Below are positions 1 to 64,000 of a stretch of DNA of 64,000 bases, in pieces. How positions within the stretch are numbered: position 1 is the first letter of the stretch; each line of letters starts with the position of its first letter. A model generated the notes under the pieces. That model saw nothing but the letters and a program-made list of their open reading frames with translations. It was not told the origin of the DNA and ran no database searches. This DNA is from a bacterium (lineage in GTDB: Bacteria; UBA8248), in NCBI GenBank assembly GCA_965242545.1, contig OZ251456.1, forward strand, positions 2,947,093-3,011,092, in the 5' to 3' direction. Made by a program: the position numbers and the translations under genes.

Positions 1-206
1 TCTCGTCCGGGTCGCGGTTCGCGCCCGCCAGCATCGCCCCCAGGCGCTCCTCGGTCGGGGGGACGACGGGCAGGCCGTCCGACCAGGGCTTGTCGAAGAA
101 AAACTCGAACGCATCCACGGGAGGCGCGGTCACGGAATCTCCAGACTTTTCGCCGAAAGCGAAAAAGGCGACCCGAAAAGCGTCGGGAGCGAAATGAGGG
201 CGCGCC

Positions 207-647
207 CTATTTCCCGCTCTCGTCGATTCGCTTCTTCAGATCTTCCGCCAGCGGCGAGCGCAGAAGAACCAGTTTTCGATAGTCGCGCGCCGCGGCGGCG
301 CGGTCTCCCCGCAGCAGATGGGCGACACCCCGGTATTCGACCGCCTCGGCGTAGTCGGGCTTCACGGCCAGGGCGCCGTCGTACGCCGCGACCGCCTCCT
401 CCAGGCGGCCCAGGTGGCGAAGGGCGTAGCCCATCAGGGTCCGCGCCCTGAAGTCCGCGGGATTCGCGGCGACCGCCCGGCGGAAATGCGAAAGCGCCCC
501 CCGCATGTCCCCGTCGTGAAGGCGGACGCGGCCCAGCTCGTAGGCGGAGGCCGGATGTTCGGGCAGGGGCCGCTTCGAGGGATCGTAAGCCCCCGCGGAG
601 GGGGCGGCGCCGAGAAGCAGGACAAGGGCGAGCGCTGCGATTTTCAC
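207..647 (-). CDS. Secreted TPR-repeat protein (N-terminal signal peptide)
   Basis: N-terminal hydrophobic signal peptide 'MKIAALALVLLLGAAPSAGA', followed by tetratricopeptide-like helical repeats (ALSHFRRAVAANP / AVAAYDGALAVKPDYAEA). Confidence 0.55.
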   Translation of the reverse strand: MKIAALALVLLLGAAPSAGAYDPSKRPLPEHPASAYELGRVRLHDGDMRGALSHFRRAVAANPADFRARTLMGYALRHLGRLEEAVAAYDGALAVKPDYAEAVEYRGVAHLLRGDRAAAARDYRKLVLLRSPLAEDLKKRIDESGK

Positions 648-961
648 GTCCGGATTCCTCCCGAATCGCGGCCGGGCCGGCCGCGATGAAGCCGCCGGCG
701 CGCCGCCCGGCTAGGCGACGGCGCGCCCGACGTGCGTTGAAAGATATTTTCGCCCTTCATCGTCATTCCGGCGGAAGCCGGAAACCATCGTTTTCCCGTC
801 GGCTCCGGATCGCTCCCGCGACGGCGCGAGCCGAATATATCATCCCGCCCGGAAATATACACGGGCGCTGGACAGATTGCGAGTCCTGAACGCTACAATG
901 CGCCCGGGACGCCTCTCGCGTCCGCGACCGGATTTCCACGCCGTCCGCAGGAGTTTCTCTC

Positions 962-1348
962 ATGCCGATTTACAGGGATTTCGCCAACCGGGAGCAGGGA
1001 AAGGCCGCCGACTACGTGTCCGCGAACGCCGCGTGGGTCGATGGCGCTCACGCCACCATCGGTTATTTCCGCATGGAGGCGCGCGCCCACTCCAGCCCGC
1101 ACCATCACCACGACGAGCAGTTTCTGTATCTGCTGAAGGGGAGGCTTCGCGCCGCCGTGGAAGGCGAGATTCTGGAAGCCGGCCCCGGGGACCTGCTCCA
1201 GTTCCGGCCCGGCGAGGTGCACGAGATCATGGCGCTGGAGGAGGTGGTGGAATTCCTCCTGACGAGAAGCCCGGCGCGCCCGAATCTGGACGCGCTCGCC
1301 CTCGCGCCCGAGGGCGAAAAGGCGAAAAGCGTTCTGCGTCCGGAATGA
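962..1348 (+). CDS. Cupin-domain protein
   Basis: Single cupin fold: His-rich metal motif 'HSSPHHHHDEQFLYLLKG' and second motif 'PGEVHEI'. Confidence 0.6.
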   Translation: MPIYRDFANREQGKAADYVSANAAWVDGAHATIGYFRMEARAHSSPHHHHDEQFLYLLKGRLRAAVEGEILEAGPGDLLQFRPGEVHEIMALEEVVEFLLTRSPARPNLDALALAPEGEKAKSVLRPE

Positions 1349-1435
1349 GGAGGAGACCGATCGGGCCGGAATCTTCCGCGCCGATCGGCGCCGCGCGCGA
1401 AAGAAAAGGGGATTATCAAGATAATTTGACGCCGC

Positions 1436-2269
1436 TCAGTCGAGCATAGGCCTGAGCCGCTGGCGCAAGTCGGCCTCGAACTCGCCTCGCTGGACGGTGT
1501 GAGCGGCCAGCAACTTGTCCGTCGAGGCTTCCAACGTGAGCACTTCCCAGTGACCCTGCACCATCCGATGGTCGTGGATCTCGGGCACCAACCAGAGCAC
1601 GTCTCCGTCGTTCGGGTCATGACTTGGACGCGGAGAAGGGCCTCCGATGGCATCGAAAAACGGACGATCCACCGCTACAGCGATCTTGGACCCCCACCGG
1701 CGCAACGTCGGCCCTTTGACCTGCAACTGCGGCATGAGACGCTTGGCGCTGGACGATCGCCAATCGGGACGGCGGAGACGCGACGGATACGGCGAATCAG
1801 GACTCTTCCGCAGCCGCTCGAACTCAACGCTCATACTCGGTCCGGAGAAGTACACCGCCTGCACCTCCAGACCGAACCACATCGCCGCGTCTTCCGTGTG
1901 GGCCAGCACGATGTCGATGCGCCCCGCCGCCTTATTCGTGATCCGGTTCATCATGAACGGGACTTCTCGGGCCACATAGGCGGTCTCATGCTGAAATCCT
2001 ACGATATCCGCGAGCCAGCGCAGGAGCTGCCCGTCCTCGTCGAAGCGAGCCGGACAGACGATCACCGGTTCGCCCGCTGGTTCGCCGGACTCCTCGTACC
2101 TTTGGAGGCTGCATACTCCGCCCTGCTTGCTGCATTGCATCCCCGCGAAGGGACACGCCGGGGCGTTTCCTCGCGTCGACAGGGCAGTCGCGGCCCGGCG
2201 GCGGCGCTCGTCAGGCGAGAGCGCCAGCAGGGGCCTGCCGTACCACTCGCCGATCCCGTATCGACTCAT
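1436..2269 (-). CDS. Type II restriction endonuclease, NotI family (putative)
   Basis: Cys4 cluster pattern CPF..C...GVC...VCP.RF followed by a 'GRIDIVLA ... GLEVQAVYFSG' block, matching the NotI metal-binding/PD-(D/E)xK layout as I remember it. Start overlaps the stop of the upstream methyltransferase by 4 bp (ATGA). Confidence 0.5.
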   Translation of the reverse strand: MSRYGIGEWYGRPLLALSPDERRRRAATALSTRGNAPACPFAGMQCSKQGGVCSLQRYEESGEPAGEPVIVCPARFDEDGQLLRWLADIVGFQHETAYVAREVPFMMNRITNKAAGRIDIVLAHTEDAAMWFGLEVQAVYFSGPSMSVEFERLRKSPDSPYPSRLRRPDWRSSSAKRLMPQLQVKGPTLRRWGSKIAVAVDRPFFDAIGGPSPRPSHDPNDGDVLWLVPEIHDHRMVQGHWEVLTLEASTDKLLAAHTVQRGEFEADLRQRLRPMLD

Positions 2270-3204
2270 GCGAATGTCTGTTGCCTCGTGATCACCAACT
2301 CGGGAACCTTCGCGTGGTGCCCGTTCTTCATGGCTACGATCACCGCGTGGAAGCGATGCTTCTCCAGCAACGCGATGACTTCCGGGGAACAGTCGTAGGT
2401 CATGAGAAATTCGACCTTGGTGTCCGCCATTAGCTCGAACAGCCGAACATGATCAAGGTCGTTATGGGCATACAGGCGCGCGCCCGCGCGTTTCCCGCCA
2501 TCGGTCGTATACGGCGGGTCAAGAAAGAAGCAGGCATGGTCATGGTGACCCGCCGCGCTCTCCAAGTACGCCAGTCCGTCTCCCTCGAAGAACGAGATGC
2601 GGTCCTGATGGTCCCCGATGAGCCGGAGACGCTTGCAGAGCGTCTCGGGATACCACCGCGATCCTATTCCCGCCCCGTTCTCGCCGCTCCTCGTCAGAGA
2701 CGCCCCAGGGGCCAGAATGCCGCCTCGCCTGGTCCGGTTGAGCACCAACGTTCGGAATCCGTGGCTCACCACGTCGTTCGGGGCTTGGCTCTCCAAGGCC
2801 CGCACGGTCTCCCGGGTCGGCTCGAAGTCCGCGATCCGGTCGATAAGCTCCTGGGTGTGCTGCAGAGCCGCGCGCCAGAACGCAGCGACGTCACGATCCA
2901 TATCCACCATGAGCGCGCGCGCAACGAACTGTTCCACGACAGCGAGCAGCGACACGACGGCTCCGCCGGCGAAGGGTTCGATGATGACCTCTCGGGGTCC
3001 GAGATTCTTGAGCCAGACGCGGATGTGGGGGATCAGCCAAGTCTTGCCGCCCGGATACCGGAGCGGGCTCAGCTGGGGGACGGAAGCGACATTAACGGCG
3101 GGAATGGGGGATTCGGGAAGTATGGTTCGGAGAGGTCGCAAGAGGGCGCGGGCCATCTTCTCGGGGGTTGCGCTGTCGTAGAACCCATCGGGGAGCGTCT
3201 GCAT
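2266..3204 (-). CDS. Dam-family (D12 class) N6-adenine DNA methyltransferase
   Basis: Motif I 'LRYPGGKTWL' (FxGxG-like, Dam 'AGGK' type) and motif IV 'DPPY' (FFLDPPYTTDGG). Strong AGGAGG ribosome-binding site directly upstream of the ATG at 3204. Confidence 0.85.
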   Translation of the reverse strand: MQTLPDGFYDSATPEKMARALLRPLRTILPESPIPAVNVASVPQLSPLRYPGGKTWLIPHIRVWLKNLGPREVIIEPFAGGAVVSLLAVVEQFVARALMVDMDRDVAAFWRAALQHTQELIDRIADFEPTRETVRALESQAPNDVVSHGFRTLVLNRTRRGGILAPGASLTRSGENGAGIGSRWYPETLCKRLRLIGDHQDRISFFEGDGLAYLESAAGHHDHACFFLDPPYTTDGGKRAGARLYAHNDLDHVRLFELMADTKVEFLMTYDCSPEVIALLEKHRFHAVIVAMKNGHHAKVPELVITRQQTFA

Positions 3205-3207
3205 GGC

Positions 3208-3465
3208 TCAGTCCTCCTGATGTGCGCCCGAAGGGAGTCCGTCATCGGCGATGAGCCCTCGGCGCATGAGGCGCTTCCCGATGAGCCCGGCTACGGCATG
3301 TCGCATGATATTCAGCGCGCCCTCCTCTCTCAGGTTGCGCTTCGCGGCGAATTGCCGGACATGCCGATCAAGATGCTTCGGGCTCGTCTTGTGGCAGGCG
3401 CCGGCATACGCCCGCTTGAGCGCGGCACGGAAGCTCTCGACGCCATTCGTGCACGCATTGCAACT
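3208..3465 (-). mobile_element. IS1595-family transposase, C-terminal fragment (remnant, no start codon)
   Basis: Minus-strand frame reads '...ACTNGVESFRAALKRAYAGACHKTSPKHLDRHVRQFAAKRNLREE...HQED*'. This matches the conserved IS1595/ISXO2 C-terminal block 'HTNTIEGFWSLLKRGIVGTYHHVSPKHLQRYLDEFAFRYN'. The frame is open upstream only to 3552, has no Met, and runs into osmC in another frame. The stop TGA is 3 nt before the methyltransferase ATG. Confidence 0.5.
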
Positions 3466-3497
3466 CCAACCCCCGGGCGCGGGAAGCGAGCGCGGGC

Positions 3498-3968
3498 CTA
3501 TTCGTTGATGTGCCAGACGTCCTTCATGGCGCAGCCGCTCGCGCTGAACAGGTTATAGACGGGACATCTGCGGAAATAGTCCGCCTTGAGCGCCTCGATC
3601 TGCTCGTCGCTCGCCTCGATCTCGAGCCAGATTTCGCTGCGGGCCTCGCTCGGATTCGAGCGGTATCCCTCCTGGCCCGCGATGCCCCTGGGGCTGTAGA
3701 CGATGGAGGACTTCACCTTGAGGGAGCCTATCTCGAGCTTCGCCTCCTTCGCGCACCTCTCCAGAATCACCGCCGTGCAGCCCGCGAGCGACGTCACGAG
3801 ATAGCCCGTGGGCGAGGGGCCCTCGTCCGAGCCGCCCAGCCGCCTGGGTTCGTCCACCACCATCGTATGCCCGCCCTTGATGGTGACGACGCTCTTTGCG
3901 TGGCCCTTGAAGTCGGCCTCCGCCCAGTTCTCGGTGGTCTCCGGCAGCTCCTTCGGTCGAATCGTCAT
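3498..3968 (-). CDS. osmC: OsmC/Ohr-family peroxiredoxin-like protein
   Basis: OsmC core 'GPSPTGYLVTSLAGCTAVIL' and C-terminal Cys region. Start chosen at the internal ATG ('MTIRPKEL', 3966-3968), which gives ~155 aa typical of the family. The track ORF extends to 4175 with a non-homologous N-terminus. Confidence 0.75.
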   Translation of the reverse strand: MTIRPKELPETTENWAEADFKGHAKSVVTIKGGHTMVVDEPRRLGGSDEGPSPTGYLVTSLAGCTAVILERCAKEAKLEIGSLKVKSSIVYSPRGIAGQEGYRSNPSEARSEIWLEIEASDEQIEALKADYFRRCPVYNLFSASGCAMKDVWHINE

Positions 3969-4086
3969 CCCGGCTCCCTCTCCCTGACTCGCGCCCGAAT
4001 CTCCCCCGGCGACCCACGCCGGCATCGTCTTTTTGTAAAAGAGGATCATATCCCAAATCACCCCGGCGTTCCCGGGAAATATCGGG

Positions 4087-5493
4087 TTATTTCTCCTGGT
4101 TGCTTTCCCGTGCGGTGCGGCCCTTTTCGTGAACAGGTGAACGCTCGGCGACATCCGGCGCGTCTCTTCGGTCAATGCGACGCTTGTTCAACAGCTGGGT
4201 CTGAACCACCCATTCAGAAACACGGAAACGCTTTGCTGTTTCATGCCGTTTTTCATCCGAGGAATAATCCTCAGCCATCATCTCATCCACGGAGGCAAAC
4301 GGACTCAGAAGTTCCGCGGCGAACGCGCGCTGCATCTTCTGCCGATAGCTGTAGGCGCGCGTAACGGGGAAAAGCGGCTCGCCGGATTGAACGAGCTGAT
4401 TCTGAAATACAAGATCGCCGATCAGGCGAGCAAGATCGAAACGCCGGCCCGTTTCCATTTTCGAGCTGAGATACACAAGCGCGCGCGCGTCCTCTCCGGC
4501 GAGGGCGAAAGATATTTTAGGCGACTGCCCGTTTTTCTCCGAAATCGCGTCTCGCATACTTCCGGCGAATTCCACAAGTTGCTTGTCGGAAATTAACTGT
4601 CCATCCAGGTTTTCCTGGTCGCGGATTCTTTTTGCGCAAAACTCTCCCACGCGCCAAGCTTCTTCTCGCCCCAGTTGCGGCATTCCCGTCACGTCGCCCA
4701 GCTTGATCGCGTCATCTGGATTGGCCTCGAAACCCTCCCGCTTGGCGATGTCCGAGATGTCGCTCGCCCGCATCATGCCGTCCAAGGCATCGGTGTCAAG
4801 CGTTGCGTCGGCGGCGAGTTCTCCCAGTGCCTTTTCTCCCAATTTCGCCGCATCGTCGAGACGACGGCGAATCGCGGCCTCGTCGGCTTCGCCCGGCTCG
4901 TAGCCGAGCTGCGCTTCCAGCCGCCGAAACCGGGCGATGTCCGGTTTGCTTCTCTCCTCTTTCAGATCGCTCCACAGGCGATGGAGATTGGTTTCCCGGA
5001 CGTCCTTCGCTTCAAGCCTGCTCAGGATATCTTTCAGGAATCCGTCGAAGGCGGCCTCCGGGCTGTCCGCCGGAACCGCCTGGCGCTTTGCTCCCATGTA
5101 ACGGAACAGAGCCGTTTCGGGACTCCCGGAAGGTTCGGAAGTCAAGAAGGATTGCAACCCGTCAGAGTAAATGGTGACGTTGGGCCATGCGTAGCCCTCG
5201 CCGATTGCCGACATCCGATGCGCGAAATCCCAACGACTCACGGCGTTTTCGTCGGTCGAACGGGGGCGGCCAACCTCCCAGCGAAGCCGCCACCAGTTCC
5301 AGGCGATCCATTCGGCGATGGGGTAGCCGGAAACATGCGGCCCATAGCGGAGTTCCTTCCGCTCGATATCCTCGCCCGCAGTCAGTGGGTGTCCGTTCGC
5401 CGCCACCGAGAAAAGGCCGAACGTCGCCCGCTCTTCAGCCGACCCGGAAGCGAGGCGTTCGGAGGAGAGTGAAATGGTCAGCTCGCCGGACAT
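4087..5493 (-). CDS. Hypothetical protein, 468 aa, with a C-terminal helix-turn-helix-like segment (downstream gene of a two-gene module)
   Basis: Long ORF with no family I can recognise. The C-terminal 'DEKRHETAKRFRVSEWVVQTQLLNKRRI' looks like a DNA-binding helix-turn-helix. The ATG at 5493 is preceded by AAGGAG and lies 12 nt after the stop of the upstream 156-aa gene. The track starts at GTG 5505. Confidence 0.55.
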   Translation of the reverse strand: MSGELTISLSSERLASGSAEERATFGLFSVAANGHPLTAGEDIERKELRYGPHVSGYPIAEWIAWNWWRLRWEVGRPRSTDENAVSRWDFAHRMSAIGEGYAWPNVTIYSDGLQSFLTSEPSGSPETALFRYMGAKRQAVPADSPEAAFDGFLKDILSRLEAKDVRETNLHRLWSDLKEERSKPDIARFRRLEAQLGYEPGEADEAAIRRRLDDAAKLGEKALGELAADATLDTDALDGMMRASDISDIAKREGFEANPDDAIKLGDVTGMPQLGREEAWRVGEFCAKRIRDQENLDGQLISDKQLVEFAGSMRDAISEKNGQSPKISFALAGEDARALVYLSSKMETGRRFDLARLIGDLVFQNQLVQSGEPLFPVTRAYSYRQKMQRAFAAELLSPFASVDEMMAEDYSSDEKRHETAKRFRVSEWVVQTQLLNKRRIDRRDAPDVAERSPVHEKGRTARESNQEK

Positions 5494-5945
5494 CTCGAAC
5501 TCCACTCCTTGAGAATCATTTCTTTCATGGGATCATCATCGCCAAGTTCATATCCATGATAATCTCCTTCCCTCCCATGTATTGCCTCATATACGCGCCC
5601 ATCCGGGTCCACCGCCCAGACGTGTTTGGGAAACTCCCTCGTAAGGCGGCCGCTGATCATACCTCGCCTTATGCCCTCCCGAAAGAGAGCCTTCGCTTCG
5701 GCGCGCTCCACTATCCTGCCGCCATCGCATAATGATTTGTTCGGGCGCGGATTCGCCGGCGGGTGAAAGCCATAGTCGGCGGCGTTCCGTTTGTGGAGAG
5801 AGCTGCCCGTATATTTCGCCCTGCTTGCGTATCGCTCCAGAACATCCGGGGCAACCTCGTCTTTTGGGATGATTCTGCGCTTGGGGTTGTTGCCTTGGCG
5901 CTTTCGCATTGACTGGCTTTCCTGCCAACCGATCGCCGGTTTCAT
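5478..5945 (-). CDS. Hypothetical small protein (143-156 aa), upstream gene of the two-gene module
   Basis: Real part of track ORF 5478..6341, whose N-terminal 130 aa is an alternate frame of bcp. Two candidate starts: ATG 5945, or ATG 5909 (MRKRQGNN) with a better AGGAAAG ribosome-binding site. No Walker motif and no fold I recognise. Confidence 0.45.
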   Translation of the reverse strand: MKPAIGWQESQSMRKRQGNNPKRRIIPKDEVAPDVLERYASRAKYTGSSLHKRNAADYGFHPPANPRPNKSLCDGGRIVERAEAKALFREGIRRGMISGRLTREFPKHVWAVDPDGRVYEAIHGREGDYHGYELGDDDPMKEMILKEWSSRCPAS

Positions 5946-6016
5946 GGCGTCGGCCGATAAAAGCGACTTGCAGGAGTCGTTTTGGAACCCCGCGAACACC
6001 CGCGGCGGGGCGGCGG

Positions 6017-6475
6017 CTAGAGCGCTTTCAGCACGTCCTTCGCGTGTCCGTCCACCTTCACGTTCCTGAAAACCTTTTCGACGACGCCCTTCTCGTCGAT
6101 GATGTAGGTGGTGCGGAAGATGCCGTTGAACTTTCTGCCGAACAGCGTTTTTTCGCCATACGCCCCGTATTTCGATGAAATGACGCCGTCCGGATCCGCC
6201 AGCAGGGTGAACTCCAGGCTCAGCTTCTCCGAAAATTTCTTGTGGCTGACCTCGTTGTCGGGGCTCACGCCGATGACGGTGGCGTTTTTCCGCTCCATCT
6301 TCCGCAGCTCCCTGTTGAAGTCCTGCGCCTCGGTCGTGCATCCGGGCGTGTTGTCCTTGGGGTAGAAGTAGAGGACGACCTTCCGGCCCTTGTATCCCGA
6401 AAGGCGGCGCACCTTGCCGTTCGCGTCCCGGAGGGCGAAGGCGGGCGCCCGGGCTCCCTCTTTCAGCAACGCCAT
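6017..6475 (-). CDS. bcp: Thiol peroxidase Bcp (peroxiredoxin Q)
   Basis: 'KVVLYFYPKDNTPGCTTEAQDF' peroxidatic Cys motif. Start set at 'MALLKEGARAPAF' (6473-6475). Confidence 0.85.
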   Translation of the reverse strand: MALLKEGARAPAFALRDANGKVRRLSGYKGRKVVLYFYPKDNTPGCTTEAQDFNRELRKMERKNATVIGVSPDNEVSHKKFSEKLSLEFTLLADPDGVISSKYGAYGEKTLFGRKFNGIFRTTYIIDEKGVVEKVFRNVKVDGHAKDVLKAL

Positions 6476-6613
6476 TTCGCCCCCTCCCCGAAACTCCGAA
6501 AGTCGAAAAAAATCACGCGCCCTCGGCCGCATGGCGAAGAAAAGCCGGAAAACGAAGCGTGGAGCGTCCGTCATGTTGCCACAGGCTCGCGTCCGCATCA
6601 AGGGCGGGCGGGA

Positions 6614-7462
6614 CTACAGCCCCCAGTCCCGGGCGTAGCGGAAATCCCTGTCGATGGTTCGCTGGCTGATTTTCGCGATCAGGGGCGGGCGCCTCTTGTA
6701 CTGGCTGCGCCGAACCAGCCGCCGGATGTCGTCTATCAGCCCGGGCGCGAAGCCCTCCTCCGCCAGCTCCCCGGGCGTGAAGCGGCAGTCTATCATCCGG
6801 TACAAAACGGCGTCGGCCGTCTCGTAGGCGCAGCCGAGCTCCTCCTCGTCGGTCTGCCCCGCCCACAGGTCCGCGCTCGGCGCCTTGTCCACCACCCGCG
6901 CCGGCACCCCGAGGAAGCGGGAGAGCTGGCGCACCTGCGTCTTGAACAGGTCGCCGAGGGGGTTCACGGCGCTCGCCATGTCCCCGAACAGGGTTCCGTA
7001 GCCGAGCAGAAGCTCCGTCTTGTTGCTCGTGCCGACGACCAGGGCGCCGAGCATCGCCGAGTGATCATACAGAATGGTCATGCGCTCCCGCGCCATCTTG
7101 TTGCCCCGGCGCAGGTTGTCGGCGTCGGGAAACCGCTCGAAATAGGCGTCCACCTGGGGGGAAATGTCCACCACCTCGAAGCGGACGCCGCAGGCGCCGG
7201 CGACCGCGCGCGCGTCCTTCTCGCTCTGGGGGTTCGAGAGCCGGTAGGGCATGATGACGCCCGTCACGTTCTCGGGCCCCATGGCGCGCGCCGCCAAAAA
7301 AGCGGAAAGCGCGCTGTCGATTCCGCCCGATAGCCCCAGCACCAGCTTCCGCACGCCCACCTTGGAGACCTCGTCCCGGATGAACCCGGAAAGCAGGCCG
7401 ACGGCGAGGCCGGCGTCCAGCTCGAGTTCCTCCATCGCGCCGCGAACGATCCCTTCGCTCAA
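6614..7462 (-). CDS. nadE: NH3-dependent NAD+ synthetase
   Basis: PP-loop 'SGGIDS'; ~280 aa single-domain NadE with no fused nitrilase domain. An alternative start is the Met at codon 10. Confidence 0.85.
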
Positions 7463-7617
7463 AAAACCCGACCTCCATGACGGGAAGCGCGCCCCTGCCT
7501 CGGTTCGCCCTCCATCATGCCCCTGGCGGACTCCGCGCGCAACGGCCGCCCGGCGATTGACCCCGCGCGGCGCCGGGGATACCTTGCCTCCATCCGCCGA
7601 ATCATCGGGAGCGCGCC

Positions 7618-8397
7618 ATGCCTTTCGTGGGGAACGTCGAAAGCCTGAAGTGGGTCTATGACGAGGAGGAGGCGCGCGAAAAAGGCTCTCCCCTCCGCAT
7701 CGACGCGCCCCGCCTCGAGGTGCGGGTCATCGTCCTGCCCCCGGGCGCCTATCCCCCCTACCACGCCCACCACGAGGAGATGGACGAGGGCTACCTCATC
7801 TGGCGCGGAAGCGGGCTGATTCACAACGGCGGCGCGGCGTTCGGGGTCGGGGAGGGCGACCTCCTCCTGAACCCGCGCGGCGCCATGCACCACATGAAAA
7901 ACGTCGGCGAGGGCGAGCTCGTGGAGTTCAATTTCAGAGGGGGCCGGATGCCGTCGGGCTTTTTCCTGCCGGAGGGCGACCCGCCCCCGAACCCGGACCC
8001 CGAGTCCGTCGGCAACCGGCCGGATCCGCCCTTTCCCTGCGTCAAGGGCCGCGTCGGGGAGCTCGCCGCGCCCTTCGACCCCGAGGGGGTGAAGGAGCGG
8101 GGGCTGAGGCGCGCCATCGCCACGGAATACCTCGAATGCCAGGTGGTTTCGTTTCCGCCGGGGGCGAGGCCGCACGTCCACCGCCACCAGAAAACCATGG
8201 ACGAGGCGACGCTCGTGCTGGAAGGGCGCATGAACTTCATCACGGAAGGCGAGACCATCGAAGCGTCCGGGGGGGACCTGGTTCACACGCCCGGAGGCGT
8301 CTGGCACACGGTTCACAACGCGAGCGGCGCTCCGGCGACGCTGTTCAATTTCAGAGGCGGGGCGCTGCCCTCGAAAACCGAATGGCGGGACGAATAA
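7618..8397 (+). CDS. Bicupin protein
   Basis: Two tandem cupin halves, each with His-rich metal motifs ([20 protein letters not shown] ... ; [20 protein letters not shown] ...). Confidence 0.65.
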
Positions 8398-8461
8398 GGC
8401 GGCCGGGCGGGAAAATACCCACCGCGCCGGCGGCCGCGGCGGGCGGCTTCGGCGCGAAGAC

Positions 8462-9322
8462 TCACCGATCCCGCGCCCTCTGAATGCGGCCGAGCTCCCG
8501 AAGGGTGAGGCGCATGTCCTCGTCCCGCACCGTGGGGGAGGAGATTCTCGCCCTTCTCACGTTCGCCGCGTCCATCGGGGCGAGGAGCAGCCGTTCCTTC
8601 GTTCGCCCCGCGCGGGCGAGCGGCTCCCCGCCGGGCGAGAGGATTTCCGAGCCGCCCCAGAAGTTGATTCCGTCCTCGTACCCGACCCTGTTGCTGAAGA
8701 TGACGTGCTGGTTGTAGACCGCGGCGTAGGTTCCCGTGAGGGCGCGCCAGACGCGCTGAATGGCGAGCCCGCCCCTGCCGCCCCGCCTGCCGACGCCCCG
8801 CGCGGGGCTCGCCGAGGGGACGATGAGCAGGTCCGCGCCGTCCAGCGAGGCGATTCCCGCCAGGCTCGGGTGCCAGGCGTCCTCGCAGATGAGGATGGCC
8901 GCCCGCCCGAACCGGGTGTCGAAGGCGCGAATCTTCTCGCCCCGGCCCAGGTAGCGGTTCTCGTCGAACAGCCCGTAGGTCGGCAGATAGACCTTGCGGT
9001 GAACGTGGAGCGTCTCGCCGCCCTCGAAATAGGCCGCCGCGTTGAAGAAGCCGTGCCCGGAGGATTCCTCCACGAAGCCGACCACGAGGGAGACGTTCCT
9101 GCTGAGGGCGGCGATCTCCTTCACGCGCGGGTCCCCGCGCGCGAGCGCCACCTCGGGCGCCATGTCCTTGAGGAAATAACCCGTCAGCGAAAGTTCGGGA
9201 AAAACCAGGAGATCGACGCCCCTTCTCTCGGCCTTCCTCACCTCCCTGACCAGCAGTTCCCGGTTCGCGTCGAGATTCCCCAGGGTCGGGCCGATCTGGG
9301 CCGCCGCCGCCAGAAATTTCAT
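8462..9322 (-). CDS. Carbon-nitrogen hydrolase (nitrilase superfamily)
   Basis: Catalytic triad context 'VFPE' (Glu), 'HRKVYLP' (Lys) and 'AILICEDAWHP' (Cys). Confidence 0.8.
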   Translation of the reverse strand: MKFLAAAAQIGPTLGNLDANRELLVREVRKAERRGVDLLVFPELSLTGYFLKDMAPEVALARGDPRVKEIAALSRNVSLVVGFVEESSGHGFFNAAAYFEGGETLHVHRKVYLPTYGLFDENRYLGRGEKIRAFDTRFGRAAILICEDAWHPSLAGIASLDGADLLIVPSASPARGVGRRGGRGGLAIQRVWRALTGTYAAVYNQHVIFSNRVGYEDGINFWGGSEILSPGGEPLARAGRTKERLLLAPMDAANVRRARISSPTVRDEDMRLTLRELGRIQRARDR

Positions 9323-9376
9323 ATTCTCTTCCCGTTCAGGTCCGGGAGAAGCCCGCGCGCGGCGCGGACCCCGGCC

Positions 9377-9646
9377 TCACTCGAAGTCCTTCGGCTTCAC
9401 GTTCTCGAAATCATAGTCCGGGAAATCCGGGGCGGGCGGCGAATCGGCGTCCTCCTCCCGCACGGGAGAGCGCCTCGCGCGCGCGGCGCGAAGCCGGGAA
9501 AACAGAATCCAGGCGCCATACAGCAGGCCCGCGGCCACGACGAGGCGAAAGGCGCCCGCGAAATCCCGATGGTAGAAATAATAGGCGATTCCGAGCCAGA
9601 GGAAAAATCCGGCAAACGCGCCGAAAACCGAGCGACCGCCTTCCAT
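9377..9646 (-). CDS. Small membrane protein (two predicted transmembrane helices)
   Basis: Hydrophobic segments 'FGAFAGFFLWLGIAYYFY' and 'VVAAGLLYGAWILF'. Sits between the bactofilin and nitrilase genes on the same strand. Confidence 0.4.
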   Translation of the reverse strand: MEGGRSVFGAFAGFFLWLGIAYYFYHRDFAGAFRLVVAAGLLYGAWILFSRLRAARARRSPVREEDADSPPAPDFPDYDFENVKPKDFE

Positions 9647-9704
9647 CGCGATGTCCGCCTCTTCTCGGGCGTCCGGCCTCTCCGTCTCGCGCGCGCCCGG
9701 CCCT

Positions 9705-10145
9705 TCAGGACGCCCGCCCCGCCGGTTCGCCCTCCCGCGCGCTCTCCGCCGTCGCCTCGGGCGCCTCTTCCGCCTCCCCCGATTCGTCCGATTCGCCCGA
9801 CTCCTCCGACTCGCCCATCATGCGGCAGGCGCCCTCGAACACCGCGCCGTCCTCGATGTAGATGCTCCGCGTATGGATGTCGCCCCGCACGTGGGCGCCG
9901 ACCCGGACCTCGCATTTTTCCTTCGCCACGATTTTCCCCTCCACCCGGCCCATCACGATGACGACGCCGGCCGCGATGCGCGCCGTCACCCGCGCCGCCG
10001 GGCCGATGATGAAGGTGTCCTCCGTGACGACCTCCCCCTCCAGGACGCCGTCCACGCGCACGGTTCCCTCGAAAGAGATGACGCCCTTGAACTCCGTGCC
10101 CTCCCCCAGGAAGGCGCGAATGCTCTTTTCGTAGTTTTTCGCCAT
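9705..10145 (-). CDS. Bactofilin (DUF583) family cytoskeletal protein
   Basis: Repetitive beta-helical bactofilin pattern with Gly/Val-rich repeats (GTEFKGVISFEGTVRVDGVLEGEV...), acidic C-terminal tail. Immediately downstream of parB. Confidence 0.75.
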   Translation of the reverse strand: MAKNYEKSIRAFLGEGTEFKGVISFEGTVRVDGVLEGEVVTEDTFIIGPAARVTARIAAGVVIVMGRVEGKIVAKEKCEVRVGAHVRGDIHTRSIYIEDGAVFEGACRMMGESEESGESDESGEAEEAPEATAESAREGEPAGRAS

Positions 10146-10187
10146 CCAAACGAACCCCCGCGTTGGCCCCAGGGGAGAAGCCCGGCG

Positions 10188-11111
10188 TCAGCAAAGCCGC
10201 TGGAGCAGCCCCTCGAGCGTCTCGGTCGAATAATACTCGATTTCAATCGCGCCCCTGTTCTCGTCGCCCAAAATCGCCACCTTCGTTCCCAGCGCGCTCC
10301 TGAGCCGATCCGCCGCCTCGCGGAGATGCAACGCCTGCGGCCCCGAGGGCCCGGCGCGGGGTTCGGCCCTCCCCGAAGCCGCCCTCTCCCGCCCCCCGCC
10401 CGCGAGCGCCTTGCGGACGCGCGTCTCGAGCTGGCGCACGGAGAGCCGCTTCCTGACGGCGGCCTCCCCGTGCCGCGCCGTCTCCTCCTCCGTCCGCAGC
10501 GCCAGGAGCGCCCTCGCGTGCCCCATGGAGAGCAGGCCGGCGGCCACGCTCTCCTGAACGGAGGCGGGCAGCCTCAGGAGCCGGACGTAGTTGGCGACGG
10601 TCGAGCGCTCCTTGCCCACGCGCGCGGCGACCTCCTCCTGCGTCAGGCCCAGACGATCCATCATGCTGGCGTAGGCGGCCGCCTCCTCCATTGGATTCAG
10701 GTCCGATCGCTGGACGTTCTCGACGATCGCCAGTTCGAGCGCCTCGTCCTCCCCGGCGTCCACCAGGATGACGGGAACCTCATCGACGGACGCCAAGCGG
10801 GCGGCGCGCCAGCGCCTCTCGCCCGCGACGATCTCGTATCCGCCGCCCGGGGCGCGCCGCGCCAGAATGGGCTGAATCACCCCGCGCCGGCCGACGGACG
10901 CGGCGAGCTCCGAGAGATCCTCCTCGTCGAAATCGACCCGGGGCTGATGAACGCCGGGCGAGAGGCTCTCCGGCGAGAGGCGCATCAGGACGCCCCCGGC
11001 GTCGGAGGCGGCGCCCGGGCGCGCGCCCGACATCGGGGGATCCCGCGGCTCTTCGGGGGACAGGAGCGCGTCCAGCCCCCTGCCGAGTCCTCTTTTTCTC
11101 GCGGTCGCCAT
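10188..11111 (-). CDS. parB: Chromosome partitioning protein ParB
   Basis: N-terminal 'GLGRGLDALL', ParB-box region and HTH 'LTQEEVAARVGKERSTVANYVRLLRLP'. Confidence 0.9.
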   Translation of the reverse strand: MATARKRGLGRGLDALLSPEEPRDPPMSGARPGAASDAGGVLMRLSPESLSPGVHQPRVDFDEEDLSELAASVGRRGVIQPILARRAPGGGYEIVAGERRWRAARLASVDEVPVILVDAGEDEALELAIVENVQRSDLNPMEEAAAYASMMDRLGLTQEEVAARVGKERSTVANYVRLLRLPASVQESVAAGLLSMGHARALLALRTEEETARHGEAAVRKRLSVRQLETRVRKALAGGGRERAASGRAEPRAGPSGPQALHLREAADRLRSALGTKVAILGDENRGAIEIEYYSTETLEGLLQRLC

Positions 11112-11113
11112 GC

Positions 11114-11953
11114 TCAGCCTCTCGTCCTCTCCTTCGAGCGCGCCAGAAACTCGCTCGCCAGGGAGAGATACGCCTGGGCGCCCGGCGAGGAGATGTCATA
11201 GGTTATCACGGGTTTTCCATGGCTCGGCGCCTCCGCCAGCCGCACGCTTCTCGGAATCACGACCCGATACGTCAACTCCGGCAGGTGGGACTTCAAATCC
11301 TCCTTCACCTGGCGCGAGAGGTTCGTTCTCGAATCATACATGGTCAGCAGGATTCCGCCCACCCTCAGGGCGGGATGAAAGCTTCGGCGCACCCGCTCGA
11401 CCGTCTTCATCAGCCGCGCCAGCCCCTCGAGCGCGAAGTATTCCGCCTGGATGGGTATCAGCGCCTCGTCCGCCGCCCGCAGGCCGTTCAGGGTGAGAAA
11501 GCCGAGAGAGGGGGGACAGTCGATGAAAATGTAGCGGAAGCGTCTCCGCATCGGATCGAGCGCGCGCCGCAGGCGGCTCTCCCGCTCCGGCAATTCCGCG
11601 AGCTCCACCTCCGCGCCCGCCAGGTCGATGGAGGAGGGGAGAACGCGAAGCCCTTCTATTTCCGTCTGAAGCAGGGATTCGTCCTTGACCGGCCCGCCCA
11701 GCACCAAGGCTCTGTAAAGCGCGGACGATTGCGAAAATAAAGCGAAATTACTCGTCGCGTTCGACTGCGGGTCGAGATCGACCAGCAGGGTCGGCTCGTT
11801 TGCCACGGCGAGACAGGCGGCCAGGTTCACGGCCGTCGTCGTCTTGCCGACGCCTCCCTTCTGGTTCACGACGGCCACCACCTTGCAGGCGCCTTCTCCC
11901 GCATCGGAGCGCGCGCCGCTCGCCGGGGTCGTTTCGCTAAGCGCCGTTTCCAT
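11114..11953 (-). CDS. parA: Chromosome partitioning ATPase ParA/Soj
   Basis: Deviant Walker A 'NQKGGVGKTTTAVNLA'. Only 2 bp separate its stop from the parB start. Confidence 0.9.
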   Translation of the reverse strand: METALSETTPASGARSDAGEGACKVVAVVNQKGGVGKTTTAVNLAACLAVANEPTLLVDLDPQSNATSNFALFSQSSALYRALVLGGPVKDESLLQTEIEGLRVLPSSIDLAGAEVELAELPERESRLRRALDPMRRRFRYIFIDCPPSLGFLTLNGLRAADEALIPIQAEYFALEGLARLMKTVERVRRSFHPALRVGGILLTMYDSRTNLSRQVKEDLKSHLPELTYRVVIPRSVRLAEAPSHGKPVITYDISSPGAQAYLSLASEFLARSKERTRG

Positions 11954-12176
11954 GTCCCGCTTCCAGGGCGAGGCAAAAGAAATCGCAAAAAAACCAAGCG
12001 ATCAAAGACTCTCACATCGTCGGGGGAAATTCAACAGACAAGTTCTACGCGAAACGAAATTCGCGGCGGCGATCCGCCTGACGCGCGTCAATCCCGACGG
12101 AAAACGGAGATTGCGGAATCCGGCGCTCCCGGTCGGCTCCCGATTCCGGCCTCCGCCGGAACGACGATGAAGCGAA

Positions 12177-12192
12177 TGTTCCACGTGGAACA
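12177..12192. promoter_or_regulatory. parS: parS centromere site 1 (TGTTCCACGTGGAACA, perfect 16-bp palindrome)
   Basis: Matches the parS consensus tGTTnCACGTGAAACA (15/16 positions). Located upstream of parA. Confidence 0.75.
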
Positions 12193-12242
12193 ATCAGGGC
12201 TCCCGATCCGACTCCGCCGACCGGATCCGTTGAGACGCGGAT

Positions 12243-12258
12243 TGTTTCACGTGGAACA
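12243..12258. promoter_or_regulatory. parS: parS centromere site 2 (TGTTTCACGTGGAACA)
   Basis: Second parS-like palindrome 66 bp from site 1; one position off perfect symmetry. Confidence 0.7.
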
Positions 12259-12311
12259 TCGGGGTTTTCGATCCGGTGATTCGGAAGGAGAAGCGGGCCG
12301 GGACGTTCCGG

Positions 12312-14240
12312 CTACCCACGATCCGGGGCCGGAAGGCGCGCCCCGCCCCCGGATTTTCCGCTTCGCTTTCGGAGGTGAATTTCCAGCACGGCGACGGCGG
12401 CGGGGGTCACGCCCGAAATGCGGCTCGCCTGCCCGAGCGTCCTCGGACGTATCTGCTCGAGCCGCTGCCGCGCCTCGGCGGTCAGGTGGCTCACGTCGGC
12501 GTAGGAGACGTCCTCGGGTATTTTCACCTTGTCCGCCATTCTCAGATGCGAGACCTGCCGATGCTCCCGCTCGAAATACTCCTTGTATTTTATTTCCGCC
12601 AGAACGTAGCGCCGCGATTCCTCCTCCAGCCCCTCCCAGATCTCCCGAAAGCGGCCCTCGCCCAGGGCGTCGATGCGCATCGCCAGCTCCGGCCCCGCCT
12701 CCGGCCTTCGGAGAATGTCGCCGAGGCTGGCCGGCTTCCTGAGCGCGCCCGAGCCCGCCGCCTCCATGACGGCGCGCGCCTCCGGCTTCGGCCGCGTCAC
12801 CGCGGACTCCGCGTAGCGGACGGCCTCCCGCGCCCGCTTCGCCCGCGCCCCGAAGGCGCGCCAGGTCGCCTCGTCCAGGGAGCCGATTCGGCGACCCAGC
12901 GCCATCAGGCGGAAATCCGCGTTGTCGTGCCGGAGCCGGAGCCTGTGCTCCGCGCGGCTGGTGAACATCCGGTAGGGCTCGGTCGTTCCCTTGGTGACGA
13001 GATCGTCTATCAGGACGCCGATATACGCCTCTTCCCGACCGAGGACGACGGGCGCCTCCCCGCCCGCGCGCCGCGCGGCGTTGACGCCCGCCATGATCCC
13101 CTGCGCCGCCGCCTCCTCGTAGCCGGTCGTCCCGTTCATCTGGCCGGCGTGAAAAAGCCCGGGCGTTCTCTTCGTCATCAGGCTCGCGTCGAGCTCGGTC
13201 GGCTCCACGTAGTCGTATTCCACGGCGTAGCCGGGGCGCATCATCTCGGCGCGCTCCAGGCCCTCTATCGTCCTCAGCATCCGGCGCTGCACGTCCACCG
13301 GCAGGCTGGTGGAAAGCCCGTTCACGTAAATCTCGCGGGTCTCGCGCCCCTCCGGCTCCAGGAATATCTGGTGCTCCCGCTTGCCCTCGAACCGCATGAT
13401 CTTGTCCTCGATGCTCGGGCAGTAGCGGACGCCCACGGCGTCTATCTGGCCGTTGTACATCGGGGCGCGGTCGATGTTCTCGCGGATGATCCCGTGCGTC
13501 CCCGGGTTCGTCCAGGTGATCCAGCAGGGCGTCTGCTCCCGGTTGATGGCGGGCGTCCGGTAGGAGAACGGGAGCGGGGGGTCGTCTCCGGGCTGAAGGG
13601 CGAGGCGGTCGAAATCGACCGACCTCGCGTCTATCCTGGGGGGCGTCCCCGTCTTCATCCGCCCGAGGGAGAAGCCGAGGGAGAGGAGCTGCGCGGTCAG
13701 CTCGTTCGCCGAACCCTCGCCGGCGCGCCCTCCCTCCACCTTCCGCGCCCCGTAGTGAAGAAGGCCGCGCGTGAAGGTTCCCGGCGTGAGAACGAGCGCC
13801 CCGCATTCGTGTATTTCCCCGAAATGATCCTCGAGGCCCGCTATCGCTCCGCCCTTCACGAGAAGCCTTCGCGCCACGCCCTGCTTGAGGAGGAGGTTCT
13901 CCCGGCTCTCCACCGCGTTTTTCATGTAGGCGCGGTAGCGCTGCTTGTCCGCCTGGGCGCGCAGCGCCTGAACGGCGGGGCCCTTCTTCGTGTTGAGCAT
14001 CCGGAACTGGATGCCCGTGGCGTCGATGGCGCGCGCCATCTCGCCGCCGAGGGCGTCCACCTCGCGCACCAGCACGCCCTTGGCCAGCCCGCCGATGGCC
14101 GGATTGCACGACATGAGCCCCACGGTGTCGAGGTTCATGGTGAGCATCAGGGTTCGCGCGCCCAGGCGCGCGGCGGCGAGCGCCGCCTCGCAGCCGGCGT
14201 GTCCGCCGCCCACGACGATGACGTCATGACGAGAAGCCAA
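12312..14240 (-). CDS. mnmG: tRNA uridine 5-carboxymethylaminomethyl modification enzyme MnmG (GidA)
   Basis: FAD-binding N-terminus '[22 protein letters not shown]', ~640 aa, conserved throughout. Confidence 0.9.
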
Positions 14241-14273
14241 GCCCGAAGCCTCCCCTCCCGTTCGTCCGCTTCG

Positions 14274-15701
14274 CTACTTTCCGATGCAGAACGTGGAAAA
14301 AATCCTGTCGAGCAGCGCCTGCCCGTAGTCCTTCCCCAGAAGTCCGGAGAGGGCGGCCTGCGCCTCGTTCAGATGAACCGCCACCAGCTCCGGGGAGAGC
14401 GCCTCCCCGGCGCCCGCCCCGGCGCGCCTCACCGCCTCGAGGCATCTCGAGATTTCGCCGTGGTGCCGCTCGCGCGTGAGGATCGCCTCGGCGCCCGGGA
14501 GCTCCTCGTCCGTCAGGGCGCGCGCCATCGCCTCGCGCAGCGCGGGCAGCCCCTCGCCCGTCAGGGCGGAAACGAAAAGCGGGGCGGGAGCGTCCGGCGC
14601 CGCCTCGCGCAGAAAAGCGCGCGCCCTCTCTTTCTCCTCGCGGGAAATTTTATCCAACTTGTTGAATATAAACATGTTATGACATTTCAAAGCGCGCGCC
14701 TCCCGCGCGGCCCAGGCCGCCTCCCCGTCCCCTTTCGCGGCGTCCATCACCATGAGGCACAGGTCGGCCTCCCCGGCCGCGCGGCGCGCCCGTCCGGCGC
14801 CCTCGAGCTCGACCGGATCCCCGGTCGCCCTCAGCCCCGCCGTGTCGATGAGCCGCGCCGGCGCGCCTCCCAGGTCGCAAACCTCCTCCACCGTGTCCCG
14901 CGTGGTGCCCGGAATCTCGCTCGTGATGGCGCGATCTGCGCCCAGCAGCTCGTTCAGGAGGGTGGATTTTCCGGCGTTGGGCCTTCCGAGGATGACCGCC
15001 CGCGCCCCCTCCCGGAGAATTCTGCCGGAGCGGTAGCTCGCCAGAAGCCTTTCGAGCGACGCCCCGACCTCCGCGAACAGGCGCGCGAGCGCGGCGCTCC
15101 CCATGGGCGCGCCCGACGCCGAGGGGCCCGCGCCCGGCTCGAACTCCTCGGGAAAATCAATCGCCGCCTCCACGTGCGCGCCCGCCTCCACGATTTTCTC
15201 CCAGATCTCCTCCAGCAGGGAGGAAAGGCGCCCGTCCAGGTGACGGAGAGCGGCCTTCGCCGCCTTTTGCGTCTGCGCCGCCACCAGGTCGGCCACGGCC
15301 TCCGCCTGAAGCAGGTCGATCTTCCCCTCCAGGAAGGCGCGCCGGGTGAACTCGCCCGGCCGCGCGGGCCGGGCGCCCGCCTCCCGGGCGAGGCGCAGGA
15401 CGGCTTCCACGATGGCCGGGCCGCCGTGGCAGTACATCTCGACCACGTCCTCGCCGGTGGTCGAGCGGGGGCCGGGGTGATAGATCGCCACGCCCTCGTC
15501 GAAGGCCTCCCCGTCCTCCACGAAGCGCCCCAGCGCGGGGCGCCGCTCCGGGAAGGCGTCCCCTTTCCTCCGGGGCGCGAAAATCCGCGTCAGAATCGGG
15601 AGCGCCCTCTCACCGCTCAAGCGGACGATGGCGATGGCCCCGCGACCGGGCGCCGTGGAGAGCGCGACGATTGTCTCCCTTCCGCCTCCGGGGCCGCCCA
15701 T
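14274..15701 (-). CDS. mnmE: tRNA modification GTPase MnmE (TrmE)
   Basis: G-domain 'GRPNAGKSTLLN', 'TTRD', and C-terminal 'CIGK'. Start set at 'MGGPGGGRETIVALSTAPG' (15699-15701). The track ORF extends a further 57 codons into the repeat region. Confidence 0.85.
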   Translation of the reverse strand: MGGPGGGRETIVALSTAPGRGAIAIVRLSGERALPILTRIFAPRRKGDAFPERRPALGRFVEDGEAFDEGVAIYHPGPRSTTGEDVVEMYCHGGPAIVEAVLRLAREAGARPARPGEFTRRAFLEGKIDLLQAEAVADLVAAQTQKAAKAALRHLDGRLSSLLEEIWEKIVEAGAHVEAAIDFPEEFEPGAGPSASGAPMGSAALARLFAEVGASLERLLASYRSGRILREGARAVILGRPNAGKSTLLNELLGADRAITSEIPGTTRDTVEEVCDLGGAPARLIDTAGLRATGDPVELEGAGRARRAAGEADLCLMVMDAAKGDGEAAWAAREARALKCHNMFIFNKLDKISREEKERARAFLREAAPDAPAPLFVSALTGEGLPALREAMARALTDEELPGAEAILTRERHHGEISRCLEAVRRAGAGAGEALSPELVAVHLNEAQAALSGLLGKDYGQALLDRIFSTFCIGK

Positions 15702-15809
15702 TCGCTCCGTCGTCCGCCCGCCGATGACCCGCGCGCGCCGAATCGGACGCGCGCGAACGAAAGAACCCTGCGCCCAAGCAAATGCCACACCCGAAGAAAA
15801 TAATCTAGC

Positions 15810-17100
15810 ACGCCGCACGGTTCGCGAACCGCCCGTCTTTTCCTTGATGGGATATGGCGCCCGTAGGGACAACCCCCTGTGGTTGTCCTTCGTTGATTAA
15901 ACCCCGGATTCCGGGCCGTCGGGATTGACGCCGTGAATGACGGTGGGCGGTTCACGAATTGTGGGGCGTCCCCGGGGAGGGGATGCCCCTGCAATCGAAC
16001 CGCCAAAACATCGAACGCCCGGAAACGGCGATCGCGAAACCGCAAAGGACAACCACAGGGGGTTGTCCCTACGGAACCGACGAAACCCGCATCACCCCGA
16101 ACGACGCGGGACGCATATATGCGTGGGAAGCGCCTCTCGGCGCGTCACCTACGCAAAACCGCCGCCCGCCTTTTCACCGCCGGGATATTCGCCCGTAGGG
16201 TCCCCTACAACGGAATATCGCCGCCATTTTCACCCTTCCACATTCGGCGCGGCCTGTGGTATGCTTCTCCCGCAGCCAACGCCGGGAGAGGGACGGACGA
16301 TGATCGGTTTCGACACGCTCAAGGCGATGGAATCGCTCCGGGAATCGGGTTTCGAGGAGACCCAGGCGCGCGCCGTCGTAGATACCTTCAAGGACGCCGT
16401 GGGCGGCAGCGTCGCCACGAAAATCGACCTGCAAGAGGCGAAAAGCGAACTCCAAGCTGAAATTCAGGAGGTCAAGGGCGAACTCCAGTCCGAAATTCAG
16501 GAGGTCAAGACCGAACTCCGGGTTGAAATTCAGGGAGTCAAATCCGAGCTCCAAGTTGAAATGCAGGCGCTAAGGGGCGACCTGGAAGCCTCCATCGCGC
16601 GGGTCGAGGCGCGGTCGCAGAAGTTCACGTTCGTCGTGGGGCTTGGCCTCGTGGGACTGAACGTCACCCTCACCTTCGGCCTCCTCAAATTCTTCTTCTC
16701 TCCCTGAAGAAAACTGACGCGAACCGCCCGCTTTTGGTCGCCGAACAAAACGGGACGCATATATGCGTCCCCTACGGGCCGGGGGCGGCGTCATCCGATT
16801 GTAGGGGGCGCATACATGCGCCCCGCACGTAGGGCTGGCGACGACGCGGCGCGTCTTTCGTTCGTCGGGACGCCCGGCGGCGCGATGGGTTTCGCAGGGG
16901 CGGTTCCTTTTCGGATCCGCCCCACGGTTCGCGAACCGCCCGTTGCGTATTTGTTCGTGCGCCGGATCGGATTATCGGCGACCCATGAACGGGACCCGTA
17001 GGGGGCGCATATATGCGCCCCGCCTACAGGTCGGCGATGACGCGGCGCGTCTTTCGTTCGTCGGGACAACACCCTGTGGCTGTCCGTTGCGGAATCGACA
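15810..17100. repeat. Non-coding tract dense in GC-rich palindromic (REP-like) repeats, at least three families
   Basis: Family P1: GGG(G/A)CGCATATATGCG(C/T)CCC, 20-bp perfect palindromes at ~16104, 16748, 16808, 17004, often extended by GTAGGG...CCTAC. Family P2: GGACAACCCCCTGTGGTTGTCC hairpin at ~15876, inverted copy at ~16049, variant at ~17071. Family P3: GGTTCGCGAACCGCCCG at ~15818, 16729, 16928. Also a GACGACGCGGCGCGTCTTTCGTTCGTCGGGAC block at 16840 and 17035. Confidence 0.6.
16300..16707 (+). CDS. DUF1640-like coiled-coil protein with C-terminal membrane anchor
   Basis: Tandem 11-residue repeats 'ELQAEIQEVKG/ELQSEIQEVKT/ELRVEIQGVKS/ELQVEMQALRG', then a transmembrane helix 'FTFVVGLGLVGLNVTLTFGLL'. 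GGAG ribosome-binding site before the ATG at 16300. The track ORF starts at 15937 inside the repeats. Confidence 0.5.
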   Translation: MIGFDTLKAMESLRESGFEETQARAVVDTFKDAVGGSVATKIDLQEAKSELQAEIQEVKGELQSEIQEVKTELRVEIQGVKSELQVEMQALRGDLEASIARVEARSQKFTFVVGLGLVGLNVTLTFGLLKFFFSP

Positions 17101-17376
17101 AAATCCGCGCATTTGCCCGCATTTGCGGTGTCCCGAAAAGAAGCGAAAAAGGTACGATTCGAGCTGAAACGCGCCCGATCCCCGATCAAAAAGGCGTCTT
17201 TTTCCGTCGAACCGAAAACCTTTCAATTCAAATACAATCGAGCGAATTCAAAACGAATTCAGGGCGTTTTCAAGCGAATTCACGCAGCTTTTGCGAACGC
17301 ATAACCGATTGATTCAAAACGAAAAACGCCGAAAGACGGGGAATTTCTTCTGAATAAGGCCCCGGTCGCGCCGCTT

Positions 17377-18396
17377 CTATGAGGCGCCCAGATGGTCGGC
17401 GAGACCGCGGAGCAGTGTCTCGCGCGAGACGGCGCCGACCACCTCGCCCCCGTCCACCACCCGCAACGGCGACTCGCTCGCCAGGGACTTCGGCACCATG
17501 TCCTGAAGAACGGTCCGGCTCGCGACGGCGGGCCCGCCCGCCGCGCCGTCCGGCGGCGTCATGATGGCGCCCGCCGTCACCACCCGACCCCGCCTGGCGT
17601 CCCGCGCGAACACGCGCACGTAGTCGGTGGCCGGGCTGAGCAGAATCTCCTCCGGCACGCCCACCTGGTGAACCACGCCGTCCTTCAGGATGGCGATGCG
17701 GTCGCCTATCTTGAGCGCCTCGTCAAGGTCGTGCGTGATGAACACGATGGTCTTCCTGAGGTCGCGCTGGAGCACGATGAGGTGCTCCTGCATCTGCTTG
17801 CGAATCAACGGATCGAGGGCGCTGAAAGGCTCGTCCATGAGCAGGATTTGCGGGTCCGTGCAAAGGGCGCGCGCCAGCCCCACGCGCTGCTGCATCCCCC
17901 CCGAGAGCTGCGCCGGGTAGGCGTCCTCGTAGCCGGCGAGCCCGACGTCCTCTATCCAGCGCATCGCCCGGCGGGCGCGCTCCTTGAGCGGCACGCCCTG
18001 CACGTCGAGGCCGTAGCCCGTGTTCTCCAGCACCGTCAGGTGAGGGAAGAGCGCGAAGCGCTGGAACACCATGCTCGTGGTCCCGCGGCGAAACGCGATG
18101 AGCTCCTCCTGGGAGAGCTGGAGGATGTCCCTGCCCTCGACCAGCACCTGGCCGGCGGTCGGGTCGATCAGCCGGTTGACGTGGCGGATGAGGGTCGATT
18201 TCCCGGAGCCGGAAAGCCCCATGACCACGAAAATCTCCCCGCTCTCGACGGAGAGGCTGACGTCCTTGAGACCGAGCGCGCAGCCCGTCCTGGCCAGCAG
18301 GTCATCCTTGCCGGCGCCCTCCCGCGCCAGGGCGAGGGCCTCCTCCGGGGCGTCCCCGAATATCTTGTAGACGCTTCGTATCTCGATCAGCGGCAT
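17377..18396 (-). CDS. proV: Glycine betaine/proline ABC transporter ATP-binding protein ProV
   Basis: Walker A 'GLSGSGKST', signature 'LSGGMQQRV', Walker B 'LLMDEPFSALD', C-terminal CBS-like extension. Confidence 0.9.
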   Translation of the reverse strand: MPLIEIRSVYKIFGDAPEEALALAREGAGKDDLLARTGCALGLKDVSLSVESGEIFVVMGLSGSGKSTLIRHVNRLIDPTAGQVLVEGRDILQLSQEELIAFRRGTTSMVFQRFALFPHLTVLENTGYGLDVQGVPLKERARRAMRWIEDVGLAGYEDAYPAQLSGGMQQRVGLARALCTDPQILLMDEPFSALDPLIRKQMQEHLIVLQRDLRKTIVFITHDLDEALKIGDRIAILKDGVVHQVGVPEEILLSPATDYVRVFARDARRGRVVTAGAIMTPPDGAAGGPAVASRTVLQDMVPKSLASESPLRVVDGGEVVGAVSRETLLRGLADHLGAS

Positions 18397-18400
18397 CGGC

Positions 18401-19306
18401 TCAGCCCTCCCCCGTCGTCCTGATGAGCCGCCTTCCGTAGGCCTGCGTCACGCGGTCCATCACGATGGCGAGCAACACGATTCCCACGCCCGCCTCGAGC
18501 GCGCGCCCGACGTTGAGCTGCTGGAGACCCAGGAGCACCTCGTTTCCGAGACCGCGGGTTCCGATCATCGAGGCGATGACCACCATCGAGAGCGCCATCA
18601 TCGTGGTCTGGTTGATTCCCTGCATGATGTTGGAGAGCGCCATGGGAATCTGGACGCCGAGGAGCTTCTGCCGCTTGCTGGCGCCCATGGCGTCCGACGC
18701 CTCGACGATGTCCTCGTCCACCAGGCGAATGCCGAGGTCGGTGAGGCGAATCACGGGCGGGACGGCGTAGATCACCGTGGCGAAGACGGCGGGCACCGCG
18801 CCCAGGCCGAACAGCATGATCGCCGGAATGAGATAGACGAAGCTCGGCATGGTCTGCATGAGGTCGAGCACCGGCAGGACGAAGTTCCGCATCCGATCGC
18901 TCCTCGAAATCGCGATGCCGATCGGGATGCCGATGACGATGCAGATGATGGTGGAGACCAGCATGACCGAGAGGGTCATCATCGCGTAGTCCCAGAGCTT
19001 GGGATCCACGAGTCCGATGCAGAGCAGGCAGCCGGCCACGAGCGCGGTCACGCCCCGCTTGCGGCCGCCGGAGACGTAGGTGATCGCGACCACGGCGGCG
19101 AACACGACGATCCACGGCAGATCGCGCAGGAAGTGCTCCAGGCCGACCAGCAGCGCGAGGAGGCTGTCCGATACGGTCTCGAAAACGACGCCGTATTCCG
19201 AGACCAGCCATTCCACGAAAGCGTTGGCCCACTTGTTGAGCGGCAGGTTCAGGGCCTTGGGCCACTCAACCGCCCATTCGGGAAGCAGTCCCCTCAAAAA
19301 CGACAT
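18401..19306 (-). CDS. proW: Glycine betaine/proline ABC transporter permease ProW
   Basis: Multi-transmembrane permease with EAA-like loop 'EASDAMGASKRQKLLGVQIPMA'. Start is 4 bp from the proV stop. Confidence 0.9.
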   Translation of the reverse strand: MSFLRGLLPEWAVEWPKALNLPLNKWANAFVEWLVSEYGVVFETVSDSLLALLVGLEHFLRDLPWIVVFAAVVAITYVSGGRKRGVTALVAGCLLCIGLVDPKLWDYAMMTLSVMLVSTIICIVIGIPIGIAISRSDRMRNFVLPVLDLMQTMPSFVYLIPAIMLFGLGAVPAVFATVIYAVPPVIRLTDLGIRLVDEDIVEASDAMGASKRQKLLGVQIPMALSNIMQGINQTTMMALSMVVIASMIGTRGLGNEVLLGLQQLNVGRALEAGVGIVLLAIVMDRVTQAYGRRLIRTTGEG

Positions 19307-19352
19307 GGCGAGCGGGCCTCCTCAAAGATTGCGCGCGCCGCGCGGGCGCGTC

Positions 19353-20402
19353 TCAGGCGGAGGCGAGGGCCGCCTCGACCTTTTTGGCGACGTCGGCCGG
19401 CACCCATTTCTTCCAGACCTTGTTGGTCTTGAGAAAGTGGATGGCGGTCGCCTTGGCGTCGCCGCCTGCCTCCTTCTCCAGATAGGCCAGCGCCTTCGAG
19501 ACGACGCTGGACGGCAGGGTGTACTTATCGAGGAAGGCGATGATCTTCGGATTCTCCGCCGCGAACTTCGCGGTGACCGACTTCGGCAGCTCCACCGACG
19601 GATAGGCGACCGCCTTCTTCGGGTCGCCCATCGCCTCCTCGCCGCCTTTCTTGAGCGCCGTGACGTGCTTCATCATCTCGTCCCAGTCGGCCTTGTTCCA
19701 GGCGGGCTCCTCGAGCTTGACGAGGTCGAGCTGGCCCAGGAGCGGCGTCGGCGCCCAGTAGTATGCCAGCACGGGCTTCTTCTTGATGTAGGCGCCCTTG
19801 ATGGCCGCCGCCAGCGCGCCGCCCGAACCCGGCCGGAAGTTCGTGTAATGCTTCTCGAGTCCGTAGGCGCGGAGCTTCACCGTGTTGATGAGCTCGCAAC
19901 TCCAGCCCGGGATGCAGTTCACGAACCGGCCCTTGGAGGGCTCCTCGGGATCCTTGAAGAGATGCTTGTATTTCGGGAGATCGAACACCGATTTGAGGCC
20001 CGGGTTCGCCTTCTGGATGAAGCGCGGGATATACCAGCCCTGCGCGCTGTCCGGCGTGTTGACGCTCAGACGCTTGATCTTTTTGCTTTTGAGGGCGGCG
20101 TCGTATTGATCCTTGATGTTCTCGTACCAGAGCTCCATGACCAGATCGTTCTTGCCCTTGTAGTGCGCGGCCATGATCGGCACGGTGCCGCCGTAAGTCA
20201 TCCTGACACTGCAGCCGTAGCCGTGCCGCAGGATGAAGGCGGTCACCTGGTCGTGGAAGTTCGCGCTGTCCCAGTTGAAGTCGCCGATGTGAACCTTGCA
20301 GGCGGCCTTCGCCTCCCCGGGCGCGGCTAGGGGGGACGCCGCGACGAGGGCGGCGAAAGCGGAAATCGCGAGAATCCTGAACTTCATGGCTTTGAGTCTC
20401 AT
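19353..20402 (-). CDS. proX: Glycine betaine-binding periplasmic protein (ProX/OpuAC), copy 1
   Basis: Signal peptide 'MRLKAMKFRILAISAFAALVAASPLAAPGEA', then a substrate-binding fold (NWDSANFH..., GWYIPRF...). Start chosen at 20402; the track extends 20 codons further. Confidence 0.85.
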   Translation of the reverse strand: MRLKAMKFRILAISAFAALVAASPLAAPGEAKAACKVHIGDFNWDSANFHDQVTAFILRHGYGCSVRMTYGGTVPIMAAHYKGKNDLVMELWYENIKDQYDAALKSKKIKRLSVNTPDSAQGWYIPRFIQKANPGLKSVFDLPKYKHLFKDPEEPSKGRFVNCIPGWSCELINTVKLRAYGLEKHYTNFRPGSGGALAAAIKGAYIKKKPVLAYYWAPTPLLGQLDLVKLEEPAWNKADWDEMMKHVTALKKGGEEAMGDPKKAVAYPSVELPKSVTAKFAAENPKIIAFLDKYTLPSSVVSKALAYLEKEAGGDAKATAIHFLKTNKVWKKWVPADVAKKVEAALASA

Positions 20403-20526
20403 GGCTGGTCCCCCGTCATTGCGCGCGCGGCGCGGTGAAAAACGGACGAATCTTTTCTCCAATCACCAGCCATCATACACGGACGGGCGCGAAACGCAAA
20501 CCGCCCCGCCTTCGCGCGGGCGCGTC

Positions 20527-21558
20527 TCAGGCGGAGGCGAGCGCCGTCTCGACCTTTTTGGCGACGTCGGCCGGCACCCATTTCTTCCAGACCTTGTTGG
20601 TCTTGAGGAAGTGGATGGCGGTCGCCTTGGCGTCCCCGCCCGCCTCCCTCTCCAGGTAGGCCAGCGCCTTCGAGACGACGCCGGACGGCAGGGTGTACTT
20701 ATCGAGGAAGGCGATGATCTTCGGATTCTCCGCCGCGAACTTCGCGGCGGCCGACTTCAGCAGCTCCGCCTTCCGGTAGGCGGTGGCTTTCCGGGGGTCG
20801 CCCATGGCGCTCTCCCCGTTCTTCCTTACCGCCGCCGCGCGCTTCATGATCTCGCTCCAGTCCGCTTCATTCCAGGCGGGCTCCTCGAGCTTGACGAGGT
20901 CGATCTGTCCCTGGAGCGCCGTCGGCGCGTAGAAATAGGTGAGCGCCGGCTTCTTCTTGAGATAGACGCCCTTGATGGCCGCCGTAAGCGCGCCGAGCGA
21001 ACCGGGGCGGGTGTTGGTGAAGTGCTTCTCGAGTCCGTAGGCGCGGAGCTTCACCGTGTTGATGATCTCGCAATACCAGCCCGGAATGCAGTTCACGAAC
21101 CGGCCCTTGGAGGGCTCCTCGGGATCCTTGAAGAGATGCTTGTATTTCGGGAGATCGAACACCGACCTGAGGCCCGGGTTCGCCTCCTGGACGAAGCGCG
21201 GGATATACCAGCCCTGCTCGCCGTCCGGCGTGTTGACGCCCAGCATCCTGATATTGCCGCTCTTCACGGCGGCGTCGTATTCGGCCTTGATGTTGTCGTA
21301 CCACACCTCCATGATCAGATCGTTCTTCCCTTCGTAGTGCGCCGTCATAATCGGCACCGAGGCGCCGTAAATCAGTCTCACCCTGCAGCCGTAGCCGTGC
21401 CGCAGGATGAAGGCGGCCATCTGGCTGTGGAAGTTGGCGCTGTCCCAGTTGAGGTCGCCGATGCGGACCTTGCAGGCGGCCTTCGCCTCCCCGGGCGCGG
21501 CGAGGGGGGACGCCAGAAGTGAAGCGAAGACAACAATCGCAAGAGCTCCGAGTCTCAT
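20527..21558 (-). CDS. proX: Glycine betaine-binding periplasmic protein (ProX/OpuAC), copy 2 (tandem paralog)
   Basis: Roughly 80% identical to copy 1 along the full length; the C-terminal ~60 aa are almost identical. Confidence 0.85.
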   Translation of the reverse strand: MRLGALAIVVFASLLASPLAAPGEAKAACKVRIGDLNWDSANFHSQMAAFILRHGYGCRVRLIYGASVPIMTAHYEGKNDLIMEVWYDNIKAEYDAAVKSGNIRMLGVNTPDGEQGWYIPRFVQEANPGLRSVFDLPKYKHLFKDPEEPSKGRFVNCIPGWYCEIINTVKLRAYGLEKHFTNTRPGSLGALTAAIKGVYLKKKPALTYFYAPTALQGQIDLVKLEEPAWNEADWSEIMKRAAAVRKNGESAMGDPRKATAYRKAELLKSAAAKFAAENPKIIAFLDKYTLPSGVVSKALAYLEREAGGDAKATAIHFLKTNKVWKKWVPADVAKKVETALASA

Positions 21559-21742
21559 GGTTGGCCTCCCGTCCTTGCGCGCTCCGCGCGAAGCGATGAA
21601 AAAACCTCAGGATGGGGAATTTTCCTACGGGCTGACGGGAAACGCAAACCGCCGCGCATCGGCTGTTCGCCATCATCTCGAAGCCGTTCGTTCGTGCTAC
21701 CATCGGCCTCATCGTCCTCCCGCCCGAGCGAGCGGCGCGCCC

Positions 21743-22756
21743 ATGCCCGAGATGAGATACGACCCGCTGCGCGGCGAATGGACGCTCATCGCGCCCGGCC
21801 GGCGCGCCCGGCCTCATCCCCCGCGTTACGCGAACGCCACGCCCCCGGAAGAGGATCCGTCCTGCCCCTTCTGTCCGGGAAGCGAGAGCGAAACGCCGCC
21901 GGAGGTCGCCGCCCTCAGGGACGAGGGGACGGAGGAGAACGCCCCCGGCTGGCGCGCCCGCTGCGTGGCGAACAAATACCCGGCCGTCGGCGAAGGGGAG
22001 CTCCTGCGGGAGGAGGGAGAAGTTTTCTCCTCTCTCCGGGGCGGGGGGCGCCACGAAGTGCTGATCGATTCGGCGCATCACGCAAAGAGCCTGGCCGACC
22101 TGGGCGACGCGCACGCGGGCGACGTCCTGCGTCTGCTCCAGGGAAGGGCGCGGGCGCTCCTGAAGGTTCCCGGCGTCCGCTCCGTCTGCGCCTTCAAGAA
22201 CCACGGCGCGATGGCGGGCGCGTCCATCCTCCACTCGCACATCCAGATTCTCGCCCTTCCGGCCCCGGCGGGCGGAGCGGAAGGGGCCCGGCGACAAGAG
22301 GCGGCTTTTCACAGGGAGCGAAACGCCGCGCTTCTGGATCACGTGATCGCCGGGGAGATGGAGAAAGAAGCGAGGATGGTGGAAGGAGGAGCAGGGGGCG
22401 TCGTCGCGTTCTGCCCCTGGGGGTCGCGCTTTCCCTATCTCGTCTGCATCGCCCCCTGGCCGACCGAAGCCTCCTTCACGGACGGCGCGCCCGGGGCCGT
22501 CGCCGCGGCGGGGGGCGCTCTGGCGAGAACGCTCAGGCGCTACAAGAGGCTGCTGCGCGATCCGCCCGTCAACGCTTCTTTTTTCCTGGAGACGAAGGGC
22601 GTGGGCGAAAACCCCGCCGCGCATCGCTGGCGCATCGAACTCTTTCCCCGCCTGACGCCTCTGGCGGGCCTCGAGACGGGACTGGGGGCGCACGTCAACG
22701 AAGTCGCTCCGGAGCGCGCCGCCGAGGAGCTGAGGAGCGCGGACTGCGAGGAATGA
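21743..22756 (+). CDS. galT: Galactose-1-phosphate uridylyltransferase-like protein (GalT/HIT superfamily)
   Basis: 'MRYDPLRGEWTLIAPGRRARP' aligns to the E. coli GalT N-terminus; Zn site 'CPFCPG'; active site 'FKNHGAMAGASILHSHIQI' corresponds to FENKGAAMGCSNPHPHGQI. Start is the internal ATG at 21743; the upstream 112 codons of the track ORF are antisense to proX. Confidence 0.7.
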   Translation: MPEMRYDPLRGEWTLIAPGRRARPHPPRYANATPPEEDPSCPFCPGSESETPPEVAALRDEGTEENAPGWRARCVANKYPAVGEGELLREEGEVFSSLRGGGRHEVLIDSAHHAKSLADLGDAHAGDVLRLLQGRARALLKVPGVRSVCAFKNHGAMAGASILHSHIQILALPAPAGGAEGARRQEAAFHRERNAALLDHVIAGEMEKEARMVEGGAGGVVAFCPWGSRFPYLVCIAPWPTEASFTDGAPGAVAAAGGALARTLRRYKRLLRDPPVNASFFLETKGVGENPAAHRWRIELFPRLTPLAGLETGLGAHVNEVAPERAAEELRSADCEE

Positions 22757-22870
22757 AGCGCCGCGCTCTCACGGACTCAACGAAAGCCGCGCCGGCGGCG
22801 GGCCGCCTTCGCTTGATTCGCGCCCCCTAAAGCGCGCGCCGCCCCGGCTTCGCCGCAAACTTCCGAAACC

Positions 22871-23486
22871 CTAATGCACGTATTGGCCGCCGTTCACGTC
22901 GATGGTGACGCCCGTGACGTAGCCCGAGCCCGGCGTGGAGAAATACCAGATCGCGTCCGCCACGTCCTCGGGCTCGCCGCCGAAGCCCACGGGCAGGCTC
23001 GCCACGATTTCCGGCACGCGCTCCTTGTGGACCAGGCGAAAACGCCTGGTGAGCGTCGCGCCCGGCGCAACGGCGTTCACCGTGACGCCGTGAGGCGCGA
23101 GCTCCACGGCGAGCCTTCTGGTGAACCCCTGCATGGCGGACTTCGAGGCGCTGTAGGCCAGCGAGATGTTCGGCAGGGCGTCGCGCGCGGAAATGGAGGA
23201 GACGTTCACGATGCGGCCGTAGCCCCTCCTCTTCATCGGGGCCGCGGCCGCACGGCTGGCGAAATAGCAGCTCGTCAGGTTCCAGTCCATGATCTTTTCC
23301 CACTCGGCCTCGTCCAGATCCTCAATGCCCGGGTTGTCCACGAAGCCGCCCGCGCTCCCGGTCCCGGCCCATGATGGCCACCCGCGCGCCCTCTCCGGCG
23401 AGGCGGATCGCCGCCGCCAGGCCGATGCCGTCCGTGGCGCCCGTGATGATGGCGACCCGGCCCTTTATCGAGGATCTTTCATGCAC
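22871..23486 (-). pseudogene. Short-chain dehydrogenase/reductase paralog, disrupted (internal ~150-bp deletion plus frameshift)
   Basis: The N-terminal 'HERSSIKGRVAIITGATDGIGLAAAIRLAGEGARVAIMG' (GTG start at 23484-86) and the C-terminal 'VDNPGIEDL...NVSSISA...YSASK...VNGGQYVH' are in different frames. The segment equivalent to 'LDVD...ILVNCAGG' of the intact neighbour is missing. Confidence 0.5.
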
Positions 23487-23497
23487 GGAAGCGGCTC

Positions 23498-24250
23498 CTA
23501 GTGCGCGTATCTGCCGCCGTTCACGTCGAGCGTCACGCCCGTCACGTAGCGCGCTCCGGGGCGAACGAGATACCACACGGCATCGGCGACGTCGGCGGCT
23601 TCCGCCACGCGGCCCAGCGGGATCTTCGAGACGATCTCGGGCAGTCTCTCCCTGTGCAGGGCGGCCACCCGGGGGGAGAGCACGACGCCGGGCGCCACCG
23701 TGTTCACCGTGACGCCGCAGGGCGCAACCTCGACCGCCAGCCGTCTGCAAAAACCGAACAGGCCGGCCTTGGCCGCGCTGTAGGCGAGGCCCGTCTCCAG
23801 AATGCCGTCGCGGCCCGACAGGGAGGAGACGTTCACGATGCGGCCGTAGCCCGCTTTCTTCATGGCGGGCGCGGCCTCGCGCGCGCAAAGGTAGCCGCTC
23901 TTGAGATTCAGATCCACGACGCGGCGCCACTCGGCCTCGCCCAGATCCTCAATGTCCGGGTTGTCCACGAAGCCGCCCGCGCAGTTCACCAGAATGTCGA
24001 GGCGGCCCCACGCGCCGAGCGTCTCTCCGAAGGCGGCGCCGACCTGCTCCTCGGACGCGGCGTCCGTCCTGATGAAGCGAACCGCCTCGCCCATTCGCCG
24101 CGCGGCCGCCTCGCCCGCCGCCGCGTCAACGTCCAGCAAGGCGACGCGCGCCCCCTCCTGCGCGAGACGCTCGACGACGCCCGCGCCAATGCCGGCCGCG
24201 CCGGCCGTGACGACGGCCACGTGTCCCCGAATCGAAGATCTGTCTTCCAT
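23498..24250 (-). CDS. SDR-family oxidoreductase (FabG-like)
   Basis: 'VVTAGAAGIGAG' Rossmann motif, 'NCAGG', catalytic 'YSAAK', C-terminal 'VNGG'. Confidence 0.8.
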   Translation of the reverse strand: MEDRSSIRGHVAVVTAGAAGIGAGVVERLAQEGARVALLDVDAAAGEAAARRMGEAVRFIRTDAASEEQVGAAFGETLGAWGRLDILVNCAGGFVDNPDIEDLGEAEWRRVVDLNLKSGYLCAREAAPAMKKAGYGRIVNVSSLSGRDGILETGLAYSAAKAGLFGFCRRLAVEVAPCGVTVNTVAPGVVLSPRVAALHRERLPEIVSKIPLGRVAEAADVADAVWYLVRPGARYVTGVTLDVNGGRYAH

Positions 24251-24272
24251 CTCGGTCCCCGCCGAACCGCCC

Positions 24273-24638
24273 CTATTCGGACCTGTAAATCAGCAAAAGC
24301 CCCTCATAAGCGAGCATCGGAACCACGAACGGAACCAGAATCAGCCACAAGGTATTGTTCTCCAGACCGCTGCCCGCCATCTTGGCCAGGTAGTTGTAGG
24401 CGTAGAAATTCGCCAGCGCGCCGTTGAGGAGGGTCGCCGCGCGTCGATGCCATCCGGTTTCGCGCTTCACCAGATCGAGGAGATTCTCGAGGAGGACGAC
24501 GGCGAAAGCGGCGATCACGAAGGCGTCGATCCAGTCGAATATCGGTTTGGCGGCCTTGGGGTTGACGGCGAAGAAAAAATTGTTGAGCATCAGCGCGACT
24601 GCGACGATCAGAACGAAGAAACCCTTTTGCGAGAGCAT
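24273..24638 (-). CDS. Hypothetical membrane protein
   Basis: Three to four hydrophobic helices. Start set at 'MLSQKGFFVLIVAVALML' (24636-38). Confidence 0.45.
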   Translation of the reverse strand: MLSQKGFFVLIVAVALMLNNFFFAVNPKAAKPIFDWIDAFVIAAFAVVLLENLLDLVKRETGWHRRAATLLNGALANFYAYNYLAKMAGSGLENNTLWLILVPFVVPMLAYEGLLLIYRSE

Positions 24639-24749
24639 GGCTCTCCTCCTCACGGTCCATGGCGAAGCGATCCGGACGCCCGTCGGGCCGCCCGGCGTCG
24701 GCTTCATCCGTTCGCGGCGCGGCGGACGACGCTCAACCCCCGAAAGCCG

Positions 24750-25262
24750 CTATCCCGCCCGCGCCGAGGCGAAGTAGGTGTTGCCGTCGAAATCCCACCA
24801 CCGCGCGCCACGAAAGCCCGCTTTTCGCAACTCGCCCGTGAGTTCGGGCGGGCGAAACCGGGCGCGAAGGGGCGGCCCGAAGTCCATCGGCTTCCTGTGC
24901 CATTCGATCAGGACGAGCGCGCTCTTTTTTCGCGCCGCGCGGCGCAATTCTCCGAGCAGGGGCTGGGGATCGGCCATGCCGTGAACCACGAACGCGAGAA
25001 GCGCGAAGTCCGCGCTTTCGTCCGCAAAGGGAACCCGGGAGCTCCCGCATCGCTTCGCCGTCAGATGGGCGAAGCCGCGCTCCCTTGCCCGCTCCCGGAC
25101 TTCCTTAACCATCACCGGCGAGACGTCGCAGGCGAGCACGCGCCCGTATTTTCCCACCACGCCGCAGGCGGGAATCGAGAAATACCCGGGGCCGCAGCCC
25201 ACATCCAGGAAACTCATGCCGCGCCCGAGCCCCAAACCGCGCAGCGTCTTGGCGGGCGGCAT
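24750..25262 (-). CDS. Class I SAM-dependent methyltransferase
   Basis: Motif I 'FLDVGCGPGYFS' and post-I acidic 'LACDVS'. Start at 25262 (MPPAKTL); the upstream extension in the track has biased composition and no homology. Confidence 0.6.
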   Translation of the reverse strand: MPPAKTLRGLGLGRGMSFLDVGCGPGYFSIPACGVVGKYGRVLACDVSPVMVKEVRERARERGFAHLTAKRCGSSRVPFADESADFALLAFVVHGMADPQPLLGELRRAARKKSALVLIEWHRKPMDFGPPLRARFRPPELTGELRKAGFRGARWWDFDGNTYFASARAG

Positions 25263-25345
25263 GATTCGGCGCCTCTGGGGGGTGAGCAGCAGATGCCGCC
25301 TGCGGGCCGGAAACGTCCACTCCGTCCGCGGCGGGCGCGCGGCGA

Positions 25346-26437
25346 TCAAGCCTCGTCCTCGAGGTAGCCGCCGAGCGCGTCGCGGATGAAGTCCTCCGGG
25401 TGCCCCTCTCTGATGAGCATGAAGCCCTCCACCAGGCACTCGAGCTTCCGCCGCTCCCGGTCGAGGCGCGTCTGCCCCCTCCGGCTCAGGAGCCTCTCCA
25501 CGTCGTCCATCGGCGCGCCGTCGAGCGCCCATTTCAACCCCGTCTTGAGAAGAGGCTCCTGAATCCACTCGAGGCGCTCCTCAATCGCGCCGCTTCCCTC
25601 CCGGGCGGCGATGCCCGCGAGCTCGACGCACTGGCCGATGATGTCGACCGCCGCCTGGGCGGACGGAGAAAACCGGACGCCGGGCAGGCGCTCGTAATCC
25701 GCCTCGCCCTCCGGCAGAAAGGCGACGAGGCGCGCCCTCGCGCGCTCCTCGCTCACGCCCTCGATGATCGCCAGCGCGCCCTCGATGGCGATTTCCCTGT
25801 TCCTCTCCATCGCGCCGAGGGCGGAGTCGATTTGCCGCACGAGGATCGTCTCCGCCTCGCCGGAGGGCGTCTGATCCACCAGCATCCGCAGGCCGGTGGC
25901 GAAAATTCCGTCCGGGCTTCGCTCCAGGGCGGGCTCGAGGGAGAGCAGACCGTGCCGCTCCGCGCGCGCAGCGAGGGCGGCGACCACCGAAACCGCCTGC
26001 CCGGCCGCGCTCCCGGGAGCATGAAACGCGGCGAGCTCTTCTTCCACCGTCCGCTCCAGCGGGGGAATGGCGTCATCGGCGGGGCCGTCGAACGTGATGT
26101 CGCCGTGCTCCTTCATGGCGTAGGCGGTCTCCATCAGCAACTGACGCGCCTCGACCACCCGGTCGCCTTCGTCCGCGACGCCTCTTTTGATCTCTTCCCG
26201 AATGCGGCGGGCGTTTTTCGCCGAGACGTTTCCGAGCACCCGATCCACCACCCGCGCCTCCGCGCTCCGAAGCGCCCTGGCGAGAACCTCGAGGTCGATT
26301 CGCTCGATGACGCGGCGCAGCGCGCGGCCCGACATCTCCGCGAAGGGCGTCAGGTCGGGATTCTCGCCGGGGGAGAAAAAGCGATGCCCGGGGCCTTCCG
26401 GGCCGGCGTTCATCCAGCGGTCGCCATCAAGATTCAT
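25346..26437 (-). CDS. FliG / MgtE-N domain-containing protein
   Basis: 'RALRRVIERIDLEVLARALRSAEARVVDRVLGNVSAKNARRIREEIKRGVADEGDRVVEARQLLMETA' resembles the FliG C-terminal / MgtE-N helical repeat (…NMSKRAAEMLREDLE…VEEAQQ…). Occupies the position downstream of yidC where jag is usually found. Confidence 0.5.
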   Translation of the reverse strand: MNLDGDRWMNAGPEGPGHRFFSPGENPDLTPFAEMSGRALRRVIERIDLEVLARALRSAEARVVDRVLGNVSAKNARRIREEIKRGVADEGDRVVEARQLLMETAYAMKEHGDITFDGPADDAIPPLERTVEEELAAFHAPGSAAGQAVSVVAALAARAERHGLLSLEPALERSPDGIFATGLRMLVDQTPSGEAETILVRQIDSALGAMERNREIAIEGALAIIEGVSEERARARLVAFLPEGEADYERLPGVRFSPSAQAAVDIIGQCVELAGIAAREGSGAIEERLEWIQEPLLKTGLKWALDGAPMDDVERLLSRRGQTRLDRERRKLECLVEGFMLIREGHPEDFIRDALGGYLEDEA

Positions 26438-26511
26438 CCTCTCCCTCCACGGCTATCGGGAACGCGCGTTCAGCGCCGGCGGCGTCGCTTTCGCCAGGGG
26501 CGGCTTCATCA

Positions 26512-28155
26512 TCAATTCTCCTCGGCCAGCTTCGGGGGCTGGACGGAGCGGTTCACGTAGAACTGCTGGGCGATGGAGAGCAGGTTGTTCACCAGCCAGT
26601 ATATCACCAGGCCCACCGGAACGGGATAGAAGACGAACATGCCCGTGAAGATGACGGGCATGAACATCATCATCTTCGCCTGGGTGGGATCGCCCGCGGT
26701 GGGGGTCATCTTCTGCTGCAGGAACATCGACGCGCCCATGAGCACCGTATAGACGTGGTAGGGGTCCTGCGCCGAAAGGTCGGTCACCCAGCCGAAAAAG
26801 GGCGCGTCGCGCAACTCTATTGACACCAGAAGCGCCTCATACAGCCCGAAGAAGACGGGAATCTGTATCAGCATGGGCAGGCAGCCCATCATCGGGTTGA
26901 CCTTGTGCTCCTTGTAGAGACCCATGGTCTGCTCGTTCAGCCTGGTCTTGTCGTCCTTGTAGATCTCCCGAAGCTGCGCGATGCGCGGCTGGAGTTTCTG
27001 CATCTCCTTCATGTTGCGCATGCTGACGTGGGTGAGGGGATAGAAGACGATCTTCACCAGGATGGTCAGCAGGATGATGGCCACGCCCCAGTTGCCCGCC
27101 ACGGCGTGAAGGGCGCGCAGAATCGACATGAGCGGCTTGGCGATGAAGGCGAACATCCCGTAGTCCAGGGAATCCTCCAGGCCGACGCCGAGCGCTTCGA
27201 GATGCTCCACCGCCTTGGGCCCCACGTAGACGTCGAACGCCGCCTCGACGCTCCCTCCCCGCGAGAGCGGGACGATGGCGGCGTACTCGCTGAGGGTCTC
27301 CGTCTTGCCGAGCAGGCGAACCTCCGCGCCGCCCGCGCCGCTTCGGGGGATGAGCGCCGCGATGAAGTGCTTCGATTGCAGCGAGGTCCACTTGAGGCCC
27401 TCGCCGTGGGTGATCGCCTTCCCTTCCTCGGGATAGTCGTATTCGATCTCCTCGCCCACGAAGCTCATCGGCCCCTCGATGACGCCGCCGTAGGTGTTGC
27501 CGTCGCTCCCGCCCACGCGCGGGCCCCAGACGAGGCCGATGGTCTCTTTCCCGGAGGGGAGGGAAACCCGTATCCCGGCGCGAACGTTGAAGCTGTTGTG
27601 GCGAAAGGTGAGCGCCTTCTCCGCCGAGAGGCCGTCGGCGCCCCGGTAAAGGAAGCGGACCGTCCCCTCGGGGTTCGCCTCCGAAAGCGACAGGTCGCCG
27701 CCCTCGACCTGATAGACCGCCTCGTTCAGCCGCTGCGCCGTCTTTCCGCCCCAGAAGAAGAGCGGCCGCACGTCCGGGCGGCCTCCGGGCGCGAGCTCGA
27801 CGAAGCTCTTGTCTCCCTGCCTGTATTTCAGAAGACGAGCGGACAGAAAGCCGGCGCCCCGGCTCGTCAGATCATACACCGCGTCGCCCACGTCCACGCG
27901 AACGCGCCGCTGCGGCGCGGGAGCAGAGGGCGCGGAGGCGGCGGGAAAAGCCTCGGTCGCCGGCGGGAGGGCGGAGGGCGGCGACTTCAGGGGCGCGCTC
28001 GCGGCGCTCGTTCCCCCCGCGCTTCGCGCCGCGCGCGCCTTGGCCGCCCGCTGCTTTCGCGTCTGCTCCTCCTCCATCGGCCGCACGACGAGGTATTGCC
28101 AGCCGATCAATATCGCCATCGACAGGACGGCGGCGAGAATCGCGTTTTTTTCCAT
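26512..28155 (-). CDS. yidC: Membrane protein insertase YidC
   Basis: N-terminal transmembrane helix, large periplasmic domain, and the conserved C-terminal five-helix core (…GCLPMLIQIPVFFGLY…). Confidence 0.9.
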   Translation of the reverse strand: MEKNAILAAVLSMAILIGWQYLVVRPMEEEQTRKQRAAKARAARSAGGTSAASAPLKSPPSALPPATEAFPAASAPSAPAPQRRVRVDVGDAVYDLTSRGAGFLSARLLKYRQGDKSFVELAPGGRPDVRPLFFWGGKTAQRLNEAVYQVEGGDLSLSEANPEGTVRFLYRGADGLSAEKALTFRHNSFNVRAGIRVSLPSGKETIGLVWGPRVGGSDGNTYGGVIEGPMSFVGEEIEYDYPEEGKAITHGEGLKWTSLQSKHFIAALIPRSGAGGAEVRLLGKTETLSEYAAIVPLSRGGSVEAAFDVYVGPKAVEHLEALGVGLEDSLDYGMFAFIAKPLMSILRALHAVAGNWGVAIILLTILVKIVFYPLTHVSMRNMKEMQKLQPRIAQLREIYKDDKTRLNEQTMGLYKEHKVNPMMGCLPMLIQIPVFFGLYEALLVSIELRDAPFFGWVTDLSAQDPYHVYTVLMGASMFLQQKMTPTAGDPTQAKMMMFMPVIFTGMFVFYPVPVGLVIYWLVNNLLSIAQQFYVNRSVQPPKLAEEN

Positions 28156-28182
28156 CTGGGGGGCGCCTCCGCCGGATTCTGA

Positions 28183-28467
28183 TCAGGGAACCGGATCGTT
28201 CCCTCCTGGATGAAATGGATGGCAGCGTCCTATCCGGCGGACGGTGAGCCATAAAGCCCGCATGGGCGCGTGCCGGCGAAAGGCCTCGAGCGCATAGCGG
28301 GAACAGGAGGGCGAAAAACGGCAACTGCCCGGCATCAGGGGGGACAAAACGAACTGATAGCCCCGAACCAGGATGATCGCCGCCGTGGTCGCCGCCCGGG
28401 AGACGGGACCGACCTCTTTCTTACGGCGCCGCTTTTTCACGGAAAGCGTCGCGGAACGCCCCTTCAA
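28183..28467 (-). CDS. yidD: Membrane protein insertion efficiency factor YidD
   Basis: 'RGYQFVLSPLMPGSCRFSPSCSRYALEAF..HG' hallmark. Overlaps the 3' end of rnpA; the true start is probably internal. Confidence 0.7.
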   Translation of the reverse strand: MKGRSATLSVKKRRRKKEVGPVSRAATTAAIILVRGYQFVLSPLMPGSCRFSPSCSRYALEAFRRHAPMRALWLTVRRIGRCHPFHPGGNDPVP

Positions 28468-28768
28468 TATCCTCTAGCCTCGCTTTCGCCATCGAACCTC
28501 TCGCAACGGCCACAAGGTCAGCGCCCGGGGGGAGATGCGCGGCGCGGCGGCGGAACGCCTCCCGCAGAAGCCGCTTGGCGCGATTCCTCGCAACGGCTCC
28601 CCCCACCCGACGCGACGCGATGACGCCAAGCCGTGCGCACCCCCCCGAGGAGACGGGCAGGACGTGGAGCGTGAAGTGCGGGAACCTGCGCCTGCGCCCC
28701 CGCCTCAGGACGGCGGCGAACTCGCGCCCCTTGCGAATCCGGCGCCCCGGCGGGAAGCCCTCGCTCAT
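28421..28768 (-). CDS. rnpA: Ribonuclease P protein component
   Basis: Basic ~115-aa protein with 'RLGVIASRRVGGAVARNRAKRLLREAFR' (RNR motif region). Follows rpmH. Confidence 0.8.
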   Translation of the reverse strand: MSEGFPPGRRIRKGREFAAVLRRGRRRRFPHFTLHVLPVSSGGCARLGVIASRRVGGAVARNRAKRLLREAFRRRAAHLPPGADLVAVARGSMAKARLEDIEGAFRDAFREKAAP

Positions 28769-28802
28769 GTCCGCCTCCTCCCGGGCGAGGACGACGGGCC
28801 GC

Positions 28803-28943
28803 CTAGACGGAGACGCCGAGCCGCTTTCGGCCCTTGGCCCGGCGGCGCCTGATGATCGCGCGCCCCCCGGTGGTCTTCATCCGCTGACGGAAGCCGTGCG
28901 TCTTCGCCCGCTTTCTTCTGTTCGGCTGATAAGTCCGTTTCAC
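28803..28943 (-). CDS. rpmH: 50S ribosomal protein L34
   Basis: Translates to [46 protein letters not shown] from a GTG start; an in-frame ATG five codons upstream at 28956 is the alternative. Not in the ORF track because it is under 60 aa. Confidence 0.8.
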
Positions 28944-28959
28944 GAAACGCTCCATGTCC

Positions 28960-29265
28960 CGGCGTCAAGGCCGATTCCTTCGTTTCACGAAGGCGCGCCT
29001 GTCAAGAACCGGGCGTAAGGTAGCCGCCAAAGCTCCGATTGTCAAGAACCCCCCGCCGCGCCGGAAGCCGCTCATCCTGAAAAAATCACGGCGGCGCCTT
29101 CTTTTCGCCCGCCGCCTCCGCCGAGGAGCCGGCGTTTTTGTTCGCAATCAACAAAAATTTCGGAAAACGCCTCTTTTTTCGTGAAAGGCGCTTGCCTTGA
29201 AGGTCGTTTTGTGGAAAACTCCCTTCTTTCATCAGATTCGCGTCTCGCCCTTGTGGAAAAACGAT
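28960..29265. promoter_or_regulatory. Candidate oriC / dnaA promoter region with DnaA-box-like repeats
   Basis: Two 'TGTGGAAAA' sites (reverse complement TTTTCCACA, one mismatch from TTATCCACA) at ~29210 and ~29253. Two 'TGTCAAGAACC' sites at ~29000 and ~29040. Inverted 'TTTCACGAA/TTCGTGAAA' pair. Classic rpmH-dnaA intergenic location. Confidence 0.35.
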
Positions 29266-29326
29266 GGCCGTCGCATGGACCGAGGACGCCTCGCCACGCA
29301 ATGGCCTTTGCCCATCGGTTCACGCC

Positions 29327-30658
29327 ATGACGAGTCTCTGGCTTCGCTGCGCGGAAAAAATCCAAGAAGAGGTCTCCGCGAAAACGTTTGATCGCTGGTT
29401 CGCCGGGCTCAGGGAGACGGACGCGAACGAGTCCTCCCTAACGCTCCAGGCGCCCAATTCGTTCACGGCGGGCACCCTGCGCTCGCGGTATTGGGGCATT
29501 CTCATCGACATCCTCAAGCAGGAAGCCGGGCCGGGCGTGTCGCTCATCCTCTCCTCGAACAACGAGGAAAACGGCGCGGGCGCGCCGGACACGGCCGAAG
29601 AGGCTCCGCCGGAGAGCCGCCGCGCGCCCGGACGCCCCGACTTTCTGAATCCCAAATACCATTTCGGGAATTTCGTGGTGGGCGCGTCGAACGAGTTCGC
29701 CCACGCCTGCGCCACCCGCGTGGCGGACGGCATCGAAGCCACGTTCAACCCGCTATTCATCTACGGCGGCGTGGGGCTGGGAAAAACCCATCTCCTGCAC
29801 GCCATCGCCCAGCGGATTCTCGACCGGCGCCCCGAGGCGCACGTCTTCTACACCTCGGCGGAGAACTTCATCAACGATCTCATCGCCTCGATCAGGCGAA
29901 ACCGCATGGCCGCGTTCAGAAACAAATACAGAAAAGCGGACGCGCTGATGGTAGACGACGTCCAGTTCATCGCGGGCAAGGAGCGCACCCAGGAGGAGTT
30001 CTTCTTCACCTTCAACGCCCTCCACGAGGGGAGAAAGCAGATCATCATCACGAGCGACAAAATGCCGAAGGACACGCCGGGACTGGAGGAGCGCCTTCAG
30101 GCGCGCTTCGTATGGGGGATGATGGCGGACATCGGCGCGCCCGACTTCGAGACCAAGGTGGCCATCCTGCAAAAGAAAGCAGGCGAGCGGGGGTTTTTCT
30201 TGTCCCGGGAAGTCGCCCACTACATCGCCGAGAAGGTTCGCTCCAACATCAGGGAGCTCGAAGGCTGCCTCATCAAACTCATCTTTCACGCCTCCCTGTA
30301 CAACATCGATATCGATCTGCCCGTCGCGCAGGAGGTTCTGCGGGGCATCATCCGGGACCCCGCACGCAACTCGACGGTGGACAACATCCAGAGAATCGTC
30401 GCCGCCCATTTTCAAATCCGCGTCGCCGACATCAAATCGAAAAACCGCTCGCGCTGCTTCGCCACCCCCCGGCAAATCGCCATGTATCTTTCGAGAAAAC
30501 TCACGACCGCCTCGACCACGGACATCGGACGGCGCTTCGGCGGCAAGGATCATTCCACGGTGATTCACTCCACCAACAAGATCGAGGAACTGGTCAAGAC
30601 GGACCAGGCCACCTCGGACGCCATTCAGGCGATTCGCCAGAAGATAGAACTCTCCTGA
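29327..30658 (+). CDS. dnaA: Chromosomal replication initiator DnaA
   Basis: AAA+ Walker A 'GGVGLGKTHLLHAI', Walker B 'LMVDDVQF', C-terminal DNA-binding domain. Start at 'MTSLWLRCAEKIQEE' (29327). Confidence 0.9.
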   Translation: MTSLWLRCAEKIQEEVSAKTFDRWFAGLRETDANESSLTLQAPNSFTAGTLRSRYWGILIDILKQEAGPGVSLILSSNNEENGAGAPDTAEEAPPESRRAPGRPDFLNPKYHFGNFVVGASNEFAHACATRVADGIEATFNPLFIYGGVGLGKTHLLHAIAQRILDRRPEAHVFYTSAENFINDLIASIRRNRMAAFRNKYRKADALMVDDVQFIAGKERTQEEFFFTFNALHEGRKQIIITSDKMPKDTPGLEERLQARFVWGMMADIGAPDFETKVAILQKKAGERGFFLSREVAHYIAEKVRSNIRELEGCLIKLIFHASLYNIDIDLPVAQEVLRGIIRDPARNSTVDNIQRIVAAHFQIRVADIKSKNRSRCFATPRQIAMYLSRKLTTASTTDIGRRFGGKDHSTVIHSTNKIEELVKTDQATSDAIQAIRQKIELS

Positions 30659-31026
30659 AAAGAAAAGATCAAGGGCAAAAACGGGCGGAATAAAGCAAAA
30701 TCCTCTCGTCCGGGAGCGGAAAAACCGCCCAGAGGGCGCGAGAGCGCAAAAAACGCCCCAGCGACCGCCCAAACGCCGGGGCGGCCCGCGCCACACACAA
30801 TGCGGCGCAAACCGGAAAATCCGGGGCGCGCGCCGAAAAACGGCGCGCAGAGAAGCCCATGGTGAGCCGTTCTCGGTCGAGAGCGACTCCCAAATCATGG
30901 AAAATCCAGGCAAACGAGCGAAGCGTTTATGAAGGGCTGTCGCAAGGGCGGGCGTTCATGAGCCGCATGATATTTTGCGCGTCCGTTGCTTTGGAGGGGG
31001 GGCATGGTAGTACTGCTTTCGCCTGA

Positions 31027-31132
31027 GGCAATGGCGGGAGGCCAGCCATGAGACTCAAAACCATGAAGTTCAAGATTCTCGCGATCTCCGTTTTCGCCGC
31101 CCTCGTCGCGGCGTCGCCCCTCGCCGCGCCCG
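31027..31132 (+). repeat. Displaced copy of the proX promoter-proximal region, ribosome-binding site and signal peptide
   Basis: ~105 bp nearly identical to the 5' end of proX copy 1 (reverse complement of ~20380-20425 plus the signal-peptide codons): '...GCCAGCCATGAGACTCAAAACCATGAAGTTCAAGATTCTCGCGATCTCC...'. Encodes MRLKTMKFKILAISVFAALVAASPLAAP, then diverges exactly at the signal-peptidase site. Confidence 0.6.
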
Positions 31133-31162
31133 CGCATTCGGAGTCTCCCGCTCCGAGAGCTG

Positions 31163-32242
31163 TTGACCACCAGAGGTTTCCTCCTCCTTCCCAGCGGTTT
31201 TATCCTCCTCTTCCCGGCTGGTTTGTTCCCCTCCCTGAGCAGCGCAGGCGTCGGCAGGTGGGGGCCTGCATCAAGACCTATTGCCTTTCCTCGCTCTTTT
31301 CTCCGCATGGCGGTTGTTCCCCTGCTCTTTGCGCACAGTGTTGCGAGGCTTTTTACCGATCTCCCGATTCGCCTATGGTTTCTCATTGCCGCTCTGTTCG
31401 GTGTCCTCTCCCTCTCGGCTCTTGGGCCTCTCATAATACTTACTCACTGCCAAGCGATTTTTCGCCGACCAAAAGACTCGCTCAGAGATTACGGGCTTGG
31501 TCTCAGGCGGGCATTCGAGTTGATGAAGCAGGGAGTTGCAATTGAACGAATCAACACGGGTGAAGAGGCTGTGGTGAGCAACCGTACCCGCGAGGAAGTG
31601 GAGGGAGGAACGATGAGCGAAAATCAAAAGTGGTACGGAAAGACCATCATAGAAACCATAAACGGAAGAGAATTCATCGACAGGAGGATTTTACCGGGGA
31701 CCTTCGAGGATTCATACCAAGTAGTGAAAGACGTCGGGACGACACAAGAAGAAATAATCGGAAGCGTCCTGATGTCCTCGTCAGGATGGAGATACATGGC
31801 AGACGAAATAGAACGGAAATACGTGATCAAAAAACTCAGGGAATATCGCGCCGCGAAAATACCGGCCAGAAGATACCTCAACGAACTGAAACGAGAAGTC
31901 GGGCAAGGAAACATCACCCTGGAAAAAGCGGAGAAACTAGCCACAAAATACTTGGCGGATCGCGATCAGTACCCGAAAAGACTAGTCGAAAGATGCCTTG
32001 CGGAACTGGTACGAAAATCCTATATAAGGGGAGGCATCACCCTGGAAATAACAACGGAAGTGGCCAAAAAATACCATATCGACAAGACCTATGAGGAACT
32101 GTGCGCAAATTACCTTGCCAAAAACCCAGCAAATTCCCTTGTCAAAATAGAAATCCCGGAAGAAGAAATATCGTGGACGGGATGCCTTGCGATCATCGGA
32201 ATAATAACTCTTTCGATCTTAGTGCAAACGTGTGGAGCATGA
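31163..32242 (+). CDS. Hypothetical membrane protein in the low-GC insert (start uncertain)
   Basis: The 3' ~700 nt are clearly lower GC (~48%) with AT-rich codon usage, in contrast to the surroundings. N-terminal transmembrane helices, a C-terminal transmembrane helix 'GCLAIIGIITLSILV', and a long helical K/E-rich middle. Possible starts at 31163, 31307 (MAVVPLL) or 31612 (MSENQKW). Confidence 0.45.
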   Translation: MTTRGFLLLPSGFILLFPAGLFPSLSSAGVGRWGPASRPIAFPRSFLRMAVVPLLFAHSVARLFTDLPIRLWFLIAALFGVLSLSALGPLIILTHCQAIFRRPKDSLRDYGLGLRRAFELMKQGVAIERINTGEEAVVSNRTREEVEGGTMSENQKWYGKTIIETINGREFIDRRILPGTFEDSYQVVKDVGTTQEEIIGSVLMSSSGWRYMADEIERKYVIKKLREYRAAKIPARRYLNELKREVGQGNITLEKAEKLATKYLADRDQYPKRLVERCLAELVRKSYIRGGITLEITTEVAKKYHIDKTYEELCANYLAKNPANSLVKIEIPEEEISWTGCLAIIGIITLSILVQTCGA

Positions 32243-32586
32243 GCGGCGGGAGCAAAGGAATCCGCAGACTACAAATCTACGAGGATGAGGGCGCATGGCG
32301 CATCATGCATTGGAGATTTGAAACCGGAGACTGGCACCACGAGGGCCCGTTTGAAACCGTCTATCAGGCAACGGACAAGGCGGCGGAAGTGGCCGGCAAA
32401 AGCGTAGGGCGCGAACTGGCGGAACTGGCTACGATCGTAACAATCGCCATGATGGCCGCCCGGGCGCTGAATGAGGAAGGATGGAGCATCACGCGCTCCG
32501 GGCTGGGATATAGCACAACCACAAAATCAAAGCCGAAAGGCGAACCGCGAAACGGCTCCGAAAGCGCAGAAGCAAGAGCGCGATAG
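32239..32586 (+). CDS. Hypothetical small protein (115 aa), translationally coupled to the upstream gene
   Basis: ATGA start/stop overlap with the 31163..32242 gene. Starts 'MSGGSKGIRRLQIYEDEGAWRIMHWRFETGDWHHEGPFE...'. The track ORF starts 46 codons earlier in the overlap. Confidence 0.4.
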   Translation: MSGGSKGIRRLQIYEDEGAWRIMHWRFETGDWHHEGPFETVYQATDKAAEVAGKSVGRELAELATIVTIAMMAARALNEEGWSITRSGLGYSTTTKSKPKGEPRNGSESAEARAR

Positions 32587-33004
32587 CGCACAGACTGGCG
32601 GTCGAAACCAAAGAGAATCCGATCATAAAGCGGCTCATCCGCAAGGGCGGAAACCCGCGAGACATCGGGAGAATCTACGGCGCGTCTCAATACGCCGTCC
32701 TGAAACGGACGGCGAGGGTAAAAAACGGGAATCAACCGTTGCGATTCTCACCTGCCTACAAAGATCGCGAAGGTTGTGGAAAGGGTTGTGAAAAAGGATG
32801 TTAGAATCCCATGGCTCCATCCCGCTCCACGTAAAAACGATCGGCGAAATGCGCTTATCCACACATGAGATCACGCCCCGTCTCTCGGGAAAGGCGCATT
32901 TTTTCAAACTTTCGGGCGGTTTTTCACAAATTCACCGACCCTGCTACTACTGCTTTTCAAATGTTGAATCAGAATTCAGAAGCAACAGCTCCTGAGAATA
33001 TCCC

Positions 33005-34120
33005 TTGCGCCTCACCGCACTGACCCTCAGAAATTTCAGGAACTATCGGGAACTCGAATTTCGGCCGCATGAGAGTTTCAACTACATTTTCGGAAGCAAC
33101 GGAGCAGGCAAGACGAATCTGCTGGAGGCGATTTACTATATCTCCCATCTTCGCTCCTTCCGTCGGATTTCAAGGGAAAAAATGGCCCTGCATGGGGGAG
33201 AGGGAGTCTACGTGTCCGGCGCGTTCCGGCGCGACGGAGATGGAGGGGAGACGAAACTGGAGGCCGCGTTCCGGGGACGCGAGAGGAAATACAAGAAAGA
33301 CGGGCGCGAGGTGAGGAGTTTGATGCCTTACCTCGAGAGTTCGCACGTCGTCGTGTTCTTTCCGGAGACGACCGGCGTCATCAAGGAGGGACCGGGGCCG
33401 AGAAGACATTTTTTCGACGGGGCGATAGCGGCGGTCGAGCCCGGGCACATGGAGGATTCCAGGCGGTATGCGAAACTGCTCTCCGAGCGGAATTACTTTT
33501 TGAGGAACGGTGGCGAATCTGCTACAATTCAGGTTTGGGGAGAGCAGTTGATCAAGATCGCCGCCCGCATCATCGCCCGCAGGAAATCGTATGTAAAATC
33601 GCTGACGAACCGATTGAATCGCCTGGAGTCCCTGTTCGGGGAAACCCGAAGCTCCAGGGCGTCGGTGTCTTACGAAACGGGAGACTTTGCGGGCGAAGCC
33701 GGGGAGGCGCGGGAGGACATAGAGCAAGGCCTCTCTGAAACTGCTCAAAGATTGATGAAGGAGGAGAGGGCGAGGAAGAAGACGCTCTGGGGTCCGCAGC
33801 TGGATGATTTCAGGCTGTCCTGGGACGGGCGGCGAGCGCGGGACGTCGCCTCCCAGGGGGAGCAGCGCCTGATAACGATACTGCTGGTGGCGGCGAACGC
33901 CGAGGAGTACAGCGGCAGGAGGGGAGAGAGCCCGGTCGTGCTTCTCGATGACCTGGGCTCCGAACTGGACGCGGTCAGAAGGAAGCGGGTGCTGCTGTTC
34001 TTGAGCTCCCTGGGAGCGCAGACGTTCATTACGTCGGCCGAGGAATCCGCGTTGCGCGAGAGCGGCGTCGAGGGAAAAGATTTTCTGGTTCGAGACGGAA
34101 GAGTTGAAAGCGTAGGGTGA
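33005..34120 (+). CDS. recF: DNA replication and repair protein RecF
   Basis: Walker A 'GSNGAGKTNLLEAI', signature and Walker B/D-loop 'VVLLDDLGSELD'. Apparent TTG start. Confidence 0.85.
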   Translation: MRLTALTLRNFRNYRELEFRPHESFNYIFGSNGAGKTNLLEAIYYISHLRSFRRISREKMALHGGEGVYVSGAFRRDGDGGETKLEAAFRGRERKYKKDGREVRSLMPYLESSHVVVFFPETTGVIKEGPGPRRHFFDGAIAAVEPGHMEDSRRYAKLLSERNYFLRNGGESATIQVWGEQLIKIAARIIARRKSYVKSLTNRLNRLESLFGETRSSRASVSYETGDFAGEAGEAREDIEQGLSETAQRLMKEERARKKTLWGPQLDDFRLSWDGRRARDVASQGEQRLITILLVAANAEEYSGRRGESPVVLLDDLGSELDAVRRKRVLLFLSSLGAQTFITSAEESALRESGVEGKDFLVRDGRVESVG

Positions 34121-34155
34121 ACATACTCCGGCCCGGAGAGGCGACAGGCTCGTAA

Positions 34156-36618
<2,463 letters not shown>

Positions 36619-36825
36619 CGGCCCCGCCCCCGGGCGAGCGGCGGCGCGGCCCGGAGCTTCTCCCGGGGCCCGATCTGAGGCCGCCGCCCGAGAGACATCG
36701 CAATGATGGGCGTTTTCATGGTATAGAAGGTTGGTTTCGCCCGCCCGCTTCATCTAGCCCCGTTCGGAGTTTCGAGTTTTGGGACGGCCGCCCCTTCGCG
36801 CCGTCGCCGGGAGAGTTTCGAGAGA

Positions 36826-39255
36826 ATGGACGACCTCCGCGAAGTCAGCATTGAGCAGGAGATGAGCGCCTCTTTCATGGACTACGCGATGAGCGTCATC
36901 ATCGCGCGCGCCCTGCCCGACGTTCGGGACGGGCTCAAGCCGGTGCAGCGGCGCATCCTCACCACGCTGAACGACCTGGGTCTCGCGCACAACAGGCCGT
37001 TTCGCAAGTGCGCGAAAATCGCGGGGGACGTGAGCGGAAACTATCACCCGCACGGCGAGGCGGTGGTCTATCCGGCGCTGGCGCGCATGGCGCAGGACTT
37101 CTCCCTGCGGGGCCTCCTCGTGGACGGGCAGGGCAACTTCGGCTCGGTGGACGGCGACCCGCCCGCGGCCATGCGCTACACCGAGGCGCGGATGACGCGG
37201 CTCGCCGAGAACATGCTCGCCGACATCGAGAAGGATACCGTCGATTTCATCCCCAACTACGACAACACGCGAACGGAGCCTTCCGTTCTTCCCGCCCGCG
37301 TGCCGAACCTTCTGCTGAACGGCTCCACCGGCATCGCCGTCGGCATGGCCACGAACATCCCGCCCCACAACCTGGGCGAACTTTGCGACGCGCTCGTCCG
37401 CCTGCTGGAGAAGGAGGACGCCTCGACCGAGGAGATTCTCCGGAAGATGCCGGGGCCCGACTTCCCCACCGCGGGCATCATCTACGGCCGCGCCGGAATC
37501 AGGAGCTACTACGAGACGGGGCGCGGCTCGCTTCAGATACGGGCCAAGGCGATGGTGGAGGTCAGCGCGAGGAGCGGCCGCCAGTCCATCGTGGTGACCG
37601 AGATTCCCTACGCGCTCAACAAGTCGCGGCTCATCGAGAAGATCGCGGAACTCGCGCGCGAGCAGAAGATCAGGGAGATATCGGACATCAGGGACGAGAG
37701 CGACCGGAGCGGAATGCGCATCGTCATCGACCTGAAAAGAGACGCCGTGGGCGGCGCGGTGCTGAACCAGCTCTACAAGCACACCCAGATGCAGACGAGC
37801 TTCGGCGTCATCCTCCTCGCGCTCGTGAACAACCAGCCGCGCGTGATGGGCGTGAGGGAGATGCTCTCCCACTTCCTCCGCTACCGCCGGGAGATCGTCC
37901 TCAGACGCAGCCGCTTCGACCTCGACAAGGCCGAGAAAAGGGCGCACATCCTCGAGGGCTACCGCATCGCTCTCGACGCCATCGAGGAGGTCATCCGGCT
38001 CATCCGGGGGAGCAAGACGCCCGAGGAGGCGCGCGACGGCCTCATCGGGGGCTTCGGCCTCTCCCGGCCGCAGGCCCAGGCCATCCTGGAGATGCGGCTT
38101 CAGCGCCTCACGGGCCTCGAGCGCGACAAGATAGAGGCGGAATACGAGGAGCTTCAGAAAACCATCGAACACCTCCGGAAGGTGCTCGTGGATCAGAGCC
38201 TCCAGACCGCCATCATCAAGGAGGAGCTCCTTGAGGTGAAGGAGAAATTCGCGGACGAGAGAAGAACCCGGATTGTGGACGAGGCGGTCGAGATCTCCCT
38301 GGAGGACATGATCGTCGAGGAGGACATGGCGGTCGCCATCTCGAATTCGGGATACATCAAGCGAAACGCCGTCAGCCTCTACCGCTCCCAGCGGCGCGGC
38401 GGCAAGGGCGTGATGGGCATGGGAACGAAGCAGGAGGATTTCGTCGAGCAGCTCTTCATCGCCTCCACGCACGACTACATGCTGTTCTTCACCTCGCGCG
38501 GCCGCTGCCATTGGCTGAAAGTCCACGAGATTCCGCAGGCGGGCCGCGCGGCGCGCGGCAAGGCCGTCGTGAACGTGCTCCGGCTGACGGCGGGCGAGAC
38601 CGTCTCCGCCGTCATGCCCGTCCGCAGGTTCGAGCCGGATCGCTACGTCATCATGGCGACCAGGCGGGGCGTGCTCAAGAAGACGCAGCTCGCGGCGTTC
38701 AGCCATCCGAGGGCGGGCGGCATCATCGCGCTCAGCCTCGACGACGGCGACGAGCTCATCGGGGTGGGCCAGACGAACGGCGGTCTCGACGTGTTCATCG
38801 GAACGAGAAGCGGCAAGGCCATCCGCTTTTCGGAGAACAGGATTCGCGCCGTGGGTAGAAGCGCGCGGGGCGTGCGCGGCATCCACCTGGCGAAAGAGGA
38901 CTACGTGGTGGGCATGGAGGTCGTCTCGCCGGGGGACGTCATTCTCACCGCCACCGAGCGCGGATACGGCAAGCGCAGCCGCGTGGACGACTACCGACTC
39001 ACGAACCGGGGCGGCAAGGGGGTGATCAACATCAAGGTGACGGAGAAGAACGGGCCGGTCGTCGGCATCAGGCGCGTGACCGAGGACGACGAGTTCATGC
39101 TCATCACGAGCGGGGGGCAGCTCATCCGCTCCCGCGTTCAGGACGTCTCCGTCATCGGACGCGCCGCGCAGGGCGTCCGGCTGATCGGCGTCAAGGAGGG
39201 AGACCGCGTCGCGGCGCTGGCGCGCATCGAGGAGAACGGAAGCGGCCCTTCGTAA
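36826..39255 (+). CDS. gyrA: DNA gyrase subunit A
   Basis: Active-site region '…HPHGEAVVY…', catalytic Tyr region 'RYTEARMT', C-terminal beta-pinwheel repeats. Confidence 0.95.
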
Positions 39256-39384
39256 GAAGGGATGGACGATTGTGTCGGAGCTTCGCTTTTTCGCGGACGC
39301 GCGGAAATGGGGTATGATGTTCCCGACGCCTCGCGGACGCGCGGCGGGAAAAGCGAAACTCCCAAAAAGAGGAGAAACGCGCTC

Positions 39385-39876
39385 TTGAGAAAAAAAATAC
39401 TTTTCCGACTGCTGCTCCTGACGCTCGCAACCGCGCTTGCGGCTTCCCTCGCCGAGGCGCAGAGCCTGGCGCCTCCTTCCCCGCCGCCCGCTCCCCCCGA
39501 AGCCCGCCCCGCGCCGCCTCTGGCGCCTCCCGGCCAGCCCGTGGTCGGCCTGCCGACGCAGCAGCGGCCTCTGGACCTCATCGCCACCATCACGCTGGCG
39601 ACGGGAAAATCGGAGACCTTCGCCCGCGAAATCGACCGGCTCGAGATCATCACCGGGCCCGGCGGGGGCATCGAGTTGATTCATCTGGTTCTGGTCGCCG
39701 GCGGGGAGCGCAACACGCACGTCTGGTATAACTACGGCCAAGTCGCCAAGCTGAGCTACCGCTTCGTCACCCCGCAGGGAAGCTCGAAGGTGTACGTTCG
39801 TCTGCTGCAGGCCTCGCCGTCCACGAGAGATCTCACGGAGAGGCTCGAGCCGCTCAGCCCGCTCGAGTTTCGATGA
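39385..39876 (+). CDS. Secreted hypothetical protein
   Basis: TTG start with AAGAGGAG ribosome-binding site 12 nt upstream. Signal peptide 'RKKILFRLLLLTLATALAASLAEAQ', Pro-rich linker. The track ORF starts at 39262. Confidence 0.45.
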   Translation: MRKKILFRLLLLTLATALAASLAEAQSLAPPSPPPAPPEARPAPPLAPPGQPVVGLPTQQRPLDLIATITLATGKSETFAREIDRLEIITGPGGGIELIHLVLVAGGERNTHVWYNYGQVAKLSYRFVTPQGSSKVYVRLLQASPSTRDLTERLEPLSPLEFR

Positions 39877-39889
39877 GGCGTCCCGGCCG

Positions 39890-40789
39890 ATGAGCGAGAA
39901 GGGCTACGCGAATCCGGGGCTCGTCCTCACGCCCGCGCGGCTGAAGGAGCGCATCGGCGATCTGAAGGGCGACGACCTCGTCCTCATCGACACCCGTCCG
40001 GCCCCCGAGTTTTGCGCGGGCCACATCGAGGGCGCCGCGCATCTCGACTTGTACGGAATCTCGCTCAACGACACCGGACCTTCCGCGCTGGCCGCCTTCA
40101 CCTGGATGCTCGCGTATCTCATGGAGATCCGGGGCGTCGATTACGACAGGACGGTGGTGTTCTACCAGGAGAATTCGGGGTTTCGCGCGGCGCGCGGATT
40201 CTGGTTTCTGGAGTATCTGGGCCATGAGGACGCGCGCGTCCTGGACGGCGGCATCAACGCATGGAAAGCCGCCGGCCTGCCCGTCACGCGGGAGGCTTGG
40301 CCGATGACGGGAGGCCCCTACGAGGCGGGCGTCGAAGGAAGCAGGCGCATCCGGAGAACCTCGTTCGCGAGTCGGCTCAAGCCGCCCGTGGAGAGCCGCG
40401 TCGCCACGGCGGACTACATTCTGAATCACCTGGACGATCCGGACGTCGTTGTTCACGACACCCGCTCCGAGGGCGAGTATTTCGCCGAAAACGTCCGCGC
40501 AGCGCGCGGCGGCGCCGTTCCGGGTTCGGCGCATCTCGAGTGGTCGGAGGCGCTCGCGGATGACGGTTCGCTGAAGCCGGCCTCCGCGATCAGGGCGCTG
40601 CTCGAATCCAGAGGCCTGACGCCCGACAAGGAAATGACGCCCTTGTGCCAGGGCGGCTACCGCTCGGCGCACGCCTATCTCGTCTATCGTCTGCTCGGCT
40701 ATCCGAGAATCAGAAACTACCTGGGCTCCTGGAAGGAATGGGGCGACAGGGAAGACCTGCCCATCGAGGTTCCCAGGCGAAGCGGATAG
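39890..40789 (+). CDS. sseA: Thiosulfate/3-mercaptopyruvate sulfurtransferase (tandem rhodanese domains)
   Basis: Two rhodanese modules; active-site loop 'CQGGYRSAHAY'. Confidence 0.8.
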   Translation: MSEKGYANPGLVLTPARLKERIGDLKGDDLVLIDTRPAPEFCAGHIEGAAHLDLYGISLNDTGPSALAAFTWMLAYLMEIRGVDYDRTVVFYQENSGFRAARGFWFLEYLGHEDARVLDGGINAWKAAGLPVTREAWPMTGGPYEAGVEGSRRIRRTSFASRLKPPVESRVATADYILNHLDDPDVVVHDTRSEGEYFAENVRAARGGAVPGSAHLEWSEALADDGSLKPASAIRALLESRGLTPDKEMTPLCQGGYRSAHAYLVYRLLGYPRIRNYLGSWKEWGDREDLPIEVPRRSG

Positions 40790-40935
40790 CGCCTGAATCC
40801 CCCTAGAAATTCGCGGGGCGTCCAAAGCGGGCCTCGCTCGAACCGTGGGCGGGCCGCTCCCCGCTTGACGGCGGCGAGGAAGCGGCCGCGCCCCTCGCCG
40901 AAAGCCCCGGCTTTCCGGTTTCGCGCGGCCCGGGC

Positions 40936-41454
40936 TCAGCCCCCGCGGAGGAGGCGCGCGACCATCTGCGAGAGCGCGCCCGCGACGGGCGGAACCCAGA
41001 AGACGGCGAGGATTCGGAACAGGAAGAACTCGGTGCCGATGATGGGAATTTCATAAACGAACGTGCGAACCGGGCCGATCAGGGCCGACGCCGTGAGCAG
41101 CGTCACCATCGGCCCGAGGCCCGCCCCTCCCTGGAGCAGCCCGGCCACAATCGGATACAGAACGAAGGGTGCGCCTACGGGGAGCAGACACCCCGCCACC
41201 CAGCCCACGAGGATGCCGCGCCAGCCCGATCGGTCGGAGAGCCAGGCTTGCAGGATTTCCCGCGGCAGGACTTCGACCATGAGCGCGCCGATGAACATGC
41301 CGATGGCGATTTTTGGAAAAATGCTTACGATCAGGCTTCCCGCGCGGCCCGCCGGCGCCCAGGGCAGCTGTCCGGTTTTCTGATGCGCCAGAAGCGCCAG
41401 TCCCGCCGCCATGGCCAGTAGGATGAGGGTGGTCTTGTCGAAAAAGGCGGACAT
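40936..41454 (-). CDS. Putative permease (multi-transmembrane, DUF318-like)
   Basis: Five to six hydrophobic helices across its 172 aa. Confidence 0.5.
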   Translation of the reverse strand: MSAFFDKTTLILLAMAAGLALLAHQKTGQLPWAPAGRAGSLIVSIFPKIAIGMFIGALMVEVLPREILQAWLSDRSGWRGILVGWVAGCLLPVGAPFVLYPIVAGLLQGGAGLGPMVTLLTASALIGPVRTFVYEIPIIGTEFFLFRILAVFWVPPVAGALSQMVARLLRGG

Positions 41455-41567
41455 GGCGATTCCTCACGAAGAGCGCGCGCCGGGAGTATAGCCCGAATCG
41501 GGCGAATGGATATAGCGGGCCCCCGGCGAGGGACGAAGGAGGCGGCGCCGGCTTCACGGGAGCGAGC

Positions 41568-42839
41568 ATGGCGGGAGCGTATTTCACGGAAGGGGCGGCC
41601 GGCGTGGGCGGGCGCCTGCGCGTGCGGCACGAGGATTTTTGCGTGGAGGAAATTCCGCTCCTCCGCCCGAGCGGCGACGGGGAGCATCTGTATTTGCGGG
41701 TGGAGAAGCGGGGCGTTTCGACCATCGAGGCGTTGCGCGTCTTGCGGCGCGCGCTGAACCTGAAGGAAGAAAAAGCGGGCTGCGCGGGCCTGAAGGACGC
41801 GAACGCGGTGGTGAGACAGTGGTTTTCCTTTCAGACGAAAGCGCGGGGAGTGCCGGCCGCCGCCCTGAGAGCGGCGGAGGAGAGCGGCATAAGGGTTTTG
41901 GAGGCGACGCGCTCCCGGGTCGGTCTCAGACGAGGCGCGCTTTCGGGCAACCGGTTCGAGGTGCTCATTAGGGACGTCGCGCCGGACGCGGAGAGGAAGG
42001 CGCGGGAGATTCTGGATCGGCTCGTCTCCCGGGGGCTCCCCAACGCGTTCGGCGATCAGAGGTTCGGCGTCCACGGGCATACGGCGCGAATCGGCTTCGC
42101 GCTCGCGAGGAGAGACTGGCGGGGCGCGCTGGACGCGCTCCTGGGCGACGCGAGATTTTCATCCGCGCGGGAAGGCGCCGACGAGCGCCTCCTGGAAGCC
42201 GCCCGAAGATACGAGGCGGGCGATTTCGAGGGGGCGAAGCGGCTCTACCCGGCCTCTTGGGAGGCGGAGAGGCGCGCGCTTTCCCGCCTTGCGGAGGGCG
42301 CGCCGCGCAGGCTCGCGGCCGCCGCCGTTCCCCCGAGGGAGAGCGCCTTGTATGGCGGCGCGCTTCAGGCGGCCGTTTTTAATCTATGCCTGGCGAGGAG
42401 GCTCGAGGCGCGCGCCCATGATCGCGTCTGGGCGGGCGACGTGATTTTTCACCACCCATCGGGCAAAGTCAGAAGAGCGGGCGCGCCCGGGAAGGAGGCG
42501 GACGCGCTGGCGCGCTTCGAGGCGAGCCCGGCCGGGCCTCTTGTCGGCCGGAAACTTCTCGAAGCCCGCGGCGAACCGCGAAAACTGGAGCGGAGCGTGC
42601 TAGAATCCCTCGGCGTCGTGGAGCCGGAGATTCTCGACGGGCTGGACGGGCTGGGGCTTTACGGTTCTAGGCGACCCTATCGCGCGCGGGTGAAAGATGC
42701 GGGGCTTCGCGCCGAAAACGGGAATCTGCGCCTCTGGTTCACCCTGCCGTCGGGGGCGTATGCGAGCGAAGCGCTGCGGGAGCTGACGAAAAACGACCCT
42801 CCGGTGGGCGCGGTCGCGCGCGTCGGGGGGGATAGCTGA
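41568..42839 (+). CDS. truD: tRNA pseudouridine(13) synthase TruD
   Basis: N-terminal 'EDFCVEEIP', catalytic region 'GCAGLKDANAVVRQWFSF' (GxKD motif). Confidence 0.75.
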   Translation: MAGAYFTEGAAGVGGRLRVRHEDFCVEEIPLLRPSGDGEHLYLRVEKRGVSTIEALRVLRRALNLKEEKAGCAGLKDANAVVRQWFSFQTKARGVPAAALRAAEESGIRVLEATRSRVGLRRGALSGNRFEVLIRDVAPDAERKAREILDRLVSRGLPNAFGDQRFGVHGHTARIGFALARRDWRGALDALLGDARFSSAREGADERLLEAARRYEAGDFEGAKRLYPASWEAERRALSRLAEGAPRRLAAAAVPPRESALYGGALQAAVFNLCLARRLEARAHDRVWAGDVIFHHPSGKVRRAGAPGKEADALARFEASPAGPLVGRKLLEARGEPRKLERSVLESLGVVEPEILDGLDGLGLYGSRRPYRARVKDAGLRAENGNLRLWFTLPSGAYASEALRELTKNDPPVGAVARVGGDS

Positions 42840-42875
42840 GCGGAATCAATCCCGTTTTCACGAGAGAGGCGAACC

Positions 42876-43784
42876 ATGAAAGTTTTTCTGACGGGCGGAA
42901 CAGGATACGTCGGCGGCGCGCTTCTTCCGATGCTGTCGCTGGCGGGCCATGAAATCAGGGCGCTCTCCCGCGACCCCGAACCCGCGAGGCAGCGCCTCGC
43001 CTCGATGAGCGGCGTCTATCCCGTGCGGGGCGACGTCACTGCCTACTCGGTCGATCAGCTCGCCGAACTGATGAAGAAGCAGGACGCCGTCATCCATCTG
43101 GTGGGCATCATCATCGAGAAGGGAACGCCCGGCTTCGAGGCCGTTCACGCGGAGGGAACGCGCCGGATGGTGGCCGCCGCCGAGCAGGCGGGGGTGAAGC
43201 GCTTCGTTCACATGAGCGCCCTGGGGACGAGGGAGAACGCCGTCGCCCGGTATCACAAGACGAAATTCGCGGCCGAGCGCTTCGTTCGGGAGAGCTCGCT
43301 GGACTGGACGATATTCAGGCCCTCCATCGTTTTCGGCGAGAACGACGAGTTTCTGAACGCCTTCGCCGGCATCGCGCGCGTCGCGCCCGCCCTTCCCGTC
43401 ATCGGCTCGGGCGAGGGGAAGCTCCAGCCCATCTGGGTGGAGGACGTGTGCCGATGCTTCGCGGCCTGCCTGAACATGCCGGAGACCGTCGGACAGACTT
43501 ACGACATGGGCGGAAACGCCGCGTATTCCCTGAAGGAGATTCTCGCCATGGTGGTGAGGGCGATGGGCAAAAAAAGGATGCTTCTGCGCCTGCCCGCGCC
43601 CGTCGCGCGCCTCCAGGCCAAGGCGTTCAACCTGCTGCCGATGAAGCCCCCCTTCACCGAGGATCAGATTACGATGCTGGGGGAGGACAACGTGTGCGAT
43701 CCCGCGTCCCTGAAGGCGGCCTTCGGACTCGAACCCAGGACGCTCGAGGACTATCTCGAGGAGCGCTTCGGCGGGAAAGGCTGA
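42876..43784 (+). CDS. NAD-dependent epimerase/dehydratase (complex I NDUFA9-like atypical SDR)
   Basis: 'MKVFLTGGTGYVGGAL' Rossmann motif, 'YHKTK' catalytic Y-x3-K. Confidence 0.8.
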   Translation: MKVFLTGGTGYVGGALLPMLSLAGHEIRALSRDPEPARQRLASMSGVYPVRGDVTAYSVDQLAELMKKQDAVIHLVGIIIEKGTPGFEAVHAEGTRRMVAAAEQAGVKRFVHMSALGTRENAVARYHKTKFAAERFVRESSLDWTIFRPSIVFGENDEFLNAFAGIARVAPALPVIGSGEGKLQPIWVEDVCRCFAACLNMPETVGQTYDMGGNAAYSLKEILAMVVRAMGKKRMLLRLPAPVARLQAKAFNLLPMKPPFTEDQITMLGEDNVCDPASLKAAFGLEPRTLEDYLEERFGGKG

Positions 43785-43817
43785 AGGAGAGCGCCCCCAA
43801 AAGACAAGCCGCGCCCC

Positions 43818-44975
43818 TCATCGCCCGTCCGGTTTCTCCCGCGCGGAGTCGAGCGCGTCCTTCGCGGCGCGCCACGCGGCGCGCTGGGCGGTCGAGACGG
43901 CCAGGGCGGCGAAGTCTTCCTCCGAGGCCCAGACGACCCCTTCCCGATTCTCCTCCCGTCCTTTCGCCTCCCCGTCTAAATTTTCCGCCAGCCGAACGAC
44001 GAACAGAATTTTTCTGTGCGTGAGCGTCCTCTCGACGCGGGCGAGCTCGCGCCCCGGCCGCCAGCCGCGCCCGAGCGCCTTCGCGCACTCCGCTCTCAGG
44101 CGGCGCGGGTCCGCCTTCTCGCGGCGTCCGTCCTCCATGAAGCCGGGCAGCTCCCACATGCCGCCGAAGAGTCCGCTTTTCCGTCTCCGGTTCAGGCGAA
44201 CCAGTCCGTTTCGCCGCGCCCAGAACTGGAAGATGGTGGCCGGCGCGGGCGGCTTTTTCCCGGTTTTCACCGGCAGGGCGCCCTGGGTTCCGGCCTTTCG
44301 CGCCGCGCACGAATCGCGCACGGGGCACCCGGCGCAGCCGGGCTTTCGCGGAACGCAGACCCGGGCGCCCAGATCCATCAGCGCCTCGTTGAAGTCGCCG
44401 GGCCTCGACGGCGGAACGAGCGCCTGCGCCTCCTCGCGGATGACTTTCCGCGCGGGCGGGGAATCGACGGGAATCGAGAGGTTGAGAATGCGGCTCATGA
44501 TTCGCAGCGCGTTCCCGTCGATGGCCGCGCAGCGCTCCCCGAAGGCGATGCTGGCGATGGCACCCGCCGTGTAGGGGCCGACGCCCGGCAGCGCCAGCAG
44601 CTCGCCGCGCGTTTCCGGCAGCGCGCCCCCGCGGCGGCTCATCACCTCCCGCGCCCCGCGGTGGAGGTTTCTCGCGCGGCCGTAGTAGCCGAGCCCCTGC
44701 CATTCGGCCAGCACGGAATCGAGAGGCGCGTCGGCTAGGGCGGCGAGGGTGGGGAACCGCCGGATGAAGGCGGGGTAGCGCGCCCGCGCGGCGTCCGCCC
44801 GCGTTTGCTGGAGCATCGTCTCGGAGACCCAGATTCGGTACGGATCCTTCTCCCCGCGCCAGGGGAGCGTCCTTTTTTCCCGATCGTACCAGCCGAGAAG
44901 ACGCCTCCGGAACCGCCTCCGCCCGGATGAGTCGAGCCCGGCCGCCGCCGGCCCGCCTTTCGTTTTGTTTGACAT
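43818..44975 (-). CDS. mutY: A/G-specific adenine DNA glycosylase MutY
   Basis: HhH-GPD 'LPGVGPYTAGAIASIAFG', [4Fe-4S] Cys cluster 'CVPRKPGCAGCPVRDSC', C-terminal NUDIX-like domain. Confidence 0.85.
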   Translation of the reverse strand: MSNKTKGGPAAAGLDSSGRRRFRRRLLGWYDREKRTLPWRGEKDPYRIWVSETMLQQTRADAARARYPAFIRRFPTLAALADAPLDSVLAEWQGLGYYGRARNLHRGAREVMSRRGGALPETRGELLALPGVGPYTAGAIASIAFGERCAAIDGNALRIMSRILNLSIPVDSPPARKVIREEAQALVPPSRPGDFNEALMDLGARVCVPRKPGCAGCPVRDSCAARKAGTQGALPVKTGKKPPAPATIFQFWARRNGLVRLNRRRKSGLFGGMWELPGFMEDGRREKADPRRLRAECAKALGRGWRPGRELARVERTLTHRKILFVVRLAENLDGEAKGREENREGVVWASEEDFAALAVSTAQRAAWRAAKDALDSAREKPDGR

Positions 44976-45058
44976 GCGTCGAACCAGTCGTTATCTAGCG
45001 TGTGCGGGGGCGTTTCCCCCGAAGCGGCATCCTGTCGTTCGAGGTTGAACCATAGGGC

Positions 45059-46213
45059 ATGAGCGCGCTGATCAGAAGCGTATGGCGCATGGCGCTGGCG
45101 TTCGTCTGCTGCGCCGGCGCGGCGGAGGCGGCTTCTCCGGGCAGAATCGTCGTCGGCGCGGCGCTGAACCTGTCGGGAGCGGCCAGGGCCGCGGGCGAGG
45201 AGGCGCGCAACGCGCTTTTGCTCGAACAGGCGCGAATCAACCGGAGGGGCGTCGCCGGCGGGCGGATGTTCCTCCACACCCTCGACACCGGGGGCAGCCC
45301 GAAGGCGTCGGCCGCCGCCGTCCGGGAGTTCGCCCGCTCGCGCGGGGCCGTCGCCGTGATAGGGCCCGCCGAGCATTACGCCGCCATCGCCTCGGCGCGG
45401 GCGGCGCAGAAGGAGCGGGTGCCTCTTTTTTCGCTGTCGGCGCCCGAGGAGATTCTGCTCCCGACGCTGAAGTGGGTGTTTTCCACCGCGCGCCGGGCCG
45501 CCCTGCCCGTCCAGCTAATGCTGGGCGACCTGAAAGAGAGAGGCATCCGGCGCGCGGCCATCCTGGGTTCTTCCGAGGGCCGCGGCTCGGAGGGCCGGGA
45601 GCAGATGACGGCGCTCGCGCCCGACTTCGGCGTGTCCATCCTCCTGAACGAATCGTTCAGACCGGGCGAGTATAATTTTCTGCCCTTCCTGAAGCGCGCC
45701 TCCATGCGCAATGTCGGGGGCTTCGTCCTCTGGGCGACCGGCGATTCGCGCCTGGCTCTGGCGCGCGCCCGCCTAGCGCTGGACCTCGAAACGCCGCTCT
45801 ACGTTTCTCACGCGTCCCCGGAGCTGTTTGGTCCCAATACGGGGGGCAAGGCGGCCCGGGGCGTCGCGTTCCCCGCCTCGCGGCTCACGGCGGCCCATCT
45901 TCTGGACAAATCGCATCCCGCCAGAGAGGAGCTCATGGCGTTTCGCGCCGCGTATCGGAAGAAATACGGGAGCGCGCCGGGCGGGTCGGCCGCGGCCGCG
46001 GCCGACGCGCTGCGCCTTCTGGCGTGGGCGGCGCGGGGCGTGGGCGCGAACCGGGCGCGCATTCCCGCCGCCATGGAGGAGACGCGGAATTTTCCGGGAC
46101 TCAGCGGCGTCTATCATTTTTCAAAGGACGACCACAACGGGCTGAGGCTCGATTCCCTGGTTCTGGTTCGCGTCGGGAAAAGCGGGTGGGAGCTGGTTCG
46201 GCGGAAGAAATAG
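45059..46213 (+). CDS. Periplasmic substrate-binding protein (type 1 PBP, LivJ-like)
   Basis: Signal peptide 'MALAFVCCAGAAEAA', length and composition typical of branched-chain amino acid-type binding proteins. Confidence 0.65.
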   Translation: MSALIRSVWRMALAFVCCAGAAEAASPGRIVVGAALNLSGAARAAGEEARNALLLEQARINRRGVAGGRMFLHTLDTGGSPKASAAAVREFARSRGAVAVIGPAEHYAAIASARAAQKERVPLFSLSAPEEILLPTLKWVFSTARRAALPVQLMLGDLKERGIRRAAILGSSEGRGSEGREQMTALAPDFGVSILLNESFRPGEYNFLPFLKRASMRNVGGFVLWATGDSRLALARARLALDLETPLYVSHASPELFGPNTGGKAARGVAFPASRLTAAHLLDKSHPAREELMAFRAAYRKKYGSAPGGSAAAAADALRLLAWAARGVGANRARIPAAMEETRNFPGLSGVYHFSKDDHNGLRLDSLVLVRVGKSGWELVRRKK

Positions 46214-46444
46214 GCGCCCGGCGGCCCCCTTTTCCGGGCGGGAGCGGCCTCGCCGTCGTTGGGAGCTATTGCCGCCGGACGCCGATTTGGCGGGTCCAGG
46301 TGGTTGACAGGAATCCGTTTGGGGCTTATATGTGCGAGTGAACGGGTCGGCGACCATTTCGGTCGCATTTGAGGAGGGAGGCGCCGCCCTCTTCGCAAGG
46401 GCCCGGCCTGACCGGCGGATCGGCGCAACCTGGGGCGGCGGGAA

Positions 46445-46870
46445 ATGTTCTCGATAGCCAAGCGCACGGATTACGGATTGATGGCGCTCTCCTACCTGGC
46501 GGAGCGGGAGGAGGACGAGGCGATCACCTCGAAGACCATCGCGAGCCGGTTTCGCATTCCCGCCGAATTGCTGGCGAAGACGATGCAGCTTCTCGCCAGA
46601 AGCGGAATCGTGGAATCCAGAAACGGGCCCAAGGGGGGCTACGTTCTCTCCCGGCGGCCGGAGTCCATTTCGGTGGCGGAGGTCATCCGGGCGATCGAGG
46701 GGCCCATCGCCATGGCGGTCTGCCAGGTCGGCGACGCCGCGGGCTGCGAACAATTCGAGAGGTGCACCATTTTTTATCCCATGGAGAGAATCCAGAGAAA
46801 GGTGACCGACCTGCTTGAGGGCATGACCCTTCAGGACATGGTGGGTACGCCGGCGGGAGAGACGAGATGA
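46445..46870 (+). CDS. iscR: Rrf2-family transcriptional regulator IscR
   Basis: N-terminal winged HTH '[11 protein letters not shown]', Cys ligands '[15 protein letters not shown]'. First gene of the isc operon. Confidence 0.85.
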
Positions 46871-48087
46871 GCTTGAAGTTCCCCATCTACATGGATTACC
46901 AGGCGACGACGCCCATGGACCCCCGGGTTCTGGACGAGATGCTCCCCTACTTCGGCGACAGGTTCGGCAACGCCGCGAGCCGCAACCACAGCTTCGGCTG
47001 GGAGGCGGAGAAGGCCGTGGACGACGCCCGGGAGAAGCTCGCCGCCCTCATCGGCGCGGACCCGCGCGAGATCATCTTCACGAGCGGCGCCACCGAGTCG
47101 GACAACATGGCGCTCAAGGGCGTCGCCGAGATGTACAAGAAAAAGGGCAGCCACGTCGTCACCTCGGCGATAGAGCACAAGGCCGTCATCGACTCGGCCA
47201 AGCGCCTCGAGACGTGGGGCTTCGACGTCGCCTATATCGAGCCTCCGGAGGACGGCATCACGACGGCGGAGATGGTCGAGGCCGCCCTGCGGGACGACAC
47301 CATTCTCGTCTCCATCATGGCGGCGAACAACGAGGTCGGCGTCCTGAACCCCATCGCCGAGATCGGGGCGCTGTGCCGCGAGCGCGGCGTTCTCTTCCAC
47401 ACGGACGCCACGCAGGGCTACGGCAAGATTCCCATCGACGTGAACGAGATGAACATCGATCTGCTCTCGGCCACCGCGCACAAGATATACGGCCCCAAGG
47501 GCGTGGGCATGCTCTACGTGCGCAGGCGCAGGCCGCGCGTCCGGCTCTCCGCCATCATCGACGGCGGCGGCCACGAGCGGGGAATGCGCTCGGGCACGCT
47601 GAACGTCTCGGGCATCGTCGGCTTCGGCAAGGCGGCCGAGCTGTGCGCGGAGGAGATGGAGGAGGAAAACCTCCGCCTCACGAACCTGCGCGACAAATTC
47701 AGGTCCGTCATGTTCGAGAGCCTCGAGGAGGTCTACGTGAACGGCCATGAGACGAAGCGGCTCGCGGGCAACCTCAACCTGAGCTTCCCCTACGTGGAGG
47801 GCGAATCGCTCATCATGGGGCTGAGCGACGTGGCCGTGTCCTCCGGCTCCGCCTGCACCTCGGCGAGCCTGGAGCCGAGCTACGTGCTGAAGTCCATGGG
47901 CCGGGGCGACGAGCTGGCGCATTCGTCGATCCGGTTCGGGTTCGGCCGCTTCTCCACCGAGGAGGAGATGGAATACGTTGCCGAGAAGACGACGAACATC
48001 GTGAACCGGCTTCGGGAGATGAGCCCGCTTTACGAGATGGTGAAGGAGGGCGTCGATCTCTCCAAGGTGGAGTGGCAGTCTCACTAA
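46867..48087 (+). CDS. iscS: Cysteine desulfurase IscS
   Basis: '[10 protein letters not shown]', PLP-Lys '[14 protein letters not shown]', active-site 'SSGSACTS'. Confidence 0.95.
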
Positions 48088-48157
48088 GCGAATTTTTGCG
48101 CGCGTCCCGCGCGCGGGAGCCTTCGGCTCGCGGGAGCCAAAAAAGGAGAACGGGAAG

Positions 48158-48568
48158 ATGGCCTACAGCGACAAGGTGGTCGATCACTACAACAACCCCC
48201 GCAACGTCGGTTCGCTCGACAAGGCGGACCCGGCGGTGGGCACGGGCATCGTCGGCGCGCCGGAGTGCGGCGACGTGATGAAGCTGCAAATCAAGGTGAG
48301 CGGGGAGGGCCTCATCGAGGACGCGAAGTTCAAGACGTTCGGCTGCGGGAGCGCCATCGCCTCGAGCTCGCTGGCCACCGAGTGGCTCAAGGGCAAGACG
48401 GTGGACGAGGCGGAGGAGATCAGGAACACGCAGATCGTCGAGGAGCTGAACCTCCCTCCCGTGAAGATTCACTGCTCCGTGCTGGCGGAGGACGCCATCA
48501 AGACCGCGCTGAACGACTTTCGGGAGAAGAACGACATTCCGGTCGTCGAGCGCAAGGGCCACCACTAG
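48158..48568 (+). CDS. iscU: Fe-S cluster scaffold IscU
   Basis: 'GAPECGDVMKLQI', 'FKTFGCGSAIASSS', 'IHCSVLAEDAI', 'LPPVK'. Confidence 0.95.
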   Translation: MAYSDKVVDHYNNPRNVGSLDKADPAVGTGIVGAPECGDVMKLQIKVSGEGLIEDAKFKTFGCGSAIASSSLATEWLKGKTVDEAEEIRNTQIVEELNLPPVKIHCSVLAEDAIKTALNDFREKNDIPVVERKGHH

Positions 48569-48598
48569 GCGCGGGCGGCCCGCCGACGGAGGACGCGA

Positions 48599-48955
48599 AT
48601 GGAGACCGCCGCGAAAAAACCCAAGCTGGAAGTGACCGACAAGGCGGCGGCGAACGTGCGCCGCTTCGCGGAAGCGGAGGGAAAGCAGGGCCGCGTGCTT
48701 CGCGTCGGCGTGAAGGGCGGGGGTTGCTCCGGGCTTTCCTACGTGCTTCAGTTCGAGGGCGAGGAGCGCGTCAACCCGCTGATGGATGAAGTGATCGAGA
48801 AGGGCGACGTCCGCGTGGTCGTGGACAGGAAGAGTCTTCTTTTCCTGGCGGGCACCACGCTGGACTTCGAGGACGGGCTGATGGGACAGGGCTTTACGTT
48901 CAAGAACCCCAACGCGCGCCAGTCCTGCGGCTGCGGGGAAAGCTTCTCCGCCTGA
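48599..48955 (+). CDS. iscA: Fe-S cluster assembly protein IscA
   Basis: A-type carrier; 'GGCSGLSY' and C-terminal 'CGCGESF'. Confidence 0.9.
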   Translation: METAAKKPKLEVTDKAAANVRRFAEAEGKQGRVLRVGVKGGGCSGLSYVLQFEGEERVNPLMDEVIEKGDVRVVVDRKSLLFLAGTTLDFEDGLMGQGFTFKNPNARQSCGCGESFSA

Positions 48956-49060
48956 CGGAATCGGAACGCAGCGCGCCGCGCCCGGGTGCCCCGGGAGAGC
49001 GCCGCGTTTTTCTTTTGTTTTCATGGCGCCCGGCGTTCATCCGGGTCCCGGAATCGCGCG

Positions 49061-49690
49061 ATGAGCGAAGCGACGAAGAGCGAAGCCTTTTCCATTTTCG
49101 GCGAAGACGGCGGGATAGAGGCCATTCCCGCTGAAATCGACCATTTCGCCCTGCTGGGGCTCGAGCGGAAATTCGGCGTTGACGCCGGAGCGCTGGAGTC
49201 CACCTTCTACCGGCTGAACCGGAATCTTCACCCCGATTTTTTCATGGACGCGCCCGCCGCGGTTCGCATCAGAAGCCTGGAGGCGACCGCCCGCGTCAAC
49301 GCGGCGTATCAGACGCTCAGGGACCCGGCGGCGCGCGCGGCGTATCTGGTGGAGCTCGAAAGCGGCGCGCTCGAGGAGAACGACGCGAAGCCGCCCCCTG
49401 AATTGTTCGAGGAGATATTTGAGGCGCAGGAGACGGCGCAGGAGTTTCGGCTCCGCCCGGACGAAGAAGGGCGCGAGCGCCTGAGCGACGCCAGGGAATG
49501 CTTTCTGGCGTTTCGCCATGGCCAGCGCTCGGCGCTCGACGGCCTGGGAGCCGCCTGGGACGAGGCGGCGGACAGGGACGCGCCCGTGGCGTCCGAAATT
49601 CTGAGAAAAATGCGCGCCATTCTCGGAAACAGGAAATACGTGGAGAACACGATCAAGAGCCTGAACGACGCCCTGGAGCAGAGCGGGTGA
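49061..49690 (+). CDS. hscB: Co-chaperone HscB
   Basis: J-domain with 'HPD' (LHPDFF). Start at the internal ATG 49061 ([10 protein letters not shown]). Confidence 0.8.
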
Positions 49691-51522
49691 GCGATATCAT
49701 CGGAATCGACCTGGGCACCACGAACAGCCTGGTCGCCTCCGTCAGGGAGGGCGAGCCCGCGATTCTGGCCCCGGAGGGCGAGCGCGGCATCGTGCCCTCC
49801 GTGGTGAGCTTTCGCCCCGACCGCGTTCTGGTGGGCGACGAGGCGCGGGACGAGCGCGTCTCCAACAGCCGCAACACCGCCTTCTCCGTCAAGCGATTCA
49901 TGGGCAGGGGCTATGAGGACGTCAAGGAGGAGATGCGCCGCCTGCCCTTCGACGCGGACCCCGGGAAGAAGGAAGTCGTTCACGTCCTGGCCCAGGGGCG
50001 CTCCTACAGCGCGCCCGAGATCAGCGCGCTCGTGCTCAGGCGCCTGAAGGCGCGGGCGGAGAAGGCGCTGGGCCGTCCCGCGCTCAGGGCCGTCCTCACC
50101 GTTCCGGCGTATTTCAACGACGCCCAGCGCCAGGCGACGAAGGACGCGGGGAGGCTCGCGGGCCTTGAAGTGCTTCGCATCATCAACGAGCCCACGGCGG
50201 CTTCCCTCGCCTACGGGCTCCATGAGCGAAACCGCGGCGTCGTCGCGGTGTATGACCTGGGCGGCGGGACGTTCGACGTCTCGATCCTGCGAATCAAGGA
50301 GGGCGTGTTCGAGGTGCTCTCGACCGGCGGGGACACCCACCTGGGCGGCGATGACTTCGACCGCGCGATTTCCCTGCGCATCCGGGATGAGGTTCTCGAG
50401 CGGCGGGGCGTGGATCTGGGCGAGACCCCCGAGGCGATGGCCGAGCTCGCTGTTCTGGCGGAGCGCGTCAAGAAGACGCTCTCGGAGAGCGATTCGGCGG
50501 AATACGAGCTCGACGATCCGGGAGGCGTCCCGCTCGGCCACGAGGGGCGTCTCGCCCGCGAGGAGCTGGAGGCGCTGCTCGCGCCCATCGCCGAGCGGAC
50601 GCTGGCCCCCTGCCGGCGCGCGCTTGAGGACGCGGGCCTCTCGCCCGGGGAGGTGGACGAGGTCGTTCTGGTGGGCGGCTCCACCCGAATGCCCCTCGTC
50701 CGCCGGATGGTGGCGGATCTGTTCAAGAAGCAGCCCCACGCGGACATCGACCCCGACGAGGTGGTGGCGCTGGGCGCCGCGATTCAGGCGGACATCCTGG
50801 CGGGCGGCGTGAAGGACATGCTGCTGCTTGACGTGACGCCGCTTTCCCTGGGCATCGAGACCATGGGCGGCGCCATGGGGTGGATCATTCCCCGAAACAC
50901 CACCATCCCCGCGAGCGCGAAGGAGACCTACACCACGTTCAAGGACAACCAGACGGGCGTGGACATTCACGTGCTCCAGGGAGAGCGCGAACTGGTGAGG
51001 GACAACCGCTCGCTCGCTCGCTTTCGTCTGGCGATTGACCCCGCTCCGGCCGGCCTCGCGCGGGTGGAGGTGACGTTTCTGATCGACGCCAACGGCATCC
51101 TGAACGTGACGGCCCGCGACCTGCGGAGCGGCAAGGCGGCCTCGGTGGAAGTCCAGCCCTCCTACGGGCTGACGGACGAGCAGGTCGAGCGCATGCTGAT
51201 GGAATCCTTCGAGCACGCGGAGCGGGACGTCCACTCCCGACAGGTTCTGGACGCGAGGAACGAGGCGGAGACCATCCTCATGGCCACGGCGCGCGCTCTC
51301 GGCGACTATGGAGAAGGCGCCGTCTCTCCCGAGGAGCGGGCGGAAATCGACGAGGCGGTGAAAGCTCTGGAGGAGGCGCGCCGGGGGGAGGAGCCGGACC
51401 TGATTCGGGAGGGCGTCGACGCGCTCAACGCCGTCACGACGCCGCTCGCCGAGCGGATGATGGACAGCGTTCTGAAATCGGCTTTGGAGAACAAGAGGGT
51501 GAGCGAGGCCCTGAAGGACTGA
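49687..51522 (+). CDS. hscA: Fe-S cluster assembly chaperone HscA (Hsp70)
   Basis: '[14 protein letters not shown]', '[12 protein letters not shown]'. GTG start overlapping the hscB stop (GTGA). The track ORF begins at 49498 in an out-of-context extension. Confidence 0.9.
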
Positions 51523-51558
51523 AACCCGCGGGAAGGCCGCGAAGCGCAGGGGAAAAAA

Positions 51559-51909
51559 ATGGTGAAGCTTCATTTTATCGACGAGAAGCAGACTATCGAC
51601 ATTCAGGTGGGCGAGAACATTCTCGAAGCGGCGCTCGAAAACGGCATGGATCTGGATCACGCCTGCGGCGGCGTCTGCGCCTGCTCAACGTGCCACGTGA
51701 AGATCCGGAGCGGCGCGGACTGCTTCAACGAGTCCACCGAGGACGAGGAGGATCAGCTCGACGACGCCCGAGACGTGGACCTCGACAGCCGCCTCGCCTG
51801 CCAGGCGACGCTGGAGCGGGAGACCGGAGAGGTCATTGAGGTGCAGGTGCCGTTCTGGAACGTGAACCTGGTGCAGGAGGGGCCGGACGCGGCCAGGGAG
51901 CAGGGCTAG
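51559..51909 (+). CDS. fdx: [2Fe-2S] ferredoxin Fdx of the isc system
   Basis: Cys ligands 'CGGVCACSTCH' and 'LACQ'. Confidence 0.9.
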   Translation: MVKLHFIDEKQTIDIQVGENILEAALENGMDLDHACGGVCACSTCHVKIRSGADCFNESTEDEEDQLDDARDVDLDSRLACQATLERETGEVIEVQVPFWNVNLVQEGPDAAREQG

Positions 51910-51933
51910 GGTCTCGCCTCAGGAGACGAACCC

Positions 51934-52152
51934 GTGGAGACGCTTGGCTGGGAAGACGCCGAGGACATCGGCATCGCGCTGCATGAGAAATTTCCGGAGA
52001 CAGACCCGCTCTCCGTTCGCTTCACCGATCTGCACGACTGGGTGTGCGGCCTGAAGGGGTTCGGGGACGCTCCGATGGCCTCGACCGAGGGAAAGCTCGA
52101 GGCCATCCAGATGGCGTGGCTCGAAGAATACAGGGACGGGCGGGGGGCCTGA
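51934..52152 (+). CDS. iscX: Fe-S assembly protein IscX
   Basis: 'DPLSVRFTDLHDWVCGLKGFGDAP' matches the IscX/YfhJ signature (…RFTDLHRWICEL…). Confidence 0.8.
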   Translation: METLGWEDAEDIGIALHEKFPETDPLSVRFTDLHDWVCGLKGFGDAPMASTEGKLEAIQMAWLEEYRDGRGA

Positions 52153-52233
52153 CATTTCCGCTCATCCGAAGCGGCGGGCGCGTCGGCGGTTTCGACCGAC
52201 CCGCTCCGGCCGGGCGGTTCGAGGCGATTTGAC

Positions 52234-53043
52234 GTGAGCGAACGGCGGCGCGCGGACGGAAAAATACGCCTTTCCCGAAAGGGCGCGGTGGCGACGATCA
52301 CGATTCACGCGCCCGAAAAAATGAACGCGATTGAATACGAGATGTGGGTGGAAATCGCCCGCGTCATGCCGGAGCTCGACGCGGACGCTTCGGTGCGCGC
52401 GGTCGTCTTTCGGGGGGCGGGCGAGCGCGCCTTTTCCGCGGGGGCGGACATCTCCCGCTTCAGGGAGGAGCGCTTCAGCTCCCGGCAGGCGAGACGCTAC
52501 GCGGAAGGCGGATTCCTGCGCGGACTGAACGCGGTGGACGCCTTCTCGAAGCCCGTCCTGTGCCTCATTCGCGGCGCCTGCGTGGGCGGGGGCGTGGAGC
52601 TCGCCGCCGCGACCGATCTGCGCATCGCCGGCGAGAGCTCCCGGTTCGGCGTGCCGGTGGCGAAGCTGGGCCTGGTGGCGGGCTACTCGGAGCTCCGGCG
52701 CTTCGTGCAGTCCATCGGGCCGGCGCGCACGCTGGACATGCTGCTGACGGCGCGGCTCTTCACGGCGCGGGAGATGCTCGAAGCGGGCTTTCTGGCGCGC
52801 GTCGTCCCGGACGCGGAGGTCGCCGACGTAGCGCGTGAAGCGGCGGAGCGCGTCGCTTCCCTGGCGCCCCTCGTCCACCGGTGGCACAAGGGATTCGTGA
52901 AGAAAATACTGGCGGACCCGGGCCTCTCCGGCCTGACGGAGGAAGAGAAGGCGCGCGAGTTCGCCTGCTTCGACACCGAAGACTTCCAGGAGGGCGTGGA
53001 CGCTTTTCTGGGCAAGCGCGCCCCCGAATTTCAGGGAAGATAA
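52234..53043 (+). CDS. Enoyl-CoA hydratase/isomerase (crotonase family)
   Basis: Oxyanion-hole region 'RAVVFRGAGERAFSAGADI' and 'CLIRGACVGGGVELAAATD'. GTG start. Confidence 0.8.
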   Translation: MSERRRADGKIRLSRKGAVATITIHAPEKMNAIEYEMWVEIARVMPELDADASVRAVVFRGAGERAFSAGADISRFREERFSSRQARRYAEGGFLRGLNAVDAFSKPVLCLIRGACVGGGVELAAATDLRIAGESSRFGVPVAKLGLVAGYSELRRFVQSIGPARTLDMLLTARLFTAREMLEAGFLARVVPDAEVADVAREAAERVASLAPLVHRWHKGFVKKILADPGLSGLTEEEKAREFACFDTEDFQEGVDAFLGKRAPEFQGR

Positions 53044-53048
53044 AAAGA

Positions 53049-54251
53049 ATGGGCTGGAGGACGGGCGGCCCGCTCGAGGGCGTGCGGGTGCTGGAGGTTT
53101 GCCAGGTCATGGCCGGGCCCTTCTGCGGGTGCCTGCTGGCGGACATGGGCGCGGACGTCGTCAAGGTGGAAAACCCCGAGGGCGGCGACAGCGCGCGCCG
53201 CCTGGGCCGCTACTTCGACGGCGGAGAGGCCCACGGCTTCATGAACCTGAACCGCAACAAGCGAAGCCTCGCGGTGAACATGAAGTCGCCCGCGGGCGTC
53301 GCGCTGATGAAGGATCTCGCCAGAAAGGCCGACGCGCTGGTGGAGAACATCCGGCCCGGCGCCATGGAGAGAATGGGCCTCGGCTACGAAGACCTCTCGA
53401 AGATCAACCCGGGCCTCGTCTACGCCTCCATCTCCGGCTACGGGAACACGGGGCCCTTCGCAGGCAAGGGCGGCTTCGACCTCGTTTCGCAGGGACTCTC
53501 CAGCCTCATGAGCTTCACGGGCGAGCCCGGCGGCGCGCCCGCGAAGATTCCCGTGCCGATATGCGATCTGAACGCCGGCATGTATGCGGCGCTCTCCGTT
53601 CTCTCCGCCTACGTCCATCGGCGGCGCACCGGCGCGGGACAGCGCGTCGACGTGGCGCTCACCGACGCCGGCCTGGGCTACGCCTTCTGGCAGGCGTCCC
53701 AGTTCTTCCCCTCGGGCGAGCCGCCCGCCCCGCTCGGCTCCGCCCACGAGATGACGGCGCCCTACCAGGCCTTCCGGTGCAGGGACGGCTATCTCGCGCT
53801 GGGCGCGGCCAACCAGAAAAACTGGGAGTCGTTCTGCCGGGTCATCGGGCGCGAGGATCTTCTCCGCCGCGAGGAATACGCCACGGACGGGTCGCGCCGC
53901 GAACATTACCTGAAGCTGGCCGGGGAGCTGGAGGAGACGTTCGCGCGAAAGACGCGCGGGGAGTGGGTGGCGCTGCTCGATTCCGGCGGCGTCCCCTGCG
54001 GCCCGATACTCGACATGGCGGAGACGTTCGCGCATCCCCAGATTCAGGCGCGGGAGATGAGCGTGGAGGTGAAGCATCCCAGGGCGGGGCGCACCCGGGT
54101 TCTCGGCTTTCCGCCCAAGCTCTCCCGGACGCCGGTGGGCGTGCGGACGCCGGCGCCGCTTCTGGGGGAGCATACCGACGAGGTGCTGCGCGATTTCGGA
54201 AAGAGCGGCGATGAGATAAGAAGCCTGCGGGACGCGGGCGTCGTGGCCTGA
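53049..54251 (+). CDS. CoA transferase, family III (CaiB/BaiF)
   Basis: 'GVRVLEVCQVMAGPFCGCLLADMGADVVKVE' N-terminus; catalytic Asp region 'VPICDLNAG'. Confidence 0.8.
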   Translation: MGWRTGGPLEGVRVLEVCQVMAGPFCGCLLADMGADVVKVENPEGGDSARRLGRYFDGGEAHGFMNLNRNKRSLAVNMKSPAGVALMKDLARKADALVENIRPGAMERMGLGYEDLSKINPGLVYASISGYGNTGPFAGKGGFDLVSQGLSSLMSFTGEPGGAPAKIPVPICDLNAGMYAALSVLSAYVHRRRTGAGQRVDVALTDAGLGYAFWQASQFFPSGEPPAPLGSAHEMTAPYQAFRCRDGYLALGAANQKNWESFCRVIGREDLLRREEYATDGSRREHYLKLAGELEETFARKTRGEWVALLDSGGVPCGPILDMAETFAHPQIQAREMSVEVKHPRAGRTRVLGFPPKLSRTPVGVRTPAPLLGEHTDEVLRDFGKSGDEIRSLRDAGVVA

Positions 54252-54255
54252 GCGC

Positions 54256-54966
54256 GTGGCCGAGCCGCCGCCCCTCCCGCCCGGCGTCTATCTGGTCGCC
54301 ACGCCCATCGGGAACCTGGAGGACCTCTCCGAGCGCGCCCGCAGAACGCTCGCCGAGTGCGACCTCGTGGCGTGCGAGGACACGCGCCGGACGGGCAGGC
54401 TGCTCTCCCGACTGGGGCTGAAAAAGCCGCTCCTGAGCTGTCACGAGCACAACGAGATCGAGCGCGCCGCCGCGCTGGCCAGGCGCGCGCTGAACGGGGC
54501 GCGCGTCGCCGTCGTGTCGGACGCCGGCACCCCGGGCGTCTCCGACCCCGCCTATCGGGTGGCGCGCGCCGCGATAGAGGCGGGCGTCGAGGTCGTCCCC
54601 GTTCCCGGCGCCTCCTCCGTTCTGGCCGCCCTGGTCGCCTCGGGGCTTCCCACCGACAGGTTCGTCTTCGAGGGGTTTCTTCCACCGAAAGGCCGCAAAA
54701 GGCTTGCGAGAATCGAGGCGCTCCTGGGCGAGGAGCGCACGGTCGTCCTGTTCGAGTCCCCGCGCAGAATCGGGAGGCTGGTCGCCGAAATCGCCGCCCT
54801 CTCGCCCGCCCGCCCTCTCGCGCTCGCGCGCGAGCTCACGAAGCTGCGCGAGGAGATTCTCAGAGGCGCGGCGCGCGAGCTGGACGAGAATCTGCGAGAC
54901 AGGAGAATCAAGGGCGAGTGCGTTCTGCTCATCGGGCCGAAGCGCATGGAGGAGGCGGACGCCTGA
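54256..54966 (+). CDS. rsmI: 16S rRNA (cytidine1402-2'-O)-methyltransferase RsmI
   Basis: 'LYLVATPIGNLEDLSERARRTL', 'VSDAGTPGVSDPAYRV'. GTG start. Confidence 0.85.
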   Translation: MAEPPPLPPGVYLVATPIGNLEDLSERARRTLAECDLVACEDTRRTGRLLSRLGLKKPLLSCHEHNEIERAAALARRALNGARVAVVSDAGTPGVSDPAYRVARAAIEAGVEVVPVPGASSVLAALVASGLPTDRFVFEGFLPPKGRKRLARIEALLGEERTVVLFESPRRIGRLVAEIAALSPARPLALARELTKLREEILRGAARELDENLRDRRIKGECVLLIGPKRMEEADA

Positions 54967-55040
54967 GCCGTCTTTTCTCCGGCTCGCGCGCGGCGCGGGG
55001 AGGACGTCCGAAAAGGGCCCCGTGATGAGCCGCCGCCCGC

Positions 55041-56348
55041 CTATCTCGGCTCCAGGCCGCGCTTTCGCATGTATTCGTGCAGCCACAGGGCGAGTCCCGT
55101 CGAGATGAACATGAAGACGATGATGGTCGTGAACGGGATGAGGTAGCTTTTCGCGTAGTCGAACATGAAGCCCGCGAACGGGGGACCGACGACGCCCCCC
55201 AGCCCGTAGCAAATCTCCATGAAGCCGATGATCACCCCGTAGGTTCGCCCCCCGAAGCAGTCGCCCGCCAGCGCGGAGTAGCAGGCGCTCATGCCGCCGA
55301 TGCCGACCCCGTAGACGAGCGCGAAAGCGTAGCCCGGCAGGACGCCTCCGCCGAGGCGCGGAATCAGGATGAGCAGCGCCAGGCCCGCCGCGACCACCAT
55401 CGCGGAGAGCGCCACCCCGCGCCCGCGCCCGATGATGTCCCCCACCCATCCTCCGCCGACGCTGCCCAGGGTGCGGATGAACCCGACCGCGCCGAAGATG
55501 ACGGCGGCGAAGGCGGTGCCGTATTCGATATCGACGAGATAGAGCTGGAGCTGGCTCATGATGGTGTTGTTGTTGAGGCCGATGGAGAACACCATCAGGA
55601 TGAGGCACCAGAAGCGGACGTCGCCCTTCACGGAGAGGAAGACCTCCCGCACCCCCTTGCCCTCGCCGCCGTCGCCGATGCCCGACCTCGCCAATTCCTC
55701 CGGGGTGCGCGGCGCCTCGCCGTCCGGTCCCTGGCCCACGTCCTCGGGCGCGTCGCGCAGGAGGAGGAACCCCGTCGGCGCGACGGCGCACAGCACGATC
55801 AGCCCGTAGATCAGGTAGGTGAAGCGCCAGCCGACGGAGGCGATCAGCCGCTCGATGAGGGGCGCCAGGACGAGGATGCCGATGCCGATGCCGGAGAGGG
55901 CGATTCCCGTGGCGCGGCCTCTTTTCCTGACGAACCACCTCGGGATGATGGCGCTGTGCGTGGAGAAGCCGCTCAGGGAGAGGCCGAAGCCGCCGAAGAG
56001 GCCGATGAGGAGATAGACGTGCCAGATCGAGCCGATGAAGAAGCACGCGATGAACGTCGCGCCCAGCAGGACGGAGCCCCAAGGCATCAGGGCGCGCGGC
56101 CCTTTTTTCTCCAGCAGCGACCCCGCCAGCGGCGAGCCCAGGGCGTAGACGGCCATGGAGAGGGAGAAGGCCCCGCTCAGCAGCCCGCGGCTCCAGCCGA
56201 ACTCCTCGATCAGGGGAACCTGGAAGATGCCGAAGGAGAACCGCGTGACGACGTGGAACGCCAGCGTCCCGAAAGAGAGCCAGACGATGAGCCAGCCGTA
56301 GTAGAACCGGGGCCGGCGGGCGGGGCTGCTTTCCGAAGACGTGGCCAT
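55041..56348 (-). CDS. MFS transporter (oxalate/formate antiporter-like)
   Basis: 12 predicted transmembrane helices, with a charged central loop. Confidence 0.8.
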   Translation of the reverse strand: MATSSESSPARRPRFYYGWLIVWLSFGTLAFHVVTRFSFGIFQVPLIEEFGWSRGLLSGAFSLSMAVYALGSPLAGSLLEKKGPRALMPWGSVLLGATFIACFFIGSIWHVYLLIGLFGGFGLSLSGFSTHSAIIPRWFVRKRGRATGIALSGIGIGILVLAPLIERLIASVGWRFTYLIYGLIVLCAVAPTGFLLLRDAPEDVGQGPDGEAPRTPEELARSGIGDGGEGKGVREVFLSVKGDVRFWCLILMVFSIGLNNNTIMSQLQLYLVDIEYGTAFAAVIFGAVGFIRTLGSVGGGWVGDIIGRGRGVALSAMVVAAGLALLILIPRLGGGVLPGYAFALVYGVGIGGMSACYSALAGDCFGGRTYGVIIGFMEICYGLGGVVGPPFAGFMFDYAKSYLIPFTTIIVFMFISTGLALWLHEYMRKRGLEPR

Positions 56349-56429
56349 TCGCTTCCTTGTCGCTGGGGAATCGCGGCTGTCCGGCGGGGATTATACACGC
56401 CGTCCCCGCCGCGGGCGAAGCCGCGGGCC

Positions 56430-57332
56430 TCACGCCTCCCAGAAGCGCAGCGCCGTCTCGAAATGGATGTCCACCGTGTCCTCGGGGTTCAGGGCGTATC
56501 CGCCCCCCAGGGCGCCCGCGACGGGCACGCCGCGCGAGAGGCACTCCCCGATGACGCATTCGTCGCGCCTCCTCAGTCCCTCCTTCGAGAGCTTGAGCGT
56601 TCCGAGCTGATCCCCGGAATAGGGGTCCGCCCCGGCCTGATAGAGCGCGAGATCGGGCCCGTGTCCGTCCAGTATTTCGGGGAGGCTCTTTTCCAGGCGG
56701 GGCAGGTATTCATCCTCCGTGGCGAGGTCGTAGAGGCCGATGTCGAGGTCGCCCTTCGTCTTTCGCGGGTAGATGTTCTCCTGGTGGATGGAGAACGTGA
56801 ACACGGCCGCGTCCCGCCGGAACAGGGCGGCGGTGCCGTTTCCCTGGTGGAGGTCGCAGTCGATCACCGCGGCCCTCGAAATGGCGCCCTCTTTTTGCAG
56901 AACCCGGATGGCGACCGCCAGGTCGTTCACGTAGCAGAAGCCCTCCGCCCGATCGGCGAAGGCGTGGTGAAACCCCCCGGTGAGGTTCAGGGCGCGGCCC
57001 CTTTCGAGCGCCTCGCGCGCGGCGAGGATGGTTCCGCCCGCCGCCAGGAAGGCGGCTTCGACGATTTCCTCGCTGATGGGGAGCTCGCTCGGCGCCGTGC
57101 GCGCGGTATGCGACGCCGAGAGCAGATCCGCCACGTATGCGGGGGCGTGGACGAGGCCGATTTCCTCCTGCGTGGCCGCGCGCGGCTCGAGGAAGGCGGC
57201 CTCGGGCAGCCCGGCCTCCCGGAGTCTGTCGCGGGTCTTGCGGGACTTTTCGGCCTGCAGGACGTGATCGCCGACGTCGGCGCAGTAGTTTTCGTGAAAA
57301 ATGAAGGCGCAGTGGTTCGGGGGTTTCCGCAT
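56430..57332 (-). CDS. Histone deacetylase-family protein (AcuC/HDAC-like)
   Basis: 'GFHHAFADRAEGFCYVNDLAVA', 'VIDCDLHQGNGT'. Confidence 0.8.
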   Translation of the reverse strand: MRKPPNHCAFIFHENYCADVGDHVLQAEKSRKTRDRLREAGLPEAAFLEPRAATQEEIGLVHAPAYVADLLSASHTARTAPSELPISEEIVEAAFLAAGGTILAAREALERGRALNLTGGFHHAFADRAEGFCYVNDLAVAIRVLQKEGAISRAAVIDCDLHQGNGTAALFRRDAAVFTFSIHQENIYPRKTKGDLDIGLYDLATEDEYLPRLEKSLPEILDGHGPDLALYQAGADPYSGDQLGTLKLSKEGLRRRDECVIGECLSRGVPVAGALGGGYALNPEDTVDIHFETALRFWEA

Positions 57333-57338
57333 CGGGGG

Positions 57339-58538
57339 CTAGATGACGCCCTTGTCTCTCAGCGCGGAGATGGCCGCCTCGTCGTATCCGATTCGTTCGA
57401 GCACCTCCCGCGTGTGCCTGCCCTTCGGGGGGCCCGCCCAGCGAATCTCGCCGGGCGATCCGTTGAGCCTGGGAATCACGTTCTGCATCCGCAAGGGGCC
57501 CAGCTCCTCGTCCTCCACGGTGATGATGGTCCCGCGCGCCCGCACGTGGGGGTCCGCCATGAGCTGGGCCACGTCGTAGATCGGCCCCAGGGCGCCCTCG
57601 CGCTCCTCGAAGTGGGCGATGGTCTCCTCGAGCGTGCGCTCGCCTATCCAGGCCTGGATGGCGTCGTCCAGCTCCTTCATGTTCGCCACCCGTCCCGCCT
57701 GGGTCCGCATCCGGGGGTCGTCGGCCAGGTCGGCGCGGCCCACGGCGCGCATGACGCGCTTGAAGATGCTCTCCGCGCTCGCGGATATCACGACGTAGCG
57801 GCCGTCCCTGCAGCGGTAGGCGTTTCGGGGCGCGGCGAAGGGTATGGCGTTTCCCGTGCGCGTCTGGACGATGCCCAGCTGATCGTATTCGAGCGGCTGG
57901 GGGCCCAGCACCGTGGTGATGGGCTCGTAGATGGCGATGTCGATCTCCTGGCCCGGCGCGCCGTGAACGTCGCGGTGGTAGAGCGCCATCATCACGGCGT
58001 AGGCGCCGCAAAGCGCGCTCATGCCGTCGGCCAGCGCGAAGGGCGGCAGCGTGGGCGGCCCGTCGGGAAAGCCCGTGATGTGCGCGAAGCCGCTCATCGC
58101 CTCCGCCAGCGTTCCGAAGCCGGGCCGCTGCGCGTAGGGGCCCTTCTGCCCGAAGCCGCTCGTTCGCGCGAGGATCAGCCTCGGGTTGAGCGCGTGGAGG
58201 CTCTCCCAGGAGAAGCCCCATTTCTCCATGGTGCCGGGGCGGAAGTTCTCCACCAGCACGTCCGCGCTCTCGCAGAGCCGGCGGACGATCTCCCGCCCCT
58301 CCGGCGCGGAGATGTCGCAGGTGATGGACTTCTTGTTCCGGCTCGCCAGCTTCCACCACAGCGAGACGCCGTTCTTCTGGGAGGCGAAGTTTCTGAGGGA
58401 GTCGCCGCGCGGATGCTCGACCTTGACGACTTCCGCCCCGAAGTCCGCCATGTAGGTGGCTATCCAGGGGCCGGCGAACAGGGTGCCGACGTCGATGACC
58501 CGCACGCCCTCGAGCGGCTTTTTTTTCGGTTCGCTCAC
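57339..58538 (-). CDS. CoA transferase, family III (CaiB/BaiF), second paralog
   Basis: 'GVRVIDVGTLFAGPWIATYMADFGAEVVKVE'. Forms an operon with the HDAC-like and MFS genes. Confidence 0.85.
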   Translation of the reverse strand: MSEPKKKPLEGVRVIDVGTLFAGPWIATYMADFGAEVVKVEHPRGDSLRNFASQKNGVSLWWKLASRNKKSITCDISAPEGREIVRRLCESADVLVENFRPGTMEKWGFSWESLHALNPRLILARTSGFGQKGPYAQRPGFGTLAEAMSGFAHITGFPDGPPTLPPFALADGMSALCGAYAVMMALYHRDVHGAPGQEIDIAIYEPITTVLGPQPLEYDQLGIVQTRTGNAIPFAAPRNAYRCRDGRYVVISASAESIFKRVMRAVGRADLADDPRMRTQAGRVANMKELDDAIQAWIGERTLEETIAHFEEREGALGPIYDVAQLMADPHVRARGTIITVEDEELGPLRMQNVIPRLNGSPGEIRWAGPPKGRHTREVLERIGYDEAAISALRDKGVI

Positions 58539-58785
58539 GGACGGGGGTTCCTCGTCTTCTCGGGCCCGACGCCGAGCGCGGCGTCGGGCGGATTCATGGA
58601 ATCGGCCTGGCGGATCGCCCGATGGTAGCAGAGGGCGAAGGCGGCTTCAACGATTCGGACGGCCTCCGTCGGCGCGCCCTCCGCTTCCCTTCCGCAATGG
58701 ACTTGCGCCCCGCATGTTGGGATAATTCCGCTCGTTGCAGTCGCCGCTTTTCTTTTTCGGATATCGCCGCTTGCGGAGGTTCTCC

Positions 58786-59865
58786 ATGAAGAGCTTGTTC
58801 ATCGCCTGCTTGTTCGCGCTTCTCTTTCTGGCTCCGGCGCACCTGGGCGCGCCCGCGCTCGCGCCGGGCGGCCTGGCGCTGGTGATCGAGGAGGCGGAGG
58901 CGCGGCGCTTCGGCGGCTTCCGGTCCTTCGGGTTTCGCGGCTCGCACGGCTTCGGGCGGCGGAGCTTTTCGAGGCGCTCGAACTTCGGCTCGCGCTCCCG
59001 GGCGAGGTCTTTTTCGCGCAGGCCGATTCAGAGGAGCTCGTTCCTCGGAGGCGGCTTCGGCAGCGGCCTGTTCGCGGGCATCGGCGGGTTTTTGCTGGGC
59101 GGAATGCTGGGGCGCATGATGTTCGGCGGCATGGGCTACGGCGGCGGCATGGGCGCGGGGGGCGGCTTCGGGCTTCTCGAAATCCTCCTGATCGGCGGCG
59201 TCCTCTTCTTCGTCTTCCGGATGATTCGGAACCGCGCCGCCGCTTCCTGCGAGGCGCCGCGCTATTCGGGAGGCGCCGCCGCCGAGGCGGACCCTTACGG
59301 CGTGGGTGGCTACGAAGAGGAGGCGCGCGGCGGACGGGAAGGAGGGGATCGCGCGTATCGCGGCCCGGACATCGGCTCGGGCCGGGGCGCCTCGCGCGTC
59401 GCCTCGCGCCGCGATTCGCGCGCCGACGAGGAGTTGCGGAAAATGGCCGACGCCGACGCTTCCTTCTCGGAGCAGGCGTTCCTGGATCTGGCGAAGGAGA
59501 ATTTTCTCCGGTTCCAGCAGGCGTGGGCGAATCGCGATATCGGCCCCGTCCGGGACCTCATGGACGACGAGATACGCGCGGAGGTGGAGCGCGACATCGA
59601 GGGCCTCAGACGCGAGCGCAAGGTGAACCGGCTGGACGGCGTGGAAATCGAGCGGGCGGAAATCGTCGAGGCCTGGAGCGAGGAGGGCTACGAGTTCATC
59701 ACGGTGCGCTATGAGGCGAGCCTTTGCGACTACGTGGTGCGGGAGGGAACCGAGGAGGTGCTGGAGGGCAGCCGGACGGACCGGGCGCGCTTCAGCGAGC
59801 GCTGGACGTGGGTGAGATCGCAAGGGTCGGGCCGGTGGTTCCTCTCCGCCATCGAGCAGGCGTGA
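58786..59865 (+). CDS. Tim44-like domain membrane protein
   Basis: Signal/transmembrane helix, Gly-rich low-complexity region, second transmembrane helix, then a C-terminal Tim44-like domain (…FLRFQQAWANRDIGPVRDLM…WTWVRSQ…WFLSAIEQ). Start at the internal ATG 58786. Confidence 0.7.
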   Translation: MKSLFIACLFALLFLAPAHLGAPALAPGGLALVIEEAEARRFGGFRSFGFRGSHGFGRRSFSRRSNFGSRSRARSFSRRPIQRSSFLGGGFGSGLFAGIGGFLLGGMLGRMMFGGMGYGGGMGAGGGFGLLEILLIGGVLFFVFRMIRNRAAASCEAPRYSGGAAAEADPYGVGGYEEEARGGREGGDRAYRGPDIGSGRGASRVASRRDSRADEELRKMADADASFSEQAFLDLAKENFLRFQQAWANRDIGPVRDLMDDEIRAEVERDIEGLRRERKVNRLDGVEIERAEIVEAWSEEGYEFITVRYEASLCDYVVREGTEEVLEGSRTDRARFSERWTWVRSQGSGRWFLSAIEQA

Positions 59866-59875
59866 TCCGTAAAGG

Positions 59876-60229
59876 TCATGGAGCGGAGGCTTCGTCGGGG
59901 GGCGGCGCTTTCTCCTCCTCCTCGCCGTAGCGCCTCCCGCCCTCCAGGTCCTTGAGCGACCACCAGAAGTAGATGACGCTCCCCAGGATGGCCGCCATCA
60001 CGAGGGCGAAGCCCGCGAGAAAGGACGCGGAGAACGCGGCGCGGTAGGCGCTCGCCGCGCCCGAGGCCGCTTCTCCCGCTCGTTGCGCCGCCGCGCCGAC
60101 GGCCGCTTTCGTCAGGGCCTGCTCGGCGCGGAACCTGTCGTAGCCCCAATAGATCGTTCCGCCCAGGATCGCGAGCGTCAAAAGGGTGCAGACGGGCCAT
60201 TTGAAACCGCTTTTTTTCATCCCGCTCAA
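59876..60229 (-). CDS. Small membrane protein (hypothetical)
   Basis: Two transmembrane helices. Overlaps the downstream LLM gene start by 4 bp. Confidence 0.4.
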   Translation of the reverse strand: MSGMKKSGFKWPVCTLLTLAILGGTIYWGYDRFRAEQALTKAAVGAAAQRAGEAASGAASAYRAAFSASFLAGFALVMAAILGSVIYFWWSLKDLEGGRRYGEEEEKAPPPDEASAP

Positions 60230-61176
60230 TTCCGCATCTCCGGAATCACCTCTTGGGCGAGGAGCGCCATCTGATCCATCTCCTCCTCCGCCGGCCCCGC
60301 GTGCTTGAAGATGAAGTGTCTGGCGCCCGCCTTCCGGAACTCGGCGATCTGCTCCATGCAGCGCGCGGGCGGCCCGTAGAATAGATACTTCTGGGCGATG
60401 CCGTCAAAATCCATGCCGTAGCGCTTCGAGAGGTTCTCGACGCCGCGGCGCAGGGCGCGCTCCGCGTCCTCGTGCGCGTAGATGAAGGCGTGGTGCGCCG
60501 GCGTCCACTTCCCTCCCTCAACGTCGAGCGACCTGCCCGCCTCCTCCGCCCATCGCCTCATGTCCTCGAGTCCCCGGGCGAAGCGCGGGGCGGTGAACAG
60601 GTAGGAGACGTAGCCCTCGCACCGGAGCGCCGCGCGCCTGCGGGCGGCGTCGCTGCGCCCGCCCACCCAGACGGGCGGGCCGCCGGGCGTGGGCGGAGCC
60701 GGCGTCTGGCGCGCGTTCTCGAATCGCCAGAAGCGTCCTCGGTGGCTCACCGCCTCGCCGCTCCAGAGCTTCCGCGCGATTTCGATGGATTCGTCCATCC
60801 TGGCGCTCCGCTCCCCGACGGGCACGCCGCAAAGCTCGAACTCCGTCTTTCCCTCGCCCCCCACGCCGACGCCGAAGATGAAGCGGCCCCCGCCCGTGAG
60901 GTAGTCCACCGTGGCCGCCGTCTTGGCGGCGACGGCGGCCCTTCGGAGCGGCAGGAGATACACGCTCGTGCCCAGCGTTATGCGGCTGGTTCGGGCCGCG
61001 AAGGCGGCCAGGGTGGTGAGGCTTTCGGTGTAGTGGCCGTAAAAGGAGAGATGATCGCCTATCCACAGGGAATCGTAGCCGAGCGCCTCGGCGCCTTCCG
61101 CGAAGGCGAACATCTCCGCGGGCGCATAGACGCGCTCGGGGTGCATCCCGAAGCTGACGCCGAATTTCGTCCCCAC
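60226..61176 (-). CDS. LLM-class flavin-dependent oxidoreductase (luciferase-like monooxygenase)
   Basis: TIM-barrel LLM pattern '…GYDSLWIGDHL…', '…GVGVGGEG…'. Confidence 0.8.
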   Translation of the reverse strand: MGTKFGVSFGMHPERVYAPAEMFAFAEGAEALGYDSLWIGDHLSFYGHYTESLTTLAAFAARTSRITLGTSVYLLPLRRAAVAAKTAATVDYLTGGGRFIFGVGVGGEGKTEFELCGVPVGERSARMDESIEIARKLWSGEAVSHRGRFWRFENARQTPAPPTPGGPPVWVGGRSDAARRRAALRCEGYVSYLFTAPRFARGLEDMRRWAEEAGRSLDVEGGKWTPAHHAFIYAHEDAERALRRGVENLSKRYGMDFDGIAQKYLFYGPPARCMEQIAEFRKAGARHFIFKHAGPAEEEMDQMALLAQEVIPEMRN

Positions 61177-61270
61177 CCCCCTCTCCTCTCCCGGCCGCTT
61201 CCCCGGCTGTCGGGAAAACTAAGGCGCGCCGCCGCCCGGGTCAACCCCGCGCCGCGCTCCCGGCGGCGTT

Positions 61271-62662
61271 TTGACAGGCGGGTTCCGCCGCCTTAATATC
61301 GCCCGCGTCGCTCCGCTTCATCCTTCGTCGAAAAAGGGGCTTCTGGTGGTCGATATCCGGGCGTTTCGCGCGCTCCGATATGCAAGCGTCGCGCCGGAGG
61401 AGATGGGCGAGGTGTCCTCCCCGCCCTATGACGTTTTTACGCCCGCGCTCAGGCGGGCCTTCCACGAGCGCCACCCCCGGAACGTCGTTCGGCTGATTCA
61501 GGGCGAAATCCTCGAGGGCGAGGAGGGGGACGCGGGCCGGGTGGCGCGCGCGGTCGCGCATCTCAGGGAGTGGCGAGAGAGCGGGGCGATGGCGCTGGAC
61601 GCCGCGCCCGCCCTCTATCCCTACCGGCAGCGCTTCTCGCTCCCGGACGGAACCCGCCTGGAGCGGAACTCGTTTTTCGCCGCCGTGAGGCTGGAGCCCT
61701 ACGGCCGGGGCCGGATTCACCCGCACGAGCGGACCTTCCCCAAGCCGAAGGGCTACCTGTTCGACTTGTGGGGCGGGTGCGGCGCGCACCTGGGCCCCGT
61801 CCTCGCCTTTTACGAGGACGCCCGGGGCGCGGCGATGGACGCCCTGGCGGACGCGGCGAACGGCGCGCCCCTCGCCGACTTCGAGGACGACGGCGCGCGC
61901 CACACCCTGTGGCGGTGCGAAAAAGCGGACGCCATCGAGGCCGCGCGCGAGGCGCTCCTCGACAGGGAGGCGTTCATCGCGGACGGCCACCACCGCTACG
62001 AGACCTCCCTGAACCTTCAGGAGGCGGCGCGCGCGAGGGGCGCGCCCGAGGGGGGCGAGGCGGACTACGCGCTGATGTGCCTCGCCAGCGCCTCGGATCC
62101 CGGGATGACGGTCCTGCCCACGCACAGGCTGCTCAGGAAGGCGTCCGCCTCGACGGAGGAGGCGCTCTCGGCGCTGGCGGGAAAATACGAGATTCTGGAG
62201 GAAGCGGCGCCCGGGCCCGGAGCCGGCGCGGAGGCGGCCACCCGCTTGGCGCGTCTGTCGCGGGAAAACGGGGACGCCTGCGCGTTCTGCCTTTACGACG
62301 GCGGCGCGAGCCTTCGGTATCTGATCGGCGGACGGCGCGGCGCGGGCGGCGGCTCCGTGGAGGAGGCCGTCGCCGCCCTGGACGTGAGCCGCCTTCACGA
62401 GGATGTCGTGGACGGCGCGTTTCGGGCCTCTCACGGCGAGGGGGACATCGGCTTCACGCCCGACCCGGAGCTCGCGCTGGCCTCCGCCAGGCGCGGGGAG
62501 TGCGCGGCGGCGCTTTTGCTGAACCCCACCCCCATTGACTCGGTGCGCGCCATCGCCAGGGCCGGCGGGAGGATGCCGCACAAGTCCACCTATTTCTATC
62601 CCAAACTGCGCACGGGCCTCGTCATTCACGCCTTCGCTCCCCCGGCGGATGATTCGCCCTGA
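61271..62662 (+). CDS. DUF1015 domain-containing protein
   Basis: Hallmark 'FIADGHHRYET' and 'LPTHRLL'. The true start may be downstream of 61271. Confidence 0.75.
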   Translation: MTGGFRRLNIARVAPLHPSSKKGLLVVDIRAFRALRYASVAPEEMGEVSSPPYDVFTPALRRAFHERHPRNVVRLIQGEILEGEEGDAGRVARAVAHLREWRESGAMALDAAPALYPYRQRFSLPDGTRLERNSFFAAVRLEPYGRGRIHPHERTFPKPKGYLFDLWGGCGAHLGPVLAFYEDARGAAMDALADAANGAPLADFEDDGARHTLWRCEKADAIEAAREALLDREAFIADGHHRYETSLNLQEAARARGAPEGGEADYALMCLASASDPGMTVLPTHRLLRKASASTEEALSALAGKYEILEEAAPGPGAGAEAATRLARLSRENGDACAFCLYDGGASLRYLIGGRRGAGGGSVEEAVAALDVSRLHEDVVDGAFRASHGEGDIGFTPDPELALASARRGECAAALLLNPTPIDSVRAIARAGGRMPHKSTYFYPKLRTGLVIHAFAPPADDSP

Positions 62663-62678
62663 CGCCCCGGCATGAAGC

Positions 62679-63305
62679 ATGAGAATCCGAAGCGCCGCGT
62701 TCATCAAGAGCGCCTCGGGGCGCACCGGCTGGCCGAGGGCCGATTTGCCGGAGATCGCCTTCGCGGGCAGGAGCAACGTCGGAAAATCCTCGCTCATCAA
62801 CTTCCTCGCCAATCGAAAGAGTCTGGCGAAGACCAGCGCGACGCCCGGCAAGACGCAGCTCATCAATTTTTTCGGCGTGGACGGGAGGTTCGCGCTCGTG
62901 GACCTGCCGGGCTACGGCTACGCGCGCGCCCCGCTCGCGGAAAAGGCCCGCTGGCGGCCCATGGTGGAGACGTATCTGAAAAACCGGGAGACGCTCCTGG
63001 GCGTGGTCGTGCTGATCGATTCGCGCCGGGGGGCGGGAGAGATGGATTTGAGCCTGCTCGAATGGCTCGCGGCGGCGAACCTCCCGGCGTGCCTCGCCCT
63101 CACCAAGGCGGACAAGCTCCGGCGAAGCGAGGAGCGGGGAGCCGTGGCCGCGCTCGCGGAGGCGATGACGGCCGGCGGAGGGCTGTATGGCCGGTGGTCC
63201 GGCCCGGTTCTGTGCAGCGCGAAGAGCGGACGGGGCAAAAGAGAGGTTCTCGCGCAGATGGCCGAGTGGCTCGGCGAGCCGCCCGGGGGCGCGCCCGCCG
63301 CGTGA
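62679..63305 (+). CDS. engB: Ribosome biogenesis GTP-binding protein YsxC/EngB
   Basis: G1 'GRSNVGKSSLIN', G3 'DLPGYG', G4 'TKADK'. Confidence 0.85.
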   Translation: MRIRSAAFIKSASGRTGWPRADLPEIAFAGRSNVGKSSLINFLANRKSLAKTSATPGKTQLINFFGVDGRFALVDLPGYGYARAPLAEKARWRPMVETYLKNRETLLGVVVLIDSRRGAGEMDLSLLEWLAAANLPACLALTKADKLRRSEERGAVAALAEAMTAGGGLYGRWSGPVLCSAKSGRGKREVLAQMAEWLGEPPGGAPAA

Positions 63306-63556
63306 ATCCGAAAGAAGCGGGAGACCTGGCGGCGGCCGCCTGGATGAATGAGCCGGGGCGCGCCATAATGGAAGCGTCAAGGCCCCTGGGCGAAGACCCG
63401 CGGGCCGGGAGTCCATGGGCCGGCGGGACGCGCCGCGGCCCGAATCCCGGGGGAGGCTTCGCGGCGTGCGCGCGTATCTGCTAGAGTGGGCCATCGACCG
63501 TCTGAAAGAGCGTTCCGAGAAAAAAGCGGCGCATTTGCGCAGGATAGCTTCTGGAG

Positions 63557-64000
63557 ATGAGCGTGCCGGAGAGGGAAAGGGCGGCTCCCGGAGCCGCTCC
63601 CGGGAAGAAAATGGCGAAGCCGAAGGCGGACGTGCGCGGCTGGGCGCCGGGCGTTCCGCGGGAGAAGCCGAAGAATCGAACCTATGACGGCCCGCTGCGC
63701 GTCAACGCGAAGCCCAAAAGGGCGGACAGGCTTTTCTTCGGCACAGGCGGCGTTCCGCATTCGGCCCGCCCGCAGACGCACCCCGGCGCGGTGCGCCGGA
63801 TTCGCGAGCTGGGGCTGGGCGTCTATGAGATGGAGTTCGTGCACGGCGTTCGCATCCGGCCCGAGACGAGCGAGGAAGTGAAAATCGCCCGGGCCGAAAC
63901 GGGCGTCCGCGTGACGGCGCACGGTCCCTACTACGTGAACCTCTATTCCCTCGAGGCGGAGAAGGTGGCGGCGAGCCGCAAGCGCGTGCTGGACACGGCG
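63557..64000 (+). CDS. AP endonuclease family 2 / xylose-isomerase-like TIM-barrel protein (possible endonuclease IV), 3'-truncated at the window edge
   Basis: Open frame with no stop before the window end, which is why it is missing from the ORF track: 'MSVPERE...LFFGTGGVPHSARPQTHPGAVRRIRELGLGVYEMEFVHGVRIRPE...VRVTAHGPYYVNL'. This fits the Nfo-like 'AHxxYLINL' pattern. An alternative start is ATG 63611. Confidence 0.4.
   Translation, partial: MSVPERERAAPGAAPGKKMAKPKADVRGWAPGVPREKPKNRTYDGPLRVNAKPKRADRLFFGTGGVPHSARPQTHPGAVRRIRELGLGVYEMEFVHGVRIRPETSEEVKIARAETGVRVTAHGPYYVNLYSLEAEKVAASRKRVLDTA

Follow-up and report, generated by a model that had tools for sequence, protein, structure and literature searches.

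The 64,000-nt stretch of DNA that was analysed (assembly GCA_965242545.1, contig OZ251456.1, positions 2,947,093 to 3,011,092 of the forward strand), referred to as the window, contains a methyltransferase gene followed by the gene of a predicted restriction endonuclease, and the features of both genes and of their surroundings are collected in Table 1. The open reading frame (ORF) list and the sequence placed the two genes and their ATGA overlap on the minus strand, exactly where the first-pass annotation had put them. The hairpin beyond the nuclease gene was found to have 15-nt arms that are 87% complementary but no T-tract after it, and for the latter reason it is only a weak, possible candidate for a terminator. 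No flanking repeats were detected around the cassette in a repeat search, and the window gave no tRNA or Rfam matches.

Table 1. Genes, signals and conserved motifs of the cassette (window positions).
Feature	Positions	Strand	Basis or remarks
Methyltransferase gene, 312 aa	2266..3204	-	ORF list; alpha-class exocyclic-amino DNA methyltransferase, Pfam D12 family
Restriction endonuclease gene, 277 aa	1436..2269	-	ORF list; Cys4 metal-binding domain and PD-(D/E)xK core, D...ExQ
ATGA overlap, methyltransferase stop TGA and nuclease start ATG	2266..2269	-	Sequence TTCGC ATGA GTCGA
Shine-Dalgarno AGGAGG, 8 nt upstream of methyltransferase ATG	3213..3218	-	Sequence read directly
Weak sigma-70-like promoter match, ~100 nt upstream of methyltransferase gene	3305..3333	-	Consensus alone, 9/12 positions
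Imperfect hairpin, ~50 nt past nuclease stop, between converging nuclease and cupin genes	1357..1388	.	Inverted repeat
Cys4 region C39, C46, C53, C72 (CPF...C...GVC...VCPxR)	2054..2155	-	Aligns with NotI C42, C55, C65, C81
Predicted catalytic residues E102, D119, E135, Q137	1859..1966	-	Conservation, AF2 model, NotI alignment
RYPGGK motif, aa 49-54	3043..3060	-	R, Y, G, G, K invariant in 77 homologs
EPFAGG, SAM-binding motif I, aa 76-81	2962..2979	-	P77, F78, G80, G81 invariant in 77 homologs
DPPY, catalytic motif IV, aa 229-232	2509..2520	-	D229, P231, Y232 invariant; P230 in 76/77

Families of the two proteins

The nuclease matched the Pfam model PF12183 'NotI' with an E-value of 2.5e-40 and a score of 138.8 bits (cut-off of 22) over 216 of the 238 model positions. 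Three of its four cysteines were invariant in 81 sequences and C53 was retained in 80 of these, while D119, E135 and Q137 were invariant in all 81 nucleases and E102 in 80. The AF2 model of the protein (pLDDT of 85.7) presented the alpha-beta-beta-beta-alpha-beta order of the PD-(D/E)xK topology, with the predicted catalytic residues on the strands 97-107, 114-124 and 130-137 and with the strands of D119 and of E135-x-Q137 adjacent to each other. Kinship with NotI itself, which the same annotation had read from the Cys4 signature, surfaced only with profile-profile comparison. Direct searches of the PDB with phmmer and with the family profile gave no match to NotI even at an E-value of 10, and the NotI structure 3BVQ was absent among the 50 Foldseek matches listed for the nuclease. 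With a widened family profile, hhalign aligned the nuclease to the true NotI clade with a probability of 95.8% (E = 7.9e-9) over 143 columns, spanning the Cys4 domain and the core and placing D119, E135 and Q137 onto D160, E182 and Q184 of NotI; with a narrower profile, the Cys4 domain alone was aligned (88%). The Cys4 motif of NotI binds Fe, and its catalytic core carries Q in place of K (PMC4081073). Judged from these alignments, the kinship of the nuclease with NotI is remote but real, as had been proposed. The label 'NotI family' is to be read with a caveat, given that PF12183 does not match true NotI. A literature search on 'NotI family restriction endonuclease' returned no papers, and PF12183 was encountered only in a 2012 survey of PD-(D/E)xK proteins.

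The methyltransferase matched PF02086 MethyltransfD12 (E = 9.7e-12; 45.6 bits, cut-off of 22) in an alignment that spans the N-terminal 75 model positions only, and its motifs stand in alpha-class order, I ahead of IV. The Pfam matches of both proteins are well outside what chance would give. The D12-class motifs RYPGGK and DPPY named in the first-pass annotation are present; its further assignment to the Dam class of N6-adenine enzymes was not supported, since the TIGR00571 dam model gave 36.8 bits, below its cut-off of 114.85, and the closest solved relative, M.CbeI, is an N4-cytosine enzyme. M.CbeI (PDB 7M6B) was the sole solved relative found with the single methyltransferase sequence (E = 5e-11), and it was matched at full length by the family profile (2.8e-15), which reached E. 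coli Dam and DpnM at about 5e-5 and over the N-terminal ~110 residues only. By these comparisons, the methyltransferase is not a Dam ortholog. The best PADLOC match was PD-Lambda-5_B (5.3e-47, full length), followed by MTase_II (2.7e-30), and the orphan-methyltransferase models matched weakly (9e-11). Both M.CbeI and DmtB carry DPPY and were annotated as D12 N6A enzymes, yet they make m4C at GGCC (PMC3425538, PMC8616854), and because M.CbeI does so with DPPY, this motif cannot decide the modified base. The window methylase may mark cytosine instead of adenine, with the modified base estimated as N6-adenine at about 60% and as N4-cytosine at 40%.

Linkage, spread and partner exchange

A search with the nuclease gave 1970 homologs. 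Linkage was counted at the 80 closest nuclease loci (81 with the window), which represent one archaeon and bacteria of over 10 phyla. In 78 of these 80 loci, the gene that directly precedes the nuclease gene on its strand encodes the same methyltransferase, with an overlap of 4 bp in 51 of the 78 and of 8 bp in 8 more, whereas the remaining two loci carry a different methyltransferase. The methyltransferase and the nuclease form a real operon, and the restriction-modification pair suggested in the first-pass annotation is borne out by this linkage and by the recurrent ATGA overlap. At more distant loci, the same methyltransferase family was the partner in 5 of 13. No third conserved gene was found across the 81 loci, which were also without a conserved integrase, transposase or C protein. 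Two loci, L024 and L049, have an intact nuclease gene next to a methyltransferase ORF that looks truncated, a state that would be lethal if the system were active, unless a sequencing error or another protecting methyltransferase is involved.

The cassette has spread horizontally over many phyla and its distribution is patchy. The nuclease tree mixes phyla, with a Nitrosopumilaceae archaeon and a gammaproteobacterium carrying copies that are 63.7% identical, and the GC content of the cassette lies on average 4.9 points under that of its flanks. MAG chromosomes harbour a distinct and tightly conserved clade (55-67% identity), and it is in this clade that the window copy falls. The nuclease gave no match in phage records, and only distant relatives (31-41% identity) were present in IMG/VR. 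As a clean marker, the cassette traces recent cross-phylum and cross-domain transfer in apparently sponge-associated communities, and HiFi datasets of such communities could give the methylation motif without cloning.

Some family members, a minority, have a C5 methyltransferase as their partner. Two Gemmatimonadota loci, L037 and L041, fall inside the clade (68-70% identity to Synechococcus copies) and are accompanied by Vsr and a C5 methyltransferase, and in a pair of plasmid-borne nucleases with 82% identity, one goes with the alpha-class enzyme and the other with a C5 methyltransferase and Vsr. Since nucleases as similar as these pair with either partner, the recognition site must, on the evidence of these exchanges, include a cytosine at which C5 methylation is protective as well. 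The alternative C5 methyltransferase was compared with solved structures, the best match being DNMT1, with M.HaeIII matching in the catalytic domain only; this was uninformative for specificity. Palindrome avoidance was evaluated in ~1.05 Mb of pooled DNA (80 host loci and the window), where no single site and no 8-mer stood out. The O/E values in this pool, which had no control genomes, were 0.81 for GGCC, 0.60 for CGATCG, 0.72 for CGGCCG and 0.54 for CTCGAG, and the NotI site GCGGCCGC was not avoided (O/E of 0.86), which says little either way. The assignment of GGCC by way of CbeI as a PF12183 member was rejected, as the CbeI nuclease belongs to PF09556 RE_HaeIII.

Interpretation and rival readings

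The preferred reading, with a probability of about 85%, is a self-contained Type IIP restriction-modification cassette in which M and then R are transcribed from the minus strand. Three features by which a Type II system is recognised were found together, namely conserved linkage, motifs I and IV in the methyltransferase, and an intact predicted active site in the nuclease. On host DNA, the methyltransferase would methylate a single base of a short and probably palindromic site, and the nuclease, presumably a homodimer by analogy with NotI, would cut that site wherever it lacks the methyl group, for instance in phage or plasmid DNA entering the cell. Because the nuclease start overlaps the methyltransferase stop, nuclease synthesis would be coupled to methyltransferase translation and would follow it. 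There is no controller protein, and the mobile unit would consist of the two genes alone, moved repeatedly between phyla. The analysis demonstrates the gene structure, the family membership, the conservation of catalytic residues and of linkage, and the patchy distribution across phyla, while the enzymatic activity, the dimeric state and the metal content of the proteins are inferred.

The first-pass annotation had regarded the locus as a less common combination, in which a NotI-fold nuclease is joined to a Dam-class N6A methyltransferase, unlike canonical NotI, to which it attributed a C5 partner. Such a view agrees with the Pfam family names, NotI and D12 N6A, and with the C5 partner seen in a minority of family members, but it is very improbable, given that the alpha-class enzyme is the usual partner (78 of the 80 close loci), that the pair is already annotated on RefSeq plasmids, that the methyltransferase falls far short of the dam model, and that in Nocardia otitidiscaviarum a PF01555 N6_N4 methyltransferase gene, and not a C5 one, lies directly upstream of NotI. 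Slightly less probable still is a regulatory orphan methyltransferase whose neighbour, an unrelated or decayed nuclease-like gene, lacks restriction activity; the weak PADLOC orphan-methyltransferase matches, the lack of a controller gene and the two loci in which a truncated methyltransferase accompanies an intact nuclease gene would fit it. Against it, the nuclease has its full length and all its catalytic and Cys4 residues are conserved across 81 copies, linkage and overlap are kept across phyla, and a replaced methyltransferase is succeeded by another, as would be expected of an active nuclease. The best PADLOC match (PD-Lambda-5_B, full length) might also point to a compact 'RM plus abortive infection' system resembling PD-lambda-5, which has been described as a compacted RM+Abi system (PMC9519451), instead of a classical Type II system. 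No PADLOC nuclease model matched the 277-aa protein, so that it is not PD-Lambda-5_A, which was not found; there is no third conserved gene, and no close relative was found in phage records or viral contigs, making this the least probable of the readings considered.

With the Type IIP cassette as the preferred reading, the modified base was weighed separately. The methyltransferase could be an N4-cytosine enzyme acting at a G+C-only site, possibly NotI/EagI-related with a GGCC core, in which case the label 'DNA adenine methylase' would be wrong for the whole subfamily; this is tentatively entertained, at somewhat worse than even odds. It is favoured by the full-length match to M.CbeI, set against the partial match to Dam and DpnM, and by the m4C activity of the DPPY-bearing, D12 N6A-annotated M.CbeI and DmtB at GGCC. 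The NotI site has no A and NotI's own partner is an N6_N4-type methyltransferase, near-identical nucleases repeatedly exchange the alpha-class family for a C5 methyltransferase with Vsr, and GGCC was under expectation in 79 of the 81 host loci and CGGCCG in 74. Nevertheless, most D12 enzymes that have been characterised act as N6A methyltransferases, M.CbeI shares only 26% identity with the window methyltransferase, and its own nuclease is not a PF12183 member. Mrr restricts both m6A and m5C DNA, and the much closer PADLOC model, PD-Lambda-5_B (5.3e-47), derives from a system that had to be cloned in an mrr-deleted strain. Exchange of m6A and m5C partners is known at other sites, such as GATC, so swaps need not mean m4C, and the avoidance was unspecific, with CGATCG and CTCGAG equally low and the NotI site at 0.86.

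A broader proposal, that the 'DNA adenine methylase' subfamily partnering PF12183 nucleases consists entirely of alpha-class N4-cytosine methyltransferases acting at one conserved G+C-rich site and leaves a shared methylation mark in its carriers, is unlikely. If it were true, the near-identical cassette that an archaeon and members of over 10 phyla carry, seemingly within sponge microbiomes, might give these organisms a common mark that lowers restriction barriers to gene exchange within the community and excludes outside DNA.

The locus is a real but conventional two-gene restriction-modification system, the same pair being already labelled in public plasmid records, and it adds one more putative Type II system to a family that annotation pipelines already name. 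The labels themselves mislead, as the Pfam 'NotI' model misses NotI and the label 'D12 N6-adenine' is no reliable guide to the modified base. PADLOC 2.0 has no model matching the nuclease, and consequently surveys would miss the system or score an orphan methyltransferase.

Comparison with known systems

PD-lambda-5 (Vassallo et al. 2022) resembles the window cassette through its methyltransferase component, PD-Lambda-5_B, which was matched at 5.3e-47, and differs in its effector, to which the window nuclease is unrelated. The known system is prophage-borne and had to be cloned in bacteria lacking the mrr region (PMC9519451). E. coli Dam, DpnM and T4 Dam share the Pfam D12 family and the alpha-class architecture with the window methyltransferase, which nevertheless fails TIGR00571 and is matched by Dam at profile level in the N-terminal ~110 residues only (E = 5e-5). 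M.CbeI and DmtB agree with the window methyltransferase in the alpha-class order of motifs, in LRYPGGK and in DPPY; the difference lies in the low identity of M.CbeI to the window methyltransferase (26%) and in its partner nuclease CbeI (PF09556 RE_HaeIII).

R.NotI (PDB 3BVQ/3C25) and the window nuclease both present an N-terminal Cys4 region and a PD-(D/E)xK core with Q for K, and both systems are organised as an M-then-R operon with an amino-methyltransferase partner. R.NotI is longer (383 aa compared with 277 aa), with ~150 alignable residues at 19% identity, and M.NotI belongs to PF01555, whereas the window methyltransferase is an alpha-class PF02086 enzyme. Annotated counterparts are found on RefSeq plasmids, where a 'NotI family restriction endonuclease' adjoins a 'DNA adenine methylase'. 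The pairs of Aeromonas veronii (NZ_CP121823), Achromobacter pEST4011 (NC_005793) and Thermus brockianus (NZ_AP025595) differ from the window in their R-then-M order, in the overlap, which occurs in the Thermus pair only, and in being plasmid-borne. They nonetheless belong to the same two protein families as the window pair, with nucleases 35-38% and methyltransferases 43-45% identical to it, and the Aeromonas plasmid methyltransferase likewise has M.CbeI as its sole PDB match.

The operon and its surroundings

The two ORFs, their ATGA overlap and the motifs described in the first-pass annotation were all confirmed (see the table below). The methyltransferase stop and the nuclease start have four bases in common (...TTCGC-ATGA-GTCGA...). 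The methyltransferase, with its motifs in the alpha-class order RYPGGK, EPFAGG, DPPY, matched Pfam MethyltransfD12 (E 9.7e-12), and the nuclease, which carries CPF...C...GVC...VCPxR, matched Pfam PF12183, 'NotI' (E 2.5e-40). The pair is a conventional Type IIP restriction-modification cassette, its gene structure, homology and conservation being directly observed. The methyltransferase would be translated first, with the nuclease coupled to it via the overlap; methylation of host sites would block the nuclease, a Cys4-containing PD-(D/E)xK enzyme expected to cut incoming DNA lacking methylation. Enzymatic activity, oligomeric state and metal content are predictions. No model in PADLOC-DB 2.0 matched the nuclease, so the output of automated defence annotation would be limited to a methyltransferase, either orphan or Type II, or to a partial PD-Lambda-5.

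Coordinates of the features, in the window unless a comparison locus from another genome (L-number) is given
Feature	Location	Strand	Remark
Methyltransferase ORF	2266..3204	-	312 aa; ORF list
Nuclease ORF	1436..2269	-	277 aa; ORF list
AGGAGG	3213-3218	-	8 nt before methyltransferase ATG; read from sequence
RYPGGK	methyltransferase aa 49-54		
EPFAGG	methyltransferase aa 76-81		
DPPY	methyltransferase aa 229-232		
OsmC-like ORF	3498-4175	-	
472-aa ORF	4087..5505	-	
ORF overlapping and upstream of 472-aa ORF	about 5478..5948	-	
Methyltransferase ORF, apparently truncated	L024 5117-5599		160 aa
Methyltransferase ORF, apparently truncated	L049 5097-5927		276 aa
Methyltransferase with DAPY	L080 about 5156-5998		
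Archaeal cassette	L071 5108-6888		Nitrosopumilaceae archaeon OZ242365.1
Nuclease, Vsr and C5 methyltransferase	L037 4053-6855; L041 4012-6861		Gemmatimonadota MAGs
M.CbeI locus	L097 2974-4840		Caldicellulosiruptor bescii CP001393
NotI and neighbour methyltransferase genes	L081/L082 4012-4959 and 5001-6152		Nocardia otitidiscaviarum

The OsmC-like ORF matched NCBIfam NF041052, 'OsmC-related (seleno)protein' (6.5e-18, 65 bits, cut-off 95), over residues 86-210 only, so translation probably begins downstream of the listed TTG. The 472-aa ORF and the overlapping ORF upstream of it had no match in Pfam, NCBIfam, PADLOC or PHROGs; the C-terminal end of the 472-aa protein has a FAAELLSP-like motif that by eye recalls ImmA/IrrE proteins. 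GC content is 0.585 at 4000-6300, against 0.664 in the rest of the window, and positions 4087-6341 (minus strand) may represent a second acquired module adjoining the cassette.

Conservation and horizontal spread

Relatives of the nuclease numbered 1970 in a collection of 5.8 billion proteins, the best 120 of them all having 56-68% identity and lengths of about 285 aa; the wider family comprised 721 clusters at 50% identity (E up to 1e-3). When one genome per GTDB species was scanned, 456 relatives were found, and in 78 of the best 80 loci a homolog of the window methyltransferase (55-65% identical) lay immediately upstream on the same strand, with a 4-bp overlap in 51 of these 78 and an 8-bp overlap in another 8. 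The proposed restriction-modification pair is thus a real conserved operon. The Cys4 ligands, E102, D119, E135 and Q137 of the nuclease were invariant or nearly so in 81 copies, as were RYPGGK, FxGG and DPPY of the methyltransferase in 77. All-against-all clustering of the ORFs from 81 loci gave no further family in more than 12 loci and no conserved integrase, transposase or controller protein, and the flanking genes of the window cassette (cupin, OsmC-like, 472-aa ORF) did not recur at the other loci compared; the mobile unit is therefore the two genes alone. At two loci (L024, L049) the truncated methyltransferase ORF adjoins a full-length nuclease gene, which a frameshift or assembly error could explain, as could decay of the system, and at L080 motif IV reads DAPY, not DPPY.

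The 80 closest loci (the best 80 of 456) were distributed over Dehalococcoidia and other Chloroflexota, Alpha- and Gammaproteobacteria, Acidobacteriota, Rhodothermales and Bacteroidota, Synechococcus, Binatia, Entotheonella, Gemmatimonadota, Latescibacterota, Thermodesulfobacteriota and a Nitrosopumilaceae archaeon. A complete cassette of the bacterial type, ATGA overlap included, is present on the 2.2-Mb archaeal chromosome; its nuclease shares 63.7% identity with that of a gammaproteobacterium (L069). Taxonomic groups were interleaved in the nuclease tree, and cassette GC, correlated with host GC (r = 0.73), was on average 4.9 points lower; the interleaving and the lower GC fit repeated horizontal transfer. 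Many carrier records, including those named Entotheonella, SB06xx, RHO and IRC bins, are presumably from sponge metagenomes, judging from the names; the SB06xx series also has sponge-type Poribacteria. No member of the sponge-type clade was found in phage records or IMG/VR. Sponge symbionts, including archaea, were already reported to be enriched in restriction-modification systems (PMC7848895).

Modified base, alternative partners and recognition site

The description of the methyltransferase as a Dam-class N6-adenine enzyme held as regards the D12 family and failed as regards Dam: by TIGR00571 (36.8 bits, cut-off 114.85) the enzyme is not a Dam ortholog. The only solved relative at E <0.1 was M.CbeI (PDB 7M6B), matched over its full length by a 28-sequence family profile (2.8e-15); with the same profile, E. 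coli Dam and DpnM matched only across the N-terminal ~110 residues, at about 5e-5. M.CbeI has DPPY and was annotated as a D12 N6-adenine enzyme, but was found experimentally to make N4-methylcytosine at GGCC, and DmtB of Anabaena behaves in the same way (PMC8616854, PMC3425538). The NCBI name of M.CbeI is still 'DNA adenine methylase'. 'N6-adenine' is not a safe label for the window methyltransferase. Three points weaken the case for m4C: M.CbeI is only 26% identical, its nuclease partner CbeI belongs to PF09556 (RE_HaeIII) and not to PF12183, and PADLOC PD-Lambda-5_B is much closer (5.3e-47). A need for an mrr-deleted host is more typical of m6A. Cloning of PD-lambda-5, the system from which the PADLOC model derives, required a host deleted for the mrr region (PMC9519451). 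For the modified base of the window enzyme, the probabilities were estimated at roughly 60% for m6A and 40% for m4C.

Two syntenic Gemmatimonadota loci (L037, L041), with a symporter upstream and a QueF-like gene downstream, have nucleases inside the clade (68-70% identical to Synechococcus copies), and Vsr and a cytosine-5 (C5) methyltransferase replace the alpha-class enzyme. As an independent case, the nuclease of Paraburkholderia pBN5, accompanied by Vsr plus C5, shares 82% identity with that of pEST4011, whose partner is the alpha-class enzyme. In a set of 13 distant loci, drawn from plasmids and viral contigs, the partner was of the alpha class in 5 and a C5 methyltransferase in 8, with Vsr also present in 4 of the latter. 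Compared with the L037 enzyme, seven of these C5 methyltransferases showed 48-58% full-length identity and one showed 34% identity; the accompanying nucleases were 31-39% identical to the window nuclease, below the C5 conservation. This greater conservation of the C5 enzymes suggests a single recognition sequence common to the whole nuclease family, which must include a cytosine. In 1.05 Mb of host DNA, avoidance of palindromes was unspecific and singled out no site, and solved C5 methyltransferase structures gave no lead to it.

Relation to NotI

The first-pass annotation had given canonical NotI a C5 partner and had considered the present combination less common, and neither view could be maintained. 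In each of two Nocardia otitidiscaviarum genomes, NotI is directly preceded by a gene for a PF01555 N6_N4 methyltransferase which, since the NotI site has no adenine, must by inference make m4C. RefSeq plasmids, among them pEST4011 (IncP-1), one of 4 kb from Aeromonas and one from Thermus, already annotate 'NotI family restriction endonuclease' adjoining 'DNA adenine methylase', with methyltransferases 43-45% identical to that of the window, and pairing with an alpha-class enzyme is the norm for the nuclease family.

The NotI query was identical to PDB 3BVQ across 383 residues. The Pfam label calls for caution: PF12183 gave no match to NotI at E 0.01, its 1383 homologs had no Pfam matches, and NCBI annotates NotI in its own genome as 'hypothetical protein'. 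PDB searches by phmmer or with the window-clade profile did not find NotI, even at E 10. In profile-profile comparison with the NotI clade, the narrow clade profile aligned the Cys4 domain (88% probability, E 3e-6), and a profile including five distant plasmid homologs reached 95.8% by hhalign (E 7.9e-9, 143 columns), pairing C39/C46/C53/C72 with NotI C42/C55/C65/C81 and D119/E135/Q137 with NotI D160/E182/Q184. In NotI, the Cys4 motif holds Fe and Q replaces the PD-(D/E)xK lysine (review, PMC4081073). The assignment to a NotI family therefore stands as remote homology, the nuclease being, as judged from profile alignment, a compact NotI homolog across its N-terminal ~150 residues.

Follow-up and report, generated by a model that had tools for sequence, protein, structure and literature searches.

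What kind of system is encoded by the two-gene locus at positions 4087–5945 of the window, a 64,000-nucleotide stretch of bacterial DNA? The original prediction regarded the pair as a candidate toxin–antitoxin, abortive-infection or other anti-phage module. The reading favored here, to which we give an even chance, is that the locus would be a self-contained, horizontally mobile, two-gene module of the toxin–antitoxin (TA) type, in which the small protein acts as the toxin and the large protein as its neutralizing partner.

Gene structure of the locus

Two co-oriented open reading frames (ORFs) were present, as predicted, both on the minus strand, and the three peptides previously quoted from the locus (WIAWNWWRLRWEV, ETAKRFRVSEWVVQTQLLNKRRI, and GYELGDDDPMKEMILKEW) were all found in the translations. 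The features of the gene pair are as follows.

4087..5493, minus strand: large gene, 468 aa, putative antitoxin or sensor with a degenerate ImmA/IrrE domain
5478..5909, minus strand: small gene, 143 aa, putative toxin of an unnamed family (from the ORF and its translation)
5478..5493, minus strand: 16-nt gene overlap between the small-gene TGA (5478–5480) and the large-gene ATG (5491–5493), read from the sequence
5505..5510, minus strand: AAGGAG ribosome-binding site of the large gene, within the 3′ end of the small gene, read from the sequence
5910..5945, minus strand: in-frame upstream extension of the small ORF, from the previously assigned start ATG 5945, probably untranslated
5964..5979, minus strand: terminator-like hairpin of bcp, the upstream limit of the transcription unit of the module

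The AAGGAG site had been correctly assigned to the second gene and lies 11 nt upstream of ATG 5493. A 12-nt gap had been reported between the genes; instead, the small ORF continues via ...KEWSSRCPAS to its TGA and overlaps the large gene. Of 64 homologous loci, 41 had the identical 16-nt overlap and 62 an overlap of some kind, and independent gene callers called both genes, again with an overlap. Because the stop of one gene overlaps the start of the other, the two are expected to be translationally coupled. The tight coupling and conserved overlap, together with the position of the small gene directly upstream of the large one in approximately 75 of 80 genomes, bear out the proposal that the genes form an operon.

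The most likely start of the small protein is ATG 5909 (MRKRQGNNPKRR...), which is M13 of the 155-aa ORF; according to homolog lengths and the alignment, nearly all of its homologs begin at this position. The length of 468 aa given earlier for the large protein was correct, but a start at ATG 5909 with 143 aa is preferred over the 156 aa counted from 5945 for the small one. The terminator-like hairpin directly abuts the upstream extension. The small gene also lies within a 287-aa ORF that extends over bcp. The possibility that the small gene is an artifact of the bcp frame was ruled out, as the overlap with bcp is confined to the unused part of the ORF upstream of the start, and the gene itself is conserved.

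Conservation and family searches

Profile searches of Pfam, NCBIfam, PADLOC, and PHROGs with both proteins gave no usable match. A Pfam match to Hyd_WA (12 residues, just under the cut-off) and a match to FolD far under the cut-off were taken as chance. No bridge to a named family was detected when 149 diverse representatives of the small protein were scanned against Pfam, and sequence-profile searches with the two alignments returned only noise (E > 0.2) from the complete set of PDB chains. The earlier statement that neither protein could be matched to a family thus holds for direct searches of curated libraries, but the large protein is related to ImmA/IrrE (peptidase M78), as described below. 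A literature search, which was not exhaustive, found the Rosmer/NetFlax precedent and no description of this two-gene family.

At E ≤ 0.001, 776 database proteins matched the large protein and 234, counted at 90% clustering, matched the small one, with the best at 54–99% identity; the small-protein family comprised 682 clusters at 50% identity. The identities of the two proteins were correlated pairwise (mirror-tree r = 0.74; Mantel 0/999), and the pairing was retained in relatives of only 22–28% identity, on plasmids and on one IMG/VR contig. In a few genomes (L014/L090 and L040), the large gene occurred without a detectable small gene; orphan antitoxins are known. Judged from these comparisons, the two genes form a true operon, and their family is unnamed in any curated library searched.

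These data also bear on the idea that the locus is no functional unit at all, being composed of housekeeping genes or of chance ORFs arising from high GC content. High-GC DNA does give many long spurious ORFs in the window, and the ORF of 287 aa around the small gene does cover bcp. Against this, hundreds of homologs with intact frames and 40–99% identity keep the same start and stop positions across phyla, both genes were found by independent gene callers, and both AlphaFold2 (AF2) models were confident. The conservation data already refute this explanation, and its probability is close to nil.

Weak structural resemblance of the small protein to RNase toxins

The structure predictions called for earlier were obtained for both proteins. 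The AF2 model of the small protein (pLDDT 80.6) showed an alpha-alpha-beta3-alpha topology. The protein is basic (pI 9.6; family median, 9.65) and has a very basic N-terminal tail, MRKRQGNNPKRR. Two conserved elements were located.

5724..5813, minus strand: conserved 30-residue loop YTGSSLHKRNAADYGFHPPANPRPNKSLCD (aa 33–62), carrying Y33, H39, K40, C61, and D62
5544..5561, minus strand: YHGYEL motif (aa 117–122) in the last beta strand

In a superfamily alignment of 39 sequences, K40 and C61 of the loop were invariant, and the conservation of Y33, H39, and D62 was 90% or higher; the model confidence was lower in the loop (pLDDT 64–71). Y117, H118, G119, and Y120 were invariant in close homologs, and the motif read Y[H/K]G[Y/W]P[L/M] in distant ones. 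The putative catalytic His118 is replaced by Lys in some distant members and Glu108 by Gln in one.

There was no sequence match to the small protein in the PDB. Its structural matches in a Foldseek search of the PDB were RelE/BECR-type RNase toxins, weak but consistent and none of them significant; among these weak matches, the best neighbors were toxins and not antitoxins. The conserved H39, K40, C61, E108, and H118 map onto no known RelE/BECR active site. Small toxins of the BECR-type fold, namely RelE/ParE-MqsR-BrnT and CdiA-CT/colicin E5, are among the known systems closest to the small protein. The pair might in principle be an orphan polymorphic-toxin/immunity cassette, in which the small protein would be a CdiA-CT-like toxin tip that has become detached and the large protein would confer immunity to it, which we consider very improbable.

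The large protein carries a degenerate ImmA/IrrE domain

The large protein is acidic (pI 5.3; family median, 4.9). The alignment of its homologs comprised 33 sequences with a mean column identity of 64%, and its AF2 model had a pLDDT of 73 and a pTM of 0.73. Three parts were distinguished, with the following features.

5074..5493, minus strand: N-terminal domain (aa 1–140), beta-rich plus a Trp-rich helix (AF2 secondary structure)
5275–5301, minus strand: Trp-rich helix WNWWRLRWE, within the N-terminal domain
4663..5073, minus strand: central acidic helical region (aa 141–277), with helices at 143–253 in the AF2 model
4147..4662, minus strand: C-terminal ImmA/IrrE (peptidase M78)-like domain (aa 278–449), catalytically degenerate
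4414..4428, minus strand: R356-L-I-G-D360, at the HExxH zinc-binding/catalytic position in the hhalign register
4300..4341, minus strand: QKMQRAFAAELLSP, counterpart of the M78 motif E..AN.FA..LL.P, with Q385 for the third zinc ligand Glu
4174..4242, minus strand: helix-turn-helix (HTH)-like helix pair ETAKRFRVSEWVVQTQLLNKRRI, the last part of the M78-type domain

For the N-terminal domain, the fold search gave no known relative. W62, W65, N66, W67, W68, R69, R71, and E73 were invariant in the 33-sequence alignment, and residues 74–117 were conserved, yet modeled with pLDDT below 50. In the central region, NLHRLW and RFRRLEAQLGY motifs were conserved, and residues 141–300 had a pI of 4.6.

Fold matches of the large protein were CapP, IrrE, and PrpR. 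The protein itself had no Pfam or NCBIfam M78 match at E ≤ 1, but a full-length homolog from Tistrella with 22% identity passed the Pfam M78 model (29 bits against a cut-off of 22) and is named an ImmA/IrrE metallo-endopeptidase in RefSeq; searched against the PDB, this homolog gave noise only. By profile, M78 membership is transitive only, through the Tistrella homolog. On this profile and fold evidence, the C-terminal third of the large protein is a domain descended from the ImmA/IrrE (M78) zinc peptidases.

In the hhalign register, the H, E, and H of HExxH correspond to R356, L357, and D360, and the Glu that is the third ligand corresponds to Q385. This motif register is weak by itself (E 0.064). 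R356, L357, G359, D360, and Q385 were invariant in the 33 homologs, and AR..G[D/E] was found at the HExxH position in every distant relative examined. With none of the four metal-binding and catalytic residues retained, the large protein, as read from its sequence, cannot act as a metalloprotease.

The C-terminus had been described as HTH-like. The helix pair exists, but it corresponds to the terminal helices of the M78-type domain and is probably no independent DNA-binding domain: ETAKRFRVSEWVVQTQLLNKRRI aligned with AHHFGVSYQAASYRLKSLRYI of a genuine ImmA protein in hhalign. The M78 match of the Tistrella homolog covered residues 308–403 of 413 and ran up to profile position 122 of 123, and thus reached the C-terminal part that holds the segment equivalent to ETAKRFRVSEWVVQTQLLNKRRI. 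In a distant homolog, the equivalent segment gave a sub-threshold match to HTH_DeoR (E 0.0032; 17.6 bits against a cut-off of 21).

The features of the large protein raise the alternative that the polarity is reversed, with the large protein as effector or toxin through its N-terminal 280 residues and the small protein as an antitoxin or nucleic acid–binding regulator. The earliest comparative genomics on Xre-COG2856 pairs predicted that the COG2856 member is the toxic one (PMC2701414), whereas the ImmA-domain proteins that have been tested act as antitoxins (PMC10440598). The N-terminal domain, with no known fold match, contains the invariant polar residues E21, R69, R71, E73, H92, D111, and S119, but H92 and other N-terminal polar residues are lost in distant homologs. 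The very basic tail MRKRQGNNPKRR would suit a nucleic acid–binding small protein; the charges of the pair, strongly acidic for the large protein and basic for the small one, and the toxins that are the best structural neighbors of the latter speak for the opposite assignment. The large gene is kept alone in some genomes, but a toxin gene without its antitoxin would not readily be maintained. We regard reversed polarity as improbable.

Proposed mechanism and comparison with known systems

The favored reading, in which the small protein is the toxin, starts from generic features of type II TA systems: the genes are adjacent or overlapping and co-inherited, their distribution is patchy and mobile with variable contexts, and the basic small and acidic large proteins have the usual charge polarity of toxin and antitoxin. 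The small protein, with its putative RelE/BECR-like alpha+beta core and long conserved loop, is probably a nuclease-type toxin and most likely an RNase. The acidic three-part protein, translationally coupled downstream, would bind and neutralize it directly. The dead peptidase cleft may have been kept as a binding site and may hold the conserved loop of the toxin like an uncleavable substrate, and the unique N-terminal 280 residues may regulate the complex or sense a trigger. Stress or phage infection would then free the toxin and lead to cell arrest. By analogy, this scheme follows the same logic as RosmerTA and other systems with ImmA-domain antitoxins. Three points run counter to an antitoxin role: approximately 450 aa is unusually large for an antitoxin; the large protein, unlike RmrA, has no recognizable N-terminal DNA-binding domain; and the presence of the large gene alone in a few genomes would be odd if its sole job were to neutralize the small protein.

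In RosmerTA, a Zn-peptidase antitoxin accompanies a toxin whose function is unknown (10.1101/2022.05.11.491447). Antitoxins with an ImmA domain have been validated, their partners being many unrelated toxins, and the toxin gene comes first in 58% of the pairs (PMC10440598). RosmerTA and the ImmA hub of NetFlax (node D25) share with the present pair the two-gene operon, a partner with an ImmA/IrrE-type domain, a small protein of unknown family, the frequent toxin-first order, mobility, and defense or TA neighborhoods. Membership of RosmerTA was rejected, as the PADLOC RmrA models gave no matches to the large protein of the window (E ≤ 1) or to its distant homologs; in a positive control, a genuine HTH+ImmA protein (L023:7322-8581) was matched by 16 RmrA models with E values of 1.6e-24 to 1.5e-08. 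In contrast to RmrA, which has an active Zn-peptidase, the large protein lacks the N-terminal XRE HTH, carries a unique extension of approximately 280 aa instead, and has lost HExxH and the third zinc ligand. The small protein matched no RmrT model. By analogy, the pair would stand beside the described Zn-peptidase-domain antitoxins (RosmerTA and the NetFlax ImmA hub). The family is unnamed, in keeping with the original prediction of a previously undescribed system, but the pair is not categorically new, as it adjoins the ImmA-domain antitoxin class.

A non-toxic regulatory or stress-signaling pair like ImmA/ImmR, IrrE/DdrO, or CapP/CapH, in which the partner sequestered or released by the pseudo-peptidase would be a small regulator and not a toxin, was also considered. 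The large protein shares the fold of the ImmA/IrrE/CapP metallopeptidases (PF06114, COG2856), but with R-L-x-x-D and Q in place of the active-site residues it is catalytically dead. The substrates of those enzymes are XRE repressors (ImmR, DdrO, and CapH), whereas the partner here is a 143-aa protein that matched no HTH family profile. A conserved regulated operon is likewise missing nearby, be it CBASS, integrase, or repair genes; the bcp/osmC context is specific to the window, and a patchy spread across phyla is unlike that of a housekeeping regulator. A regulatory pair is, in our estimate, no more probable than reversed polarity. The CBASS CapH/CapP pair in particular was rejected: no capP match to the large protein or its distant homologs was obtained (the control matched capP at 1.5e-17), and no neighbor was conserved. 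Regulators of the Mycobacterium tuberculosis PrpR type likewise use an M78-like (DUF955) domain non-proteolytically, but PrpR is an HTH transcription factor without a small overlapping partner gene or a TA-like distribution.

If the favored reading is correct, the pair defines two protein families outside all curated libraries, and the class of ImmA-domain (Rosmer-type) antitoxins gains a branch with a dead peptidase. Proteolysis would then not be needed for an ImmA domain to control a toxin, and the large protein would be a natural case in which a protease fold has come to serve for binding. The small protein would add a candidate toxin or defense effector, and annotation pipelines could name two sets of ‘hypothetical proteins’.

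Distribution, mobility, and genomic neighborhood

The pair was found in at least 547 species genomes of many phyla, including Binatia, Alpha- and Gammaproteobacteria, Nitrospirales, Spirochaetia, Dehalococcoidia, Latescibacterota, Rhodothermales, and Bryobacterales. Its GC content was 0.56–0.62, compared with 0.64–0.72 in the flanks. Copies were present on conjugative plasmids and beside an integrase and a transposase, and tandem or paralogous copies occurred. In 80 loci, all-against-all clustering of the ORFs within approximately 8 kb of the pair, with shadow ORFs over the pair itself set aside, revealed no conserved third gene, as no cluster was present in more than eight loci. The module is autonomous, horizontally mobile, and patchy across phyla. 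Neither protein was matched in 50,697 phage records, and 2.9 million IMG/VR contigs contained one distant pair only; the module is not typically phage-borne.

In the window, the neighbors are a NotI-like restriction enzyme, a D12-class methyltransferase, OsmC, and a Bcp/AhpC-TSA peroxiredoxin. The restriction–modification pair, osmC, and bcp were therefore confirmed as predicted neighbors, but the IS1595 remnant was not, as a Pfam search with peptides from the gap at 3205–3497 was negative. The bcp/osmC flanks are confined to the window, and the flanks in other genomes are entirely different.

Elsewhere, the neighbors include PIN/Phd, YoeB/Phd, and HigB/HTH pairs, GmrSD, Mrr, restriction–modification systems, and DptH, and in locus L023 a canonical RmrA-like pair lies immediately upstream of the module. 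TA, restriction, or mobile-element genes were thus often found beside homologs, in line with the neighborhood survey proposed earlier, but PADLOC defense models matched only approximately 10–13 of 143 immediate neighbors (a raw share of approximately 8%), and the neighbor families listed were mostly metabolic. Association with defense islands is only moderate. The predicted TA-like, abortive-infection, or anti-phage character accordingly agrees with the autonomy, patchiness, GC content below that of the flanks, basic/acidic pairing, and TA or restriction neighbors of the module, but less well with this moderate association. A more specific version, in which a widespread abortive-infection or defense family uses a dead ImmA/IrrE sensor-antitoxin to cage a new nuclease toxin by its loop and the Trp-rich domain senses a phage or stress trigger, seems rather unlikely to us. 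According to record names, the module seems to be especially common in host-associated, sponge-symbiont-type metagenome genomes that are rich in TA and restriction systems.

Gene boundaries and operon structure

The pair lies between bcp and osmC on the minus strand and consists of a small gene (putative toxin) followed by a large gene (putative antitoxin). The following features were assigned.

5478-5909, minus strand: small gene, 143 aa, start MRKRQGNNPKRR at ATG 5909
5493-4087, minus strand: large gene, ATG 5493 to stop 4087, 468 aa, MSGELT... start shared by homologs
5505-5510: AAGGAG ribosome-binding site within the small gene, 11 nt before the large-gene ATG 5493
5964-5979: terminator-like hairpin, consistent with the end of bcp
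1436-3204: type II restriction-modification pair, in which the genes for a NotI-family endonuclease (PF12183, E 2.5e-40) and a D12-class N6-adenine methyltransferase overlap

The small gene is contained in a long ORF (5478-6341), the upstream portion of which covers bcp in a different frame. Almost all of several hundred small-protein homologs are 141-146 aa long and begin at the equivalent of ATG 5909 (MRKRQGNNPKRR). Because of these lengths and starts and the bcp hairpin, the small gene was set at 5478-5909, and the start at ATG 5945 in the original prediction was abandoned. That prediction also ended the small protein at ...KEW, 12 nt before the large gene, but there is no stop at this point; the frame continues through SSRCPAS to a TGA at 5478-5480, which gives a 16-nt overlap between the two genes. 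The ribosome-binding site proposed for the large gene is real and, once the boundaries are corrected, so is the two-gene module itself.

Conservation and co-inheritance

Database searches found 776 relatives of the large protein (E ≤ 0.001), the best 120 of which were 54-99% identical and 446-480 aa in length, with Pfam domains in 0/120. The small protein had 234 relatives (90% clustering); exhaustive scanning of 1.84 billion cluster representatives with HMMER gave 682 clusters (50% identity, E ≤ 0.001). When one genome per species was scanned, the large protein was encoded in at least 547 genomes, including those of Binatia, Alpha- and Gammaproteobacteria, Nitrospirales, Spirochaetia, Dehalococcoidia, Latescibacterota, Rhodothermales, and Bryobacterales.

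The small gene was directly upstream of the large gene on the same strand in approximately 75 of the 80 best loci. Where both frames were intact (64 loci), the genes overlapped in 62, by exactly 16 nt in 41 and by 4 nt in nine. Pairwise identities of the two proteins were correlated (r = 0.74), a value reached by 0/999 permutations. Pairing was kept in relatives down to 22-28% identity, and distant pairs were carried by Massilia, Allorhizobium, Rhizobium, Sphingomonas, and Tistrella plasmids and by a single IMG/VR contig. No conserved third gene was found, the commonest neighbour cluster occurring at 8/80 loci (shadow ORFs over the pair excluded).

Several loci deviated from this arrangement. 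A large gene with no detectable upstream small gene was found at L014/L090:9766-10001 and at L040, and may be an orphan "antitoxin" or the partner of a degraded toxin gene. At L021, L023, L039, L042, L056, and L079 (around 9580-11350), tblastn matches to one or both genes were broken across two frames, indicating either pseudogenes or indel errors of long-read metagenome assemblies. The RefSeq/PLSDB annotation of the small gene was truncated to a C-terminal piece of 80-93 aa at L082:3524-3950 (Massilia plasmid NZ_CP103373.1) and L083:3618-3899 (Allorhizobium plasmid); by homology these proteins are about 140 aa long. Approximately 500 nt downstream of the distant pair on the latter plasmid is another overlapping small and large gene pair (L083:5742-7093; 98 aa and 352 aa, both hypothetical).

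The large protein carries a predicted pseudo-peptidase domain

The AF2 model of the large protein (pLDDT 73, pTM 0.73) has three parts.

aa 1-140: N-terminal domain, rich in beta structure and containing the Trp-rich helix WNWWRLRWE
middle: acidic, helical region
C-terminal part: alpha/beta domain

The N-terminal 280 residues matched no known fold or profile, and the window protein did not reach a match to the Pfam model of the M78 (ImmA/IrrE) zinc-peptidase family. A full-length homolog on Tistrella plasmid pTM2 (tblastn E 2e-7, 83% of the query covered), named ImmA/IrrE family metallo-endopeptidase in RefSeq, matched this model (PF06114) at 29 bits (cut-off 22) over residues 308-403. A genuine HTH and ImmA protein encoded at the homologous locus L023 has AHEYAH...EKRANAFAAAFLMP. 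Its hhalign alignment to the family profile, weak alone (E 0.064), was in the expected register, with GRRFDLARLIGD opposite GRKRFSYAHEYAH, RQKMQRAFAAELLSP opposite VEKRANAFAAAFLMP, and AKRFRVSEWVVQTQLLNKRRI opposite AHHFGVSYQAASYRLKSLRYI. In this register, the two HExxH histidines correspond to R356 and D360, the catalytic Glu to L357, and the Glu that acts as third metal ligand to Q385. All four residues were invariant in 33 homologs, and every distant relative reads AR..G[D/E] and RQK..RAFA..L.P. This invariance and the agreement of the distant relatives mark the domain as an ancient, family-wide pseudo-peptidase. The helix-turn-helix-like C-terminus of the original prediction does exist as a helix pair, but it is the terminal helix pair of the M78-type domain. 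In IrrE, too, an HTH motif is described as following the peptidase core.

Comparison with ImmA-domain antitoxins

RosmerTA combines a zinc-peptidase antitoxin with a toxin of unknown function (Millman et al., 10.1101/2022.05.11.491447). In NetFlax, the ImmA protease domain is a hub antitoxin (node D25) that partners many unrelated toxins, with 58% of pairings toxin-first and phage defence enriched in the zone (PMC10440598). On paper, the window pair resembles these systems in being autonomous and mobile, with a toxin-like small gene first and an ImmA-fold partner second. Unlike the RosmerTA antitoxin, its large protein has no HTH at the N-terminus, where a unique 280-aa region is found instead, and its metal site is lost. 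PADLOC RmrA (RosmerTA antitoxin) and capP (CBASS peptidase) models did not match the window large protein or its distant relatives, though they matched the L023 control (16 RmrA models, from E 1.6e-24; capP, 1.5e-17); by these tests, the pair is not a RosmerTA member. We rate the pair as an uncharacterised, widespread family akin to ImmA-domain-antitoxin (Rosmer-like) modules. The toxin-antitoxin or anti-phage module originally proposed is partly supported. Its architecture has a clear precedent; the putative pseudo-protease antitoxin and putative unnamed toxin family merit experimental attention.

Within L023:7322-9108, the control gene is a canonical XRE-HTH and ImmA peptidase gene with HEYAH intact. 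It overlaps a 176-aa gene matching PDC-S70 models, and both are immediately upstream of the module homolog, so Rosmer-like and dead-peptidase pairs lie side by side.

The small protein and a proposed mechanism

The small protein matched no Pfam family (query and 149 diverse representatives). Its AF2 model (pLDDT 80.6) opens with a short N-terminal strand, after which helices 21-30 and 69-81 flank a long loop; three antiparallel strands (96-121) precede the C-terminal helix. Conserved residues are located in the last strand and in the loop at aa 33-62. Across 39 aligned superfamily sequences, K40, C61, P94, and G119 were invariant and Y33, H39, D62, W98, E108, Y117, H118, and W136 were at least 90% conserved. 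The independent Foldseek top rank was CdiA-CT (5t87; E 0.16). These features do no more than suggest a toxin-like protein, probably a nuclease.

The two proteins have opposite charge character: basic for the small protein (pI 9.6, family median 9.65) and acidic for the large (pI 5.3, family median 4.9). Operon structure, co-inheritance, mobility, fold relationships, and the loss of catalytic residues are established by the analysis; beyond these, we infer that the small protein would be a toxin kept inactive by the large protein, whose dead peptidase cleft would be the binding site. Small aa 33-62 (pLDDT 64-71) and large aa 74-117 (pLDDT <50) are strongly conserved but poorly modelled in isolation, and are candidates for a mutual interface that folds on binding. 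The N-terminal region of the large protein may sense a stress or phage cue and release the toxin. Rival explanations are that the two proteins have the reverse roles, that the pair is a non-toxic regulatory switch, or that it is an orphan polymorphic-toxin cassette.

Genomic neighbourhoods and mobility

As originally described, bcp, osmC, and restriction-modification genes neighbour the pair, the NotI-like enzyme and D12 methyltransferase genes lying just past osmC. A predicted IS1595 remnant was not recovered: peptides from the gap at 3205-3497 had no Pfam match, and the remnant may be elsewhere or too degraded. In other genomes, neighbours included PIN/Phd, YoeB/Phd, and HigB/HTH pairs (two Binatia genomes); GmrSD_C, Fic, a type I restriction-modification fragment, an AAA_15/21 ATPase, and a transposase (Pseudohongiella); DptH and a patatin-like protein (Massilia plasmid); GmrSD_N, encoded directly downstream of the lone large gene of L090; and, at other loci, Mrr and a MazE-type antitoxin. 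Among 143 immediate neighbours at 80 loci, approximately 10-13 matched PADLOC defence models (a raw count), including methyltransferases, BrxL, pAgo, Cas1, AriA, and GmrSD-like proteins. The commonest Pfam families among the 143 neighbours were metabolic, and one locus was purely metabolic. The association with defence and toxin-antitoxin islets, while real, is therefore moderate.

The GC content of the pair is 0.56-0.62 against 0.64-0.72 in the flanks; that of the restriction-modification pair (0.63-0.64) is also lower than in more distant flanks. Horizontal transfer is indicated by three features: identities of 55-68% between phyla, flanks that differ from locus to locus, and the presence of the pair on conjugative or mobilizable plasmids. 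Integrase, ParA-like, and transposase genes adjoin the pair at one locus. The pair was almost absent from phage records and IMG/VR contigs, where one distant IMG/VR pair was found.

Tandem or divergent paralogous copies occurred at L077, L028/L092, and L074. A second full or partial copy was within 8 kb of the first at L077 (9564-11353 and 17613-18397) and L074 (15924-16655). On the Bryobacterales contig (L028:8029-9796 = L092:8083-9772), a very distant paralogous pair (large proteins 25% identical; motifs FCRALAE and TYKGYPL) adjoins the main pair in divergent orientation, with genes for an integrase, a ParA-like protein, and a DDE transposase nearby. Carriers among L001-L080 were mostly metagenome-assembled genomes, and record names (Candidatus Poriferihabitaceae, CAR/RHO sponge bins, many uuid-named long-read assemblies) suggest marine host-associated, sponge-symbiont communities.

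Follow-up and report, generated by a model that had tools for sequence, protein, structure and literature searches.

A probable BIME-like nest of GTAG-tagged REP elements beside mnmE in an uncultured lineage related to Nitrospinota and Tectomicrobia

The GTAG-tagged REP superfamily, which includes the REPs of E. coli and Pseudomonas, consists of short, extragenic G+C-rich stem-loops, one end of which carries an unpaired GTAG; several families share a genome, and the units are assembled into head-to-head and tail-to-tail dimers or into larger clusters (BIMEs) that include flanking DNA (PMC3733652). The transposases of TnpA-REP subclass 2.4 (Quentin et al. 2018, PMC6006769), equivalent to RAYT group 4 (Bertels et al. 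2017, PMC5581495), carry HUH and Tyr motifs, are flanked by cognate REPs and hold an in-frame REP between HUH and Tyr; their REPs include forms bearing facing GTAG…CTAC tags (termed "double foot" in PMC6006769), and the clade has a scattered distribution across many phyla. Copy numbers are modest, the 16-mers flanking group 4 genes having a median of 14 replicon-wide occurrences (PMC6006769/PMC5581495), and group 4 is not among the RAYT groups with highly abundant REPINs (Bertels 2017).

The characters of the GTAG-tagged superfamily recur in the spacer between proV and mnmE in the window, as we call the whole 64-kb stretch of DNA analysed, here in an uncultured lineage related to Nitrospinota/Tectomicrobia. 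The tract is very probably a BIME-like nest of GTAG-tagged REPs, some of them in REPIN-like inverted doublets, that are non-autonomous partners of the chromosome's own RAYT. REPs are small DNA elements, parasitic or domesticated, which a RAYT transposase copies, and here the type of element is familiar while its host is new; its likeness to the 24 published GTAG-REP families (Di Nocera et al. 2013, PMC3733652) is drawn from architecture.

Repeat anatomy of the proV–mnmE spacer

The sequence-only reading had described a 1.3-kb non-coding tract beside mnmE. The mnmE gene starts at 15701, not at 15872 (TrmE_N is matched from residue 67 of the long ORF), so that the non-coding DNA comprises 15702-16299 and 16708-17376, on either side of the small coiled-coil gene that the same reading had correctly placed inside the tract. 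The 135-aa product of this gene is CCDC90-like/DUF1640 at its N-terminus (PF07798, E = 6.6e-9; score 36.3 bits, cut-off 33.5), has four coiled-coil repeats of 11 aa each, encoded by 33-nt tandem repeats at 16432-16563, and ends in a TM helix. The gene belongs to a multi-copy family and, although surrounded by the REP nest, is not itself a REP; it is convergent with proV. Divergent genes border the first half of the nest, a counter-point to the REP interpretation given that REPs usually lie downstream of genes. About 14 hairpin modules were located within 15811-17085, around the small gene; the parts of the tract and its limit are listed below.

15811-15836, plus strand: P3 copy (GGTTCGCGAACCGCCCG at 15819-15835), a degenerate REP of the form GTAG-GGGCGGTTCGCGAACCGCCC with the GTAG tag lost
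15861-15890, plus strand: P2 REP (P2 at 15867-15888), left arm of a head-to-head dimer, CCGTAG-GGACAACC-CCCTGT-GGTTGTCC, GTAG tags outermost
15945-15992, minus strand: composite module, a GCAG-GGGCATCCCCTCCCCGGGGACGCCC hairpin (15964-15992) and then ACAATTCGTGAACCGCCC, a degenerate inverted P3 half (15945-15958)
16045-16074, minus strand: P2 REP (P2 at 16047-16068), right arm of the head-to-head dimer, 100% complementary to 15861-15890
16097-16152, minus strand: REP doublet, CCGAACGACGC-GGGACGCATATATGCGT joined to GGGAAGCGCCTCTCGGCGCGTCAC-CTAC, a free-standing copy of the RAYT-internal REP, with a 17-nt P1 copy (16108-16124) and GTAG-GTGACGCGCCGAGAGGCGC (16127-16152)
16195-16208, no strand assigned: "empty" double-foot REP, GTAGGGTCCCCTAC, with facing tags and hardly any stem, also present in the relative L114
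16300-16707, plus strand: the small 135-aa gene
16718-16775, minus strand: P3 half (16718-16735), CTTTTGGTCGCCGAACAAAAC and a P1 REP, GGGACGCATATATGCGTCCC-CTAC (16752-16775, with the P1 20-mer at 16752-16771)
16801-16824, plus strand: P1' REP, GTAG-GGGGCGCATACATGCGCCCC (20-mer at 16805-16824), in a REPIN-like tail-to-tail doublet with 16752-16775
16837-16871, plus strand: 35-nt block, copy 1, a GACGCGGCGCGTC hairpin and then a T-rich tail, terminator-like
16894-16942, plus strand: GCAG-GGGCGGTTCCTTTTCGGATCCGCCC hairpin (16894-16925) and an exact P3 copy (16926-16942)
16998-17027, no strand assigned: P1 double-foot REP, GTAG-GGGGCGCATATATGCGCCCC-GC-CTAC (20-mer at 17002-17021)
17033-17085, plus strand: 35-nt block, copy 2 (17033-17067), and a degenerate P2 REP (17064-17085, two mismatches) with the tag decayed to GTCG
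17106-17358, no strand assigned: REP-free spacer of lower GC with CGAATTC repeats, outside the REP cluster and marking the tract limit, 93% conserved in the relative L112

The palindromes were found where the sequence-only reading had seen them, and its minimum of three families proved low: GCAG-GGGCATCCCCTCCCCGGGGACGCCC, GTAG-GTGACGCGCCGAGAGGCGC, GCAG-GGGCGGTTCCTTTTCGGATCCGCCC and GTAGGGTCCCCTAC come in addition to P1, P2 and P3, and at least five to six stem variants are present. P1 does have four copies, one of only 17 nt, but the nesting in GTAG…CTAC described as frequent is confined to 16998-17027, the remaining copies being tagged on one side. Three P2 copies, one inverted, agree with the earlier count, while three copies of P3 was slightly generous for two exact copies, one half and one degenerate inverted half. 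The duplicated block is real but spans 35 nt rather than 40 bp (97% identity between its two copies) and belongs to a duplicated unit of about 70 nt that also includes a P1 copy. The module at 16894-16942 is likewise an inverted, diverged counterpart of that at 15945-15992 (73% complementary).

The individual units measure 20-30 nt; their 8-10-bp stems pair perfectly or almost so, their loops are short, and GTAG or GCAG stands on one side. The tag accompanies P1 and P2 copies in the window, with the exception of the P2 copy at 17064; it has been lost from the window P3 copies and is seen on P3 only in related genomes, fully tagged versions occurring in the OZ241326.1 loci and in L189. Eight strong GTAG/GCAG-tagged hairpins lie in the tract, and the other spacers of the window have none of comparable quality. 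Folded as ssDNA, P1, P2 and the GCAG hairpins reached -7.6 to -11.7 kcal/mol with z = -3 to -6 (P2 at 15861-15890, -7.6 kcal/mol, z = -3.7; the 15945-15992 hairpin, -10.9; the P1 module at 16718-16775, -9.6, z = -5.9; the 16894-16942 hairpin, -11.7; 16998-17027, -11.1), whereas the window P3 copies fold weakly (-4 kcal/mol, z = -1.2). Position 4 of the P1 stem is A:T, G:C, T:A or C:G across copies and genomes, always with the compensating change.

The first two P2 copies extend into perfect 30-nt inverted arms, 154 nt apart, which had been thought to bracket a MITE-like unit, and a structured RNA had been proposed as well. That this 214-nt unit is either a MITE or a structured ncRNA appears extremely improbable, as other REP modules fill its interior, a target-site duplication is not visible, the right arm differs at three positions in L112, the arms are dissociated in L114 and the whole unit is repeated in no fetched locus; it is a head-to-head REP dimer rather than a conserved mobile unit, and the MITE combination of terminal inverted repeats, target-site duplication and a unit repeated as a whole is not found in it. 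Rfam 15 returned no match in the window at gathering thresholds and, under permissive settings, only noise in the tract (E = 0.21 and 0.34, far under threshold), and a tRNA scan found nothing. The REPIN combination of an inverted REP pair, a short spacer and conservation as a unit is found in the P1/P1' doublet (16752-16775, minus; 16801-16824, plus), whose GTAG tags face inwards across 25 nt. Like REPINs (Bertels & Rainey; PMC3337134), it comprises two inverted REPs, 21-25 nt apart, kept together: it is retained in L112 and at both RAYT flanks of the close relative L197 (21-nt spacer), and has diverged in L198.

In the E. coli BIME two REP types alternate regularly with defined linkers. The tract lacks such alternation, its REPs running in the order +,-,-,-,-,+,+,±,+ with variable spacers and with a module order that differs between strains about 98% identical, and the term BIME-like fits it only loosely, as a name for a cluster of REPs.

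Dispersal of the repeats and linkage to a RAYT

Within the window the motif families have no copy outside the tract. When the window was shuffled with dinucleotides preserved, the number of P1 and P2 copies expected by chance was 0.00, and a generic scan for a GTAG tag with a stem of at least 8 bp gave strong matches in the tract only, with one borderline, intragenic match at 36318. One nest in 64 kb makes REP density in the host genome look low and patchy. The families are strongly clustered in the window yet not locus-specific, the evidence for dispersal coming from relatives and other genomes while in the 64-kb window all elements sit in a single spacer. The caveat entered at the outset, that the motifs might prove to be ordinary dispersed REPs, was thus largely borne out in related and unrelated genomes, apart from this local clustering.

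Dense arrays holding P1, P2 and P3 together occur at five distant positions of OZ241326.1, and the three families also co-occur in chromosomes whose mnmE is 72-77% identical to that of the window. They are dispersed in relatives, in several bins each of CBDCRP…, OY843592.1 and OZ242260.1, and the relative L198 has REPs in four different spacers within 21 kb; copy numbers per genome, taken from a contig scan, are lower bounds. Among the matches listed, the P1 20-mer was present in more than 108 genome stretches from more than 10 phyla (hosts include Bacillota, Nitrospinota, Zixibacteria, Aminicenantes, Patescibacteria, Bacteroidota, Chloroflexota, Actinomycetota, Proteobacteria and unnamed MAGs), and 100 of its 116 copies from other genomes carried the GTAG/CTAC tag on one side. 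The sharing of one 20-nt P1 stem by very distant phyla is not described for a specific sequence in PMC6006769 or PMC5581495.

Several loci retrieved by REP sequence alone hold Y1_Tnp genes beside P1 (L020, L031 and L035). These RAYT genes match PF01797, and 80 metagenome loci hold RAYTs of the same clade; of the 52 genes in which both HUH and Tyr were located, 48 have an internal GTAG hairpin in the ORF. In several loci of the clade the flanking REP stems equal the internal one, the stems including P1, P3 and P2-like variants. In L197, composite modules of the window's own type (P4/P3-half–P1–P1') flank the RAYT on both sides, both flanks matching the module order of window 16718-16775, and form a REPtron: 5787-5835 and 6776-6824 are 86-88% identical to the window module at 15945-15992, and 6810-6869 is 87% identical to 16718-16775. 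The RAYT-internal, in-frame REP of L197 (6330-6374) is 89% identical to window 16106-16150, and a breakpoint at the "truncated" P1 of 16108 was accordingly rejected in favour of a copy of the RAYT-internal REP doublet. The source genome itself encodes a RAYT: protein P0217, in the 90% cluster of the L197 RAYT, lies on a contig of 3,087,465 nt, the length also of the contig that encodes a protein 100% identical to the product of the small gene.

Flanking cognate REPs together with an in-frame REP are the published hallmark of subclass 2.4 (PMC6006769), and the RAYT is therefore of the TnpA-REP subclass 2.4/RAYT group 4 type, assigned by these shared features rather than by the authors' HMMs. 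In the present case the RAYT lies outside the window: when every ORF of 80 aa or more was searched by phmmer with E. coli RayT and then with RAYTs of the clade, no RAYT gene or pseudogene was detected there, and blastn of the L197 REPtron matched REP modules only, with no coding remnants. The L197 REPtron contains no P2, nor did the lineage yield a cognate RAYT for this family, P2-like stems being associated only with other members of the RAYT clade. Of the options listed by the sequence-only reading, REP/BIME-like elements was the correct one, upheld by the cognate RAYT gene, and binding sites for a palindrome-recognising protein would apply only in the sense that the RAYT is presumably that protein.

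From the tract it is about 15 kb to the GC-skew minimum and 4 kb to parAB. This position, together with the 12-bp perfect palindrome GGTTCGCGAACC of P3, could suit an operator or partition-site array near the origin for a duplex palindrome-binder, either ParB/parS-like or a regulator of proVWX or mnmE. Such a role is nonetheless very improbable, since the asymmetry of the GTAG tag, the compensating substitutions in the stems and the link to a RAYT favour recognition of ssDNA hairpins over that of a duplex operator, and identical motifs occur at unrelated loci and in unrelated phyla. P3 as parS was rejected, canonical parS sites being present at 12177-12192 and 12243-12258.

That the hairpins mainly serve the host as transcript elements, terminating transcription in both directions or stabilising 3' ends between the convergent small gene and proV and forming an insulator upstream of mnmE, is conceivable but doubtful. 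Eight terminator-like sites were counted against 2.7 ± 1.7 in shuffles, among them P1 on the minus strand, followed by GTTTTGTT, and the two plus-strand GACGCGGCGCGTC-TTTCGTT blocks downstream of the small gene; E. coli REPs are reported as 3'UTR regulators (PMC3733652 and bioRxiv 10.64898/2026.03.23.713779). Local regulation leaves unexplained the occurrence of these sequences around and inside a transposase gene and their dispersal over many phyla, and module content varies between strains about 98% identical. A role in ending transcripts between the convergent genes or in insulating mnmE is compatible with the REP explanation and would be a putative, secondary one.

An old nest and its rearrangement between close relatives

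A further proposal had been that the tract marks the boundary of an inserted proVWX segment. The gene order of the window is the same in L198, running yidC–FliG_C protein–methyltransferase–SDRs–OpuAC–permease–ABC ATPase–mnmE–mnmG–parA–parB, with an mnmE 76% identical. The corresponding spacer also houses a REP nest in L113, at 84% nucleotide identity, and in L198 (~78%), where the proV–mnmE spacer measures 433 nt, as compared with about 1.7 kb in the window. Because gene order is kept in L198 and its spacer already contains REPs, the tract is an old, expanding REP nest rather than a recent insertion scar.

The suggestion of recombination scars holds in part: three relatives about 98% identical display three different REP arrangements, REP copies mark the ends of the indels, and one indel takes out the small gene. 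What is missing from L112 is precisely window 16125-16751, bounded by a 28-nt direct repeat, CCGAAC-N5-GGGACGCATATATGCGT, and in L114 the small gene lies between two full-length P1 copies that point the same way. Both L112 and L114 come from short-read metagenome contigs that end in or near repeats, and assembly errors could mimic some of these rearrangements.

These arrangements would fit REPs that act as recombination substrates, a spacer that is a hot spot of gene gain and loss, and a DUF1640 cassette moved by the RAYT or by REP–REP recombination. The absence of the small gene from the L198 proV–mnmE spacer, the three to four paralogues on the source contig and four on OZ241326.1, and a REP-bracketed paralogue at a different locus in L115, with nucleotide similarity spanning only the promoter region to the stop codon, are in line with such movement. 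We regard it as unlikely all the same, given that a DUF1640-like paralogue in L197 has no adjoining REPs, that REPs gather in any long spacer and the co-location may be passive, that the key contigs are short-read assemblies, and that neither a circular or excised form nor a target-site signature was seen. A tblastn search with the small protein over all the REP-bearing loci gave no copies in them; the 140-aa ORF of L198 (16777-17199) is no paralogue of the small gene, and a metagenome scan returned no relatives of the small protein.

For the old, expanding REP nest, the following course would account for the observations. In ssDNA each REP unit would form a G+C-rich hairpin, which the RAYT would recognise together with the unpaired GTAG guide, cutting and rejoining DNA, and copies would accumulate slowly, mostly next to existing ones, as described for E. 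coli TnpA-REP in work cited by PMC8266576 and PMC6006769. With several copies in one spacer, recombination or slippage could duplicate, delete and shuffle modules; such shuffling may have expanded an ancestral spacer of about 430 nt, already containing REPs, to about 1.7 kb, and the same process may have bounded the gain or loss of the small DUF1640 gene. That the lineage's RAYT is the catalyst, and how and in which direction single events ran, is inferred here.

Significance for REP/RAYT biology

A bolder interpretation, that the REP/REPIN population is actively remodelling, that REPs, or the RAYT acting on them, mediate gain and loss of the small multi-copy DUF1640 membrane-protein gene, and that REP-bracketed cassettes move from one REP nest to another, is in our estimate quite improbable; if true, a RAYT carrying its own in-frame REP would have spread horizontally, and the exact P1 hairpin would for that reason be found in more than 10 phyla.

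With regard to novelty the result is mostly a clean negative, as the tract needs no new mechanism. For annotation, it explains the assembly breaks beside mnmE in this lineage and advises caution in calling ORFs or regulatory RNAs in REP tracts. It also adds a documented REP/RAYT system of the subclass 2.4 type in an uncultured Nitrospinota-related lineage, for which the PANK22-1 metagenome series is a possible natural data set on REP/REPIN dynamics, and it indicates that a REP nest can persist in one spacer over about 20% nucleotide divergence and yet be reshuffled between strains about 98% identical.

Hairpin modules of the tract and their setting

The window has a GC content of ~66% and surrounds the replication origin, with the cumulative GC-skew minimum at ~31-33 kb and dnaA, recF, gyrB and gyrA to its right. 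Between dnaA (29264-30658) and recF (33005-34120), at the skew minimum, lie 2.3 kb at 52-59% GC (30659-33004) in which dnaN is absent from its usual dnaA–dnaN–recF place and the sole long ORF (31163-32242, lysine-rich in its second half) had no Pfam match; this segment is probably oriC together with foreign DNA. The features around the palindrome tract are:

12177-12192 (TGTTCCACGTGGAACA) and 12243-12258 (TGTTTCACGTGGAACA), two canonical parS sites in the mnmG-parA spacer
12312-14240, minus strand, mnmG
14274-15701, minus strand, mnmE (ATG at 15701; TrmE_N from residue 67 of the long ORF)
16300-16707, plus strand, small gene of 135 aa between mnmE and the ABC ATPase gene, so that the non-coding DNA amounts to 598 nt and 669 nt
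ending at 17377, ABC ATPase gene (proV) of a glycine-betaine-type transporter

Repeat mapping recovered the palindrome families P1, P2 and P3 where the sequence-only reading had placed them; of the three P3 copies counted there, two stand and the third is only a half copy. No further copy of any family was found elsewhere in the 64-kb window, and the shuffle expectation for P1 and P2 was 0.00. P1 and P2 share a build not previously stressed, namely GTAG (sometimes GCAG), GG(G), a perfect 8-10-bp stem and a 2-6-nt loop, and P3 has the same GTAG style in related genomes, the tag being lost in the window copies. Further units of this style lie at:

15964-15992
16127-16152
16195-16208
16894-16925

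The tract thereby totals ~14 modules (15811-17085), and a whole-window scan found the GTAG tag with a strong hairpin in the tract only, bar one borderline match inside a gene. The neighboring spacer (17106-17358) has lower GC, lacks these GTAG-tagged hairpin repeats (REPs) and is 93% conserved in the related metagenome locus L112. Between 17243 and 17283 it has three CGAATTC motifs at intervals of 11 and 21 nt. It also has a CGCGCATTTGCCCGCATTTGCGG motif, which in OZ241326.1 (L064) stands behind a P2 REP and upstream of a gene; the spacer is possibly an orphaned promoter or operator.

Dispersal of the repeats and the cognate transposase

P1, P2 and P3 are not specific to the window locus. The P1 20-mer GGGRCGCATAYATGCGYCCC occurred in at least 108 stretches in a scan of species-representative genomes, the hosts listed including Gemmiger/Subdoligranulum, Nitrospinota, Zixibacteria, Aminicenantes, a Moraniibacteria (CPR) MAG, Bacteroidota, Dehalococcoidia, Ktedonobacteraceae, Solirubrobacteraceae, Proteobacteria and several complete MAG chromosomes. 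GTAG or CTAC directly adjoined P1 in 100 of 116 copies among the matches listed, nearly always on one side only. The complete MAG chromosomes with P1 are relatives of the window (mnmE 72-77% identical), the next best mnmE matches being from Nitrospinota and Tectomicrobia (60-65%). OZ241326.1 carries all three families with half a dozen other GTAG-hairpin variants in dense arrays at five far-apart positions, and repeats composite orders of the window, such as a P3 half followed after ~20 nt by P1. The exact tagged 20-nt hairpin is common to >10 phyla (L002-L109), gut Gemmiger/Subdoligranulum and a CPR bacterium included, which suggests horizontal spread of the REPs paired with their REP-associated Y1/HUH transposase (RAYT). 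In Gemmiger, a longer conserved repeat is built around P1 (…ACGGGTAAACCGCAC-P1-CTACAAACCTGCCGGAAA…).

With E. coli RayT (annotated K-12 record) as phmmer query on every ORF in the fetched loci, weak matches were obtained in two loci, both fetched solely for containing the P1 20-mer; a third emerged when these two served as queries. All three proteins carry MPNHIHG (HUH) and WQRSFYD (Tyr) motifs and directly adjoin P1 copies, and the two scanned against Pfam (from L020 and L031) matched Y1_Tnp. A profile built from the three retrieved >7,600 relatives, some named 'REP element-mobilizing transposase RayT' by JGI. In a sample of 80 metagenome loci of this clade, HUH and Tyr were locatable in one ORF in 52 genes, 48 of which have a GTAG hairpin within the ORF between the two motifs; at several loci flanking and internal REPs share one stem, stems including P1, P3 and P2-like variants. 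This is exactly the arrangement described for TnpA-REP subclass 2.4, in which REPs are inserted in frame between HuH and Y, 'double-foot' REPs occur and members are scattered across many phyla (Quentin et al. 2018, PMC6006769); the subclass corresponds to RAYT group 4 in Bertels et al. 2017 (PMC5581495). The in-frame REP is therefore an already published feature. In OZ242260.1 (L020), an ~80-nt direct repeat (789-868 and 1616-1695; gttcatccgttatagtgaggg…cgcgcggggga), which could be a duplicated target or leader sequence, brackets a RAYT unit that, judged by eye, seems AT-richer than its flanks.

The database protein P0121, on a 3,087,465-nt contig, is 100% identical to the small protein of the window, and P0217, a RAYT of the clade (Pfam Y1_Tnp) whose HUH–Tyr linker GRDACMRG is a degenerate P1 translation, is likewise on a 3,087,465-nt contig. 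In L197, a member of the P0217 90% cluster retrieved with its DNA, the modules of the window recur on either side of the RAYT gene in unchanged order, forming a REPtron:

module 1, GTAG-GGGCGACCTCTCCTCGGGGACGCTCC hairpin joined to AATTCGTGAACCGCCCG
module 2, CCTTTGGTCACCGAACGGCGC linker
module 3, P1 in minus orientation
modules 4-5, 21-nt spacer, then GTAG-GGGGCGCATACATGCGCCCC

Window 16106-16150 is 89% identical to the REP inside the L197 RAYT ORF (6330-6374), and the 'truncated' P1 of the window with its neighboring hairpin is thus a free copy of this internal doublet. P2 was the sole family not seen at the L197 REPtron, and no RAYT coding remnant was found in the window. The dispersed tagged copies, the L197 REPtron and P0217 bear out the earlier 'REP/BIME-like' reading; the tract consists of GTAG-tagged REPs of a kind already known, here in an uncultured lineage and with a subclass 2.4-type RAYT as their enzyme.

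Age and reshuffling of the proV–mnmE spacer

L198, from a 357-kb contig (ctg358415_7x_l; possibly a long-read assembly), has mnmE 76% and DNA ~78-81% identical to the window and shares its gene order (yidC, FliG_C-domain protein, methyltransferase, SDRs, OpuAC, permease, ABC ATPase, mnmE-mnmG-parA-parB-bactofilin). The proVWX segment is thus an ancestral trait of the lineage rather than a recent insertion. The window has OpuAC genes in tandem (19353-20462 and 20527-21558) where L198 has one that matches each at ~81%, indicating tandem duplication within the window's lineage. An SDR ORF of 156 aa (22871-23341), adjoining an intact SDR gene (23498-24250), is limited to the C-terminal portion of the domain (profile positions 89-234) and is likely a truncated pseudogene, given the full 252-aa gene at its L198 counterpart.

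The L198 proV–mnmE spacer comprises 433 nt and lacks the small gene. Its REPs are one P3-like, one double-foot and a tail-to-tail P1-like doublet whose stem changes are compensated (GGGCCGC…GCGGCCC and GGGTCGC…GCGACCC). Three more L198 spacers contain REPs, at 13476 (mnmG–parA), 18216-18444 (CN_hydrolase–cupin) and 20911 (after a redoxin gene); the matching spacers of the window are free of REPs, which makes REP positions lineage-specific. Upstream of mnmE, L113 (84% identical) carries a P1-like REP, and the contig breaks off inside a P2.

L112 and L114 are each ~98% identical to the window, and the tract is the only place where either departs from it or from the other; both look like short metagenome scaffolds ending in or near REPs, and some differences may be assembly errors. 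L112 lacks window 16125-16751, which is the small gene, bounded in the window by a 28-nt direct repeat (CCGAAC-N5-GGGACGCATATATGCGT), as well as 16854-17105, bounded by GACGCGGCGCG repeats, and loses all similarity to the window 18 nt short of the proV stop codon. Beyond the counterpart of 17358, where the window has proV, L112 1-418 carries a gene on the plus strand whose product has a Tat-like signal peptide; this is either a genuine rearrangement or a chimera made in assembly at the repeat nest. L001, which comes from a different sample, keeps the window's junction at 99.7% identity. In L114 a complete P1 copy stands on each side of the small gene, both in the same direction, and the remaining modules are reordered. 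Since REPs were already in the L198 spacer, these differences, some possibly assembly errors, identify the tract as an old REP nest that has grown and whose modules are being rearranged by events with REP copies at their limits.

The small DUF1640 gene and the role of the hairpins

The small gene is real. Its product matches Pfam CCDC90-like/DUF1640 above the curated cut-off, four 33-nt tandem repeats (16432-16563) encode 11-residue coiled-coil units, and the C-terminus is hydrophobic. The family is represented three to four times on the source contig and four times on OZ241326.1. The DUF1640 proteins of the lineage (P0121-P0145) span 100-165 aa, their size set purely by the number of 11-residue repeats, with the N-terminal 48 residues and C-terminal TM segment nearly invariant. 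REPs may move this gene or may simply build up beside it: an L115 paralogue at another locus likewise lies inside a REP nest, whereas a more distant DUF1640-like gene near the L197 RAYT does not.

Terminator-like hairpins numbered 8 against 2.7 expected and are sensibly positioned between the convergent small gene and proV; they may plausibly have a secondary role at transcript ends. Action of the palindromes as duplex operators or parS is unlikely because the canonical parS sites lie at 12177-12258, away from them; both sites are kept in L112 and L114 as an inverted match. No support was found for a structured-RNA role, and the other initial readings besides REP/BIME-like elements were likewise not confirmed. 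The best-supported interpretation is selfish or domesticated REP DNA kept up by a RAYT, whose catalytic steps on REPs would follow those of the E. coli system. The tract provides an example of REP-nest persistence combined with strain-level turnover.

Follow-up and report, generated by a model that had tools for sequence, protein, structure and literature searches.

Organisation of the dnaA-recF locus

The question raised by this locus is whether dnaN, which lies between dnaA and recF in the canonical dnaA-dnaN-recF-gyrB cluster, has been displaced here by foreign DNA, as was originally predicted, or whether its absence and the foreign DNA have separate histories. The locus was analysed within a 64-kb stretch of DNA (the window) and compared, as loci, to relatives and outgroups, with 36 related loci in the set.

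The predicted limits of the interval, the end of dnaA at 30658 and the start of recF at 33005, were both confirmed by the ORFs and by Pfam. The dnaA ORF (29264..30658, + strand) matches Bac_DnaA, DnaA_N and Bac_DnaA_C. Translation probably begins at the ATG at 29327, which would give a product of 443 aa; the dnaA of relatives aligns only from residue ~19-22 of the window ORF, and the product is annotated as 443 aa in the conspecific contigs L033 and L036. recF (33005..34120, +) has a TTG start and matches Pfam SMC_N, and is followed downstream by gyrB (34156-36618, +) and gyrA (36826-39255, +). To the left, the origin cluster continues in a divergent arm with rpmH (28803..28955, - strand; an ORF call, with Pfam labels via the annotations of L032 and L033) and rnpA (28421-28768), together with yidD (28183-28467) and yidC (26512-28155), and the orthologues of these four genes are equally placed in all relatives. 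The window therefore has the rpmH-rnpA divergence from dnaA, the order and orientation of recF-gyrB-gyrA and the switch in GC skew at the locus that are seen in the canonical cluster, but differs from it in that dnaN is absent, lineage-wide, between the origin spacer and recF.

Absence of dnaN from the locus in relatives

The prediction that no beta-clamp gene is located between dnaA and recF was upheld by tblastn. Using E. coli DnaN as the query, no dnaN was found in the dnaA-recF interval or in the whole 64-kb window, and the search can be taken to work since the same query recovers dnaN in 10 outgroup loci, which served as the positive control. One candidate remnant, at 50890-51045 (tblastn, E=0.01), was rejected as a chance match of 53 aa within a 674-aa ORF.

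The same gene order was found in the relatives. In 21 of them (L001-L016, L020, L031-L034, L036) dnaA is followed by a conserved spacer of 229-260 bp and then by recF, and in the more distant relatives L017 and L018 it is followed by the origin module described below and then by gyrB, with recF also absent. All 23 relatives lack dnaN within 10 kb, and four of them are contigs that are 95-97% identical to the window. As the relatives share the short spacer without dnaN, the dnaN-less order is, judged by synteny, inherited, being ancestral and lineage-wide in this sponge-associated clade, and the insert is on the same grounds a separate and much later event than the departure of dnaN. A comparison of synteny with close relatives had been proposed in the original prediction, with a shared arrangement to count against it, and the close relatives do have the same dnaN-less order. 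That dnaN was lost or displaced from a dnaA-dnaN-recF-gyrB cluster by incoming foreign DNA is thus almost certainly wrong: the interval does lack dnaN and contain foreign DNA, but 23 relatives, in which the insert is absent and the short spacer is conserved and intact, are dnaN-less at the same place, and the junction at the empty site is exact, so that no native DNA was deleted on arrival of the insert.

In Helicobacter pylori, too, dnaA is not followed by dnaN. More generally, a review of the canonical origin cluster reports that the origin sits in another gene context in many bacteria. A literature search on dnaA and dnaN in Nitrospin* bacteria returned no papers.

Boundaries and composition of the insert

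The strain-specific insert is smaller than the ~2.3 kb first proposed. The inserted part is 30665..32775 (+ strand, 2,111 bp), which begins 6 nt past the dnaA stop codon and has flanks collinear with the empty sites, and the last 229 bp before recF are native. As these 229 bp are also conserved in all relatives, the perfect DnaA box (TTATCCACA), correctly located at 32855-32863 but assigned to the insert, lies outside it in the native spacer. The empty site, TGAAAAGAA|GTGGAAAG, is present in L032 (8618|8619), L033 (3754|3755) and L034 (438|439), with 95-97% DNA identity between the flanks and these contigs, and L036 is likewise insert-free with a spacer of 235 bp. Comparison with the empty sites showed that the junctions are blunt, with neither a target-site duplication nor junction microhomology, and a repeat search revealed no terminal inverted repeats at the insert ends.

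Two short repeats were noted at the ends. The 7-nt motif AAAGATC occurs near both (30664-70 and 32760-66); it is subterminal and probably due to chance, though it might be more. At the right junction, a 12-nt tandem, GGTTGTGGAAAG, consists of the native distal DnaA-box pair and 4 nt of insert.

The empty-site comparison and the composition together uphold the claim that foreign, lower-GC DNA occupies this origin-proximal position. The region 31600-32990, the central ~1.4 kb for which a drop to 48% GC against 68% around it was predicted, is indeed lower, but at 50.5%, with 64% in the flanks and 66% in the whole window, and it is heterogeneous (45% in the core of ORF1, 58% in ORF2 and 47% in the native spacer). 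Codon usage is also foreign, with a frame-specific coding signal and a GC3 of 0.51-0.64 in the insert compared to 0.72-0.91 in native genes. Searches of the insert DNA and the ORF1 protein against phage, plasmid and IMG/VR collections produced no match, and a tblastx comparison of the insert with all loci yielded scattered low-complexity noise only, apart from the OpuAC piece described below. The insert contains no tRNA or tmRNA and no Rfam match at gathering or E<=1 thresholds. A group II intron was considered and rejected, as there is no Rfam intron match and the start of the insert is not GUGYG.

Genes and other features of the insert

The left end of the insert is a GC-rich, A-rich, non-coding leader (30665..30900) of successive short hairpins. 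Its RNA folding z-score is -5.1 for the + strand and -4.3 for the - strand, and no shuffled sequence folds as well; it has no Rfam match and no frame-specific coding signal. The leader is followed at 31028..31132 (+) by a 105-nt segment, detected with blastn, that copies the signal peptide and the ribosome-binding site from a gene for an OpuAC-type substrate-binding protein. This piece is 91% identical to native positions 20318-20422 on the opposite strand, at the 5' end of an OpuAC gene (19353..20402, -; Pfam OpuAC) which has a second native OpuAC gene beside it (20527-21558; Pfam OpuAC), and the similarity stops about where the OpuAC signal peptide ends. With only 91% identity the piece did not come directly from that native copy, and its source would have to be a related donor or a third opuAC paralogue.

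The two overlapping, unrecognisable genes of the original prediction were borne out by the ORFs and by homology and structure searches. ORF1 (31307..32242, +) encodes an orphan membrane protein of 311 aa, with an alternative form of 209 aa from the ATG at 31613, which has GGAGGGAGG just ahead of it. It has a frame-specific coding signal (GC3 0.51-0.56), an internal 41-aa repeat (D1) and hydrophobic segments at residues ~20-48 and 288-311 on either side of a helical middle. The terminal segments, and a single-sequence AlphaFold2 model that is all-helical at low confidence (pLDDT 43), agree with its description as a membrane-anchored helical protein. Its stop codon (TGA, 32240-32242) overlaps the ATG (32239-32241) of ORF2 as ATGA. 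ORF2 (32239..32586, +) encodes an orphan protein of 115 aa, the single-sequence model of which (pLDDT 52) is predicted to be beta-beta-beta-alpha-alpha-beta-beta; Foldseek against the PDB found no match to it below E=0.37, and the top, non-significant matches were RNase-H-like folds.

Neither protein has a significant match in Pfam, PHROGs, PADLOC, NCBIfam or the PDB sequences. ORF1 retrieved only itself in a word-indexed search of 5.8 billion clusters and in a full phmmer search of 1.84 billion representatives, as did ORF2 in the word-indexed search of the 5.8 billion clusters, and the insert and the proteins that it encodes are confined to one contig in searches that covered about 15 billion proteins.

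Downstream, a stop-free frame (32517..32801, +; ...NPIIKRLIRKGGNPRDIGRIYGASQYAVLKRTAR...) in the -1 frame relative to ORF2 has a coding-like frame bias and no ATG, GTG or TTG start, and crosses the right junction into native DNA. A frame at 32586-32790 had been predicted to be a decayed transposase or recombinase helix-turn-helix; the frame exists, but this identity found no profile or homologue match. Searches with Pfam (E<=10), NCBIfam, PADLOC, the PDB sequences and the 5.8 billion clusters were all negative, and the sole match was a weak one to a PHROG HicB-like family (E=0.1). Programmed -1 frameshifting from ORF2 into this frame was considered and rejected, as inspection of the sequence found no slippery heptamer.

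A predicted origin-unwinding module in the native spacer

The native dnaA-recF spacer (32776..33004, +, 229 bp), which is conserved in the alignment of relatives, has the features of an origin. Degenerate distal DnaA boxes at 32775-32795 are followed by the perfect box and then by a trio-proximal box, TTTTTCACA (32920-32928), with two mismatches to TTATCCACA. After a 12-nt spacer come the DnaA-trios CTG CTA CTA CTG (32941-32952), within a run that reads CTG CTA CTA CTG CTT TTC, or 3'-GAC GAT GAT GAC... on the other strand, and a T/AT-rich stretch lies downstream of the trios in the window and in the relatives. The relatives have a DnaA box with 0-2 mismatches at the trio-proximal position, and runs of three to five CTA are conserved among them. 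The spacer has a GC content of 0.47 compared to 0.66 for the whole window, and the minimum of the cumulative GC skew is at 30-32 kb of the window.

According to the BUS rules, a DnaA box with <=2 mismatches is accompanied, no more than 16 bp away and in the orientation of known origins, by >=3 DnaA-trios, the central A of which is on the bound strand (PMC8287927). The box, the trios, the AT-rich stretch and the GC-skew position of 32776-33004 all agree with what is expected, and the same scan, applied to L024 and L026 as Firmicute controls, found the same module architecture and orientation in their dnaA-dnaN spacers. From its motifs and the GC skew, the spacer is predicted to be a canonical basal unwinding module and a putative origin. 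A pair of upstream DnaA boxes, TTTTCCACA, is present on the - strand of the rpmH-dnaA spacer (29210-29218 and 29252-29260), with two or three boxes at the equivalent positions in relatives, so that the upstream boxes and the spacer module together look like a bipartite origin.

This arrangement resembles the bipartite oriC/incC of B. subtilis, in which DnaA-box clusters are also found on both sides of dnaA and, in the incC unwinding system, a rightward DnaA box is likewise separated from 3'-GAT-5' trios by ~12-13 nt that include a GC cluster and a second, weak box, with T/AT-rich sequence after the trios (PMC6669920, PMC8287927). In contrast to B. subtilis, the module here, which is recognised by its motifs, precedes recF rather than dnaN, and in the insert-bearing strain 2.1 kb separate it from dnaA. 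The oriC1-dnaA-oriC2 region of Helicobacter pylori is a similar bipartite, dnaA-split origin in a Gram-negative bacterium, although the flanking genes and box sequences differ and there is no insertion there (PMC8235120, PMC4285127).

Possible origins of the insert

The account that is favoured, and which is probable though far from certain, is that two events of very different age are seen at this locus: an inherited, dnaN-less origin cluster and a recent, blunt, mosaic insertion in one strain. The ancestral order in the lineage, which is labelled Nitrospinota/Tectomicrobia, is rnpA-rpmH, dnaA, origin module and recF-gyrB-gyrA, with the ~235-bp dnaA-recF spacer in the position of the Bacillus dnaA-dnaN spacer; dnaN would lie elsewhere in the genome. 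Recently, and in this one strain, the 2,111-bp mosaic was inserted with blunt junctions 6 nt past the dnaA stop codon and ahead of the first distal DnaA box, bringing with it the hairpin leader, the 105-nt OpuAC copy, the ORF1/ORF2 cassette and the start-less remnant that is cut by the right junction. We infer that the DNA arrived through non-homologous capture at a break, of an end-joining or template-switch type, and that the captured fragment had earlier adjoined an opuAC paralogue, either in a related genome or in a mobile element. The insert is most likely passively captured DNA, which would not have been moved by any machinery of its own. It would have been tolerated because dnaA and the unit of box, trios and AT-rich stretch remain uninterrupted; in B. 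subtilis the distal DnaA boxes function over variable distances (PMC6669920).

Strain-specific orphan-gene islets, or filler DNA acquired by illegitimate recombination, are known systems of a similar kind: presence in one strain, foreign composition, absence of mobility genes, blunt junctions and a mosaic that includes a host-type gene fragment are found in both. The insert differs from them in being directly beside an origin-unwinding module.

A discrete mobile element that makes no target duplication is an unlikely source, though the best of the alternatives. It could be a relative of the single-strand transposons (IS200/IS605 or IS91 type) that has decayed or is non-autonomous, or the remnant of an island, and may prefer a site after dnaA or beside a DnaA box. 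Such an element would account for the blunt insertion without duplication, the foreign composition and the position 6 nt past the stop of a conserved gene; the hairpin array at the left end brings to mind elements that move in single-stranded form, and the start-less frame at the right end might once have encoded a DNA-binding protein. IS200/IS605 and IS91 elements are also like the insert in having no terminal inverted repeats and one hairpin-rich end. However, no transposase, integrase or relaxase was detected in any insert ORF with Pfam, PHROGs, NCBIfam or PADLOC, and neither an HUH transposase nor TnpB is present; profile searches found no recombinase, and the two junctions have no common core nucleotide that could represent the shared att core of an integrase-mediated island or a prophage remnant. 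There is also a single copy within the window and the 36 related loci, the phage, plasmid and IMG/VR collections hold no related DNA or protein, and the right junction falls within an open frame and cuts it, which is more suggestive of an arbitrary fragment than of the defined end of an element.

It is improbable that the insert is a toxin-antitoxin or defence-like module, in which ORF2 and the downstream frame would form a frameshifted HicB-like antitoxin or regulator and ORF1 a membrane effector. The overlap of ORF1 and ORF2, the predicted fold of ORF2, the basic linker after it and the helix-turn-helix-like frame that comes next in the -1 phase, the HicB-like match and the RNase-H-like folds are all suggestive of this, but every match is non-significant, neither PADLOC nor Pfam gave one, both models are poor, a HicA-like partner is absent and the slippery site for the frameshift is missing.

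An assembly artefact, with 2.1 kb that is not real in the organism chimeric or misjoined within the 3.09-Mb contig, is likewise regarded as quite improbable. It would fit the restriction of the insert and its proteins to one contig and the existence of conspecific contigs without the insert, and the conspecific contig L035 breaks just inside recF. For a misjoin, however, it would be unusual for both flanks to resume collinearly at the exact same nucleotide, and phage and plasmid DNA, common control DNA included, gave no match. A related biological donor is also indicated by the OpuAC signal-peptide region in the insert, which is lineage-specific and present as a diverged copy.

Under the favoured account of passive capture, we infer that ORF1 and ORF2, which are co-oriented with dnaA, are probably expressed by read-through, and it is a low-confidence guess that the cassette is an accessory, membrane-associated module from the cargo region of a mobile element. 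There is only a slight chance that the cassette is instead a functional, undescribed origin-proximal module, with a membrane-anchored factor and a small DNA-binding partner that would modulate DnaA or the origin or exploit origin gene dosage, or the cargo of a new no-duplication element that inserts beside DnaA boxes.

Significance for the origin of this lineage

The absence of dnaN beside dnaA is a trait of the lineage and not damage caused by an insertion, which corrects a tempting misreading of this locus. As the conserved unit of box, trios and AT-rich stretch is located between dnaA and recF, this module would have stayed with dnaA when dnaN left, and the analysis provides a well-supported prediction of the origin for an uncultured, sponge-associated, Nitrospinota-like clade. 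None of these results overturns current understanding. The insert adds two proteins without detectable relatives among about 15 billion sequences, and it marks where such an origin tolerates extra DNA, between dnaA and the distal DnaA boxes. Were the reading as a functional module or a new element true, the strain would be a natural experiment on a putative bipartite origin, showing that 2.1 kb of additional spacer can be tolerated.

Organisation of the predicted origin locus and its putative unwinding module

The 2,346-bp interval between dnaA (29264-30658, plus strand; ORF and Pfam match) and recF (33005-34120, plus strand, TTG start) lies in a cluster that continues with gyrB (34156-36618) and gyrA (36826-39255). 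On the other side, the minus strand carries rpmH (28803-28955), rnpA (28421-28768) and yidD, which lies between rnpA and yidC, and yidC itself (26512-28155). Translation of dnaA probably does not include codons 1-21 of the listed ORF (29264-29326). The DnaA of relatives aligns from residue ~19-22, conspecific contigs have DnaA annotated as 443 aa beginning MTSLW (ATG at 29327), and an upstream DnaA box (29252-29260) is found just 5' of the ATG of the longer ORF. A 363-aa gene (25346-26437, minus strand) adjoins yidC. Precomputed annotation of the conspecific contig L032 assigns a FliG_C domain to the orthologue of this gene, which is unusual for a site often occupied by jag and mnmE. The gyrB-gyrA spacer is ~800 bp in most of the relatives L002-L014 (e.g. 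L002 15237-16036), with only long GC-rich frames of no obvious identity, and measures 208 bp in the window and 126 bp in the relative L001.

The last 229 bp of the dnaA-recF interval (32776-33004) align with the spacers of relatives. The 5'-most element of this native spacer is a degenerate distal DnaA-box pair, GTGGAAAGGGTTGTGAAAAA, where the minus strand of several relatives carries a perfect TTATCCACAA. It is followed by a perfect DnaA box (32855-32863), which was present as originally predicted but is a native origin element and not part of the insert, and by the DnaA box TTTTTCACA (32920-32928). A 12-nt spacer, AATTCACCGACC, comprising a weak second box and a GC cluster, separates the latter from the trinucleotide run CTG CTA CTA CTG (32941-32952; 3'-GAC GAT GAT GAC-5' on the other strand), and a T-rich stretch lies 3' of the run. 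Runs of three to five CTA are kept at the trio position across the clade, including the loci L017 and L018. In the published rules for a basal unwinding system (BUS; PMC8287927), a box with no more than two mismatches is followed, after a spacer that does not exceed 16 bp and is mostly 13 bp long, by three or more trios that have A in the middle, usually 3'-GAT-5'. A motif scan found this architecture in the native spacer. The same layout and orientation are seen in the dnaA-dnaN spacers of the Firmicute controls, Weissella (L024; TTTTCCACA-GTATCCACA-GCCC-(CTA)5-AT-rich) and, in similar form, Peptostreptococcus (L026). The rpmH-dnaA spacer also has two or three DnaA boxes at conserved positions, and cumulative GC skew reaches its minimum at 30-32 kb of the window. 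From these sequence features it is concluded that the replication origin is located at the dnaA locus and probably has two parts, like the bipartite origins of B. subtilis and H. pylori (PMC4285127).

Extent and junctions of the insert

Ten further sequences share a 90% cluster with the GyrB of the window. All come from metagenome assemblies, and their record names (PANK22-1_SAMN..._METAG) suggest, from the names alone, sponge metagenomes. Four contigs of this cluster cover the site: L032, L033 and L034, with DNA identities to the window of 95-96%, 97.1% and 97.3%, and L036, with a GyrB 98.3% identical, for which only the length of the dnaA-recF spacer (235 bp) was read. The first three have an empty site, ...CTCTCCTGAAAAGAA|GTGGAA(A/G)GAGTTGTGG..., and the BLAST breakpoints (window 30664|32776 = L033 3754|3755, L032 8618|8619 and L034 438|439) place the insert at exactly 30665-32775 (2,111 bp), beginning 6 nt past the dnaA stop codon. 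Comparison of its junctions with the empty sites revealed no common nucleotide, target-site duplication, microhomology or recombination core, and a repeat search found no terminal inverted repeats at its ends. The conspecific sites are empty and the two insert genes, ORF1 and ORF2, occur in no other assembly behind a collection of 15 billion proteins, which indicates at the sequence level that the insertion is strain-specific and recent.

Beside the right junction, the distal box (32783-32792) reads TTGTGAAAAA in the window versus TTGTGGAAAA in the three empty sites; the G-to-A substitution leaves the window with the weaker box (two mismatches versus one) and may reflect relaxed selection after insertion, or chance. 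A further conspecific contig, L035 (4,143 bp), with a GyrB 99.3% identical, stops about 18 nt into recF, at the origin spacer, which could be strain variation at the site or a mere assembly break in AT-rich DNA.

Contents and possible source of the insert

The predicted drop in GC was approximately right (50.5% at 31600-32990, 64% in the flanks and 66% in the window), and the low-GC stretch is heterogeneous. The left part of the insert (30665-30900) is a GC-rich and A-rich array of short hairpins (folding z = -5.1 and -4.3 for the two strands) with neither a coding signal nor an Rfam match. A 105-nt segment (31028-31132) matches, with 91% identity, the 5' end of a native gene for an OpuAC-type substrate-binding protein (19353-20402; opposite strand), a level of identity that would argue against direct copying from this nearby gene. 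The segment spans the ribosome-binding site and signal peptide, with similarity stopping at about the end of the latter; further along the ORF that it opens (31048-31545) there is no coding signature. The native gene is the first of two tandem paralogues (the second at 20527-21558) in a glycine-betaine-type ABC transporter operon (17377-21558, minus strand) with a permease (18401-19306) and an ATPase (17377-18396). Between the 105-nt segment and ORF1 there is an imperfect tandem repeat of about two copies of 21-24 nt, CCAGAGGTTTCCTCCTCCTTC-like (31170-31233).

ORF1 (31307-32242; 311 aa, or 209 aa from an alternative start at 31613 behind GGAGGGAGG) has a hydrophobic segment at each end and a 41-aa internal repeat, and its middle is predicted to be helical in a low-confidence model. 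It overlaps ORF2 (32239-32586; 115 aa) by ATGA at 32239-32242, as had been described. The start-less frame quoted in the original prediction also exists (32517-32801, -1 phase relative to ORF2); it has a coding-like frame preference and crosses the right junction into native DNA, which suggests that the fragment was cut arbitrarily. GC3 is 0.51-0.64 in the insert frames versus 0.72-0.91 in native genes. Protein-family and sequence searches found no homologue or family for ORF1, ORF2 or this frame, phage, plasmid and viral collections gave no match for the insert, the structure models were of low confidence, and Foldseek with the ORF2 model against the PDB returned nothing significant; the transposase or recombinase helix-turn-helix read into the frame was a visual impression only. 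A weak lead to a toxin-antitoxin or defence-like role is that ORF2 and the downstream frame could be a frameshifted HicB-like regulator.

The insertion is clean, blunt and strain-specific, consists of a DNA mosaic that is mostly foreign in composition, and lies downstream of an intact dnaA and directly upstream of the intact origin module. The fragment was probably picked up at a break by non-homologous joining and not by transposition or integration machinery of its own, and would formerly have adjoined an opuAC paralogue in some related genome or element. A possible alternative is a non-autonomous element that inserts without duplicating its target; no second copy was found in the window or in 36 related loci, and no transposase in the insert. 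An assembly artefact is unlikely because the flanks on both sides resume at the same nucleotide and lineage-type sequence lies inside the insert. The captured fragment would persist because no essential element has been separated; in B. subtilis, DnaA boxes at distal positions remain functional when shifted by 132-462 bp, and the box-trio unit is position-sensitive (PMC6669920). ORF1 and ORF2 have the same orientation as dnaA and replication, and may be transcribed by read-through from dnaA.

Absence of dnaN from the locus

The absence of dnaN between dnaA and recF was borne out, as tblastn with E. coli DnaN found no beta-clamp gene there or in the rest of the 64-kb window; this is meaningful because the same query picked up dnaN in the loci of ten outgroups, at identities as low as 22%. 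A scan with the window's DnaA, using one genome per species, gave 30 loci. In 17 of them (L001-L016 and L020; labelled Nitrospinota, Nitrospinaceae, Tectomicrobia or unnamed MAGs, DnaA identity 59-83%) recF directly follows dnaA after a spacer of about 229-260 bp, and this order also occurs in the metagenome relative L031. In L017 and L018 dnaA and the same type of spacer are followed by gyrB, recF being missing too, and the usual dnaA-dnaN order is found in outgroups from the Bdellovibrionales, Planctomycetota, Firmicutes and Acidobacteriota. That the insert replaced dnaN, as originally proposed, is refuted by relatives which lack both, an ancestral arrangement shared by close relatives having been named beforehand as a refuting case. 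The recurrence of dnaA-recF without dnaN across relatives indicates, on gene order, that the arrangement is inherited in the clade. Sliding clamps are essential, so dnaN must reside elsewhere in the genome.

L017 (2660-3440) and L018 (11330-12155), from more distant relatives with DnaA ~60% identical, have a module of DnaA box and (CTA)4-5, ~550 bp without a convincing ORF and then gyrB; the classical origin cluster seems to have come apart step by step within this group.

The original observation was thus largely correct and its interpretation only partly so: the locus represents a variant origin gene cluster, found throughout the lineage, in which a putative unwinding module is well preserved between dnaA and recF, and the insert is a recent insertion of orphan DNA in one strain.
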